From Podarcis pityusensis (lineage: Eukaryota), in the NCBI GenBank assembly GCA_964106645.2, contig OZ067039.1: a stretch of 64,000 bases of DNA, one strand, 5' to 3'. A program made the position numbers and the translations under genes. The notes below the pieces were generated by a model that saw only the letters and a program-made list of their open reading frames with translations, did not search any database and was not told the origin of the DNA. Position 1 is the first letter of the stretch; each line of letters opens with the position of its first letter. Below are positions 1 through 64,000 of this stretch, one piece after another.

Positions 1-188
1 CCAGCAACTGGTATACAGAGGTGTGCCACCTCTGATCCTGGAGGTAGGATACAGCACCTTTCTCCCCTTCGCACAATTGACAAAAACTGATGAGAACTTT
101 GATGTAGCAGTATTATGGGTACAGAATTTACTTGTACAGACCACTTGCTGTCATCCTAAACTGTCCATTCACTTAGCCTTTCCAGTTA

Positions 189-361
189 CAGTATTTTTCC
201 GTCTATAAGACACCCCCATGTATAAGACGCCCCCTATTTTGGGGGACTCAGATTTAATAAAATGGGGGGAGATGTATCTTGTGTACAGTATAAGACGCCC
301 CCTAATTTTTGACATTATTTTTTAGGGGGGAAAACCTAGTCTTATACATGGAAAAATACAG
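189..361. mobile_element. Tc1/mariner-Tigger-type MITE
   Basis: Imperfect TIRs: 5' CAGTATTTTTCCGTCTATAAGAC versus reverse complement of 3' end CTGTATTTTTCCATGTATAAGAC. TA on both sides (187-188, 362-363). Internal TATAAGAC(A/G)CCCCC repeated 3 times. Confidence 0.8.
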
Positions 362-3176
362 TAGGTCTTCTTCATCTGGTTGCATATCTGCTTGTAGTGT
401 TGAAGGGTAACCCTGCTAAGTCAGAGGCATGGAAATTGCTGAGGAGGGCAGAGCACCTCAAGGACTCTTCCACCTGTCCTCTTGGTGTGCCGTTCCATGT
501 CTTACACAACCATTGCTTTCTGCCGCTGTGGCTGGTTGCATTTATTCCAGCATGCTCATTAAAAAATATTTTAAGCTTTTGTGCTGAACCCGTCAGAGAT
601 TTGCCTGCTGGGATGACAAAAAAAAATAATCACCTGATCTAATGAAGCCTCACCTGCACAATGTTTAACCCTTTCTGTGTCTTCAAAGGTGAGAACCTGT
701 TTGTTTTTTAATGCCACAAATTAAGATTCCTAACTTCTTGAGAGCTTGGAAACCTGGCAACTTGTCTGCAGTTAGTAGGTCTACCCTGCTCTAAGTACTT
801 GGTTTCTACTACTGCCTACAAGTCAGTCTAGGAAGGAAATTTTTTGCTCTACTTCTGCTACATATCACATTGATGTATTTGATTTGGATTGATTCAGCTG
901 AATTGTTGTACTGTGAAGAAGAGTCTCATTATTTCCTTTGTTTTTCTGCTAGAAATGTGTTAACATGCACCCAATGGATTTGCAGTATGAACAGTAGTTG
1001 TTGTGAACTTTTGTCTTTTCTGTAAGTCGGGTCTAGAATAATTGTTTGGATTTACAGAAATGGCATGCTTAATACTCAGTTTGAAGCATTTTCCAGCCAT
1101 GTGAGATGTTGTTCTTCCTGGGTGCATCATTCGTCTACCTAGTTCAGTAAGCTGTCTTTGGCAGTAGTCAAATCTGACTGCTCTCAGAGGAAGTGACTAT
1201 GTTCTTGCTTTGTGATCTGAATGATGATAAAGTGTTGGCCTGCAGAGAGGCTTTCTGAACTTTATGAAATGCAGATCCTCTTTGCATTCTTAGTTAATAG
1301 TTCAGAGTTTCAGTTCTTAAGCTGGTGCATCTCAGCAGTTTCAGCAAAGAGAATGGACAATGGTGGAGGGTAGTTTCCTCATGGACAACCTTTGTGTGCA
1401 TGTTTTGCTGAACATTAGTGCAGAAGATGCAAAGTTGGTAGCCTGTTCCTTTAAGGACTTTGTACAAAGCTGGCACCATGCCCAGCCTCTTCTCTTCTTC
1501 TTCCCACTTCAAGGCTGTTCCTTTGGGGCTTTTCCTGAAACAATACCGCAAGCTACCCTGCCACTCTGCTTGCTCTGCTTGCCCTGCAGACAGTCTCTGA
1601 ATCAAGAGCCAGCTCTGCTTTGAGGGACAATGGAGAGTTGCAGCACAGGCAGAATGAACTATGCAGCCTGAGTCTGGATCTGTGCTGAAGGCGTAGAGAA
1701 CAAGGCTGTCGTCTGGAAACAGCGATATGGAAACTGAACCCCGTAGTCCTCAGAGTATGTGGGAAGGCGACTCCGAATTCAGCTTCCAGTTTTGGACCCA
1801 GCTTTTTCTGTGGATGCACTTGGTTGGCCGGTTGGTCACTTACGTCCTGCGTAGCTTTGGGGGGCTAAAGCAATAACTCCTTCCTGTCCCTTATGACTTG
1901 GTTGTTCTTTGGAGGTCCACTGTGACATCTAATATTTTTAGAGCTCTTTGGCAAGCAGTCCTATGAGGAAGAGACATCGCCCTGTATTTTTTCTTCTTTC
2001 CTTTTCCTTACCTCCATTCTTCTCTGTTCTGGATGGCCTTGCCTAAGAAAGGCTTCTTAACCTTGAGAGAAGGACAAAGTTTTAGAAGCAAGATTTCTGG
2101 TTTCTCTTCCCATGTTTATCCACACACTCTGGACTGTGCAGTAATCTTTTGCTTCATTCAGAGAATATGAGCTTTTGGGGGCTGCTTAGCAATAGAATCC
2201 AGAAGTTATGAGGACTGCCATTCTGCAAATGAATGTTCACCCTTGGAATGTTGTATTAGTGCTTAGAAAGAGTGATTTCTATCTCCAGAACATGGAGCAT
2301 CCAAGGGGATATGGGCTTGAATGAGATCCTACTTTGAGTTTTGGGGGGCCACACCTTGTCATATTCCATCTACAGCATCAGAGGTTTGCTTTGGTGTGCT
2401 CTAGTTTCATCAAGTTATCTGAACATCTTGGTCCCTTCCAACTCTACAATTCTATGATTCTATCTCAGTCTCCCTCTCTCCTTCAATTGTTTCTTCTTTC
2501 TGTTAAAGAATCACCTCGTTTTGGAAGATAATAGGGCTCCCCTACCTGACAATTTCCTTATTTGCCCTACCTTCAGCCCTGAGGGCAAAAGAGATTCGGA
2601 GAATTTGTGAGCTATTTTAAGCCTCATTGCATAGTCCTTGCTACTGCTGATCTGGCAGGCCTTCCTCCCTCTGTATTAATCAAATCTGCCTGCTGTTCAC
2701 CCTCTGATCAGCTGTGTAAGTGACCAGGCTCCCTGTATTTCTTTCTAAACAGAGAGAATATGGAATGAACTGTCTTGGAGCTTTTCTGAGCCTTAGCGTG
2801 GGGGCTTGGGAAAACCTGATATGGATGGCTGCCCCAGACTTGTTGCTGAACTGACATGAATGCTATAGTCCAGGGAGGTGGGTTTGATGGAAGTCGAGAG
2901 CAGTCGGCTCAAGCCAAATGCCTGTGTGAATCAGTTGGAGGGGAATGTTAAGAGCTCTGCTGAATCTGGGACTGTGTCTGTTCTCCAGTTGCTGCCTTTA
3001 CCCCTCTCTTCCTGTGGCGGGACAGGAAAAGCAGTGCCGCTGCCTCTACCTGTTGGCAAATAGCAATGACTGAAGAGAGTGCCCTCCTGGATCCTGATTG
3101 AGCTGCTTGGCTGTGTTTGCTCCGAGAGCAGAGCTGGGGCAGAGGAAAAGAACCGGTGATAAAATAAAAGAGAAAC

Positions 3177-3366
3177 ATGAGCCATGGAGCTGAGGTGAAC
3201 TCTCAAAACTCCAGCAAGGACAAAGGGTGTAAGATGTCGGCGCTACAGAAACTGGAGAGTCTGGCAGGGCGGATCTTTTACTGGGGGCCACGGAGTGATG
3301 CTGGGGCACCGAACGTTGGGGAGGCAGCCTATGAATCTGAGCACACGGCAGCCTGGAATGAGCAGA
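3177..3366 (+). CDS. PRKACA: PRKACA alternative first coding exon, long N-terminus (CalphaL-type, homologous to the Cbeta2 N-terminus)
   Basis: ATG with A at -3; 63 codons + 1 nt, then donor CAGA|gtgagt (3367). Phase 1 joins exon 2 as A+TG = Met (…AAWNEQ-MKEFLAKAK). ALQKLESLAGRIF and SEHTAAW match recalled human Cbeta2 ALQKLEGFASRLF and SEHTALW. Confidence 0.85.
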
Positions 3367-3773
3367 GTGAGTTGACAAGGGAGCACGGTTTCCAGGGGTG
3401 CCAGAATCGGTGGGTTCCCCCGAGGCTCTGCTCCAGAACTGCTGCTGTTCTGTGCCTCTTGGTGCATGCATATGCTTGTGGTTAAGTGTGTAACTGGAAT
3501 CTGAAATAGGGCTCTGATATTTTTCAGAGAAGCCCGCAAGTGGCTATAGCCTTAGCTCTGACAGCCATTCTGGCTATGACTGTTGACTACCTCTTTCCTC
3601 AGGCTAAGCTAAAGTTTAGGGTGCTCAACTTTAATGAGGCCACAGCTGCTTGGTGTGTGGCTTTGATTTTGGCCTTAGAGAAGCCCCATCGGTTCTCAAA
3701 AGCCCACTGCAACTTCTTACTATTTGTTATCATCTTTACAAGCTCTAACTCTACAAGTGTCTATTGCACAGCG

Positions 3774-3910
3774 TAGAGGTGGGGAGCCTGTAACTCTCCC
3801 AAAGTCGTTGGGCTTCTGCTTCTATCAACCCTGGCCCAAATAGCCAATAGGAAGGGATGATGTGAGTTGTAGCCTAGTAACATTGGCGGGGCACAAGTTC
3901 CCCATCCCTG
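3774..3910. mobile_element. Degenerate hAT-type MITE (family with CAGGGRTGGGGAACCTG ... CAGGTTCCCCAYCCCTG ends)
   Basis: Ends TAGAGGTGGGGAGCCTG / CAAGTTCCCCATCCCTG; internal GATGATG..AGTTGTAG motif shared with other copies (about 15785-15915, 16018-16150, 18018-18100, 32184-32290). Confidence 0.55.
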
Positions 3911-4659
3911 ACCTAGAGAAAGGCTAGCTGGAGCGTTCCTGGATGTTCTCCCACATTTTGGGGGAAGAATTGCAACTTTTTGGGAAGTTGTTGGCAAATG
4001 TCATTATTAAGAAGCAAATTCTCTTTGCCTGTGTGTGTTTCAAAACTTTCTTCCCATTTTGACAGTTTTTCCTCCGGCCTCTCCAACTGATGTTGTCACT
4101 TTAGCTGTTTTGGTTAAAATGTGTGGTCAGAGTTGTTGACATAGGGAATTTCAGTCTGAGGTTGACAGAGTTGTGAGTGAAAGTCATGGGCTGATGATTG
4201 TTGCTTTTTCCTCTTTGCTGCCACTACCAGTCAGGATTGTAGCTTTTGTTGTTGACTTGATGTGATGTCATATTCTATTTCTGTCACTGGCTGTATCTTA
4301 ATTCATGGTGTTGTCTACCTCTAGGGTGATGGGTCGTAAATAGATGGTAGGTCTTCTATTGTTCTGTCTGGACCACACATTACTCCTTCATCTAAGGCAA
4401 AAGGGAGTGAATGCAGTCTTTTCTTGGATCCTCAAGTATGTTTAAACAAAACTGTCACAATGTTTTGGCAATGCTGCTTAGTCTAAAATAGAAGCTTGTA
4501 GAACATCTGATGCCAGATTCTTCTTTGGCCCCTTTAATCTTTTGGCATTGACACCTCCTCCATGCTGCATCTGAGTGTGTTGCACATGAAGGAGAGTGTT
4601 CAAAACCACCAGCAGCACATTTTGGAACTATTTAGCATATACAATACACATGTAGATTC

Positions 4660-5250
4660 TGTTCAACATTTACATGAAACTGCTGACAGAGGTCATTTGT
4701 AGATTTTGGCTGTGGAGTCATCAGTATGCAGATGACAGCCACCTGTCTCTCATTTTCATTTGTTCCTGTAAGATAGTTGAAAGGCTGAATCGCTGTCTGA
4801 TATCTGTGATGGACTGGATAGGGTGCAATGAGGGGAAACATAATTCAGACAGAAGAGGTACTGTTGGTAGTTGGACCATGTGATATGAGATTGTTTTTGC
4901 AGCCTGTTATGAGTGGAAAGTGTGAAAGTGCAGGTACTTAGTTTGGGGATGCTCCTTGATCTGGGTCCTGTTTCTGCAGGTGGTGAGGGGTGCCTTTTCC
5001 CGGTATCACCAGGTGCAACAGCTACCATCCTCCCTGACACAGGGGAATCTTGCCACAGTCATTCATCCTCCTCTAGTGACCTTCAGATGACAGTGCTGTA
5101 ACTGTTTATGTGGGGCTGCCTTTCAAAAGTGTTTGGAAACCTCAATTAGTTGCTGCTAGAATGCAAGGCACTTTGAATCTGTAATGAATGTATATGAATG
5201 CTGATTCTACATGATTTTCACTAGCTGCTGATTAGTTTTCATGTTCAGTT
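4660..5250 (+). mobile_element. L2-clade LINE remnant (reverse transcriptase YADD region and downstream)
   Basis: ORF 4674-4883 reads MKLLTEVICRFWLWSHQYADDSHL...LNRCLISVMDW, the typical L2/CR1-clade RT segment; disrupted downstream. Boundaries approximate. Confidence 0.75.
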
Positions 5251-8200
5251 GCCTTGAACCCTCTTGTGAGGAACCCCAGGCTTTTGCCAGAGTTCGGCCT
5301 GCTCCAGAGAGGGTGCTCACCACACAACACCCTGCCTCTTCTTAGCCAGGCAGATAATAAATCAGAACTCCAGCTAACACTGCACAACTCTCTGGGTTCC
5401 TGAAGACCAGAAGGTCACTGCAGGGCCGGTCCCTTTGCATCAGCCAATCCACCCAATCTAACACACAGCAAGGCCATTACCTGTAATGCGCATCTGCCAT
5501 CAGCTCTGTCTTCTTTTGGTTTTTTATTTATTTCAAGATCAGAGCACTTGGGAAATGTGAAGTGCTTCCGATCTCCTCCGATGTTTCCAAAATTGACAAG
5601 CCAATTGGAGCAGCTCATTTCAACAGTATAATGTAAGACAGTAGGGGGTCATTTTGTTGCTGCCATTGGCAAGGATTTCTAATCCTTAGTTTTTTAATAA
5701 TCTACTATAAATCCCTTGGGGATCTGTTAGTAGAGTATCTTCAGCCCACCCCTGGCCTAGAGCATAAAAATACAGGGTAACGTCATGAATGATTGGTGGC
5801 TATTTAGCTTCCTGCATAGTTTCATTTGAATTAACTAATTAAGCAACTGCAGTAGGATTAGATTTCTCTGGATCTCTCAGTGATCCCTGTATTTCATGTT
5901 TATTAAATCCTCATAAAGAAAGCATGCTAGTTAAATCAGGGTGGGTTTTGTCTACCCTGCTAAGCACTGAAAAATTTGTTTCTGTTTTTCAGAGATGTCC
6001 TTTCAAACAAGGTGTTCTCTAGATTTGTGTCATCTTCTCCAGAACTGTTGACTGGATTTGCTTGCCTACCTTGCCCTGTCCAAATCCAGGTTTAAATGTG
6101 ACTGTCTTTGAGCTTATATTAGCTTGGCAACCCTAAATGCCTAAGCAACAATAAACAAGTATGTTACTTGTCAACCACCTGGCATCCACCCACTGGGGAA
6201 GATGCATAGAGTGCATCTGTCAGTGAAATTTTAGGCCTTAAGCATCTGTGCCCTTAGAGCTAGGTTGGCTGGCCAATTTCATTTAAACAAGGATCGACTA
6301 TGAGTTATTGGTACTCCTGGCTGAAACGTGGCAGACTTCCTATGTTGATCACTCCTGCAAGCTTAGTGTTAGCAGGACCAGTTGCTTCTCCAGGTCTCCT
6401 AAAGCCCACCAAAGCCTTCCCATGCCAGTTATATAGAACAGATGTCAAAGGGACTTGTAATTTGGGCAACACATGTTGTCTCTATTCCCAGGGATTCCCT
6501 TCCCTCAGTAACAGTCAGATGCATAGTTAAAACCAGTGCAGACTTGGAAAGGTTGGCAGCTAGGTAGAGCTGTTTATGAGAAATTCCTGCAAGATTTGTG
6601 ATGTACGCATTCAGTGAGATGAATTATGTTCCCAAGTGTAAATATGTTCAAGTGGTCTGGTCCTTTGCTTCCTAGGTCTTGGTACTGTTGATTTAAGAAT
6701 ATTGATTTCTCCCACTGTGCTTTAGGCTCTAGGACAACTTGAAAGATTAGTTCGCCTCTCTTGAAGACAAGGCATAAAGCAGCAGCAACCCCACTTCTCC
6801 GTGTGGCCTGGTTGATGCAAGGACTGCATATTATTCTCATGGCAATTGTGCATCTAGTGTTGCAGGAGAAATGTGATTGGTACATGCATTGAATGGTTAT
6901 CTCGTTAAATCACAGTGCAAGAAGGCATTGCTGCTTTTTCTCTCCCTCTCCCCGCCCCCTTTCCTTTGTACCTTCCCTATCTTATGCTATGGCAAGTTCA
7001 CAACACTGTGGAATAGAATGCCACTTTGAAGCCTAAGTTGGGCTGGCACCCTCGGCTCTGCAATAGCTGATGGGCAAGCGCTAAACAATAGCTGGTGGGA
7101 GGTGCTGTTTGACTCACTGCTTGCCTGCTAATTTTGGTTCTTGGCCTGAATCGGCTGCAGTTTCCTATTGAGCGCAGCCGTGTTAGGGACATGACTGGCT
7201 ATTCAATCTATTCCCAGGGAAATTGATTAGGGTCACTGTGTTCTGGGCCTCTGGCAAAGCTACTTTGTCCTTCATCTTCTAGACCACTGGGGCATTGTGG
7301 TTGAAGGGTAGAAAACCAGTGTCTCTCTCCTGTAGGTGGGCCTCTTACAGAACATGACAGACTGGTATTAAAGCAACCTGTAGCTGAGATAAAGGCTTCA
7401 GAATTAAAGAGAAGATGAGTGCTCAACCTTTTTTCTCTGGGTGCTGTGTTAAATTATTCTGACTGCACCTGTACACTCATAATTATTACATAATTCTGTT
7501 TTGAAGGCACTGAAGAATTCAGCAGAAATTGCGCTCGCTCCTTTCTGCTTTGATACTTTGTGTTCTTGCAATATGTCTCAAGGTACCTCCTCCAGTATCT
7601 AAAATGTCTTCATTCTGCACATATAACTTAGTGGAAGATGTTCCCAATGAGCTTCTTGCCTTAATTTTGTAATTTTGATGCTTTGCTTTAGGGTCTTATA
7701 AGCACAGCAATAGAGGGGCAGTCTGTTGCCATCCACTTTTGTCACCTACTTCCCAAAGCAACTTCCCTGGACTGCATTTGCTACTGTCAGTAATTTTTGC
7801 CTGCCTAGTTGAGGACTTGAGCACTTAACATTGCCTGTCTTTGAACCTCATCTTTCAGGTAGTATTGCAAAAGGGCAAATTACAAACTCTTTGATCATCG
7901 TACCACCTACCAACAAAACTTTTGTCTTTTTTGAATTGGGCTACATTTTATTGGTCCGTCGGGCAGCTGCTCACAACATCTACTACTTCACTGGAATAGA
8001 TTTAAAAGGAGAAAAATAACTAGGTGTTTTCAGCATTTTGATGGCACCTGACTCCAAATTCCTGGATGATTTTCCTCAGCTATGCCATTTAGATGTTAAA
8101 CAGCACGAGAAACAAGAAGGATCCTCCAACATCTTCTGGAATCAGCCAGTCAAGTGGAAAAAGAACTAGAAGAGAGTGGTATCTCTTATCACATGTCCGA

Positions 8201-8784
8201 TAACAGATCTAGAAGTATACCAAGAGAGATGGTATGAAGAGCCAGTGAGATGTCCAGGAGTATCAGTGGTTCTTGTTTTTAACCTGTAAGCCGCCTTGAG
8301 TCCTGTCAGGAAAAAGGGTGGGATATAATTAAGTATATTACTATAAAAATATATCATCAAAGCTACCCCACACCTCCCTCCTCTCTCACATACAAATTCT
8401 TTATGGTGACCAAAGCAGCATTGGTAGCAAAACTTGGCCAGAAGAAAGATTGATTAGCTAGATTTGAGAAGCCACCACCCTCTCAAACCCCTTGCCTCTC
8501 CTCCTCAGTCCACACATCTCACCAGCCCTGCTTCACGCCTTCCTCAAGTGCTTTTGCTGGCTGGAATGCATCCTTGAACTGTGATGATCCCATGTCCTCG
8601 TTGGGATGGAGCGATGTGTACTTTTGCATGGTCAGCTTCTGCATGATGTGGCTTCTGCATGGTCAGAATGCATCCTACTATACAAAGGTAGTAAGGGCTG
8701 CATCTGTCGCTCCACCTACTTATTGCTTCTGGTCCTGCTTCCTCTCTGGAATACAGATCTTGGAAAGCTGCTCAGGAGGGAACA

Positions 8785-8930
8785 AGACCCAGGTTCAAGT
8801 CACTGCTCAACCATGAAGCTCATTGGGTTGTCCTGAGACAGTAGCTCTTCCTGCTTAACTTACCTTACAGGGTACTTAGGAGGATAAAAGCTGAGGGAGC
8901 AGGGAGAACCATATATGCTACTCCCTGGCC
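8785..8930 (+). mobile_element. Old tRNA-derived (MIR/CORE-like) SINE fragment
   Basis: GACCCAGGTTCAAGTC (B-box-like), then CCATGAAGCTCA.TGGG and TACCTTACAGGGT, shared with copies near 14440-14650 and 27290-27440. Confidence 0.5.
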
Positions 8931-10900
8931 TTCCTTGAAAAATGGAGTATAATTTAAAAGCAACTGTATGGCAGGAATCTTTCAGCCATAAAGGAAGGAA
9001 TATTATAGTGGGACTGGGTGGGAGGTAGGAATGGAATGGTCACTTATAACACTGCACCTATCCAGTGGCAGGTGCTGGTAGCATTTGCTCAGCCCCATTG
9101 CACACAGTAGTAATAGCACCAAAGACTCCTATGCACAGGAAGAATTGCTTTTCCCAGGCATAAATAGTAAGTGCCATCACTGGCAAAGTGCAGTAACTCT
9201 TGGAACAGAAGCGCAGCTTCTGAGAAAGGCATCTCAGCTGCACATGACATGAGTTGCAACTGCATACTCATTGCATAAAAAAAAAATTGAAGGGCCCTAA
9301 CAAGAGACTTGTGCTCTATGGGCTCTATTTTTTTTTTTTTTAAAAAATGAGCTGCATACAAGCAGATGATCATAGCCAGTGCTAAAGCAGTGAATGTACT
9401 TTGTGGAGACTCTGCCCCCTGCCACTGCCCACAAGCACAGAATGGGATCTGTGTGCATAGAACGCCAACTGGTGACTATTCTGGAAGTGAGCCAGGGACT
9501 GGCAGCTTGAATGCCAGTGTTGAATGGTGTCATTGTTTCTTATTGATACACCTGCCCAAGAGCCATAGATTTTGGAAATGCAAGAGAATGAAATTCGCGA
9601 GGAAAAAACAGTGTCCAATCTTAAGTGAGAAAGGGAGCAGTATTATGATAGAAAGGGTTTGGTGGCTGCTGAGAGGAGAGAATCAAGACAGCGAGAGCCA
9701 CAGCAAAACTCCAGATTCCTCCACTGAGCATGTAAGCTTCCACGTTGGCTGCTCCCAGGACTGGACTGCACTAGCAAAAAAATTCCATATCAAGTAGAAG
9801 TACAAAAGCACTTTTGCCATATTTTAAATGGAATACATAAACAGGGTTCCTACTTGTTCTCAACAAACTTCTCCTTCAGAAAGTTAAGGAAACAATGAGG
9901 GACATGCTATTTTTAGATCAGAATCTGACTAATAGGAAGGAAATGTTTGAGTCTGTGAAAACAGTTGGCTATGTAAAAGAAAGTAACTATGAACTGCTGA
10001 AGTCCATGATCCTGAAATAGGAAGAGGAAGGGCAGCAGAATAGCAATGAATGTTTAACAGCTGAAAGCTTCAAAAAGAGCATTAGCTTTTTGAAAAGTGT
10101 TGGCTGGAAAAATGTTTTGAAAGGAGAATCTATGATAGCAATCAAAGCCTGATGTTCTTTCCTAATATGATCAGGGCAGGAAATGGAACCTCCAAAACAA
10201 AGTTGAAAGGAAGTCAACCTACCTTAATATCTGCCTCTGACTGATGGTTCAAATGGGGACATCTTGCATTGCTTCTACTGTCTGACCCTTAGAGAAAGGG
10301 AGTTCTGTTATGAGATATGCAGCTGCCTGGAACACCTGTGTTCTCCATGATTGCAAGTCATCATTTGGTGTGGCATTCTTGGGGTCTTCTGGGAATCTCT
10401 TTTGTGCCACCCCTAGGCATTTTGCTGCCTCAAGTAGAGCCCGAATTATGTCTACTAGGGTCAGCATTTTAAAATGCCTTTGCCACCTATTCAGGCACAG
10501 ATTCTTGCCTTCATCCATCTCTTCATCACTGCCCCTTTGGTGCCACATACAGCAGAACTCTACCTTGTTACATGGTAGGCATGGTCATGATTCCCCCCCC
10601 CCTTTTTTTTTTGAGATCATAAAATCTAAAAAAGATGGCATGTAGGGCTCAAACAATTTCAGACCAAATAGGTTTAAAAAATATGTAACTGTGCCTGCAG
10701 CACTAAAGGAAACCATTACTCACCTTGGAACCTGTTGGTAATTGGCCTTCTAGGGTAGTCTGATCCATCAAGAAGTATACCATGCTGTTTTGCCTCCAAC
10801 TATAGTCCTTTGCACTACTTTACAGGTGAAACATTTCCATGTGCGTCTGAAGGTTGGAAGGATGTTTGCCATGTCCGAAAGTGGGGTAGAAATAGATTTT

Positions 10901-10993
10901 AAAAATAAAAAAATTGTCCAGTAGCACCTTAGAGACCAACTAAGTTTGTTCTTGGTATGAGCTTTCATGTGCATGCAGACTTCTTCAGATACC
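10901..10993 (-). mobile_element. Penelope-like retroelement terminal-repeat fragment
   Basis: GTAGCACCTTAGAGACCAAC...GAGCTTTCATGTGCATGCAGACTTCTTCAGATACC resembles reptile Penelope-like terminal repeats (recalled) and carries a hammerhead core on the minus strand. Confidence 0.6.
10954..10993 (-). ncRNA. Minimal type I hammerhead ribozyme motif (degenerate helix II)
   Basis: Minus strand reads GGUAU CUGAAGA A GUCUGCAUGCACAU GAAA GC UC AUACC. Helix I is GGUAU/AUACC, core CUGANGA and GAAA, near-palindromic helix II, minimal helix III, UC cleavage site. Confidence 0.7.
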
Positions 10994-12729
10994 TTGTGAG
11001 GTTGATGGATTTGCATTTCATGCGGCTTAATGTGGTGCCTTCCATGGTTCTAGATTCAGGTAAGTGTTGGTCTGATGCAGTAGAAATATATAAATTAAAA
11101 ATTGTCCAGTTGGGTAGTCACCTTCCCATTGAACAGACTTCAGTAAGAAGTGCTCCTGAAATGAAGAAAACCAAGGACTGACGCCATCAGTTGTTTGACG
11201 GTATCTCCCTCCCTTCCAGTATTCTCGGAGCCTGCTGACCATCATTCCTTAAGACACATTCAGAACCTGGCACTTTCAGACAGAGCCTCCCTCCCATATG
11301 CTGCCAGAAACCATTGGATGCTCTTCACAGGGGCTATTACAAAATTCTGAGGCAGACTCAGCCAGCTGATGCCCGAAAAGCAAAAGCTGGGGGGGGGGGG
11401 GTTGCTTTTGATCTATTCTTGCTTATGAGACGCTCTGAGAAGGTTGGGCTGATCTTTGAGCATCCTCTGTATGGAGGTTATCTTTAGCTCAGCTACCAAG
11501 CAGTCGTTCCTTCTGAAATCACTGTACTGCTTTTCTCTTGAGAAATTAGTCCAGCTCTGACTTGAGGGAGCAATGTGAAGCCTTGGGCCTTCTGGCATTT
11601 CATTGTACTTGTGCTGGATAGGACTCCTTTTATCCCCTCAAATATATATATGTGTGTGTCTATGTTGTAGATTTCATTCTACTTCGTATTTCCATGTGAG
11701 TCCTGCTACTTATCTCTAGCTACTTCTGTTGGGCCACCACCTCGAGAGAGTCCTGTGCTGGATAGCTGCATATGCTTAATCTTCTAGTAAATTGGCAATT
11801 GCGGCGTAGCTGTCATGCCTTATTATCTCACTGGTCATCACCTGCAAGCCATGTAAACAAGCCACTCTCCTCTCATCCCTTGGTATTTTCTTTTGGATTA
11901 GGAGCTGCTCTTGTATAGGTTACTTTAAGCCTGTGTTAACCTGTTTCTATTAATGAAAAGAGACACAGGGCTATCTGTTCTTGGCAAGCATGTGCTTGAA
12001 CTTGCTTTCTGTTCTGGTGTTTGTTTGTTTTTAGGATCTGCTCTGGGGTGGCTGGGTTAAGAGGCGATTCCTTTTCAATCTTTGGGGCTTCCTCTCTTTT
12101 TCAGCAGCCGCATGGCACTTCACTCACACACATCAAAGTAAAAACCTAACAAGTAATGAGGGTGAGTGAAGCAGGAGCTCAAGGTGGAACTGAGATCACT
12201 AATGGCAGAATGAAAATCTTACGGCTGGGCTGATAAAATGTTTTCATTCCGAGGGAACAAAAGAAAGGGTTTCTCTCGGCACCAGCTGGAGACCTGGGCT
12301 TTTACTTTCTCTGCTTCCTTGCCCCTCTTGAGGAATAGAAAAGAGATGTCTAGGCACCACTTGAAAACAAGCAAAAACACAAGTTGCCTAATAATGCAGG
12401 CTGGTCTTGGCTTGGGTCAGTTTGCAGGGCATGGGGGGAGGATCTACGGCAGCCTTTTGTGATAGGCTTGTGAATGAGCTGCCTTTGGTGACTGGCAGTA
12501 TCTTTCTCGCCACCTCCTCCTCTCTTTCTCTTTGCATTGCCATCATGTGATCCCCTGCCCCCCTTCTCCCCCCCCCCAGTATTGTTTCGTAACCAGCTGT
12601 CCCACTTACAGAACAGTTGTTTCTGGACTTCGGGGAAGTGTTACACTGGGGGGGAAATGGTTTGCACAGCATCTGCGATGACTCTCTCGACCTCATCTCT
12701 AGGCAGAGGCCACGTTGGCATGGTCTAGT

Positions 12730-13220
12730 TCAAGCCTCGCTGCTCCACTTGGAATCTCAGGAGCTCCGTGTATTGTGGATCTTCAAGGCGGAGCCTGCTG
12801 TGTCTGAATAAGCAGCAGGTGTTCCAGAGGAGCCTTTCCAGGTGCTATGGTAGATCACTCCTGCTGGCTATAACGGTGGCCTACACTGATGCAGTCGAAG
12901 GAAAGGGAGAGAAGGCGAAACAGGCGTGCCCTGGAGCTGCGCTCAGCCCTTTGCTGGCTGGGGACTCTCTTTCGCTTCCAGGAGAAGTTGAGCTCCAGGC
13001 GGGGGCCGTGTTTGCTTTTGCCACCGGGGGCAAAGTCCCCCATGAGCCGTCGGGTCAGCCCTTCCCCGCCACCCGTTTTGACCTTTTAACTGTATGGTTG
13101 CAGCTGCGGAAACAGCCGGGTCACCAGGTGGACCCTTGGGGTTGAGGGCCACCGAATGGATGGTAAGGAACCACGGGGTCCTGGGTGGCTGAACGGACTG
13201 CTGTCTGCTTTCTCCCTCGC
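12730..13220 (+). promoter_or_regulatory. CpG-enriched patch, candidate internal PRKACA promoter / 5'UTR
   Basis: Visibly higher GC and CpG density than the CpG-depleted flanks; GC-box-like CCCCGCCACCC near 13064; ends at two ATG+donor mini-exons. Confidence 0.5.
13156..13162 (+). CDS. PRKACA: Candidate PRKACA short first exon, coding part ATG GAT G (MD-VKEFL...)
   Basis: ATGGATG|gtaagg, phase 1 compatible with exon 2; in-frame upstream stop at 13087-13089; at the end of the CpG-enriched patch. Confidence 0.45.
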
Positions 13221-13256
13221 TCCCTGTGTTTATTAGACAGCTGCTTCTTTCAAGGA

Positions 13257-13263
13257 ATGTATG
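13257..13263 (+). CDS. PRKACA: Candidate PRKACA short first exon, coding part ATG TAT G (MY-VKEFL...)
   Basis: ggaATGTATG|gtgaga, G at -3, phase 1; 101 bp downstream of the first mini-exon. Confidence 0.35.
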
Positions 13264-14434
13264 GTGAGAAAAGGGCTCTAAAGACAAAGACACACATGGA
13301 TCTATCTGTGACGCTGAATGTGGCACAGTAAATTTTTGAGCAGATGGGTTTGTACTCACATGCAGCCCCTACAACAAATCAGCTCTGACTGTCATAGACA
13401 TATGTAGAAACTATTTAAATGGTTAGCCTTGGGGGAGTTATTCCTGATGAATTATGTTTCCACTAACTCCAGAATTTATCCCCTTTTATTTCCAGTTAAA
13501 GAACCTTGAGCGTTGAACAAAAGATGCTCAGAGCTGCTGTTTTCTCTCTAAGGGTACCATTTTTGCTTTATGAATTTGCAGCACGTCGTAGTTTGAGCTG
13601 AGCTTTCTTGCTGCTATTACCATCCTAATTGCTGTTTTAAATGCTTATATGAAGGAAGAATCTGCCAGTTTATTCTAAGTAGTAGATTCAAAGCCTCAAA
13701 AATCAAAGGTGTTGGCATCATAAAGAGTATGGAGGGTCAATTAGGAGAAATCTAAGGATCAACATGCTCAAGAATGTCTCCTTGCTGACAAGCCATCTAA
13801 AGCACATTCTGATAACTTTCACCCAGTCCATTGGGCATGATTGTATTTAAATAAAATGTCTAGTCCTCAAGGTTGTGATGAAGTATCAGAAATAGCTGTT
13901 TAGATTCTGCTAAACACTAAGGATATGGATGAGCCTTCTGCTGTCATGAAGCAGATTTTCTTGTTTCCTGGAATTCTAACATTTTATCAGTATTCCAAAC
14001 TCATGGGAATGGCAAGGGTGAAGAAGGCTCATCATTTGTGGGGTAGGAGGAAAAGCTTAAACTTCCCTCTGTCTTTTTTTTTAACTGACTGGCTTCCTAA
14101 TGGTGCATTTAAGTGTTACATCTAATTTGGCTTTCAGTGACAAATGGCAGGTGAAAACATTTTCCCCTGGAAACCTATGCCTGCTCACTTTGACCACTGG
14201 TCTTCTCTAGAGGCCTTTCTTTCTCCCCCTATTAATATCTGTTGTTACACCTTCTGACCTGGTCACTACAGTCTCAGTTATAGGGTGAGGGGCAGCCTAT
14301 TGGTGAATAAACTGCACCATGCTTTTTCTCAGAAACACTGTCCTGTCACTTATTAGGACCATGTTCACAGATGTCATGGCTGAGCTGAGATGTCATGAGA
14401 CTTCCGGTTTCAGCCCCCAATGAAAAATAGAGTC

Positions 14435-14665
14435 ATTGTGATGTAGTGTTACTGTATTGAACTTTGACTGGGCAGACCCTGGGTTCTAATCCCCACTCAG
14501 CTATGAAACCCACTGGGTGCCCTTGGATCAGTGACTCTTGGCCTAATCTGCTCACAACTTATGTTAGTATAATTGGAGGAAGGGGGATAATAGAATTGCG
14601 TAGGGTGCCCTGAGCTCCTTGGAAGAAGAGCGAGATATAAATGTAATAAGAAATAAAAAAATAAA
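14435..14665 (+). mobile_element. tRNA-derived (MIR/CORE-like) SINE
   Basis: A-box-like TGATGTAGTG, B-box-like GGGTTCTAATCCCC, CTCAGCTATGAAACCCACTGGGTG core, A-rich tail around 14640-14665. Confidence 0.6.
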
Positions 14666-15740
14666 TATTTCATATCCTCAAGAGTATCACAACCAAAATG
14701 AAATTTGCATAAATCTGTCCCATGGTTGATTCCAATTGCAGGCATTGGTTTACTGGTCATAGGATATTTCTTAGAAGGGTTGAGGGGGTGGGGTTATAGA
14801 ACCAGATTACCTGTACTTGGCCTAGAAATTAAGGGCACATGCACACCATACATCCCAACACATATTTAAAGCGCATGACTTTCCCGAAAGAATCCTGGGA
14901 ACTCTGTTTCTCCCCCCCCCCCCCAGTACCTTCAACTATATATTCCAGGATTCCTCGGAGGAAGTTATGTGCTTTAACTGTGTGTTGGTTGTTCTTTAAG
15001 GGTGTGGCATGGATCTGCCCTAAATCTGCTAGTCTGTATCCCATCCTTTTTCTGACTTGTTTTCTATACTAGAGAGATTACAATGGCGTCTGTTCCTGTA
15101 TAGCCACTGAAAAAGACAGGAGAATGCAAGGCAGTGTATTGATAACATCTGGCTGGCCTGTGCTTGCCTATGGCCAAGGCTCTTAGGATGTTTAAGATCC
15201 CTCTGAGATAACATACAAGTTACGCACCAAAGCCAACACTTGCCCCTCAAGAGACTTGTTAGCCAAATGATGATGCTTTTTCATTGTTGTTTTGGAAACC
15301 TTGTGAGGAGGGAGGCCCCTTGTGTTGGAGAATATATTGGTTTCCGTCTCCAGTTGTCAGCAGTGCAGGAGCGAGATTAAATTCTAATTTCATATCTAAA
15401 TTAATGCTGAAAAGACCCAGAGTGATAAAGTGGTGAAACAAAACCAGTAAAACATTAAATGAGGAACATTGAGGTGGCAATGTTCAGATGCAGCAGATCA
15501 GTACAAATAAGAATCCCACGCAGACTGCTTCCCAACAGTCCTGCAAAAAGATGTTTTCCTTGCATTTCTAAAATGTAACCGTGAAAATCATTGCCACACT
15601 TCTTCTGGGAACTCATTCCAAACCTGCTGGAAAGGTCCTACCCCTTCCAATTGAAGTTTAACTTCTGGAAGATGGGGATTTTTATCTGGGCCCAACCAGA
15701 AGTTCCTAATGGGAGGCTAGTGTATGTGTGTCAGGAACAC

Positions 15741-16160
15741 AGGAAGCTACCTTCCACCAAAGCAGACAATTGGTCAATCTAATTTAGGGATGGAGTCCAT
15801 CTGGCCCTCCAGATGTTGGACTCCATCTTCCATCAGTCCCAGCTGGCATGACCAATGACCAGGGATGATGAGAGTTGTAGCCCAACAACATGGATGGCCA
15901 CAGGTTCCCATCTCTAGTCTATACTGACTGGGAGCACCTTTCCAGGATTTCAGACAGGTCTTTCTCAACCTACTTGGAGATACTAGAGATTGAGCCTGGA
16001 GCCTTCTGCATGTAAAGCAGGGGTGGGGAACCTGGGGCCCTCCAGCTGTTCTTGGACTTTTGACTCGCATCAGCCCCAGCCAGCATGGCCAATGGTAAGG
16101 GACAATGGGAGCTGGAGGTGAGCAATATCTGGAGGCCCAGAGGCTTCTCAGTCGCATGTG
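15741..16160 (-). mobile_element. tRNA-derived squamate SINE (minus strand) interrupted by two hAT-type MITE copies
   Basis: SINE pieces AGGAAGCTACCTT...GGTCAATCTA and CTGACTGGGAGC...CCTTCTGCATGTAAAGCAG, separated or followed by MITE copies at about 15785-15915 and 16018-16150. Confidence 0.6.
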
Positions 16161-19100
16161 CCCTCTTGCTATACAGGTGTCCCGTCCCCCCCTTAGGCAG
16201 GGATTGTGTTTCAGGGCCCACAGACATAAGCAAAAATCGTGTAAGTGGGGAGCACCCTCTAAAAAGCCTCTGAACGCCTGCTTTTCCCTGCTCTCCAGCT
16301 CTCTCTACAATGCAGACTGAAATATCAGCTCTGGGGCTGGTTGGAGGCTGGAGGACACGCAGGCAAGTAGTGGTGGCGGCGGCGGCTGCAGTACCCCGCG
16401 CATCAGCTGTTAGGGAGGGAGGCTGTGTGCTCGGGTCTCTTTGGGGCTTCCTCCGCCGTCACTGATGTCTTTTTCAGGCTCTGGGGAGGGTCTCCTCACA
16501 AGCAACAAGGACTGTTAGCTCTCTCCCACTATTTCCTGCTTTGAATTTTTTTATTTATTTCCTGGCACTGCATGTATATGCATTTGTGCACATGTTTATT
16601 GCCTGTAGTCTTTCCCCCTTGTATGGCCAGAATGCCTAGTAACCTACAGTTACTTCAGCTTCCCTTCTGATAGGGAGTGCAGTTCATCTCCTTGAGCAGC
16701 CTGGACCTTGTTTTTACTCCATGCAGAAGATACCATCTGCCTGGGAATGCAAATGGTGCCATACCAACAATTATTTGAAGCATGTGTGGTTCCACAAAAT
16801 GCGTTCCGTAAATAACACTGGGGCTTTTATTCCCTAGTGCAGATTTTCTTTTGTATTCCCTTCCATTTGTTTATTCTTAAGGCGTTTATATGCAGCTTAA
16901 TCATAAGCATTTCCACCAAGTATTTTGTGAGAGGACTGCGACCTAAGCTGCAGAGCAGCTAAAATAGCATTTGGAGGTGGCCTTCTCCATAGGAAGCACA
17001 AAATAAGTTTTTTTTTTTTAAAAAAATACAGCACGTCCATCATACGATGCTCTAATTTGCCATGCTCATGAAAATCATATGCAAATTGTATTTCATGTGG
17101 ATTAGCACTGAACTTTCAGCTCCTGCAGCTTTTCTCGAGGTGCCCCTCTGTCGAAGAAGGTGCTCCACCTTGGCTGTTGCTTTGCTGATCTCCAAAGTGC
17201 AGAGAGAAAAGAGGTGAATTTGTGTGTCTGGTGAGAGCAGCTTCTGCGTGGTGAATAAGCCTGATGGGAAAACTCTTTGAGGACGAAGGCGTGCATGGTG
17301 GAGATCGGCGCTGTTAAAGAGAGTGCCTGCCTATGTTGCTTGAGTGCCCTGTGCTCAGTTTAGCTGCCAGCAATGCAGCCTAGTAGTTGTGTTTTGGATA
17401 CAGTGGGAGAAGAAGGAGTAATCTTTGAAAGATTACTAGGGCTGCATCTCTATTAGTCCCCTATGCTCTGGTGTTTATCTTGGCACAGGTCAGTCTGTGA
17501 GGCTCTTGTGCAATTGGACATGGTCGATTAGTTCCATAAGCTGGATTCATGGAGTCTGACCAAGCCAATGTGAATAGAAAATGCCTTCATCGGGTTCACT
17601 GTTTAAGGGGTGCTCTCAGCTCAAATGGTGTAATGGAGAGTTATTTCTGTGGCAAGAGATGCTTTTAACACCTGGGGCTTTGTCGTAATGAGGCAAATGG
17701 TGTGTTTCTGCTCTTTCCCCCTTGTTGCTTCTATTCAGCCAACCAATTTCTTGTTCGGTTTTCATCTGCAATTCTGGCTGCAGCAGTGGTTGAAGATGTG
17801 TGGGGAGGGGAGTATAATTAGGAAGGGAAATGGCTGGAGAATCCAACCCCCTTGGGCCAACCCAGTCTTGTATACAGTATACTGTCTCTCACAGCAGCTA
17901 GCGTAAGAAACCTATTACAAGAAAGGTAGAAGAGCCCTCTAGTGGTCATAGAAAGGATGTTTTCACACATATATTGCGTATCTTAATCTACAACAGAAAT
18001 TTTCTGAAGCCCTAAAGCTGGGCTGGGGAGCCTGTGTCCCCCAGAAGTTGCTGGACTATAACTCCCATAATCCCAGACCATTAACCATATTGGCTGAGGC
18101 TTATGAATGGCCCACTTTAACTGATTCTGCAGCCCCTCCGTATGCACTCCAGATCTCATGAAGGGAACCCTCTTAAAGGAAGCAAGGGGCACCCAAAAAT
18201 AAAGTAATGATTTCTGCATACTCAGAGGACTCTCTGGGAGACATGCAGAAGTATGTAAGTTTGTGAGCTGAAAGAGAGAACAACTTTTTGAAAAGAGAAA
18301 AAAAGCATTGTGGGCATTTTAAGACCTTTGGGATGTCAGTGACATACAGAAAAATAGACTATTTACTGGTGCAGTTCATCTCTGTCTGAAGAGGGAAATT
18401 CTAGGTTCATGTTGCACCCCAAAAGTAAGAGGTGCTGTCTTTTTGCTGCTAGCCTCTTCTGGGAGGGGGTTGGGATCCAGGGTGGGGTCCATGCTGCTGT
18501 TGCTGTCCATTTACAGCAATGTTAAAATCCTGGGTTTCCTTCATTGTTTTATGTGAGCAGCTCTTAGTTCTGCCCTGGAGGATGGAAAAAGTGGGTCAGA
18601 TTGGAAGTTGGGCATGCTGTGTTAGTCTAGCAATTATGTCTATGGCTGCAGGCTGTTGAGCCATAGAATGATGGTGTCAGTTAAAAGTGGCAAACAGAGG
18701 GGGAGGTTGGGGGATGCATGCCATGAGGCTAAAATATTTTCACCCTATATATTCCTCTATTTTGGTAATTTTTTTTTAAAAAAAGGTGCTCGTACTCATG
18801 TCTTGATAAAAGTGCTGTGGGTACCAGCACCAAATGGCTGCCTTGGCAGCAAAAGGTGCCTGCACTCCATATTGGTGAGTGCTGTCCTCCCAGAAGCAAT
18901 ATATACACACATGCATACATAGATCTCAATAAAATGCTTGGATTCAGGACTGGCAACCAGCCCTGAACCCTGGGCAAGTTAGCATTTTAAAGCAGGCTCA
19001 GGGAATGTTTATAACATGTGGGAAAGCAAAAATATGTGAATCTTGAATAGTATTGCTGGCCTCCTGTTTCAGGCTATGTGGAACCCTGAACATTTAGAAT

Positions 19101-19507
19101 TATTTTTTCTGGATGCCCAAGTAGCTGAATTAAATCCAAAGGCGTGCCAGATACATTAAAATTGAGAAAAGGTGAAGCCCATTCCTTTGTTTTTCAGATC
19201 TAGCAAAAAGATTGTAAAATGCTGACCTACAGCTCCCATCATTCTTGACTGTTCCTGACCATTCTGGCTCAGGCTTATGGGAATTGGAGCCTAGTGACAC
19301 CTGGAGGGCCACAAAACTTAGCAGAATGCTGCTGCCTTTTGCAAACCTGCTTCAAAGCATTCTGGTCAGTGAGAGTGCTTCAGAAAGGAAAGCTGAATCT
19401 GCTCTTCCCCAGCCTTCTCAACTCAGGCTTTGGGTACCATGGCCACAGAATACAGCTCTTCGTGTTGGGTCTGTAATAGAGGGGGAGGGAACAGCTGTCT
19501 TTGGAAA

Positions 19508-19700
19508 GGGCCATAGCTCAGTGGCAGAGCATATACTTCTGTGTGCATTGAAGGTCCCAAATTCAATTGCTTGTACCGCTAGCAAGGTTGAAAAAGTGTC
19601 TCACCTGCCACCCTGTGGAGTTGCTGGCAGTCAAGTGTTGCAGGCAGTGCTGAGCAAGATGGGCCAGTGGGCTGATTTTGGCACAAGACAGCTTCTACTA
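19508..19700 (+). mobile_element. tRNA-derived squamate SINE (Squam3-like)
   Basis: GGGCCATAGCTCAGTGGCAGAGC (A box), GAAGGTCCCAAATTCAAT (B-box region), body GCTGGCAGTCA...AGATGGGCCAGTGG...GACAGCTTC. Family name from recall. Confidence 0.65.
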
Positions 19701-19870
19701 CTTAGAAAACATTTATTAGATGTGCGTTCCAGCACATAAGGCCTCCGCTGCACGGAGTTCAAATAATGGTTTAAAGCAAATCTATCAAATAAGCCGCTAG
19801 ACGAAATTTCATGAAATGATAGGGGCCATTAGTGTGGGAGATGAAGAAAATGTGGGTAGAGCTTGTTGGG

Positions 19871-19880
19871 TTAAAAATAG
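19871..19880. promoter_or_regulatory. MEF2 consensus site
   Basis: TTAAAAATAG fits YTA(W)4TAR. Confidence 0.3.
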
Positions 19881-20012
19881 GGCTAGCTGAACATGCCCAT
19901 GCCTGCCTTGTACTGTAGGGGAGTGCTCAGACTCCCAATAACTTTTTGTTTCTTAAAAAAAGAAATCTACAAAATGGTGTGAGCATTTCTTCAAAGGCAC
20001 TCTTCAAGCTGG

Positions 20013-20040
20013 ATGATTCAGAAGCACTGCAGAATGGCAG
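20013..20040 (+). CDS. PRKACA: Candidate PRKACA alternative first exon, coding part (MIQKHCR)MA-VKEFL
   Basis: agaATGGCAG|gtgagc: strong Kozak at 20034, strong donor, phase 1; in-frame weaker ATG at 20013; in-frame stop at 19980. Confidence 0.3.
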
Positions 20041-20171
20041 GTGAGCTTCAGAGTGAGCGAGTGCCTCATGTTCCACATTGGGACACACAAACTCCTGCAC
20101 AGACACTGATGGGATCTAAATGAGCTGTCACTACTGCCAGCGAGGTCTTGGGGTCATGGTAGAAAGCGCAG

Positions 20172-20179
20172 TGACGTCA
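20172..20179. promoter_or_regulatory. Full palindromic cAMP response element (CRE)
   Basis: TGACGTCA with retained CpG in a CpG-depleted region. Confidence 0.4.
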
Positions 20180-20229
20180 TCTCAGAGTGCTGGCACAGTG
20201 GAGGAAAAGCAAATCTGATACTGGGAATT

Positions 20230-20820
20230 ACTATAAAAAGGGGCTGAAAATGAAATGGCAAGTACACCAGGATGAGACTCTGGTATGGCTGTGCTTGGAA
20301 TGCCAATGGAGTTCTAGTGGCCTGGTTTTGAAAAAGAGATCACAGAAGGGGAGGAAAGTAAAGAAATGGGTGGCTAAAGATATTCAGGTGGATGGGACTT
20401 CCTTCGAAGAGAAGTTTAGGCCGCACACTTATTTAGTTCACAAAATCAGGAATGGTGTGAAAGAGACCAAAATATTGGAGTTTGAAGTTCTCTAATACTT
20501 TGACAGCAAGTTCAGGACAAATTAAAGCAAGCACTGTTTTCAACTTATGGAATTCATCCCACAGTTTGGAAGGCCACTAACACTGTCATTGTCACTGTCA
20601 ACTGGAATAGGTTTAGCTCCCATAGATGGGTCTATCAATGGCTGTAGGTCATGGTTTGCAGATGCACTTTCCTTACCAGAGGCAGCGAACAGACAGAGGA
20701 TGATTATTGAAATCATGTCCTAGTTATCAATTTTCCAGGGGTATGTGGTTGGTCCTGGTTAGAGACCATATACTATACTTGATGAACCTAGAATTCTGAT
20801 CCTGCAAGATTATTGTTGCC
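20230..20820 (+). mobile_element. Old CR1 LINE 3' remnant
   Basis: Degenerate CR1-like segments (CACAAAATCAGGAATGGTGTG, TTCAGGACAATTAAAG, ATGGAATTC, TCTATCAATGGCT, ACTTGATGAACC...CTGATCC). Boundaries approximate. Confidence 0.45.
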
Positions 20821-21117
20821 AACATCCAACAAGAGGAAATTACTTGCACTTTCACACTTGTATTACGTTTTCCCAAGGAACTCAAGGTAATGTATGTGGG
20901 ATTATCAGTTTTTTCCTCCCAGCAGCCTTGTGAATTAAGTTATGTTGCTTGTGTGATTTCCCCCCGCCCCGCCCCACCCCGCAAAAAGACCCCTTCAAAA
21001 CCATTGAGCTTCATGGTTCAAATTCAGTTATCTAGCCACTACACCACAATGACTCTTACAGTGCCATTTGAAAGCTGGGAGAACAGGAGATTAGCACATC
21101 ACAATTATAGCCTTGAG

Positions 21118-21427
21118 CAGGGGTCAGCAGGGGGCTGGTCCACTGTCCCTCAGACCTTGTGGGGGGCTGGACTATATTTTTTTGGGGGGGGAATGAATGA
21201 ATTCCTATGCCCCACAAATAACCCAAAGATGCATTTTAAATAAAAGCACACATTGTACTCCTGTAAAAACACCAGGCAGGCCCCACAAATAACCCAGAGA
21301 TGCATTTTAAATAAAAGGACACATTCTACTCATGTAAAAACACGCTGATTCCTGGACCGTCCGTGGGCCGGATTGAGAAGGCGATTGGGCCGGATCCGGC
21401 CTCCGGGCCTTAGTTTGCCTGTGCATG
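21118..21427. mobile_element. hAT-type MITE with internal 71-bp-period tandem duplication
   Basis: Starts CAGGGGTCAGCA, ends AGTTTGCCTGTGCATG; GGGCCG-rich subterminal motifs; flanked by GCCTTGAG / GCCCTTGAG (near-8-bp TSD); GCCCCACAAATAACCC..GATGCATTTTAAATAAAAG.ACACATT repeated at 21209 and 21280. Confidence 0.8.
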
Positions 21428-21842
21428 GCCCTTGAGGCCCTTGAGGAATGATGCAAGTTCACTGGGCAAGGAATTGTACAGCGGTCAGTAATGATGAGAC
21501 GTGGTCCAACACCATCTGGTAACCCAAGAATGAGAGAGGTTGTCTTAAGGAATTTTTTTCCTGTTCCTGGTGGCCTATCTAAATTTTAGCCAAAGTGGTT
21601 TTTTAAACCACAGTTTCTCTTATTTGAAATATACATATTGATGAGACAGTATTGCATCTTTCTCTGATTTGGCATGTAAATGCACATGTTTGGATTGCAA
21701 TGCAATGTCTTGAGTTTTGTGTGCCATAACTTGGAAGCCCATATTGCTAGGGGATATCAGCTTCATTATGGAGCCAGGCGAATGTTCAGGGCTCACTTTC
21801 AGGCAAAATAAACTCCCAGCCCCTAAACCACACTCTGAACCT

Positions 21843-22210
21843 AACACTAAACCAAGGTTTATTAAACTATGGTGTATGAAACAACGGCTTAGTGTTTTGT
21901 GCAAAGCCTGCCTAGTGGCTTGACTATGGTTTGTTTACTGCTAACAAACCATGATCTGAAGCTGTGGTTCGTTGCTGGTTTATGACCCTTAGTTTGTTGT
22001 AATTAAGTTTTGCAACTCTCACCAAGCCAAACACCCTTCCTTAACCATGGTTTGTTTGGCCTCCCCACCCCAGATGCTCACTGAACTACAAAGGCATGAG
22101 TTGAGAGCAGCTGAAAATTGAACCAAACTTTGGAGAAAAACAAGCCATGGTTTGCTTGCTCATCTATGAGACAACTCGTGGCTTGTTTTAACAAACCGTG
22201 GTTTAGTGTT
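21843..22210. mobile_element. Non-autonomous DNA transposon remnant with AAACCATGGTTT-type repeats
   Basis: Inverted ends AACACTAAACCAAGGTTTATTAAA vs reverse complement AACACTAAACCACGGTTTGTTAAA; several internal CCATGGTTTG motifs. Confidence 0.6.
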
Positions 22211-23166
22211 CTGTGTGAACCAGGCCTCTGTCTGGAGAACAGAGCAGCCATCAAGAAGGCAGAATTGTTCCCTCCCTTTGCCTAGACCTCAAGACAGGGT
22301 TGATGGTTTAGAGTGCAGTTGGAGGCTCTTGGGCATGACGCAGGAGCAACTGACGGCCTGAGGTTAGATGAGATCATAGTGCTCAGCCTGGCCTTAAGGC
22401 CTGTGGTGCTCTGTCGCTGTCGGGGGTCCCTCATGGCTTATGGAAGAGGTCAGTGTTCTGGAGATGGGGAGGGGTGATTGCTGCCCCTTTTTGGAGGGGG
22501 GCCCATGGAGCTAAAATATAATGCTGAGATGGCCCTAGGAAGGGGGGAAGAGCTGCCAGAATTTTCTTACGTGGCAAAAGAAATCTCCTTGAGGAGTGGG
22601 GAGGGGGCTGGGATCTGTGCAGGAAGGTGTAAGCTGGTGGCGCTCTGTAAGTAACGTGGATAAAGCAGGAGACAAAGGGAAAGTAGGTCAGACAGGCTGA
22701 GCTGCAGCTCCACGTCTGTTTGTGTGCGTGTCTCGGGGAAATCCAGCCGCTCTGCTGCAGCATGAAGGAATTGGGTGGGAGGATTGCTGTGAAGGTTTGG
22801 AGTGGGAGGATGCTATGAAAGCATCCCCAGACTGCGCCTGGCCATGTTCCCTTTGTGTCAGGTACCTCTCCTGTAGGAAATAAGAGGCTGGTGCAAAGCA
22901 ACCTTATTTCAGGGGCTCCTCCATTTTACGGTCTTCTGATCTCATGCCAGGAGAAGCTGCATCTCCATGATGGGAGGGGGGAACTGAAAATGAGCTTTTT
23001 CTGGTGAATGCAGGGGCAGACTTCACATTCTGAACTGGGAGCCAGGATCCCTGGAATCTGTAGTCAGGCTCCATTTCTTTAGATGGTAGCGAACTCTTCA
23101 GCAAATTTACCCTGGCTGAGGAGTGCTTGCTCGGCCTTTTCTGCTTCTCTTTGCTTTATGCAGATA

Positions 23167-23416
23167 CAGTCGTACCTTGGATCCCAAATGCCTTGAAACT
23201 CGAATCTTTTGGCTCCCGAACCCTGCAGACCCGGAAGTGAGTCTTCTGGTTTGCGAATGTTCTTAGGAAGCCGAACATCTGACGTAGGTTCCGCGGGTTC
23301 CGATTGCGTGCAGGAAGCTCCTGCAGCTAATCAGAAGCCGCGCCTTGGTTGTTGAGTGTTTTGGAAGTTGAACGGACTTCCAGAATGGATTCCGTTCGGC
23401 TTCCAATGTATGACTG
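23167..23416. mobile_element. Tc1/Tigger-type MITE
   Basis: TIRs CAGTCGTACCTTGGA / reverse complement CAGTCATACATTGGA; TA duplication at 23165-23166 and 23417-23418; retains many CpGs. Confidence 0.85.
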
Positions 23417-23589
23417 TATATGCTGTGCTTGGCCCCAGTGGATGATGGGATCTTGAGGGCTTAGTTTGTAAGGTTGTTGTTTCATAGACTCATAGAGGTG
23501 GCAACTGCCAACTGCAGTATTGTTGATAGGTGGCCAGCCAGCCTACTGTTCTTGATGCTGATATTTAGTTGTTTTTCTCACAGAGTGAC

Positions 23590-24130
23590 CCGAAGAAACT
23601 TCCATTGAAAACAATAACAAAAAACACAGCAATACAATTAAAAGGCAGGTCTGATAGATTCCCAGCCAACACGAAAAGAGGCCACAATTCCCCCCCTCCC
23701 CCATTTTAAGGACCCAAAGCCTGGGTGAAGAGAAAAGTCTAAATATAGATAAAGATGGCACCATGCATGCCTCCCTGGGGAGAGCATTTCACAACAGGGA
23801 GCCACCACTGAAAGGGCCTTAATGAAAGAGAGTCATCTACCCCTTCCAAAGCAGTCTGCTTTACTGTTGAACATGTTATGCCGTCAGGAAGTTCTTCCTG
23901 ATGTTTGGTCTAAATCAAATCCTTTTTCTTGTAATCTAAACCCATTAATTTAGGTGCTATCTTCTGGAACAACAGAAAACAAAGTTGCTCCATCTATGTA
24001 ACAGAGGGCTATTGCATTGCCTCTTGGTAGTCTGTTCTCCAGGATGTAAAATTCACTGACTCCTTCAACCTTCCCCCAAAGAGTTTGGTTTCCAGGCTCT
24101 TCATCATCATGGTTGCCCCTCTCAGAAAAC
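23590..24130 (-). mobile_element. Adjacent L2 3' remnant (about 23590-23820) and CR1 remnant (about 23830-24130)
   Basis: L2-type AAAGCCTGGG...CCTCCCTGGGGAGAGCATTTCAC...GCCACCACTGAAAGGGCC followed by CR1-type GTCAGGAAGTTCTTCCTGATGTTT...AACAGAAAACAA. Confidence 0.5.
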
Positions 24131-25734
24131 ATTCCAGGAGCGAGGCAACCCTTTAGAAAGTGGGGGTGTGAAAATTGCTTGGGGTTCCTTCCCAGCTCAG
24201 CAAGGGGTACCAGTCTAAGAATGCATCCAGCCCCTTCCTAGTTAATCAAGCAGTACTGCTTTGCCAGTGAACACAACCTTTTGGTGTTGGCAGAACGCTG
24301 TGTTACATAGATGGAGAAGCTGGAAGAGGGAGTTTAGTATGCCAATTCTGCTTTCTAAAGCCCAGCCCTCAGCTACTTCTGGAAATAGCCTCTGCCAGAG
24401 TCCCCAAAACTCTAGTTTATATCATGACAAAAAAAACAAAACTAAACTTGGATGATGTTCAGCTTGCATAATACACAGAATTAGCATATAATTATTTGAT
24501 CACTTTTAATCAGCCAAATTTATTTAATTAACTGATTAGATTATGACTCCAATTGTCTTCAGAACCCGCACAAGTGGTAACAGCATGGGGTATTATTTCT
24601 ATTGTGCAGCTGGAGTAGAGAGAAAAGGATGGGGTTCATGGGATACAGGTGAATGATTAGGATGAGTTAAGGGTAATTCTCTCTCTCATTTACCTGTTTA
24701 CCTCTAGATCCTTTAGAAGACATTGAATCCACTTTCCTAAGCTTTATCTTTCCTTTGTGGCCATGACTGCTAGAAACTGTCTAATTTGAGGCAGTCACGC
24801 CCAGTTGGGTGTTCTCATCTGCAGCTATATTTGACATGTTTCTGTCGGCAGTAGATGGGTTTTTCAGCCCCAAACCTGTTTGGACATGGAGCATTTCCTT
24901 GGTTCTGTGAATTTTCTGCTCTCAAGAACCCTCTTTGTCATTGTGCTTGGTGCCATTACATACCTGTAGCTTCAAAAAACCTGATTATGCAATTTAGAGA
25001 GTGTACAACTATCTACGTGGTAGCCTTCCTGCTTTGGATACATGGAGTGTGTTGGAGCACCAGGTAGTTTCTCTTAGACACAAGACTACCTTCCAGGTTG
25101 GATCTGATCTTTTGTACATTATAGAACACAAGGTATGCAGTGGCCATGCCGTGGCTGCTAGTGTCTGCATACAGGTCATCAGTTGGTTTGCAGTCAGGAT
25201 GATATTGGGAGCCCTTAGTTCAGTGCTGGTGGATGTGTGGCTCTCTAAATGTCTATTCCAGCTTCAGCTAGTGGTCGGGGAAGGTGGGAATTGCAGTCCA
25301 GCAGCATCTGGAGGGCCACAGGTCCCCTCTCCCCCATGTTTCAGTCACTGTCTCAGCACATGGCAGGTGCTTTAACCATGAGTAGCTCACCTGTGACTGG
25401 GAAACTTTAGAGTCTCTGAGTCTTGAATGATTCCACTTTACCTCTCATGATTGACATTATTGGCTGAAATCCAGAAGGGCCCATGCTTCCCCAGATTCTT
25501 CTCAGAATTTCATTCCACAGCTCCTAAATGTCTCTTTCAAAAATAAGTTTGGGGGTTGTGGCATGAGAACCTTTTTGAAGGGGAGAAGCTGCTAAGAAGG
25601 GGAGAAGCTGCCAGTACATGGAACTGCCAGTCTTAAAAGTCTCTAGTTGTGTGTGTGTATTTTTGAAACTTGCAGAGCACCTTCTGAGTTGGAAACTGAG
25701 GAGAAAATGTGTGCATGCAAACAGATGGGACATA

Positions 25735-25911
25735 CAGTGGTACCTCGGGTTAAGTACTTAATTCGTTCCGGAGGTCCGTTCTTAACCTGAAACTGTCCTT
25801 AACCTGAAGCACCACTTTAGCTAATGGGGCCTCCTGCTGCCGCTGCACCGCCGGAGCACGATTTCTGTTCTCATCCTGAAGCAAAGTTCTTAACCTGAGG
25901 TATTATTTCTG
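25735..25911 (+). mobile_element. 3'-truncated copy of the Tigger-type MITE found intact at 48056-48272
   Basis: TA + CAGTGGTACCTCGGGTTAAGTACTTAATTCGTTCCGGAGGTCCG..., highly similar to the 48056 copy; lacks the right TIR. Confidence 0.85.
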
Positions 25912-26164
25912 CACAAGGGCTTCTATATGTGCAACAGGGCTTCCCCCTCTCCCACATGCACCCTGAAATTGTCTCGAAGGGGTTGGGGTACCCCCAGAAC
26001 AGCATGGAGGGGAGGGAGGGAGATGGTTCCATCTGGCAAGTGGAAATCCTTGCATAGGCAGAGCGTTTGTCATGGTGCAGCATTGAATTTCACATCTGTA
26101 TGACTCCTCAAAAGCCTTGCAAATGAGTGGCATGGATGTGGAGAGAGTGGGGCCTGCCTTCCTT

Positions 26165-26242
26165 TTTCATGGGTTTACTTATTCCCTGCTCTTGCTTTAA
26201 ATGGGTTTCATGGGTTTACTTATTCCCTGCTCTTGCTTTAAA
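26165..26242. repeat. Direct tandem duplication, 37-nt identical unit, period 41
   Basis: TTTCATGGGTTTACTTATTCCCTGCTCTTGCTTTAAA at 26165 and 26206. Confidence 0.9.
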
Positions 26243-26796
26243 AGGCTGGAGGTCCCAATGTGGCCCAAAGTTGTCTGTGACTTGCAAGGATTGGGCACAG
26301 GTTGGCCCCCAAAATAAGCAACATGGTGACAGACCTAAAGCTGAGCAGCCGTGATCTTTAGCAGAGGTGACCGGTTGCTACTGTATTCTCCAGGCTGGAT
26401 TTAGGGCTCCAGTGGTAACACAGACTTCTCAGATATTGATTGTGCATATTTCCACAGGCCAGCAGTTGGCCATTTCTCATCTAGAGTCTCATGGCTGAGC
26501 CTAAAAGAGGGGGCTGTGTGTCTGCTCTCTGCCCTCCAGGGAATGTTTGCTCCTTGGGAATCCGACTTGTTGAAAGGTGTTGTCTTCCCCTTTCTGGCCT
26601 TCCTGCTGGGAATGCATCCTCCGTTCCTGGTGATTCAGCAAATAGGCCCGTCAAAGAAATGAGAGCTGGCAGACTTGAAGGGGACTCCTGTTTCCCAACA
26701 TAGCCTCTTTGACTCCTAAGGAGTGTTCAGCAGCTCAGGCCTTCAGGCAACATGCTCTCTTGTCAATGCTCTTTCTCTGCCTCTGCTTACTTACAG

Positions 26797-26858
26797 TGAA
26801 GGAGTTTCTTGCCAAAGCCAAAGAAGAGTTCCTCAAGAAATGGGAGAACCCGTTGCAG
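26797..26858 (+). CDS. PRKACA: PRKACA exon 2 (xKEFLAKAKEEFLKKWENPLQ)
   Basis: ttacag|TGAAGGAG...TTGCAG|gtatga; 62 nt; A-helix of PKA C subunit. Confidence 0.95.
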
Positions 26859-27289
26859 GTATGACACCTCTCTTCTCGTCTTGATATTTTGCCTTCCTTC
26901 CTTTATCTAGCCATAGCAGCCTGGGTCTTGTTGCTTCTAAGCTCTTAGGCCTGATTTGAAAGTGACACTGACCTGGTTTGCATGCAACCATCAGCCAGAG
27001 TTAGACAACTTATGGCTTCGCAGGAATGTGCATGTGTGTTGGTGCACACGGTTTAAATTGCTCCCGTGTACCCTGCCTCCTTTTGATGTGCTGGAAAGAA
27101 AACAGACCAGGGTGCCAAGAATACATGTGTACAGTTTCACACAATACATGTGTACAGTTTAAGCTCAGAATATGTGTGTACCGTTTCACACAACTGGTGT
27201 TGCATTTAAGTAAGGGATACACTGCCTAACTTGAATGCTATAGTGTGCTGCATGCATTGAAACGACTGCTTTGATATTAAATTCATTAG

Positions 27290-27440
27290 TACATAGTTCT
27301 CCCCATTTTATCCTCACAGCAGTCCTGTGAGGTAGGTTAGGCTGAGAAACTGCAACTGGCCCATTGAGCTTCATGGCTGAGTGGGGATATGAACCCTGGT
27401 GTCCTGGGTCCAGGTCTGACACTCTGATCACTCTGGCTCT
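27290..27440 (-). mobile_element. MIR/CORE-like SINE, minus strand
   Basis: CCCCATTTTATCCTCACAGCAGTCCTGTGAGGTAGGTTAGGCTGAGA...GAGCTTCATGGCTGAGTGGGGATATGAACCCTGG is the reverse complement of the family at 14435. Confidence 0.65.
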
Positions 27441-28711
27441 CCTGTACTGGCTGTGCGGAAGCCCATTTGGGTCTGCATTCACTTGTTTTTTATGTGTATA
27501 AAATGTGACCAGTGTAACTTTTTAAAACAAGGCTTTGGAAGGATCTTGCCAAACCTTTGTTATTGCTAGTTACACCAAAGGCAAAAGTCTTGATGCTGGT
27601 GGACATTCTAAATTATCCTGCTGAAGAAATAGGCGCTGAGACAGGTGTTTCAGTCCCCAGGTTATTCTGGAATTGCCCCTTTTCTAGGAATAATTTTGCA
27701 GGGGTACAATACAGGAGGAGAGTGCGGTGTCCAAGATGGAAACACAGGAAGAGAGTCAGCTTTGGATTAGTTTACCTTTTGCAGTTCTAAGACATGGAAG
27801 ATGTGTCTGACAATAATGTTTACCAGTGCCCGGGTTGCTTGCATGACAAGGAACAAATAGTCAAGATCTTTCCAAATTACTAAGCAAGGCTCAGAAGCCC
27901 TTCACCTATCACATATACTCTTTGGTGTTAGCAGACCATATTACAGAAAGGGGAATGCAATCTCCCTCTAGCTGAATAAGGTATTTTCTTCCCTGCAATA
28001 TCTGATGAATACCTCACTGCTCAACTAACAGGTCCGATGCTTTAGCTTTTCAGCAAATAACTCCCAGAAGGTGACTGCCAAAATAACTGCTTCATGGCAA
28101 TAAAATGACTGTGTAAATTGGCCCGGAAATTTGGATGCTCTCGCTGTTTTGGCTTGTTCCATTTGCTGCCCCCTACATAAAGGTGTCATTACATCTGGTT
28201 GTATTTTGCAATAAGTGTGATATTTGGGGATATTACTGTTTTTTTGTCAGGCTCTAAGGCTTAACCTGTTGCTGCTAGTTTCTAGGTTATTACAGATAGT
28301 GTAGTGAGTGTTGGGTGTATGTACAGTCCTTTTTGTGGATTGAGTTTGATTTTCTTGCTGTTCAGTATGCAGGAGGATTGTATGTCTTTCTCTCTAAAAA
28401 CTCTTGCCTTTTGCGCCCTCTCGTGGTAAAAAGCTATCTGTGTCTCAAACCCCAAGAATGCTGCAAGTTTCAGGGAGAAGAGTTGGCACGCCACAGGGAT
28501 GATCCTCTTCAATAACAGTTGCTGCTTTAATATGGCATGGGAAGACATGGTACTGCCTGAAGGGTTATCTTTAAAAAGAAACTAGTAAGCCGGCATTTTG
28601 AACTCTTACGGCCACTTAAGGGTCCCCAAAATCTGATGACTAGAGCCTGGTGTCCTTGACAGATTGTCTTCCTCTGCTTTTTATATTATTATTTTCAAAA
28701 TCCTTTTTCAG

Positions 28712-28840
28712 AATACGTCCAGCCTGGATCACTTCGACCGGCTCAAGACCCTGGGTACAGGCTCTTTTGGGCGGGTGATGCTCGTGAAGCACAAGGAGAC
28801 CGGGAATTACTTTGCCATGAAGATCCTTGACAAGCAGAAA
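28712..28840 (+). CDS. PRKACA: PRKACA exon 3 (Gly-rich loop GTGSFG, catalytic Lys in AMK)
   Basis: ttcag|AATACG...CAGAAA|gtgagt; 129 nt; [11 protein letters not shown] is Calpha-type rather than Cbeta-type (HKATEQYYAMK). Confidence 0.97.
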
Positions 28841-28938
28841 GTGAGTTTGAGCCTGTCGTTGAGTTCTGGGAGTTGGTGCCTGAGGTTGGCAAGAGGGAGG
28901 CCCAGCTGACTCTGGTTGACTTCCTTTCTGTCTTGCAG

Positions 28939-29037
28939 GTTGTTAAGCTGAAGCAGATTGAGCACACCCTCAATGAAAAGCGCATTCTCCAGGCTGTGAA
29001 CTTCCCATTCCTTGTCAGGCTAGAGTATTCTTTTAAG
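28939..29037 (+). CDS. PRKACA: PRKACA exon 4 ([33 protein letters not shown])
   Basis: tgcag|GTT...TTTAAG|gtaaag; 99 nt. Confidence 0.97.
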
Positions 29038-30229
29038 GTAAAGGATGTCTTTGCACTCTCTCTCTCCACCCCCTGCCTAAATATTCATTCTCTGGCTTTC
29101 TGGTCCTCTGGATACCTGCTCTGCTGCAGCAGATCAAAGGCACACAGTGGCCAACCAGATACTTAAGGGAAGCTAACCACTTTACTATAGCACCCAGCTA
29201 ATCTTTTTGCCCCTGTCTGGGCTTGTGGCTAGCTGAGCATCCACCATTGCAGGCAAGCCCAGCTGGCTGGATACTTTCTGTGCCGGTATAGTAGGTACAG
29301 TGTGCTTCCCCTTTGGGAGCAGCCTGGGCAGGTGGATCTCCTGGGCTAGAGCACACGTTGTCATGATAGGCCATCAAAACTCTTCCTTATGATAGGCCTT
29401 CAATAGTTTGTTTTGTCCTAGCTCATTCTGGTGTTGGTGGAGTTTTGGGCAAGTAAACAAGTGGGCACTATAAGCATACAAAATGTTTAATAAAGCCAAC
29501 AGTATTTTATCATTTTGTGTTTGAGTTACCCAGAGAATAATCTTACTGGGTTGCCTTATATAAATACAGTAAGTAAGGCTGCAATCCTAACACCACTTAC
29601 CTAGAAGTAAGCCTCGTTGAATTCAGTAGGATTTACTTTTAAGTCAATGTGAAAGTGCTATAGGAGCATGTAAGTCTGGACTATGTGACAAGGCAACTGT
29701 GCCTTGTCTATTAATGCAGCTCTAAATCAAGGTTTTGCAGGCTTCCGTTCACCTCAGCTACATAGAAAGGATATAAAAAGCCATTGAGTCCTACCTATTG
29801 CCACAAAGGGCAGAACCATTTTTTAAAAATCTGCTTTGAAGGAAATATGCATGTTTATATACCCTTTGTGGCTGTAACCTAAAACCATGGACACAGTGGC
29901 TGTTTGAAAGCTCAACCAGAAGAGGAGGCCTCTACTGCTGTCTCATAGGTTCCTTGCCATTTCCCCTCTGCTATAGCAGTCCTTGACAATGCCGTGTCAA
30001 AGCTTACCTCTCAATCAGAATAAAGCCTGAACAAATACATTCATGCTACCTTGCAGAGATTGTTTCAGTTGCAAACTTTGGGGGTTAAAAAAAAAAAAGT
30101 ATCTTAATTCTAAATACTATTTCCTCGGCAGTAAGTCCCATTGATGTTAGTGGGACTTGCTTCCAAATTGGTTGGTGTTAGACTGTGTGTATAATTCATT
30201 CCCTTGGTAGTGAGAGTAATTCTGTAAGT

Positions 30230-30450
30230 CTACAAGAAGATCCTTGCTGGATCAGCCCAAAAGCCCATCTAGTCCAGCATTCTGCCCAACAGTCCATACT
30301 AGCCAACCAGGTGCCTTTGGGGAGCCACAAACAGGATCTGAGCACAACACTCTTTTGTTTATGAACTGGTATTGAGAGGCCTGCTTCCCCATAGTGGAGT
30401 TACTATAGTTATCATGATAGCGGTCATTATTAGTCTTATCCTACATGACC
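30230..30450 (-). mobile_element. CR1 3'-end / CR1-related repeat fragment
   Basis: AAGAAGATCCTTGCTGGATCAGCCCAAAAGCCCATCTAGTCCAGCATTCTG; related fragments at 1-60 and about 36065-36170. Confidence 0.5.
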
Positions 30451-31153
30451 AGGTACTAAGAGGTATGAGTTCACCTTAGTAACAGCTACTTTTGAAGTTG
30501 TTGCCTTTTTTTTTAAGGTCATGGCAGGAAAAGACTCTGAACAGAACATAGCACTAAAACCAAAACACTCTGCTATAGAAACAGTTTTGCACCAAGCAAA
30601 ACTATATGATCGTTGTGCAAATAAGTTGTGCAAATGAATGGGGACTAGAGGACAAGGAACTTGTATACATTCAGATTTTAAAGAACTTGCATTTATTGAG
30701 CGGGAAGCAAGGCAATGGTGGTAGAGAGCGATGGACTAGGGAACAAACGTGAAGATTGGAATTGGGGGCAGTTAGGAAAGTGTAGCTATGTGAAGGAATG
30801 AAGTACTGATCTGAAATGCTGTGACCTGTTCCTTCACCACCACCTAGTCTGTAGGCACTGTATCAACATTTTGGTTTTTTATCTGCAACTGCAAGGGCAA
30901 GATACTTCATTTTTTTAAAGGAAATTGGCAGGAACTTGAATTCTGTGGTGTATATAGTCCTTTCTCCCAGCCCAACAGCAAACCCAGTTTCTGTTCTAGA
31001 GTGCTCCTATGGATGTGTGAGTACGCTGGTGCAAGCGTCACTGCAGAAAGGCAATAGAAGTAAATAAATTGGAGAGCTGTGGCCCTGAACATAGAAGGTT
31101 GGGGTGGGTGCAAAGCAGTGCTGGCCAGGACCCTGAGTTGTTTCTGCCCTTGA

Positions 31154-31243
<90 letters not shown>

Positions 31244-32183
31244 TGAGTGTGCTCCCCTGTCATTGTAAGGTTGGGATGATGCTCTCAGTTGTGGGAACAG
31301 AAGAGCTGAGAGTTGGGCTTCCTGGGTTAGAACAGGGGAAAGGGACCAGGAAAGAACTAGGTTTCTCTTGTTCTGCACTTTAAAGTTGAGTGGAGGATAT
31401 CTTCCCCTTCCAGCAAGCCCTAACTTCTGGGGTAAAGAATATGCAGTTTAGAAAAAAAGTCTAATGATAGGACAGAAGCTGCATTTGCTTTGACATTAAT
31501 TCCCATCCTCCTGGATGTGAAGCTGGTGACTTGCAAAGAGCAGATCATTCCTATCAGAGTGTGGTGGCAATGACACTGAGTTCCTGATTATTCTCTTTAA
31601 CACTAAGGGGCAAGGGATGACCTGGCTTGACAGGCCCATATGAGCAGAGTGCTTTTCATCAGAGGATTGTTAGCGGAGACTTCAGTATAGAAGCTACCAC
31701 CATAGAACATGCTTCCATCTTGCTTTGTATCCATTTACTGTATGGAAAGCGGGATGCTTGTTAACATGCTCTCATTTAACTGTGTAGTTATGTGTGCTTC
31801 AGATAAGCTGCCATCTTGTAGAACAGTCTAGAACTGGCATAGCACTGAGACTGAGCGACGGACCAGGAAGCCCCCAGTCCGAATGGTGCCTCTGCCATGA
31901 ACTCAACTACATGGCATTATGCAAAGTTCTGTCTCACAGCCTCAGCCCCACCATCTGCAACACGGAGAGTAAATAGTAATGACTTACCTTCCAGGATTGT
32001 TGCAATGATTACACCTACATAAGAACATGGTCAGAATAAGGGAAGAGATTCTGCATGTGTTCAGCCATAGGTGGGGCAGGGAGAGCATGAGTGAAATGTG
32101 TGAGATAATTTCCAGCTGAAGACTCAAGGTCCTGTTGAACGGGGAACAGGAGAGAGATCTGGTCTTATAGTATTGGTTTGTGA

Positions 32184-32290
32184 CAGGGGTGGAAACCTGA
32201 GCCCTTTTGCTGAGAGTACAGCTCCCATCATCCCTGACTGAGCTGGTTGGGGCTGATGGGAGTTGGAGGGCCACAGGTTCTCCATCCCTG
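32184..32290. mobile_element. hAT-type MITE
   Basis: CAGGGGTGGAAACCTG ... CAGGTTCTCCATCCCTG ends; flanks GTTTGTGA / GTTTATGG match 6 of 8 (decayed 8-bp TSD). Confidence 0.7.
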
Positions 32291-32349
32291 GTTTATGGGG
32301 ATCAGTGAAGGTGAAGACTCAGCTGGCATGCATTGGAGGTGGCCTATGA

Positions 32350-32526
<177 letters not shown>

Positions 32527-33021
32527 TGAGATTCTGCCGCACAGCATTTTGAGAATTCCTCTCCTTGTCAGTATGTCTAGGAATACTGTTTCTTTCCCCA
32601 AATATCTGTAACAATTAGTTTTTTTAAGAAAGGACTGAATTTTGACAAGCATAAGTAACTTCTTAGGAAATTTTGGAGTTGACATAAAATCTAAAGGTGC
32701 ACCTCTTTCTATCATTTGTTCTTTGAATATCAGGAAGTCCACCCCCCCCAGTGGTACCTGCTCAACCAAATGTGCTCCAAACCACCAGATGCACTTTTCC
32801 TATTTTGGTGGCAAGTGGGGAGCATGTTGGAAAACATTCATTACGGCAGTTGCTGTTTAGAAAGTGATACTTACCTTTGGAAACAAAATCTTCTCTCTTA
32901 TTCCACCCGAAACATCACCTCTCCATGTGCTGGGGTTTGTGCAAGCCTCCATCACTTCCTTTGTGCTGCTGACCCTATTGGTGTGGAGAACTCAGCTTTG
33001 TTAATTTTCTCTTACCTCCAG

Positions 33022-33117
33022 GTGACAGATTTTGGCTTTGCCAAACGAGTGAAAGGCCGAACATGGACCCTTTGTGGGACTCCAGAATACCTGGCTCCTG
33101 AAATCATTCTGAGCAAG
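33022..33117 (+). CDS. PRKACA: PRKACA exon 7 (DFG, activation loop [14 protein letters not shown])
   Basis: tccag|GTGACA...AGCAAG|gtgaga; 96 nt. Confidence 0.98.
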
Positions 33118-33239
33118 GTGAGACACCTGTACTCAGGAACAGTGTTTTGGGCCTCGTTCAGCCCAGAAAGAAGACTGTGTTCATCTCGATATCTTGCAGT
33201 ACACTGCAATTAAGTGCTGATCATCCTTGGTGTTTGTGA

Positions 33240-33515
<276 letters not shown>

Positions 33516-34665
33516 TAGCTCACAGTATACAGTGCATACATTTATAATGTTCGGTGAAGCATGGACCTGCTGTGTTTACCTGCCAGATAAATGTTGGAGT
33601 AGGTGGAATTCAGCAGACTGTGAACGGAAACCCCCTCTGTATTTTCTTGGCAAATCTTCCAGCTATTTTTTGGTGCTGCTTGCAGCTTTCACCACAGGAA
33701 CAAATGTCTGGAAATCTAGATGGCTGCAGTTATATTCATAGTCTGACCTTATTTTGAGGAAAGGGGCAGATCTGTTGGCTTCATTTGAATACTGAGTCTC
33801 AAATTTCGTATACTTTAAACAAACTTAAGGCTCTAGTCTTCAGTGTGAAGAAGAAATTAATTGAAGAATTCTACAGGCTAAGTGGAATATGGATTTTCTG
33901 AGTCTAGAATTCTAGTGTCTGTAATACTTGGCAGTTCTCCCAGGTGAGACTCCTAGAGTAATGTGAGGCCAAGCAGCACAAAAAAGATCAGAAAAGCACA
34001 AAGTGGAGTTTTATAAGTTAAACAGAGTAAAACTGCGGAAAGGGGGAGACATGCAACTCAAGCTCTCTGTAACTGCAACGCTGTGAGTTTTCAGAATATT
34101 GCTCTTAGAACTTGTAACATGGCCTAAAGGAGTGAGGTGTGGCAGGGCAGTGTTGGAAGAGCTTTGCAGGAAAATGTGTGATGTCAAAGGAACATCTCTC
34201 CCACCCAAGAAAACTAAACGAAAGTAATGGAGATCAGTGGATATATGTGCATGCTAGCTTTCAGATGGCTGGGGCTTGCTCTTGTTCTGCTGCTCCAGAA
34301 CATGCATGCTCTCTTTGAGTCCAGCTGTCCTTTTATCCCTTCCCTGCCATTTATCCTATGAATTTTCACTGGGCCCTACTTGCCAACTTTGATTTCTCAG
34401 GTGGTTAATGCTAAAATAATCAGTATTAAGTTGCCGTTTGAGTCAGGCTGTTAGGCCAGGAGCTGTACTGACCCGGCCTTTCTCAGTAACACCTAAGATC
34501 TTCTCTTGAGTCAACTAATGGTTGACGAATAAACATGCATTGTGGATAACAGTTATTCTTTGGCACTGACCGCAGTTTACTTTGGATTTGAAATTTGTGC
34601 AGGTGTGTTATGGATCCCCACAATGTCCTTCAGCAAAGGATTTGTCCTTGTTAAGATTGCTGTGA

Positions 34666-34697
<32 letters not shown>

Positions 34698-34715
34698 TTA
34701 TTATTACTATTATTA
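34666..34715. repeat. Compound (TAC)n/(TAT)n microsatellite
   Basis: Direct reading. Confidence 0.95.
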
Positions 34716-36232
34716 GCACTTAGTATCACAGTTGGGCATGAGGCATTACTATTAACTAGTTGAATTAATATAAAAGCTCCCAGAACCTTGTTTGTGATAG
34801 GTTCTTGCATCAGGACAGCTCAGCTAAGGTTGCATATAAAAAACATAGTCAAAATGTTATGCGCTTGATCAGGTTTGGTTCTCTGCAAAAGAAACTGATG
34901 ATACTTGTGCACCTCTGTGAGGTGGGCTTTTACTTAGATAAGTCATCCAAGTAATAATGACTGAGGGTTAAACACGGTTGGTCATGATGACAGTCTAGCA
35001 CAGATCTCAGCAGAATGAATAGCAAGTAACCATTAATCAAGATTAGGTGCTCTTCTTAAAAGAGAAGGGGAATCTGGGTAGAAGTAGCTCCTTTCACAAT
35101 ACTAAGAGAAAAGGCTAAGCCAGACTCTGTGATACTTACATTTGATCTTGGTGAAGCTTGTATAAAATTCCAGTCTTACATTTAAACTGGTACACTAAAT
35201 GTACTTAAATATAGGGCATGTCTACACTACAGATTGGAGCCAGATTTTTTCAAACTGATCCATCTGTTTCCACCACCCTGCCAAGGTAACCTAAGAACAT
35301 TGCTTGGGGATCCTCATTGCTTCATAGAATCACATTGCCTAATGCCTTAAGCCCCTTTAAAAACTATGGTGTAAATATGTGCATAACCTAGCGCCACATC
35401 CCTACTAATCTGCCTGATAACATTCTACCTTTTTATCTATCTAATATCTTTCTGTGGTAGAACAAAATGTAGGTTACAGTAAGCACATATACGTGAACTG
35501 CCCTGAAATCTTTGGATGAAGGGTGGTATACAAATTTAATACACAAATAAAATAAATATAGCCTCTTTGCCAGTGCTTTTTTCTTAGGGTGTTTGCTCCT
35601 AGGGCTTCTGATTGAAGATCTTCAAACCCACTAGCCACCCTGAATTTCATTTAGGTGAGATACATTGCTGAGAAGCAAGCGCAAAGAGCACCTGTATTAT
35701 ATTTAAGGGTTTTCTTGCTGTCAACTTCTTTTGCCAAACTGCTTCTTAAATTGTTTTCAGTTTTTAAAAAGTAGTCCAGGGGACATTGCATCAGTTGTAC
35801 ATTTGTGTGTGCATGTGAATTTCTCTCTTTCAGCAGTTCCCGTGCCAAGCCAGTCAGACCATTTTTTTTAAATTCAGAAGTTATAAATCAGTTTAAAGAG
35901 AGAGAGGCAAGCGTTCCAAGTGTGTTAGTAAAAGCCCTCCTTCTGTCCCTCTTGTGTTTAGAGTGTTTCCAGAGGGATATGCACATCTCTGTCTCTGTGG
36001 CAGCTAGAAGTTCTTGTTAGAATAAATTCTAGGATTTGTGGGAATGTGCAGTGTTAACATTTAAGGACATAAGAAGAGCCTGCTAGATTCTGTTCTCGCA
36101 GTGGCCAACCAGATTCATATGGGAAGTCCTCAAGCAGGGCATGGGTGCAACTTCCCAAGGCCCCAGTTTTGTGGTAGATGTTGCAATTGCAGACATATGG
36201 TGAATTAGTGCTTTGGCTACAGAGCATAATGA

Positions 36233-36673
<441 letters not shown>

Positions 36674-37551
36674 TAGCTCACGAACAAGAGAGCCCCCCCC
36701 ACCCACAAAGCTTATCTCTGTGTTGAGAAAACTAGCATGTGAAGCAGCTCTTACACTTCAGTGGAACTTGCAGGCCCAATATTAATGATATGGGATCTCG
36801 GGACATATTGTGATTATTAGTTATCTGTGAAAAGATCCCAGGATCTAGTTAAATCCACTGTTGCAGCTGTGTTGGAAATCATCCTGTCTTCTCTTAGACC
36901 TTCCCTTTGTGAATTTGATTGAAAGCTTCAGCCCCACAGCTGCTAATGGCATCTGGATGCTAAAAACCTTCTCTGGTCACTTGCTGCTTTCCATGGTATA
37001 AGCCTGCAGCCTTCCAGATGTTGTCAGACTCCAGTTCCCACCTTGCTGGTCAGGAGTTTGAATCCAGCACAGTTTGGAGTGCCATTCCTGGTATAGGATC
37101 TGCTAATGGCCAAATGAAAGTAATTGTCCATAGAACATGAGGAGCGGGCAAGGCTGAGAAACCCCTTTGTATGAAAAAGCTGAAGGGAGGCAGGATAGGA
37201 TGATGTCGTTGACCGTGTTCACTCTTAGTTCTGCTGCCTACCTAATTTGCAAATATTCTGGAGATGAAGGTTATAAGTTTCAGTTCCTCCTAAACTGGGG
37301 GAAAATAGCAGGCCCAATTAAATGCATCTCTGCCGAGAGGAGGAAGCTGAGCAGCAAGGCAGGGGTCAGTAGGTACAGCTTCCATTTTGGCTGGGCCTGA
37401 TTCAGGGCCAAACAAGACGTGCGTTTTTGTTCAGTCTGTGCCTGCCCATTTGCCTGTAACGTGCAGGTGTGGGGAGAGCCATGTTTTATGTCAGGGTGGG
37501 CACACAAGGAAGGGAATCAAGGGCTACTCCATCCACCCTTTTCCTTTTTGT

Positions 37552-37810
37552 TTTATTATAATTATAATTTTTTATTATTTATTGAATTTATATACCGCCC
37601 TATATCCGGAGGTCTCAGGGTGGTTCACAAAACAAAATAAAAATAAAAAACCACAAAACACATTAGCAAAATAAAAACAACAACCCAATAAACACACCCC
37701 AACGAAACAAAAAAATACCACATTTTAAAAGGGCATAGGATGTCAATCAAACCAACCAAAGCCTTGGTTAAAAAGGAACATTTTTGCCTTGCGCCTAAAG
37801 GTGTATAATG
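37552..37810 (-). mobile_element. L2-type LINE 3' end, minus strand
   Basis: (TTA)-rich tail, then ATTTATATACCGCCCT...TCAGGGTGGTTCACA and AAAGCCTTGGTTAAAAAGGAACATTTTTGCCTTGCGCCTAAAG. Confidence 0.6.
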
Positions 37811-38596
37811 CTGCTTTGAGATTATTTCCCCCCAAACCAGTTCCAGTATTGGAAGTAGAGTGGGCTAAAGGGAAAGGAGATTAAGGTGACCTAAGTGTGG
37901 CAAGGTAAAGAAGGGGAAAGTTTTGTTCCCCTCTCCTGTCAACTCATTTTTGATACTCAGAAAGTAGATTTCAGCCCCACCTGAGCAATAAGCAGTCAAG
38001 GACCTGATTAAAAAGCACAGGCATGTCTGGCTTGCCCTTTAGTGGGCTCAAGCTATGAGTGAGGAAGAGCTCATGTTGCTCTCCTTGCCTGTGGAATAGG
38101 CTTAGCTGTATCCAAGGGCCACATTCCCTTTTGGGCAGCCTTCCAGGGACCACATGCTGATGGTGGGTGAAGCCAGAGGCCAAAGTGAGCAAAGCAGTGG
38201 ATGTGAATTTTATCGTGCAATAGGCTCCTTTCTACAGATGCTTGCACACACCCACACCCTCTGCCTTCCATCCAGGCAAGCAAGAGGTATTACCAGAGCC
38301 CAAGGACCTATTCCAGTCAGGCAAGTGGGGCCAGGGAGGTGAGTGTGGTCTGGGGAGGGTCCCGCAGGTCAGAGAGGAGTACATTTGCCCCCCAACCCTG
38401 AGGTTCCCCTGTATGACATGTGTTCTCTCTCTCTCTCCCCTGCCCACCTATTTTTGTTTCTGGTTAAACTGAGAAGGCTTAAACCAGTAACCCCGCAGGG
38501 AGCCCAATTTCACAGCGAATGGTATCATTTCTCTCTCCTAAACCCATGCAGACACGACCCCTAATAACTCCTCGCTTTGTCCCCTCCCCTCCACAG

Positions 38597-38722
38597 GTGG
38601 AAGCTCCCTTTATACCAAAGTGCAAAGGCCCCGGCGACACAAGTAACTTTGACGACTACGAGGAAGAGGAGATCCGGGTGTCCATCAGTGAGAAGTGCGC
38701 CAAGGAGTTTGCAGAATTTTAG
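38597..38722 (+). CDS. PRKACA: PRKACA exon 10, coding part (FDDY motif, turn-motif Ser, C-terminal FAEF)
   Basis: cacag|GTGGAA...TTTTAG stop; 126 nt; exons 2-10 sum to 1010 nt. Confidence 0.97.
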
Positions 38723-39677
38723 GGCCAGTCCCCCTTGCTTTGTGTGCCCAGGAAAAGGAAGGGCTGGATTTGATCAGCCCCAAGGGCCAGAGTTCCTTGC
38801 CTATATGTTAATTTGGGGAGGTGGGAGAGTGTTGGGGTTCACCTGAATCTGTTTGGGCAGAAGAGAGAAAAGGGGAGTTCATTTTGAAGCTGTGGAAAAG
38901 GCAGCAGTTGGAGTGCCATCCATCCACCTCCCACTGAAAGCTGTAAGGTGGCTCCCAGCCACTCTCAGGCAGGTTTTAAACAAATTCCCTTCCTCCTCAT
39001 ATTGACTCCAACCCCCCTCCCCACCACTACCACACACAAACCCTAATTGGACAGTCCCTGGTTTATTGGTGGCTTTATTTTATTATTTTTTTTAGGGGAA
39101 AGGGGATATATTTGCCATTCATCACCCCCTATGAAAGGTCTGGTTCATGGGGCATTGCAAGAATTTCTGGAAGGGGGGTTAGGGCAAGAAATAACCACAT
39201 CCACACAGCACTTTGGTGTTTAGACCAGCACTGAACAGGTTAATGGCCCCACCCTCTCGCCTTCCCCTATGGGACAACTCCTGTCCTTTTATCAGTTTCC
39301 CCCCCTTTCCAGGCCCCTTTTATTATCTTTAAATAAAAAGTTTAAAGAAATAGTTGACTGGCTTTATAAAAAGGGTTTTAAAAGTCTAGGCAGGGCACAG
39401 TGCTTTTTTATACGCTCTGTCTCCCGCACCGTTAAATTAAATTCAACCGGAATTTTAACTCTGTAAAAACAACTGAGTTTTAGCATGAAGAATTTGTGTG
39501 TGTTTTTTGGATAGAAAAACACTTTATTTCCAATCTTTGTCTCCCTATTTTGGGGGAAAGAAGGGGGCAATAGTTTTCACACCTGTAGGAGGGAGCAGTG
39601 ACTGGTTGCCAGCTGGCAAAGGCATACTGAGAGAAAGAAGCTTGTCTCAATTTGTCTTTCTTAAATGTGCACACACC

Positions 39678-39680
<3 letters not shown>

Positions 39681-39730
<50 letters not shown>
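39681..39730. repeat. (TC)25 microsatellite in the PRKACA 3'UTR
   Basis: Direct reading. Confidence 0.95.
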
Positions 39731-39736
<6 letters not shown>

Positions 39737-40781
39737 CCCCTCCCCTAGTCTCCCCATCACCACCACCCTCCAATCCAAATGTCCCAACATGAGTTTCCCC
39801 ACTTCAGGCAACTCTTGGAGCATCTGTCTGAACGGAAGAGAAACAAGCAGGATCTAGTCCACCCTGTGAAACATCAGATAGACTCTAGCTAGTTGCCATG
39901 GTTCAAAGGGGCTTCTCCCATTTGGTGAGCCATCAGGGTGGGAGAAAGTCCATGTAGATAGAGCTTGACCGTCGCAGGCAAAATGCATTGGCTGCTGGGA
40001 TCCTACCCTTCCCAACTCAAACCTCCGACATCTGTTTTTGTAATACAAGGATGTTTCCAGTCTGTTGGTGGAAACTCCATCGCACCGGTCCTTAAGGGCT
40101 CCATCAGTCTGCTATGTGGGTTTTTTTTTATGTTAAGACGCTAAGGAGGGAGTGGAAAATGTAAATCCCGGTGTAAACGGAGGTGGGGTAGGGGCTTAGA
40201 AACGAAAGTGTTGGGAAGGCCCATTCCATTTTGACCTGCAGTTCTGACAGGGAATGAGAGGTGGCATCTGTTTTATTAGAGTCTTTTCTCATGGATGCGG
40301 AGGGAGCTGTGACTCAAAGATGAGGAGGGGGAGCCCATTTCTCTCCATTTAATTTGTTCCGACTCTTTCCTCCCCCTCCCTTTCCAATGCAATGCCTCTT
40401 TGTGTTCTGTCTTCACCTACCCCACTCCAAACACACTATATTCACCAGTTTAGTTTTCTTTTGTTTTCTTTCTGTGGCTGGGGAGCAAAGCAGTCTTCTT
40501 TAGATTGATAGATGACATATAACACATACAGAAGCGCTGTCAGGAGCAGGCAAGCTTTGCTTGCCCCTCCAACTCCTCGTCGTCCTCTTCCCACCAATAG
40601 CTCATTGGCCTCTTCTATGTTGGGTTGGGGAGACAGCGGGAGTTAAAATACCCACCAGCTCCCTGCCTCAGAAAAAAACACTTCTATGTAATCCAACAAA
40701 ACTTGTTTCACTGAGAAAAAAACAAACCCTACTTCCTCTTTAACAGTGTGCTTTGTTGTAAACATATTTGAAACTATTACC

Positions 40782-40787
40782 AATAAA
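40782..40787 (+). terminator. PRKACA polyadenylation signal AATAAA
   Basis: Context TGTTGTAAACATATTTGAAACTATTACC-AATAAA-GTTTTGTTT, with upstream TGTA and downstream T-rich tract. Confidence 0.75.
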
Positions 40788-41330
40788 GTTTTGTTTAAAA
40801 AAACCCTGAACTTTTATTTCTGAAGCATGACTTAAGACAGGGTGGTGTGGAGAAGAGGAAAAAGCAAGGGGCTGTGATGACATTGAGACGTTTGAACGCT
40901 AATACAGGAGACAGTACTTGGGCCTAAATGATGGCACTGGATGGGAAGTTATGGAATATATCTTCTTAGAGAGCAGTATGTGTGCTCACATTTGCCACTG
41001 ACACAGTGAGATTCTTTACCTACGGTTTAATTGCCATGCCTGAAGGTACATAGATTGAGGGCATTGTCTGTCCTGATCAACTTTAAGGAGGTCAGCTAAC
41101 AAAATGGATTAGCTAGTTTTAACTTACTAGCCAATCAATAATGCAATAGCAATATAAGTGATATTTTGAGTCTATTTAATTTTTAGTTTGTGGGAATTCT
41201 GCTAGCATCTTAAAGATAGAAAGTTAAGATTATCAAATAGCTGTGAAAATGGGATCATGTGTCTGTTACCTAAAGTTTACACCAGCATTCCACAATTGCC
41301 AGATTCACTGGACCTGTGTGTTAATATATA

Positions 41331-41343
41331 TAGATAGATAGAT

Positions 41344-41387
<44 letters not shown>
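41331..41387. repeat. (GATA)n microsatellite
   Basis: Direct reading; one internal GAT interruption. Confidence 0.95.
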
Positions 41388-43799
41388 TGTAGCCATAGAA
41401 TGTGGATATTCATAGAAAGCTCCTACCCTGCTGATTACAAAAGAATACACTATTTGTATATGAAATAAATGTCACATGTTGAGTTACGTAATGAACTATA
41501 GTGTTGTACAAAGTCCATCCATTCAAGGCCATTGAAAGTTGGGCAGACAAAATATAAACCACTTCAATGGTACACAGACATCCCCGTTCTTGTAAGAGAT
41601 CAACCATTATCAACAGTCTATGAGAAAACTAATTGTATTAATCTCCAGAGGTACTGCAAGGTCTCTGGACATTTGTGTTTTGCTTTTGGGGTCTCTGCTT
41701 ATGGCCATAGTTAAAACAACTTTTTCAGCAAGATGTATGGCAACTGTAATTGGCTATGATGTCACTCTTTTCTTTAATCTAAATTTTGCTTTTTCTATGT
41801 ACATATTTTTAGGCTTGGCTTGAAAAAGTGACAGCCTACCAGTAGCTTGTGGCACATTACAAACTAACTTATTTGTGTTGCATTAGCTAGCTAGGATGCT
41901 AGAGCAGTTTTTCATGCTGCTACAAGACTCCTTTCTTGTTCTAGTTCGACTGAAGTTGGCTTCTAAAGAGATGTCTGCTCAAGTGAAGTGATGGAATGAG
42001 GTGCACTGGAAAACTAGGGTGAACTGTTCTAAAAGTGAATGGGTCATTCTGAGAATAACAAGCATTAGGGACTGAACAGCAAAGGGATGCAACTTGATTT
42101 GAAGCATGCTAGCTGCTTTCCCAGTTCATATAGAGGTAAGACTTCTTGGAGATGAAAACAGCTATGAGATCCTTTTTGGTTCCTTTTTTAATTTTCTTAG
42201 CTAAACCCAGATACACTGTAGTTTGTTCATTTCACATTCCCCCAATGTTGACGACAGTTTGGAAGAGGAATTCCACTTTCTCCTCCGGTTAATAGCTGTG
42301 GTATTACTTTCAAAAACTGCAAAATCTTTTTGACCAGAGATGGCAGTGGGACGAAAATGTGTGTGTGTACACATGGGAACTGAAGCCCTTCTCAAACCAC
42401 TTTTCATCTCTCAAAGGTACCTGTCTCCCTCTTAAATTGCCTTCTGATACCCTATCTGGTCCCCATTGTTTGAGCACTTTTTTCTCTTCATGATGTGGTC
42501 AGGCAAGGAGGCCACATCTGGTGATGAGCAAAGTCTTGCTCAGGAGGGTAGCACTTGGTTAACAGTGATCCCCAGCGTTCTGAAGCTAACAGGGTGCAGA
42601 AGTTGTAGGCCAGTGAGCCTGCCTACAATTCTTGCAGCTTCTCGGAGCAGTCTGACACCATGCGGCCTCTCAATAGGTCCACATACAACTCATGGCTGCT
42701 ATGCAAGAAAGTTGGTACAAAAGACACTATAACACTAGAGAATGTTGAAAACCCAGAAGCACAAAGTTAAATCTCTCAAACACAGGCTTGTTAACGCAAC
42801 TTGCCCCTTTTCCTGTCACGTAAGACAGGCTCCGTTGCCCTATGTAAGGAATCATACCCCAATTTCAATGTATCAGCTGTTTAGGTATCTTCAAGTTGGA
42901 TTAATCTGTATGTGTGCAGTCTTCAGGCCATTTGACTTGCATAATATCCTTTTTACATAAGATTTAGATAACTGATGTGTATATATGTTAAAGTTGTATA
43001 CTCAAGAGGAATGCTACATTTGGCATACTCTTGTCTCTGTTCAGGATGCCTGGAAACCTTGCATTTGCTTGCCAGCAAATACTGGAATTCTTGAACCTTG
43101 GTGTTTTAAGGAAAACCACAAATGAGAGATGTTAAGAGTAACAAAAATGCTACTGCAATTTTTCAAGGCGGTTGCTCTTGAAATCTCTCTGGAGGGCACA
43201 AATGCTTCGGTTTGGAAAAGATCATTCGTTTGACACACTGGGAGTTTTAAAGTAAAACAAGTGGACTGGTAGTTTCAAAACATACTGAAAGCTACAGTGC
43301 TTTATTCCCACCTCTGGAAAGGAGGAGGGCTTGAAAAAGAGATAGCATGAAGGCAGTTCATTCCTGACCACTTCCTCTCACTGACTCAGCTTGTGAACAT
43401 GGGCATATTGCTTCCCTTTCCAGTGCCTCTTTCCCATCAGTAACGGGGGTGGATCAAAGCCACTGCTTCCCACAGTCCACATCACTGCTTAATCGTGCTA
43501 CCTGTGCCATAACTGGAAAAACTATGATTTGAGGTGGACTGGAAATTCTCACAGGATTAGCATTGGGGAAAGTATTGAGTTAAACAGGTACAGCCTATGA
43601 AGACACAAAACCCTGTTATTCTGCCCTAATTGCAATATGTGGGAACTGGGAATATAACTCATGAAAGCTACCCACTTGATCTTAACATATCCTTATCAGC
43701 TGTCCTCAACTTATAGAAGTAGTCCATAGCGCAATGTTAAAACTCATGGTAACTTAGCATGGCTGTTCAATTTATACTATCCATTTTGCTTTTGGGGCC

Positions 43800-43960
43800 A
43801 TAGAAAGCTACCTGATTCTGAGTCAGATCACTGGTCCATCCAGCTTAGTCTGCACTGGCTGGCAGTGGCTCTCGGGTTTTTGATGCAAGGTTTCCCCCCA
43901 GTCCTACCTTAAGCCACCAAGGATTGCATCTGGGACCTACATACAAAGCAGATGCTTTTG
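43800..43960 (-). mobile_element. tRNA-derived squamate SINE (Squam3-like), minus strand
   Basis: TAGAAAGCTACCT...GAGTCAGATCACTGGTCCATCCAGCT...CTGGCAGTGGCTCT...GGGACCT...AAAGCAGATGCT, reverse complement of the family at 19508. Confidence 0.65.
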
Positions 43961-45839
43961 TTCTCCCCCAGAATCAACAAGGAAGGGATTCTGTTCTGTA
44001 GGATCCCTTATTCACTTTCCCCCTCTTCTTGCTCCTGCCCCAGGCATAAAGCAGATCACTACTGTATTTCTCTTATGATGGTCAGTGTACTTCAGGAACT
44101 CATCTACTATATAGTTCAGTAGGTTGCTGCACTCTGCATAGACATTCAACGCATCTCTCACCGAGAACCGAGCCTGCTCCTATTTACGTAGCCTCTGTAT
44201 TCTAATTCTTGGCCATGCTATTGTAATGTGTTGTTGGAAATATATATAGAAGTTGGAGCTGCAATAATATGATGCACTGCTGAGTGCTGCTATTAAAGAT
44301 TCCAACCACTCCCTCCCTCAAACCAGTTAGTCAGTCTCTGGCTCCTGAGCATGCTGTTCTCATTGGTCTGCTTTGAGATTTCCTTCCATTGGCTTTTTTC
44401 CACCATTTTTTTGTATTGCTACAAATCCTGGGGTTCCCCTATGCCTGGTAGTAGCTCCCCTTTTGTGCAAGGACCTACAGCTTGAAAGTGGAGCAGCATC
44501 TGTGTACACAACATTTTGCAGCACTGCCCTTCCTCTGCAAGCTAGCACTACCCAAGGGGTGGTAGTAGCTTAGCTGCAGAGTGACTGTGATGAAGATTGG
44601 TCTAGCTTGGTCAGGACTTGAGTAATTAGCAGGTAGAGAAGATGGACAATAGCACTGACTTCAACCAGACATAGCTTAAGTTGGTGGTGCTGATGTGCAC
44701 TGCTGACTTTTACGTGAACAATAACTACCACACTGTATTTACTATGGATATGCCTTAGTGCAATACGTGTTCACAAATAAATGAAGAGTGTGGTGTGCTA
44801 GCCTTTGGCATCTTGTGAAAATTTCACAGCTCTACAGTACATCAGTATGGAGAAAATATACTCAAGGCCTCAGTCACTCTACTGCAGATTTCCTGTCTCA
44901 TCTCTTTGAAATTCAATAGTCAATATTCCTAGCATTGCTTAGATTCTGACTTCTGGGGCTGCGGGGGGGGGGGGGAATCCAACTGTTACAATTAATTGCT
45001 TAACCATAATAGAAACAGGTACAAGCTTCCCCTTTCTGATCCTACTTATCCTTTTAAACTATGTTTTAGCAGCTTATGTTTTGTTATGTCATCGCATCAT
45101 AAACTCTGGGGTCCTGGCCAAAAAGAAGAGTACAGTAATCAAAATGCAACATATTGTGAAATCTAAGGGCCTCCTTTCTAACATTTCTAGTGTATGAGAA
45201 CAAGAGTCGGAGGAGGGTACCCAAGACTGTGAGAGTTTACAGGACATCCTAGTGTGACCAGAGGCCAACTGGTTGTGACAACTGCAAGAGTTCAGTTCAG
45301 TCTGACTTCTGCGTATTTACTTGGATGCAAGTCTCACTATGCTCAGTGGAGCTTGCTTCTCTGTGCACAGAACTGAAACCTTAATGGTGTAGCCTAGGGC
45401 TGCAAAAGCAAATGTCATAGGAAGTGAAGGAGTGGTGGCTGGGAGGGACATTTTTCCTCTCTTTACAGCCGCCTTTAAAAAAAACACACAAAGCAAAACA
45501 TAGTGGTTCTGATCTCCTTCCATATTTGAGCGCTCACATTTATCTGCTGTAGTCAGGAAATACAAGTGTACAGGGGCAGGCAGGACAAACCTTCAGCGAT
45601 CGGGTTTAAGCAAGGGCGTGGACGCTGACCGCTGTAGTTTTGACTGAATAAATGTGGACTAGGAGGAGGTCAGGTTCGTAAATTGGGCAAATGAAGACGG
45701 GCGTTTGAGAGGAAAGCTAAGCGTTGCAGGCTGAGAGGAAAACTTCTATTCCACTTTCCGCTGAAATCCGCCGCTGAAACTCCTGCTGCTATAAATGGAA
45801 CAGCCAGCGAGTGTTTTGTTTTTTTTTAAAAAAAGAATT

Positions 45840-47600
45840 ATGTAGTCGCCGGATTCCTGCTGTTGACTTCTGCCTGAGGCGGCCAGAGAGCGCCCTTTCC
45901 AGCCGGCGCGGCCGCTAAGGGGACGCCGCGAATTCTCCTGCTCCACCTTAAGCCGCCAAGTGTAGGGAGGCTACGGGAGGCAACAGCGCCTCCTTAAGCG
46001 GCTGCGGGTCCCGCTCGGGCGGTGGTGGAGGCGGCGGCGCGTGCGGCTGGGGGAAGGGGAGGGAGGAGCTCGCGCTGCCCGGACCAGCCCGCGCGCCGCC
46101 GCTTCCAGCAGCAGCAGCGCCTGCCGGGCGGAGGGTCTAGTTGGCGCCGCGCGGGCAAGAGCTGAGGCCAAGGCGGAGCGGCGCACGGGGGCAGCGAAGC
46201 CCCGGGGGAGGCGGCAACACCATGGCCGGGCCCCCGCCGCCGCCCCCGGGCCAGGAGGCGCCGCGCTACCAGGAGTGGATCTTGGACACCATCGACTCGC
46301 TGCGCTCGCGCAAGGCGCGCCCGGACCTGGAGCGCATCTGCCGCATGGTGCGCCGGCGGCACGGCCCGGAGCCGGAGCGCACCCGCGCCGAGCTGGAGAA
46401 GCTCATCCAGCAGCGCGCCGTGCTCCGCGTCAGCTACAAGGGAAGCATCTCGTACCGCAACGCTGCGCGGGTCCAGCCGCCTCGGCGAGGCGGAACGCCC
46501 GCCGCCAGCCCCGCGGCCCCGCAGCGGCCGGCCCGCACTTCCCCGCCCAGCGCTCCCGCCGCCGCCGCCGCCACCGCGACGCCCCGGTCCTCCCAGCGTG
46601 CAGCGCCCCGCGCGGAGCCAGCCGCGCCGCCGCCGCCACCTCCGCCGCCGCCGCCGCCGCCGCAGCCGCCGCCTCCTCGTCGGACCGGCCGGGAGCGACC
46701 GCCGCCGCCTGCCCCCGCCCCGGAGGAGCCCTCCCCCGTCAGCCTGCGAGAGATTGTGCGCTACTTGGGCGGCGACGGCGCCGCGCCGGGGGGCGGCCGA
46801 GTGACTCGAGGCCGAGCGCAGGGGCTGCTCCAAGAGGAGCGGCTGGAGAGGACCCGCTTGGGTGGCGGCGGGGGCGGGGGCGGCAGCGGCAACAGCGTCG
46901 CCTTGCCCAGGGCGGAGAGAGGCGCGCAGGCCCGGGCGCCCAGCGCCAGGGCTTACAGGAACAAGGTGAGGGGCTGCCGCGGCGCGCGCGGGGGGAGGGG
47001 TGGGGGCGGGGCGGCGGGGGCGCACGGGCTGAGGGGAACAGGTGAGCTTCCCCAGGACGGAAACGGACCTAGCGGAGGAGTGCGCGCGCAGGGGGCGCCC
47101 GAATACTGGGCGCGGGGGGGGGGGAGCGGAGGGGCGGGCGCCGGAGAGGAGCCGCTTTCGGGGAGGGCAGACGGCGCCCAGCCCCCCGAATGTTGTCAGC
47201 GGGCGCTCGCGCAGGTGTGCGTGTGTCTGGGAGGAAGAGTTATGGGCAGCGCCCAATCAAATCGCTTTGGCACGGGAGGGGGCGCCACGATTGGTGCCTG
47301 GGCTTCGACGGGGCGACATTCTCCCGTGCAGTTCCGAAGTATTGTGGGAAGGTGAGCGGAAAGGCCGCCGCTGGATGGCACAACTCCGCCTGGTCCGCGG
47401 GGAACTTGCGGGGCCGAGTTGGGGAGCGGGTAAGAACCACCCCCGGGCGTGCGGAGGGGCTCCGCTCACCTGCGCGCGTGGCCCTCCGGTGACATTTGTG
47501 CGGCGTTGAGGATGCACGACGGGCCCTGGACAGTGGCCCCTTCTCCGACCTCGGCCCCCCCCCCCGCCAAACTCAGGCCGTGCCAGGCTCCGTATAAACA
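45840..47600. promoter_or_regulatory. CpG island covering SAMD1 promoter, exon 1 and start of intron 1
   Basis: Very high GC and CpG density compared with the rest of the window. Confidence 0.92.
46222..46965 (+). CDS. SAMD1: SAMD1 exon 1 (N-terminal winged-helix CpG-binding domain, Pro/Ala-rich region)
   Basis: accATGG Kozak; YQEWILDTIDSLRSRKARPDLERICRMVRRRHGPEPERTRAELEKLIQQRAVLRVSYKGSISYRNAARVQPPRRG is diagnostic of SAMD1; donor AAG|gtgagg; 744 nt, phase 0. Confidence 0.95.
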
Positions 47601-48055
47601 CAGAACAAAGAGTCAGTTTGTGCTTGACCTAAAGGGTTCTGTAACCTCCAATAAGGTCGGGAGGTGGTGGGAGTAGTAAGGCAGCGAATGCAAACGGGGA
47701 GCGGAGGGGGGAGCAGAAAAGGAGAAATCATGTGGTGCTGGTCAGGAGGGTGACCAGCTCTGGAATGTAACCCAATCCAGTAAGGATCAGAGCAATTATC
47801 AAGGGTAGAATACAATTACAGTCCAGTAAAAAGAAGCCCCTTTTGGTTCTCTCTTATTTTTGGCAAGTTTTCTGTTACAAGGATGGCAATAGATTTCCAT
47901 AAATCTAGGTGGATCCGCCCAACAAAGCCAAGTGGAGGGATGGTGTGGCTGAAGTTTGATTCCATCTCTTCTTGGATTAGAAGGCTCCTGCTGTGTTTCA
48001 AAGAGCCTCTGAGCATTTTGCGGTAGTATTGGAGCAACACCACTGGTTTCAAGTA

Positions 48056-48272
48056 CAGTGGTACCTCGGGTTAAGTACTTAATTCGTTCCGGAGGTCCGT
48101 ACTTAACTTGAAACTGTTCTTAACCTGAAGCACCACTTTAGTTAATGGGGCCTGCTGCGCCGCCGGAGCACAATTTCTGTTCTCATCCTGAAGCAAAGTT
48201 CTTAACCTGAAGCACTATTTCTGGGTTAGCGGAGTCTGTAACCTGAAGCGTATGTAACCCGAGGTACCACTG
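48056..48272. mobile_element. Intact Tigger-type MITE (217 bp) in SAMD1 intron 1
   Basis: Perfect 18-bp TIRs CAGTGGTACCTCGGGTTA / TAACCCGAGGTACCACTG; TA at 48054-48055 and 48273-48274. Confidence 0.92.
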
Positions 48273-48689
48273 TACAGTAACTCATTTTGAAGAAATAGGG
48301 GAAACCAAAGCAGGATTACAAGAAAGGGCTCTGAGTAAAATTACATTGTAACCTGGAAGTAGATTGGGTTAGTTGTCAAAGTGTGCAGTCCTGTTTATGT
48401 CTAGACAGAAGCAACAGCCACAGAGGTCAGTGGTACTTAACTCCCAGGAAAGTTGGCATAGGATTTAGCAAAAGTCCACAATCCCATACACCCTTAGCCT
48501 GGCAGTAAGCAACATTAACAACAATTACGTGCAGGACAGTACTGTAAAGTCAATAAAAGTGAAACAAGGAACTTGAGGCACCAACATTGAGTAAGCCTGG
48601 AGAGTTAGACACGGGGGTGATTAGTCTGGGGTGCTGTGGAAGCAGGGCCTGGATTTGTAAATATATATGTATTCTTTTTATGTTTGCAG

Positions 48690-49068
48690 AAGGCAGGTGA
48701 GGAGGTCAAAGGTGAAGAAGAAGAAGAGGAGGAGGAAGAAGAAGAGGATGAAGCCTCCACCATGTCTGAAGGTTCAGAGGTGGCACAAGATTATGAGGCC
48801 AGCAACTACAGCAGACCTGGGATAGGCCAGGTGAACGGGGACTGTAAGGACAGCAAGCATGGTGGGAAAGAGATCCCACCCAGCAGTGCCCTCACCAGAG
48901 ACCTGCGCTCCCTCGAGGAGCAGCCCTTGAACAAAGGATCAGAGCGTCCCCACCATGAAGGAAATGAGCAATGTCATACAAAGGCCTCTTGGCCTGGAGA
49001 AAGTGCCTGTCACCATCTGGGGGGCAGCAAGAAAGATGGCAGCGCCTATCAGCAGCCAGACAGAGCAG
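48690..49068 (+). CDS. SAMD1: SAMD1 exon 2 (acidic poly-Glu tract, SEGSEV motif)
   Basis: tgcag|AAGGCA...GCAG|gtatag; 379 nt, phase 0 to 1. Confidence 0.85.
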
Positions 49069-49533
49069 GTATAGGACATAGGGTGGGCGAGAGGGAGTGG
49101 CAGAGGGCGGGGGGAATAGTTGGCTAAGCTTGACTTTTCTTGGGAGACCCAGGCCCTAGAGGGATATGGTAAAAGATCCTAATGGAGGAAACATTGGAGA
49201 TGGTGATAAGATTATTGCACAGGTTTTTCAAGTGTAAATAGACCCCTGGCGTCATTGTGCAACTCACTATTGAGAATTATGCCTAGGAGCCCTAGGCCAG
49301 GTCAGTATTATGGGTGGATGAGGAGCGGGGGTCGGATTGTGGGAAGGTGGCTTTGGCTCTCAGGTGTTTGTGCCATAGGAATTAAAACTGGCTTCTTGTT
49401 CTCTGCCTCGAAAGGGCTCCAGGCACACACACAAATTCATTCACCAGCTAGTTAAAGCCTCGTTGCTTTGTAAGAGAACCAGGCCCATTCCCATTTGTGT
49501 GTTTTTTTCTCCCTCTCTCTTACTTTCTCCCAG

Positions 49534-49624
49534 TGTCACCAGCTGTTGCAGGTACTGAGCCCTCTGTGCCCTCATCCCCTGGGAGACCTGGCATCCAGGC
49601 AGATGGGAGACCCTTCAGCTGCAC
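49534..49624 (+). CDS. SAMD1: SAMD1 exon 3 (SPAVAGTEPSVPSSPGRPGIQADGRPFSC)
   Basis: Long pyrimidine tract, cccag|TGTCA...TGCAC|gtaagt; 91 nt, phase 1 to 2; resembles recalled human PGKPALPGADGTPFGC. Confidence 0.88.
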
Positions 49625-50284
49625 GTAAGTTTTGAGTGGGCACCGAAAACCCATTTGCTTAATGACAGCTAGTTTACCTATGACCCTCTGTAAGGAGAGA
49701 ACACTTGAGTCCCCTGCCATCAGTGCCACTGCCTATTTAGGGGACTCTAGAAAAGGAACAGACAAGACGTCTTCAGCAGTGAGTAAAGGCTGACTGCATC
49801 TAGAAGGGCTTTCATCTAGGTAAGCTTGCCCCTCATTCTACCCTGGTGCTTATGGGAATGAGGGAGGAGCTGTAGCTGCTGCCTCACCTCAGCTGGTTCT
49901 TAAGAGAAGGAGCAGCAGCACCACTTATCTTTTGCACACTCTGGGAAATGAAGCTGATGTCAGAGTGAATGAGGGGCTGCTGCCCAAGGCGAGCCTTACG
50001 AGGTGGTGGCAGTAGAGGAGGAAGCAGTAAGTTAGTCCTGCAAGTTTTTTCAGCTGCCTCCCTCCTTCATTGGAGGAAATGAGTTGCTGCTGCCCTTCAG
50101 ATTCCAAAGCAGACACAGTGGGGTTGAAATACTTAGACGTCCTCATTAGGCTGCTTTGCACATTGCCATATTCGTGTGACTGTGATGCCATATTGGTGCC
50201 TCTCAATGGGGGCCTTCCCTTCCTGTTTGCTGGGATAGGCTTCCTGTTAGCCTGGCCTCTGTCGCCCATGTTCTGGGAACCTCC

Positions 50285-50665
50285 AAGATAGACTGCTGGA
50301 ATGCACTGTCTATAGAGCTGCCTTGGGAAACTGTTCAGAAGCTGCAGTTCCTATAGAATACAGCTGCTTGATTGCTGCCTGGGACTGGGGGTTAGGATCA
50401 TGTTTTGCCTGTGCTATGTGGCTGCACTGGCTTCCATTCCATTAGTGGGTCCTGTTCAAAGGGAACTTGAAGGGCCATCTGTCTCCAGATATGCCTCACT
50501 GAGGTGAGGTGGGTGGCAACCAGAGAAAGTTTCTTTTTGCTGGTGGATCCCCAGCAAGTGGTGGAACATCTTCTGTCCAAAGATGTTTCCCTGACAAGAT
50601 GCTATTTTTCCTTTCAGCTCCAAGCAGGTATTTTTTTTTTTATTTACCCAAGCTTTTGAGATGAA
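50285..50665 (+). mobile_element. Degenerate L2 LINE 3' remnant in SAMD1 intron 3
   Basis: TAGACTGCTGGAATGCACT...CTGCCTTGGGAAACTGTTCAGAAGCTGCAG...CTGCACTGGCTTCCA...TTATTTACCCAAGCTTTTG. Confidence 0.6.
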
Positions 50666-50998
50666 GTTCTTGCTCTCTGTCATTTTGCAGCATTTGACTT
50701 TATTATTCACATTTTGTTTTATTCTTGCAACCCTTCCCCTTCCCGCAATATATTTGAAGGGTGGTTTAAAAATACACATAATAAATTACTGGGGTGGGGT
50801 TTGGTGGCCCCATACAGAAAAACTTGTCTCTTGCTCAAGTTGGGTTCTTTTTATGATCTGCCACCCCCTGCCCATTCTGGATCCATGCATGCACTCTCTT
50901 CTTTTTAACTGGTGAGAAGTCCACTTCACATTGTGGATCAGGAGGCCATTGGATGCCTGGGGTATGAATTCTCTTTTCTCTCTCTCTCCTCCTTGTAG

Positions 50999-51107
50999 CT
51001 CAGTGAAGGAGAAGCCTTCTGACCCAGTGGAATGGACTGTGAGTGATGTTGTGGATTATTTCACAGAAGCTGGTTTTGCTGAGCAAGCATCTGCCTTTCA
51101 AGAACAG
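50999..51107 (+). CDS. SAMD1: SAMD1 exon 4 (SAM domain first half, [29 protein letters not shown])
   Basis: tgtag|CTCAGT...GAACAG|gtgaga; 109 nt, phase 2 to 0. Confidence 0.95.
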
Positions 51108-52188
51108 GTGAGAACCTTGGGATACCAAGTGAAAGATTTGGGGATTAATGCTCAAGCGGAACTCTTAGTGAAAGGCCCTGAATGGCACGGGCACTGAATG
51201 TTTAACAGGGTAGGGATTGGCATGTGTGCACGCTCAGTTCCTAGTTGCTTAGGGGCTCTTTGTCAAATGTAAAACACGAGCCAGAGTGCATATAATTGTA
51301 CATCAAAGCAGCAGTCACCATGGGGTTTTCTTGCGTGCTAAAAAACCTGCCTTGCAAATAACAGAGGTGCTCACCAATGATTAGAGATCTGTTTCAGTTA
51401 TCCATATTGCTACTCCCCACCCCCACCCCCCATCATTGCTTCCAACTGGCTATTCGCTTAAGGAAAAATAAAGTTACTAGAGCTCAGCAATCCTATTTTA
51501 ATGTGTGCTTATGTTCATAGGAAGGGTCCGGAGTGTTCTCCCACATATGTCTTCCCCATCCCTCTCTGCATGTTGCATCATGGGCCTCTTCCCCTTAGTA
51601 CGGGATTTGGCTCCTTCAGCCCTCTCTCCTCTTATAAGCAAGGCTCTCTGCCTGGTCCAGCTACAGCTGTCAGTGGCACCAACCAAGGCCAAAGTCAGGC
51701 TTCCTTCTTCAGGGATCTGCACCTAGAAGCATCCCACCTTGTCAGCTGGATGCTGTCTATGGACACCTGCGCCTTCAAGCCACCTTTCCATAGGCCCTGT
51801 TGTAACCTAAGCTCAACAGAGGGTGGTGTCGTCATGCTTCCTATGCGCTGTGTTCAGATAGAAAAGCCTGAAAAATACTCTTGTGACTATTTCAAAATAT
51901 GAAATTCTGCTTAGGATGGGCATTTCCTGGTTGGAGGCCTAATGGGCTGATGGCCGGGTGTTAAACCAGTGGCATGAATCGTAATTGATAACGATTAAAT
52001 ATGTGTTAAAAGGATGGGGAAGGACTAAGCATTCAAGATAGACAAAAAAATGTGCATAAATTCAATCATATCCATTCCTCAACCTGGAAACTCGTCTAGA
52101 TTTATAGAACACTTTCCTTCTTCCCTCTGGTTCACTGAGGAGGGGGATTCCTTCTTAATATAGATCTCTGCTATTGCTTTCTTAGAAG

Positions 52189-52190
<2 letters not shown>

Positions 52191-52223
<33 letters not shown>
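52191..52223. repeat. (GT)16 microsatellite
   Basis: Direct reading; about 80 nt upstream of the last SAMD1 acceptor. Confidence 0.95.
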
Positions 52224-52224
<1 letters not shown>

Positions 52225-52305
52225 TCTATATTCTGTCTCTTAATGGGGGGAGTCCCTGTTCCCTAAATGCCCTCTTGTTTTGTGCCTCTGTTGCTCCCGC
52301 TGCAG

Positions 52306-52464
52306 GAGATCGATGGGAAGTCTCTTCTGCTGATGCAGCGCACCGATGTCCTGACCGGCCTCTCCATCCGCCTGGGGCCTGCCCTCAAGATCTACGAGTA
52401 CCACATCAAGGTGCTGCAGCAGTGCCACTTTGAGGAGGACGAGGGCGACTCCTTCATGGGCTGA
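52306..52464 (+). CDS. SAMD1: SAMD1 exon 5, coding part ([30 protein letters not shown]...SFMG*)
   Basis: tgcag|GAGATC...TGA; 159 nt; total CDS 1482 nt = 493 aa. Confidence 0.96.
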
Positions 52465-55424
52465 GGAGGACGGGCGCAGCTCACGAAGGGTGTGGAGAGC
52501 TTGGGTGGGGAGAAGTGAACGGGGACTCTGCCAACCGCTACTGTCTCAAGTCATTTCAGCCTTTCTCTGCCTCCATGAAAACAAAGAGAAGCAGCTGTGT
52601 GGGAAGGGGAAGAAGGACTTTGGCCAGATTTTTGTGAAAATGGTGGGGAGGACAGAAATGATGATCCAGGCTTTGCGGCTTCTCTACCCTGATTGTCCAG
52701 AGATAGGAAAGACAGGGAGGGAGGGCTGCAAAAAAAAAATCCCATCCTTCTCCCAACCTGTCTGTGTTACTTACCCCAGCATTTTACTTACCATAGTGCA
52801 TTGTCTGTTCTTGGGAAAGGGTGGAAAGATGTGGTTTTTGTCCCTCTTCCCAGCCGCAGTTTAATTGAGATAATTTGTGCTTCAGCATCCCCCCTTTCCC
52901 CTTCCCCTTTACCACCACAACAACAGCAACCACAGTAGCACTTGATGGTCCTACCTGCTCCCCCTCCCTTTGTTGCTGTTCTCAAGAAGACAAAGATAGA
53001 GCCTGCGAAGGTGTCAGGAGGTTTTAATCAAATATCTTTTTATTCTCTTTTCTGTTTGGGTAGGCTTTTCTTCCAGTTTTCATGGTCGTTGCCCAGAGTC
53101 AACTGCTTTTTATTATTTCTTTCTTCCCATTTTTAAAAAAAATATAAATATTTAAACTGGAAAAAAACCCAATTGGTTTAGTATTCCCAGACTTGTTAGC
53201 CTTCTGGAAGGGGTATTGGATCACCTAAAATGAACACGTGTCTAAAGAACAAAAGTATGTGTAAAAAGAGGTGGAAGTCCTAAGTTCTGCTCTCTTTTTC
53301 TCTCCTTTTTTATTTGAGGGTGGTGATGTCACCTAGTGGTTGTTTATGGGATGTATTCTGACTAGTCCAGGGATGGGAGCAGAACTCTGGAGTTCTGGCT
53401 CAATTTTCAATGCTATAATCAACTGGGGTAAAAAAGTGCGGTAACATTTGCACATCACCAGGAAGTCTAAAATGAAACACTTAGGGTTTAGGGAAGGTCT
53501 CTTTGCAGTGGCAGAGGCAGATGACTCGTTGTCTGCATATATTCACAACCAGGTGGTTTAGCTGGTGCTTCTATAGCAGATAATATAAGTGGAGCAAACA
53601 CTTTGGGGACTGAAAAGAGCAAGGAAAGGAAATGGTCCGCAGTCCTGTTCTCAGTTACGAAAAATGGGGTGGTGGTTTTTGTTGCCTTAAGAAAGGATCT
53701 CCTCTTGTTAAAGCAGGCCAAGCCCGCAAAGGTATACTGTAAAGGCAAGAGGTGGTGGTAAAAAAGACTACAGTGAAATTGGCTCTTTGTGCACATCAAA
53801 TGGAGAGGATCTAGCTATGGCACACAACACAAAATCTGAGCTTTCTTGGTGATTTTTCAGGGCACACCTCTTGAGTACCCCAGTTGCTTAGTAAGTATCT
53901 GTTTCACAAAACAGTTTGAAACTCGTTTCACTGTCACGGCTTTCTGTAAAGAACTGCAGGAATGGAAACCTTTTGGTGAGGCTGCTGAGAACTCTTTTGT
54001 AGTATCTTAGACCCTTTTACAGAACGACACTTCCTAGAATTTGTTGTTTTAGAGCCGTGGCAGATGAGGGTTGAAACTGGTTTAAATTTGGAATGTAGAC
54101 AGGCCCTTAGTACAGTTTGAGGATCAGTGGATAGACAGTAGCTACCCTGTTTAGTTGTGACTCAGAAACAAAGAAGCGTACGTAGCTCGAGACACAACCC
54201 AACATGCATGCCTAGAGGAATGCACAGCTAGACAGGAGCACACTGAATTTATGTTCTCAAAATTTTATTTGGAACCATGAGGGCTAGAAACCTATTGTTT
54301 GAACTTTGAAAGCAGAGGTTCTCAATGTTGTAGCACAAAAGTGCCTCAGGGGCTTACATACCGGCTGCATGTTGCCCCCTATTGCACTAGACCCTACTAT
54401 TTTGTCCAGAGCTGGGAATAAAAAAACAACAAGATTTTTGGGTTCTAATATGTATTCTGTTTATTGGCCACCAGTTGTCAAAAGAGCTGCCATAGGAGGT
54501 GAAATGCTTTAGGAACCAATTTAGATGACTCAACAGTGGGAGTGATTTTTCAAACTCTTTGTGCTGTACTTTTGGGAACAGAGTAGGGCTACAGAATTGG
54601 GCTGCCCCTTTACTTCATTGTTATTGACACTGGCCAGGGTGGAAAGAGGAGAGGACATTAATAATCCACAGTGGGAAGGTGTAGATTGGAATGGACAAAG
54701 CCAAGCAAGGCTGTTGCAGCGCAGTGTTCTGAAAATTCCTCTGTGAGGCTTGGATGGGACAAGGTTGTGTTGCCTGTCAGTGCAGAGGGTAGTTCAAGTA
54801 AGAGACAAGATAGAAAGGGGCTTCAGGATCCAAACTTCCTAGATATACTGTAGTACAGTTTAAGGGCTGATATACATGACTGTGGGCTGATGAAAACACA
54901 GATAAGGTGTTGGCTGGTTGTGTGGTTTTTTAAAAAACAGATTTGTGCTTTGGGATCTAGGCTTGAGCTGGTTGGCAGTGAGCCCAGGTAGTAACATACA
55001 GGTTTTGGAAATTTGTGCACGGGGAATGGCCTTGGCTAAGGCTGTGCTGAGGTGTGAACCGGGCTTGTGTTCACTAATTCAACACCTACAAAATCCAAAG
55101 GCGAAGTTTCCTTAGTAAAGGTGGACACAACATATTGCACAGTATTTTATGTTGATCTAGGCTAATCTAGTGACTGGAAGTTAAACACTTAAAGGCTAGG
55201 AATTAATTTGGACCATTCTAATGAGGAGAAATAGTATTTTAATACTACAGCTGGTCAAATAAGTGCTCCATCACTTTGGATGACTCTCAGTTCCAACGAA
55301 GTTTCATCTCAACCTTTATTTGAAATCTAGTTTGGATGTGAAGCTGAAACCGGAGGTTTGGGATGGACTGGGCTGAGGAATCACATGCACCCAATTCAGT
55401 GCAAGACTTCGCACCTGACGCCCT

Positions 55425-55616
55425 CAGAGCTTTCCAAACTTTTCATCTTGGCGACACACTTTTTAGACATGCATCATTTTGTGACACAGTAATTCAGTTT
55501 TGCTAGCAAACCAGAGGTTAAACTAACCCCTTTCCATCACCGGGAGGAGAGCGGGGAGTGTTTGCGCGACACACTAACACACTAAGGTGTCACTACACAG
55601 AGTTTGGAAAGCTCTG
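55425..55616. mobile_element. hAT-type MITE (192 bp)
   Basis: Perfect 16-bp TIRs CAGAGCTTTCCAAACT / AGTTTGGAAAGCTCTG; internal GACACAC repeats; TSD not clean. Confidence 0.8.
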
Positions 55617-58600
55617 CTCTACCTGAATTGAATACATAACAGTTACTTAACCTATTCAGAGACTGGATCACAGACATTTCCCTAAACTTGCTTAAAATCC
55701 TAATTTCAGTCATGGTGCAGAGGTGGTCCAGCACCCAATGTTGCTGCAGAAGCAATATGTCACAGGTGGTGAAAAGCAAATGCGGGGGGGCAGGGAGTGG
55801 GAAATATTCTGGGGTCATTTAACCAACTAGGCCTCTGGCAAAGTGGTCATTCCTCAGACTGCTGATCAGTGATGCCTTGGGTGTGTGGTTGAAATATCAA
55901 GGAAATGCTTGATATTTCATGGGCTTCTCCTTGGAAATGGTGATGCAATCTAAGCCCACATACCCACCTGAAAGAAGTGGACGGAGGATAATTAAGAAAA
56001 TACATGCTTCTAACAGACTTTGCAGCTTTCCTATTAATTCTTCAGATTTCCCTCTGAATAAGTGATTGCAACTAGCATTTGCTGATGAACATGGGATGGA
56101 ACTGTCCAACTTTGGGACTACAAGTGGTTGAGCTATGAGTATGGATGCCTCCGGATGTCCTCTTTTCTGTTTCCAAATGTACTGCCTAGACTTAAAATGG
56201 ATGGAGGACCTGTAGCCCTCCAGAAGTTGGACTTCCAGCCAGCATGGTCAGGAATGATGGAAGCCGTAATGCAGCCCCAGCATCTTGGGCCCTACAGATG
56301 CCCTTACACTCTGAGGATCCCTAGGCTGTAGTTCTATACCTGCTTACCGTGGGATAAGCTCAGTTGAAGTGAGTGGAACCTACAGCTGAGTACAGGATTG
56401 TTAGTTACTTTCAGCACTATGTGGCATTTAAATTGAGATTAACCCAAAAGCAGCTGGGTTGTCAAAGATGAACATCCCTACAGAACAAATTCATTCAGGA
56501 CTGGCAAACTAGAGGTATCAATGTTTGTGGTGCTTACAGCCAGAAGTTGATCTTTTAAAACAATAACGTGCTGCTCCTGTTTAGCTATGAGTATCTAACC
56601 TCGTGGCTAATGGACCTGATGCATTGTCCTGCAGCATACACACACAAAAAGGCAACCAAAGCAATGAAGCATCTGAGGAAAGGCCAAAATACTTGAAGCT
56701 TTATAATTAAATGGAAGAGGGGAGGTTATGAATTGTGTGTGTTGCGGCAAGTCCATCTCTTCCCTACATACAGGCCATGCTTCCGCCCCTGACAAACAGA
56801 TCAAGGACAGACTTTTTTAAAAACTATGCTTTGTCAGATAGCTGATGGAAGGCTGTTGTATGACGTGATGGCCACTGGCTCCAGTGCAGGGTCCAGCACT
56901 AGCTGTTTGCCATGATACACTAAATGGACACACCTGATTCAGAGGCAGTCTACCTCTGACAGCCAGCTGGCAGTCTAGCCACTCTCAAAAACAGGATGCT
57001 GAAGTGGATGAACTCTGTCTGAGGCCACGGAAGTCTTTATGTTCCTCATTCTGACTTCAATGTACCTTTGGGAGTAGATAATAAATTAGGATTGATTCCT
57101 CCCCTCCCCCAAGAAGATTTACAATGAAAGCAACAGCTCTGTGGCTGATAACTCTGTGTAAGGAAAGATTCTGCTTCAGTAAAAAATAGTAAAGGACTTT
57201 GAATTCCCATTGTGCTGATCCTTCATTGCTTTCAACTTGGTAGCCGCTGTAGGGAGTTCCAGATTAGGTCACTGTCGAGTTCACAATTATTACTCCGTTC
57301 TTCCTGAGAAGTGATTGCATACTGCGCTTTGTGCTGGACTTCAGTAACATAACTGCATATTGAGGATGGGAATGGGGTGAGGGAAGATCAGAGGCTTTTG
57401 GTTTAAAGGATAATAACTCCTGGCTCCCATAAGAGGGTCCATTTGATCAATCCACTACGTTTGCATCTGTTTATAAGATGCTGAACTGGACTTTTTGCAT
57501 GGCAAGCAACCATAACAGGACTCCTTGCCCAGGCAAAGCCTGTATTCCTTGGAACAAAGTAATAGTTTGTGTGGGTCTTGGGAATGGCAAAAAAGCAAAA
57601 AAATAAAATAGAACTAAGCCTGGGGGAAATCCTGCTACAACCAATTTTTTTAGGGTAAGGTATAGGGGGCCCAGCTGCAGAAATACAAATTATGGAAAGT
57701 AGGCTATGATAGACACCTTACAAATAGAACTGCATACTTGGTATAGCATTTTTTATTTTTTATAGTATTGGTTTGGATGTAGGTAGGTTGGAGAATCTGC
57801 ACAGGAACTCAAGGGAAAATATATGCTGCTAGGACACTTTTGAGACCGCTTAGTGTGCCATTCCAACATGTCACTCAGAGCATACCCATTGGAATTAATG
57901 ACTGTGACTAAGATTGGTTGATAAATTTCAATGGACGGGATTTACCTAACCAGCCCCTCAGCAGAAGCACCACACAAGCTTGCCCCTGCACACCATGTCA
58001 CACCCCAAAATTGGTTATTTTGGCAAGGTGTGCGCACATCAGAAGAACTCCCAGAATAGTACACAGGAGGAGAGGGAAATGATTCTATCCAAACAGCTGG
58101 AAGAGTGATGTTGACTTCCACCAAATATTTCCTGAGTAAAAGCCTGAGGGTGCCACTTAAGTCATTGGTACTTAAAAGGTAAACACGCATCCCTTTACGT
58201 CATTTTGCTACAGCAAATCATTCTGTGAACTACAGCAGGAACAGTTGCGAGCTCTTAAATAAAAGTCTCTTTCAGTACGCAAACTGCAGCTGCACCTGTC
58301 AGCCAAGCTTTAAGGTACAGGGGCTAGAGATGAATGTGTTGGTGTTGCCCACTGTGCGCAGACTGCATCTTTTAAAGCCCATCCATATCCTTTTGATGAC
58401 ATAACAGACACAGCAGAACTGTGCCAGCAGCTTCTACTTTGTAGTTTTACTTGAGCACACAGAAGAACCGGCTAACCATCATTACCAACAACCAATTTTG
58501 TTGTGGTTACAATAATAAAGCGTTCAATTAACAGAAGGAAGATGCCACCTGTCCCATGCTTCATAAGGGTAGGCGAAGAGTACAGAGCTAGCAGTTCAAA

Positions 58601-58990
58601 TGGTTAAATCTCTTATCCAGGCCTGAACTGGTACCTAATTTTGAAGCAATTTACACCCATCATGCAGGACCCCAAACCATTGTCCAGTATATGCAAGTCT
58701 TTTAAATGTACACTGCAAATGTAGAATTTGGAGCTGGATACAGGATTCAGGCCTGACATGGAACTGCATTGCAGCATGTCATCTAAGGAACCAGTCTAGG
58801 CACCAATATTAAGGTGAAGTTGCTAGGGAAAGAGTTTTAGGGAAGATGAAGAAAGCAATTCACCACAAGCGCAAAGTTGTATTAGAACTGAAACCTATTT
58901 TGAGGAAATAAATATATTACATCCTGAACATATAAGCCCCCCCCCCCCCATTTTGAAACATGGACACAACAGCAGAAACTCAAGTTCATC

Positions 58991-58996
58991 TTTATT
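58991..58996 (-). terminator. Candidate polyadenylation signal of the PRR36-like gene
   Basis: Minus-strand AATAAA followed by GT/T-rich sequence (GTTTCTGCTGTTGTGTCC), about 2 kb past the stop; alternatives at 59634-59639 and 57752-57757. Confidence 0.4.
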
Positions 58997-60973
58997 TTAA
59001 GAAACTAAGAAAAATCTATCATAATTTATCACCAACAATGTGCTACATTACAAAAGCAGTCACACACATGCAAACTTCAGGAGGGAGGGCGGGAAACCAC
59101 ACAGGGAAACCACACACCTTGTTACAGTTAATAAGGCTCCATTTCCAATGATATCACTACACAAAGCTACAGTTCCATCGAGTTGTAAGAGATACTCCCC
59201 AAACCCTGCATTCAAGGCACATGTAGCTGCATGGACAAGAGTTACCAAGAGGAAAACCATTTCTGAAGGCATGGAAGAGAAGGACCATATTGCCATGCAA
59301 TGTTAGGTCTCACAGTTGGGCTACTTCCGCCATAGCAATTTGTAATGCCTGGGCACTTTCAGCCCCACAAGCAAGGCAGGGCTAACCAACATGGGCGCCT
59401 TGTCCCTACCTAGAAAACAAGCTTCTCCATCTCATGTAACATTTCCCTAGCAGCACTAATCTCTCAAGGTAATTGACTCAAGAATCCTAAATTCTGCCAT
59501 CTCCATTGTAGCAGGCAGAAATGGAGGAAAGTAACGCGTCAAAGGCATCTCTACCTCTGCACTGCTCAAGAGTTTCTCTAGCAAGTGGTCCTGTGCTACG
59601 TGCCCAAGTATGCAGAGGTGAAGGAGAATTTTTTTTATTCTTTAAATCCCTGTGATGGGACATGGGTGTCCCACAACTGGCATGTGGGGTAAAGACGGTA
59701 ATTTTGTCCCACTTAATACCAGCAAATGCTAGCAGGCCTTTACTAGAAAAAAAAGATGCAGTGTTTCATCGCCATTAAAGTCTGTTACAGCAGAGTCCCA
59801 CAGTAAAAAGTGTCAATTGCATCTGTCCATCATCAAAGAAAGGAAGTCCCTGGGCATGGCATAGCTATCCCTGCAAAGCACCACAGGAAACCTGCAGGTT
59901 GCTACTGTTGTGCCAATACTGAGACAGGATAGCACAGGCACTGGCATTGCAATCTTGTCCACTTCTCTATACTGCTGAACTTTGGGTTCAAGCTCCCAGG
60001 AAGAAGACGCCCTGTACCAAACAATTCCCAAGCAGAATAATTCCCAAAGAGATTCTCATTATCCTTTTCCCTGGACAGGGTACGGATGTCTATGTAAAAA
60101 AAAACCAAGTTGATGGGCACTTGGATGGCAAACCACATACCAGCACAAGCCCTCCCACCAAACACACACACTTTGAAACCTGGGGCATGACCCGCTCCTG
60201 AGAAATACAGAAATGCCCAAAGACAGAGCAGTTCCTCCTCACTTGTAGATGCTCCCCCCCTTATGTCATTGGAGGGGCAATTTCATGTGTTGCTCTTTCA
60301 GGGGAAAGAGGTAGAAACGCCTTTCTCCCAAGAGCAAGCAATTTGCTGTAGAAGGGTTCCCTGTATCTGTAGTCAGCTATGAGAAATGAGGCATGTGAAC
60401 ACTTTCTGCCAACCTAGGAAAGGTCTGCCAGCCTTTGTAGCCATTAATTGCCAATAAATCCATGTGGAATTCCAAGGCCACATCAGTAACTGTATCAGAC
60501 AGTTGCTTATCTATGGCTGGGGCAGCCCCCTGCCAAGTAGAGAAAGTATTGGTATGTCAACCAAAGGCAGAGGGGTGTGGTCGTCCCCCCCCCCAGCACT
60601 TACCAGGCGAAGTTGCGCAGGACTATCTCAAGTGTAGAAGCTGCCCCATATCACTGAAAACCCAAACAAAATGTAGAGGGGGTCCAGTGAGCTAAAAGCA
60701 GCTCAAAAGTGAATTTGCACTTTCTGGCAAGTGGCAAAAACAGCGGCTAAGCTACGGTAAAAGCCAATAGAGCAATCATCTCAGATAGTGTTTCTCATTA
60801 GCTGCCCAAGAGATCAGGAGAAGGGGAGGAGGAACACCCCCGCAGTTGGCTAACACTAGATTCTGAAGTCCCTACAGGAACGGCTGGATCGTACCTAAGG
60901 GGAAGGGTATTGGGGGGAGGGGGAAACAAGTCAAAATGCCCAAGGGAAACTTTCCATTTCCAAGGAAACAAAT

Positions 60974-61522
<549 letters not shown>

Positions 61523-62329
61523 TTAAAAAGAAAACCTGAGATGCTTCTCAGCCTGGCAAAAGCTGCCTTCAAAGGTTGCTGTTATCTATTGACTGAACCC
61601 ACCACCACTGCAATGCCTGGGCTGTGCAGAACCCTTTTGTTCAGATCGCCTACTTTATCTCCCTCTAGTGTTGTCCCATCCAGATATGGGGCCAGCTTAA
61701 TGGACATACAACAGCTGTAAGAACTGCATGGGGACCTGGCTAGGGTGGCCTTTTGGGATTCCCAAGCAACTCCCCATTCACTCACGGTCCCTGTCAAACA
61801 GCCACTCCCGAGTTTCTCAAGATGATAGGTTGGGCAGGAGGGCAATTAATTCTTAAGAACTTCATTGGCTTTATAAAACTTAAGCTAGTTCTTAAATCAG
61901 TTATTTCTTCTCAACAGCACCTATATTTTCTGGAGTCCTGGTTGACCATTTTACTTAAAAAGCCAACCAGCAGCAGAAAGATGTATCCATCAAGGAAGTT
62001 GTAGTTAAGTTGCCAGTCAGCTCTGCCATTCTTTTGACAAAACAGAACACCCAATCATTCTTACTGGGGACCCAAGTATCTTTCGGCATGTGACCTTGTT
62101 AGTCCAGTAGGATTTCAACGTATTTTGCTCCCCCTAGAATGGCAATTAGTTTGAACACTCCCCCATTTCACTACACCTATCGCTTCTAAAGAGATCAACC
62201 TATGCTCTTCCTACCACTCTACAGAAGGTCACAAGGTTAAGGTATCATATTCCAAGATTACAACTGTAACAAAGCTGGTTTGCCTAGATCAGTTGCCTTA
62301 GCCAACTTCATAGACTACAGTGGCGGTGG

Positions 62330-62520
62330 GGGGGCTCATAGAATCCCCTGCTTGATGCTGGATTTTCTGAGCTAAAACATCTCCAGCAGAGGGCTGCCTA
62401 GCTTCTGCTCAAAGACCTCCATCCCCCTAGGGTTTGCTGCCATCAACAGGTTTCTCCTGTTACTTAAGCCTTAGGTCTAGTTCAGGCCTCTAGAGCAGCA
62501 GAGTGGGTTTTGCCCTCTTC
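62330..62520 (-). mobile_element. Old CR1 remnant
   Basis: CCCCTGCTTGATGCTGG...CAGCAGAGGGCTGCCTAGCTTCTGCTCAAAGACCTCC...TCTAGAGCAGCAGAG..GCCCTCTTC pattern. Confidence 0.4.
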
Positions 62521-63500
62521 CATGGTATTCAGTCCCATTTCTAGAAAACTCTCCTCCCTGCTAGCTGCATTAGAAGACGCCTGTTCAAATTTCAATTCCT
62601 CTTATATTTGATAAGGCGAGACTCACTTTAGGGGAGCTGCCTGCAAGACTAGTCTGAAGATTGCCATAAGTATAACCCCTCCCCACCAAATGCTCTGCAG
62701 AGCCTTTTTTTGGCAGGGCTTCATCCAGTTCATGAGAGAGAAGCAAATAGTGATGGGATCCCATAAAGAAAAATAACCTTCACGGAACAGGGAGACTCCA
62801 AGGTCACTAGAAGCAACTACTAGGCTCAAGGGCTGCTGAACAAGGCTAGGAAAGTGTATTGACCTTGATGGATTAAAATTCTACCCAGCTCTGCAAAATA
62901 TTCCCATGATTCACTGCTGCCAATATGCCAGTCAGATTTGCCCCAGTTCATGTGCAAAGTCAACCAAGGTTTCTGGGCTACTCGAGCAACACAGCACACA
63001 AGAGGCAGCTCTCAATGACAGGGCTCCACATTGCGTCCCTAACACCTGAAAAATACGTGGACTGTCCTTGGCGAGATCTCAGAAGCAAAGCCACTTACAG
63101 CCACGTTCAGTTAGGGCTCTCCACTCTCTCCAAGCCCCCAACCCCCCCACCTCAAAACGGTAGGGAACAGATCTCCTGGAAAAACAAGACAGGCCAAATC
63201 AGATAGACAAAGTGATGCTTTATTCAACATATCAAGACTAAGAAGTTTACCCTTCTCAGAAAACACGCTAAAATACACACAGTTTCCCGCGAAGAAAAGG
63301 GGTTGTCGAGATTGGGGGGGGGGAGGTATCAAACACGAAGAGACAAAAAAAGTATGCCTGTTTGGCTAGAAACACAGATGGAACAGGTGCACATGGAAGG
63401 AGAGGGGCCGTCTTCCTTCCCTACAGGGTACTATTGCACATTGAGATACCACAGGTTGGCACTTTTGACACAGACAAGGCAGGTTTCCTCTATACGTTAC

Positions 63501-64000
63501 CTGCAGCCAAGCTATAAGTGGCAGTGAAAGGCTGGGATGACTCTTCCCCCTGCCCTCCAGGCGTCTTCTGGGGAGCTGGCGAGGCCTGCAAAGAGTGCTG
63601 CTCCCAATCCACGGGGGCCTTGCTGCCGGTCTCTTTGGGGAGCTGGTCCTTGCTGCCCTCTTCGCTCTCGAGGGAAGAGAGGCCGGGGCTCTTCCCACAG
63701 CTGTCGGTGGAGTGGAGGTGGAAGGCGCCAAAGACGTCGCAAGAGGCGGCAGAGTTGGTGGAGGCTGGGGTCTCGGTGCCAGCGTCGCCGGAGCCCAGCT
63801 CGTCAGACTCCTCCACGGAGTGGGGCAAGGACGGCTTGCCCGGGAAAGATGTCGACAGGCACACGGCTGTTTTGGCGAAGCCCGGGTCCTTCAGGAGATC
63901 GGCGTCCAGCTCGGCTTCCTCCTCGGAGGACACGGTGGGCTCAGTGGGCGGGTCGCCAAGGACTTCGTCAGCAGGCAGGGTCTCCGCCTCATCGTCTCCC
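63501..64000 (-). CDS. PRR36: PRR36-like penultimate coding exon (partial; continues beyond window)
   Basis: Open, CpG-rich frame from 64000 (GDDEAETLPADEVLGDPPTEPTVSSEEEAE...ETPASTNSAASCDVF...STDSCGKSPGLSSLESE...SLAA) to donor GCAG|gtaacg; phase 1 joins the last exon in frame. Confidence 0.8.

Follow-up and report, generated by a model that had tools for sequence, protein, structure and literature searches.

Positions 3177-3366 of the window, the 64-kb stretch of Podarcis pityusensis DNA analyzed here, are a genuine spliced alternative first exon of reptile PRKACA that encodes CalphaL, and we regard their identity as PRKACA exon 1-L as close to certain. The isoform is already known. Soberg et al. 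described PRKACA exon 1-L and CalphaL "for the first time" in 2017, in species including Anolis and Alligator, recognized the paralogy to PRKACB exon 1-2 and reported that exon 1-L was lost in mammals and birds (PMC5526564); the window exon is the lizard ortholog of that published isoform. A sequence-only reading of the stretch had given the name CalphaL, which matches this paper, and had called the isoform class "probably known": known it is, while the "probably" has to go, since the 2017 paper already covers the exon and its phylogeny, offers both hypotheses about the motifs and includes Anolis (PMC5526564). The same reading had assigned CalphaL to non-eutherian vertebrates, which is right in placing it outside eutherians and wrong about its limit, for the reported loss extends to mammals and birds.

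Recomputation returned the coordinates and counts first proposed for the exon (63 codons, a GTGAGT donor, phase 1, a 23.4-kb intron and a 399-aa product). From the ATG at 3177 the frame stays open for 63 codons and one base up to 3366, with the GTGAGT donor starting at 3367. With an in-frame TAA upstream at 3165, translation in this frame can begin no earlier than Met1. Exon 2 at 26797 is preceded by a pyrimidine tract and CAG, and a codon split A|TG across the 3366/26797 junction creates Met64. Exon 1-L spliced in silico to exons 2-10 (62, 129, 99, 83, 127, 96, 123, 165 and 126 nt) gave 399 aa with one terminal stop; a donor shifted by one base, to 3367, left 20 stops in the spliced frame and was rejected. 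Residue 2 is Ser and there is no N-terminal Gly, in agreement with the non-myristoylated form that had been proposed. All features are collected in Table 1.

Table 1. Features of the PRKACA locus in the window (positions are those of the window)
Feature	Position	Strand	Details
PRKACA exon 1-L, 5' untranslated part	2601..3176	+	spliced contigs begin at 2601, 2770, 2876, 3023
PRKACA exon 1-L, coding part	3177..3366	+	190 nt, 63 codons + 1 base, phase 1; open frame, GTGAGT donor, spliced contigs, orthologs
Met20 and predicted helix segment, residues 20-37	3234..3287	+	conservation, AlphaFold helix 22-34
Trp60 motif (second motif), residues 54-60	3336..3356	+	Trp in 9/11 records; PMC5526564
Intron after exon 1-L	3367..26796	+	GT..AG, 23,430 nt
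PRKACA exon 2	26797..26858	+	62 nt
PRKACA exons 3-10	28712..38722	+	intact kinase core
PRKACA exons 3-6	28712-28840, 28939-29037, 31160-31242, 32376-32502	+	
PRKACA exons 7-10	33022-33117, 33264-33386, 36326-36490, 38597-38722	+	
SAMD1 start (downstream neighbour)	46222..46944	+	Pfam SAMD1_WH E 1e-27, SAMD1_SHD E 2e-15

The 3366-26797 junction, a check that had been suggested at the outset, was looked for in eight of the 24 sequencing runs listed as containing the stretch, runs whose RNA origin was guessed. In one read alignment, the exon 1-L contigs from four of four runs extended exactly to 3366 and then joined 26797: the 30 letters after 3366 were those of window 26797-26826, and one contig continued for ~318 letters. 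These four runs came from four studies and carried three organism labels, their contigs matching the window at 95-99% or more. We read the contigs as spliced RNA because spliced RNA is expected to produce just such a joint over a 23-kb GT-AG intron. No such junction was found among the loose ends listed for four other runs, in an alignment swamped by repeats. Contigs reading through the exon 1-L donor occurred in two other runs at low depth (8 and 4), and two raw-read runs yielded no reads in 2801-3600 from the ~12% of their reads examined. Separately, high-copy repeat fragments at ~190-360, 2429-2463 and 10900-11090 draw many unrelated reads, and database records (proteins P0003, P0018 and P0019) have exon 1-L mis-joined or read through at the donor, among them a contig ORF that continues past the donor with the residues of the window's unspliced frame.

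To judge from its sequence, the host gene is squamate PRKACA because of its core signature, its place in the core tree and its SAMD1 neighbour, and the gene identity first proposed is upheld on all three. The kinase core carries K72, E91, D166, D184, T197 and S338 (Calpha1 numbering). According to PMC3625193, site 66 is the sole position without overlap between Calpha and Cbeta, being Gly in Calpha; residues called invariant in Calpha are Gln35, Thr37, Glu64, Gly66, His68, Ser109 and Glu334, and the Cbeta signature consists of Asp42, Gln67 and Arg319 with Glu, Asn or Asp at 66. The window core has Gly66 and six of the seven Calpha-invariant residues, Glu64 and Glu334 among them, and matches none of the three Cbeta-invariant sites (His42, Asn67, Lys319). 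The one departure is Tyr68 in place of the published invariant His68. Tyr68 also occurs in all three other named squamate Calpha records and in several Cbeta proteins; its presence in squamate Calpha indicates that the 2013 Calpha-invariant list, which predates known reptile Calpha, is not strict. His42 and Tyr68, both in exon 3 (28712-28840), are common to four of four squamate Calpha cores.

A tree of 15 cores (two of 17 rows were dropped as partial or gapped) split the six Calpha-named from the five Cbeta-named rows at 99/96 and assigned the window to the Calpha half, where its neighbours are Anolis, Sceloporus and Vipera. Downstream of exon 10 the window enters SAMD1, which presumably follows PRKACA in human as well. 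Identity as PRKACB was thus rejected by the core signature, the core tree and the SAMD1 neighbour alike. A CpG island lies at SAMD1 (45.5-47.5 kb), the island and the gene together spanning 45500-52545 on the + strand; farther along, 60974-61519 on the - strand is the terminal exon of a gene that matches Pfam BTBD8_C (PF15363) at E 3e-20.

Protein searches starting from the exon peptide recovered orthologous tails from Anolis, turtle, alligator and sturgeon. An Anolis RefSeq protein matched with 84% identity over the tail (E 4e-27), and the Anolis carolinensis protein (XP_062826586.1 / XP_008102820.1) is 399 aa long, colinear with the window protein and identical to it at 384 of 399 residues; ten of the 15 substitutions fall in the exon 1-L part, five of them in the linker (residues 38-52), and 4-5 in the 336-residue core. 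A partial turtle record was matched in the same search. The matching cluster held alligator and sturgeon Calpha proteins with a CalphaL tail and four long Cbeta forms from frog and teleosts, and an exhaustive search added a squamate-like contig and a second turtle. The four frog and teleost records are called Cbeta2 by inference from a long tail on a Cbeta core, and they stood in for human Cbeta2 in the comparison. One turtle record lacks the Trp motif and another turtle keeps it.

The paralogy to the Cbeta2 exon claimed by the sequence-only reading, and published in PMC5526564, was borne out by shuffling. Against three of the four long Cbeta tails (frog, fish) the window tail scored at z ~10, a level reached by 0 of 5000 shuffles; for the fourth, 56 of 5000 reached its score. 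Controls gave 2091 (Vipera Calpha1) and 3206 of 5000, and BLASTP aligned the frog Cbeta with the window tail at 21/64 identities (~33%, E 5e-06). In a tree of the tails, the seven CalphaL rows separated from the four Cbeta rows at 91/89, a value below the firm-support threshold in a tree whose Cbeta rows come from frog and teleosts. Because the sturgeon groups there beside the reptiles and the frog beside the teleosts, the pattern suggests descent from before the Calpha/Cbeta duplication, in which case exon 1-L would be an inheritance of that age.

Resemblance to Cbeta tails, together with the occurrence of Tyr68 in several Cbeta proteins, could instead mean that exon 1-L is a later copy of PRKACB exon 1-2, made by exon transfer or gene conversion, or that the gene is a mis-assigned PRKACB. 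This is already largely refuted, and we consider it extremely improbable: the signature residues, the core tree and the neighbouring SAMD1 all point to PRKACA; the tail is only ~33% identical to Cbeta, while CalphaL tails form one group that reaches from lizard to sturgeon; and most vertebrate classes have the exon at the same place in the gene (PMC5526564).

Conservation within the tail is uneven. The two conserved motifs that had been noticed from the sequence, residues 20-37 and 54-60, stand out in the alignment. Residues 20-37 are identical at 16-17 of 18 positions in all five other reptile records and at 8-9 of 18 in three of the four Cbeta records, and residues 53-63 keep 8-11 of 11 in four of the five reptile records; identity falls to 5-10 of 15 positions across the linker (38-52) in the other reptile records and amounts to 11-16 of 19 over residues 1-19 in the four other records having them. 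Phe34 is found in 11 of 11 aligned rows and Trp60 in nine, the two CalphaL records (of seven) without it being the sturgeon and a partial turtle prediction. PDB and Pfam searches gave no match to the tail beyond one chance hit at E 1.5.

These patterns bear on the idea that the exon is a vestige, transcribed and spliced without translation into a working protein. Its loss in mammals and birds (PMC5526564) would fit, as would the read-through contigs in two runs and the two raw-read runs without exon reads (~12% of reads). We hold this to be very unlikely, as the reading frame, the donor and the motifs have all stayed whole from lizards to alligator and conservation is highest in the two motifs and lowest in the linker. 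The four coding differences listed in two related species, small as the number is, point the same way, three being at third positions and one altering a linker residue.

The tail was described by Soberg et al. as disordered with an inducible amphipathic helix, with K/R21 and F30 as key positions and Trp59 proposed as a lid on the myristate pocket (PMC5526564). Lys25, Phe34 and Trp60 of the window have the same spacings as K/R21, F30 and W59 of Cbeta2, and the distance from Trp60 to the junction Met that follows it is four residues, just as for the published Trp59 of Cbeta2. Structure prediction, another of the checks suggested, delivered one of the two motifs: AlphaFold of the tail gave a helix at 22-34 as the sole confident element (pLDDT 88 over 21-30), while the flanks stayed at pLDDT 49-60. 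The full-length AlphaFold model of the Anolis ortholog was of low confidence (mean pLDDT 37.8). The hydrophobic moment of the helix segment was modest, being equalled by 412 of 10000 shuffles.

Taken together, the best explanation, which we consider very probable, is that exon 1-L gives rise to the 399-aa CalphaL with a tail that is likely non-myristoylatable and is predicted to form a flexible tether with a docking helix. On balance we favour a docking or targeting role for the modelled helix itself. In this mechanism, exon 1-L would have its own promoter, and residues 20-37 would fold into an amphipathic helix upon meeting a partner or a membrane. Residues 55-63 would lengthen helix A, and Trp60 would cap the empty myristate pocket: Met64 and Phe67 correspond to pocket-lining Val15 and Phe18, and Trp60 precedes them by four and seven residues, which would turn it to the pocket face. 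By analogy with Cbeta2, CalphaL may bind R subunits and answer to cAMP, the tail altering the location, partners or stability of the kinase and not its catalysis.

For Cbeta2, PMC1557514 reports catalytic activity, and PMC3060122 reports inhibition by RIalpha and RIIalpha, a CRE reporter that Cbeta2 and Calpha1 activated alike, with no C-isoform effect seen by its authors, and a lower apparent stability of free Cbeta2 than of Calpha1, with stabilization by RIalpha. The equal CRE activation weighs against the favoured mechanism, as do the modest helix moment and the two CalphaL records without Trp60. A 2018 review repeats the CalphaL model (PMC6143667), PMC11438212 mentions CalphaL in passing and the passages of PMC8636463 consulted have nothing on the Cbeta2 tail. 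Our literature search, thin on subscription papers, found no protein-level, localisation or other experimental study of CalphaL.

The sequence-only reading had suggested looking for the transcript 5' end near 3000-3170; with spliced contigs beginning as early as 2601-2876, that end may sit farther upstream. The 5' UTR extends beyond 3000 in three of the four spliced contigs, whose ends cannot mark a transcription start. It contains ten upstream ATGs in 2701-3176, every frame of which ends before 3177, and a strong-context out-of-frame ATG at 3184 opens a 4-codon ORF; these uORFs and the 3184 ORF (2701-3198) may damp CalphaL translation. A low-depth contig (depth 4.4, one of four runs) joins ~2383 to 2753, skipping a 369-nt GT..AG interval (2384-2752) with a good pyrimidine tract. 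This interval is possibly a minor 5' UTR intron, which would imply a small upstream non-coding exon; extra 5' exons for exon 1-L are not reported in PMC5526564.

The upstream ATGs also invite a different account of the tail, in which it mainly sets the amount of kinase: uORFs would damp translation, and a disordered, unanchored tail would make the free kinase short-lived, with no targeting. The ten upstream ATGs in 2701-3176 speak for it, and so do the seemingly lower stability of free Cbeta2 relative to Calpha1, relieved by RIalpha, and the equality of the two in CRE activation (PMC3060122). It gives no account of a one-faced hydrophobic helix with a fixed Lys/Arg and Phe kept in both paralogs, and we judge it unlikely.

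A further alternative concerns the start codon. Met20 lies at the head of the predicted helix and is kept in seven of seven CalphaL records and in none of the four Cbeta records. For much of the protein, translation might begin at Met20 and produce a kinase of 380 aa that opens with the helix; Met would be removed and the exposed Ser likely acetylated, to yield a lipid-free membrane anchor replacing myristate. Such a start gains from the distribution of Met20, from the middling context of Met1 (A at -3, A at +4) and from the annotation of the sturgeon and one turtle record from Met20, although annotated starts are predictions. Several observations weigh against it: Met1 and the residues following it are conserved in five of seven records, residues 1-19 keep 11-16 of 19 identities in the four other records having them, the strong-context ATG at 3184 would catch ribosomes passing Met1, and Met20 sits inside a block that is nearly invariant anyway. 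The evidence for use of Met20 as a start is weak, and we give the proposal a low probability. Equally doubtful is its combined form, in which the CalphaL mRNA yields two kinases by dual initiation, the acetylated helix of the Met20 form anchoring without lipid and Trp60 closing the myristate pocket. The Met20 start and the uORFs go beyond the text of PMC5526564, whose Fig 2D alignment may show Met20.

Set against the CalphaL of PMC5526564, the window differs in species only among the features compared. Both have a long 5' exon ahead of PRKACA exon 2, a phase-1 joint and a reptile host, and both lack an N-terminal Gly, carry K/R and F nine residues apart and place Trp four residues before the junction. 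Cbeta2 (PRKACB exon 1-2) resembles CalphaL in its paralogous exon, its ~60-residue tail and its helix and Trp motifs, and the frog Cbeta record also has the junction Met. It differs in belonging to another gene, in its ~33% tail identity and Cbeta core signature, in having no Met at the helix start (four of four records) and in being kept in mammals and birds.

Within PRKACA, Calpha1 (exon 1-1) and Calpha2/CalphaShort (exon 1-S) share exons 2-10 and the phase-1 joint with CalphaL. The Calpha1 tail, in contrast, has 14 residues and is myristoylated, the short forms have at most 8 codons, and neither tail aligns with that of CalphaL (2091 of 5000 shuffles for the Vipera Calpha1 control). In the published gene layout, exon 1-L follows exon 1-1 and precedes both exon 2 and any 1-S exon (PMC5526564). 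No exon 1-1 motif was found on the + strand of the 64-kb window, consistent with exon 1-1 being placed upstream of window base 1. A pattern scan for short 1-S exons in the intron (3367-26796) gave 11 candidates, such as the ATGs at 11044, 13156 and 16085, which are probably mostly chance.

What the window contributes is a further lizard example, backed by splice evidence, of an isoform in print since 2017. We know of no demonstrated function for the tail of human Cbeta2, the lymphoid form of PKA. As the tails of CalphaL and Cbeta2 have been diverging from the time of early vertebrates, the residues they share mark those to test in human Cbeta2. If Met20 does serve as a second start, it would be a new lipid-free way of anchoring PKA, and CalphaL, since lost from mammals and birds, would carry its own replacement for the myristoyl switch.
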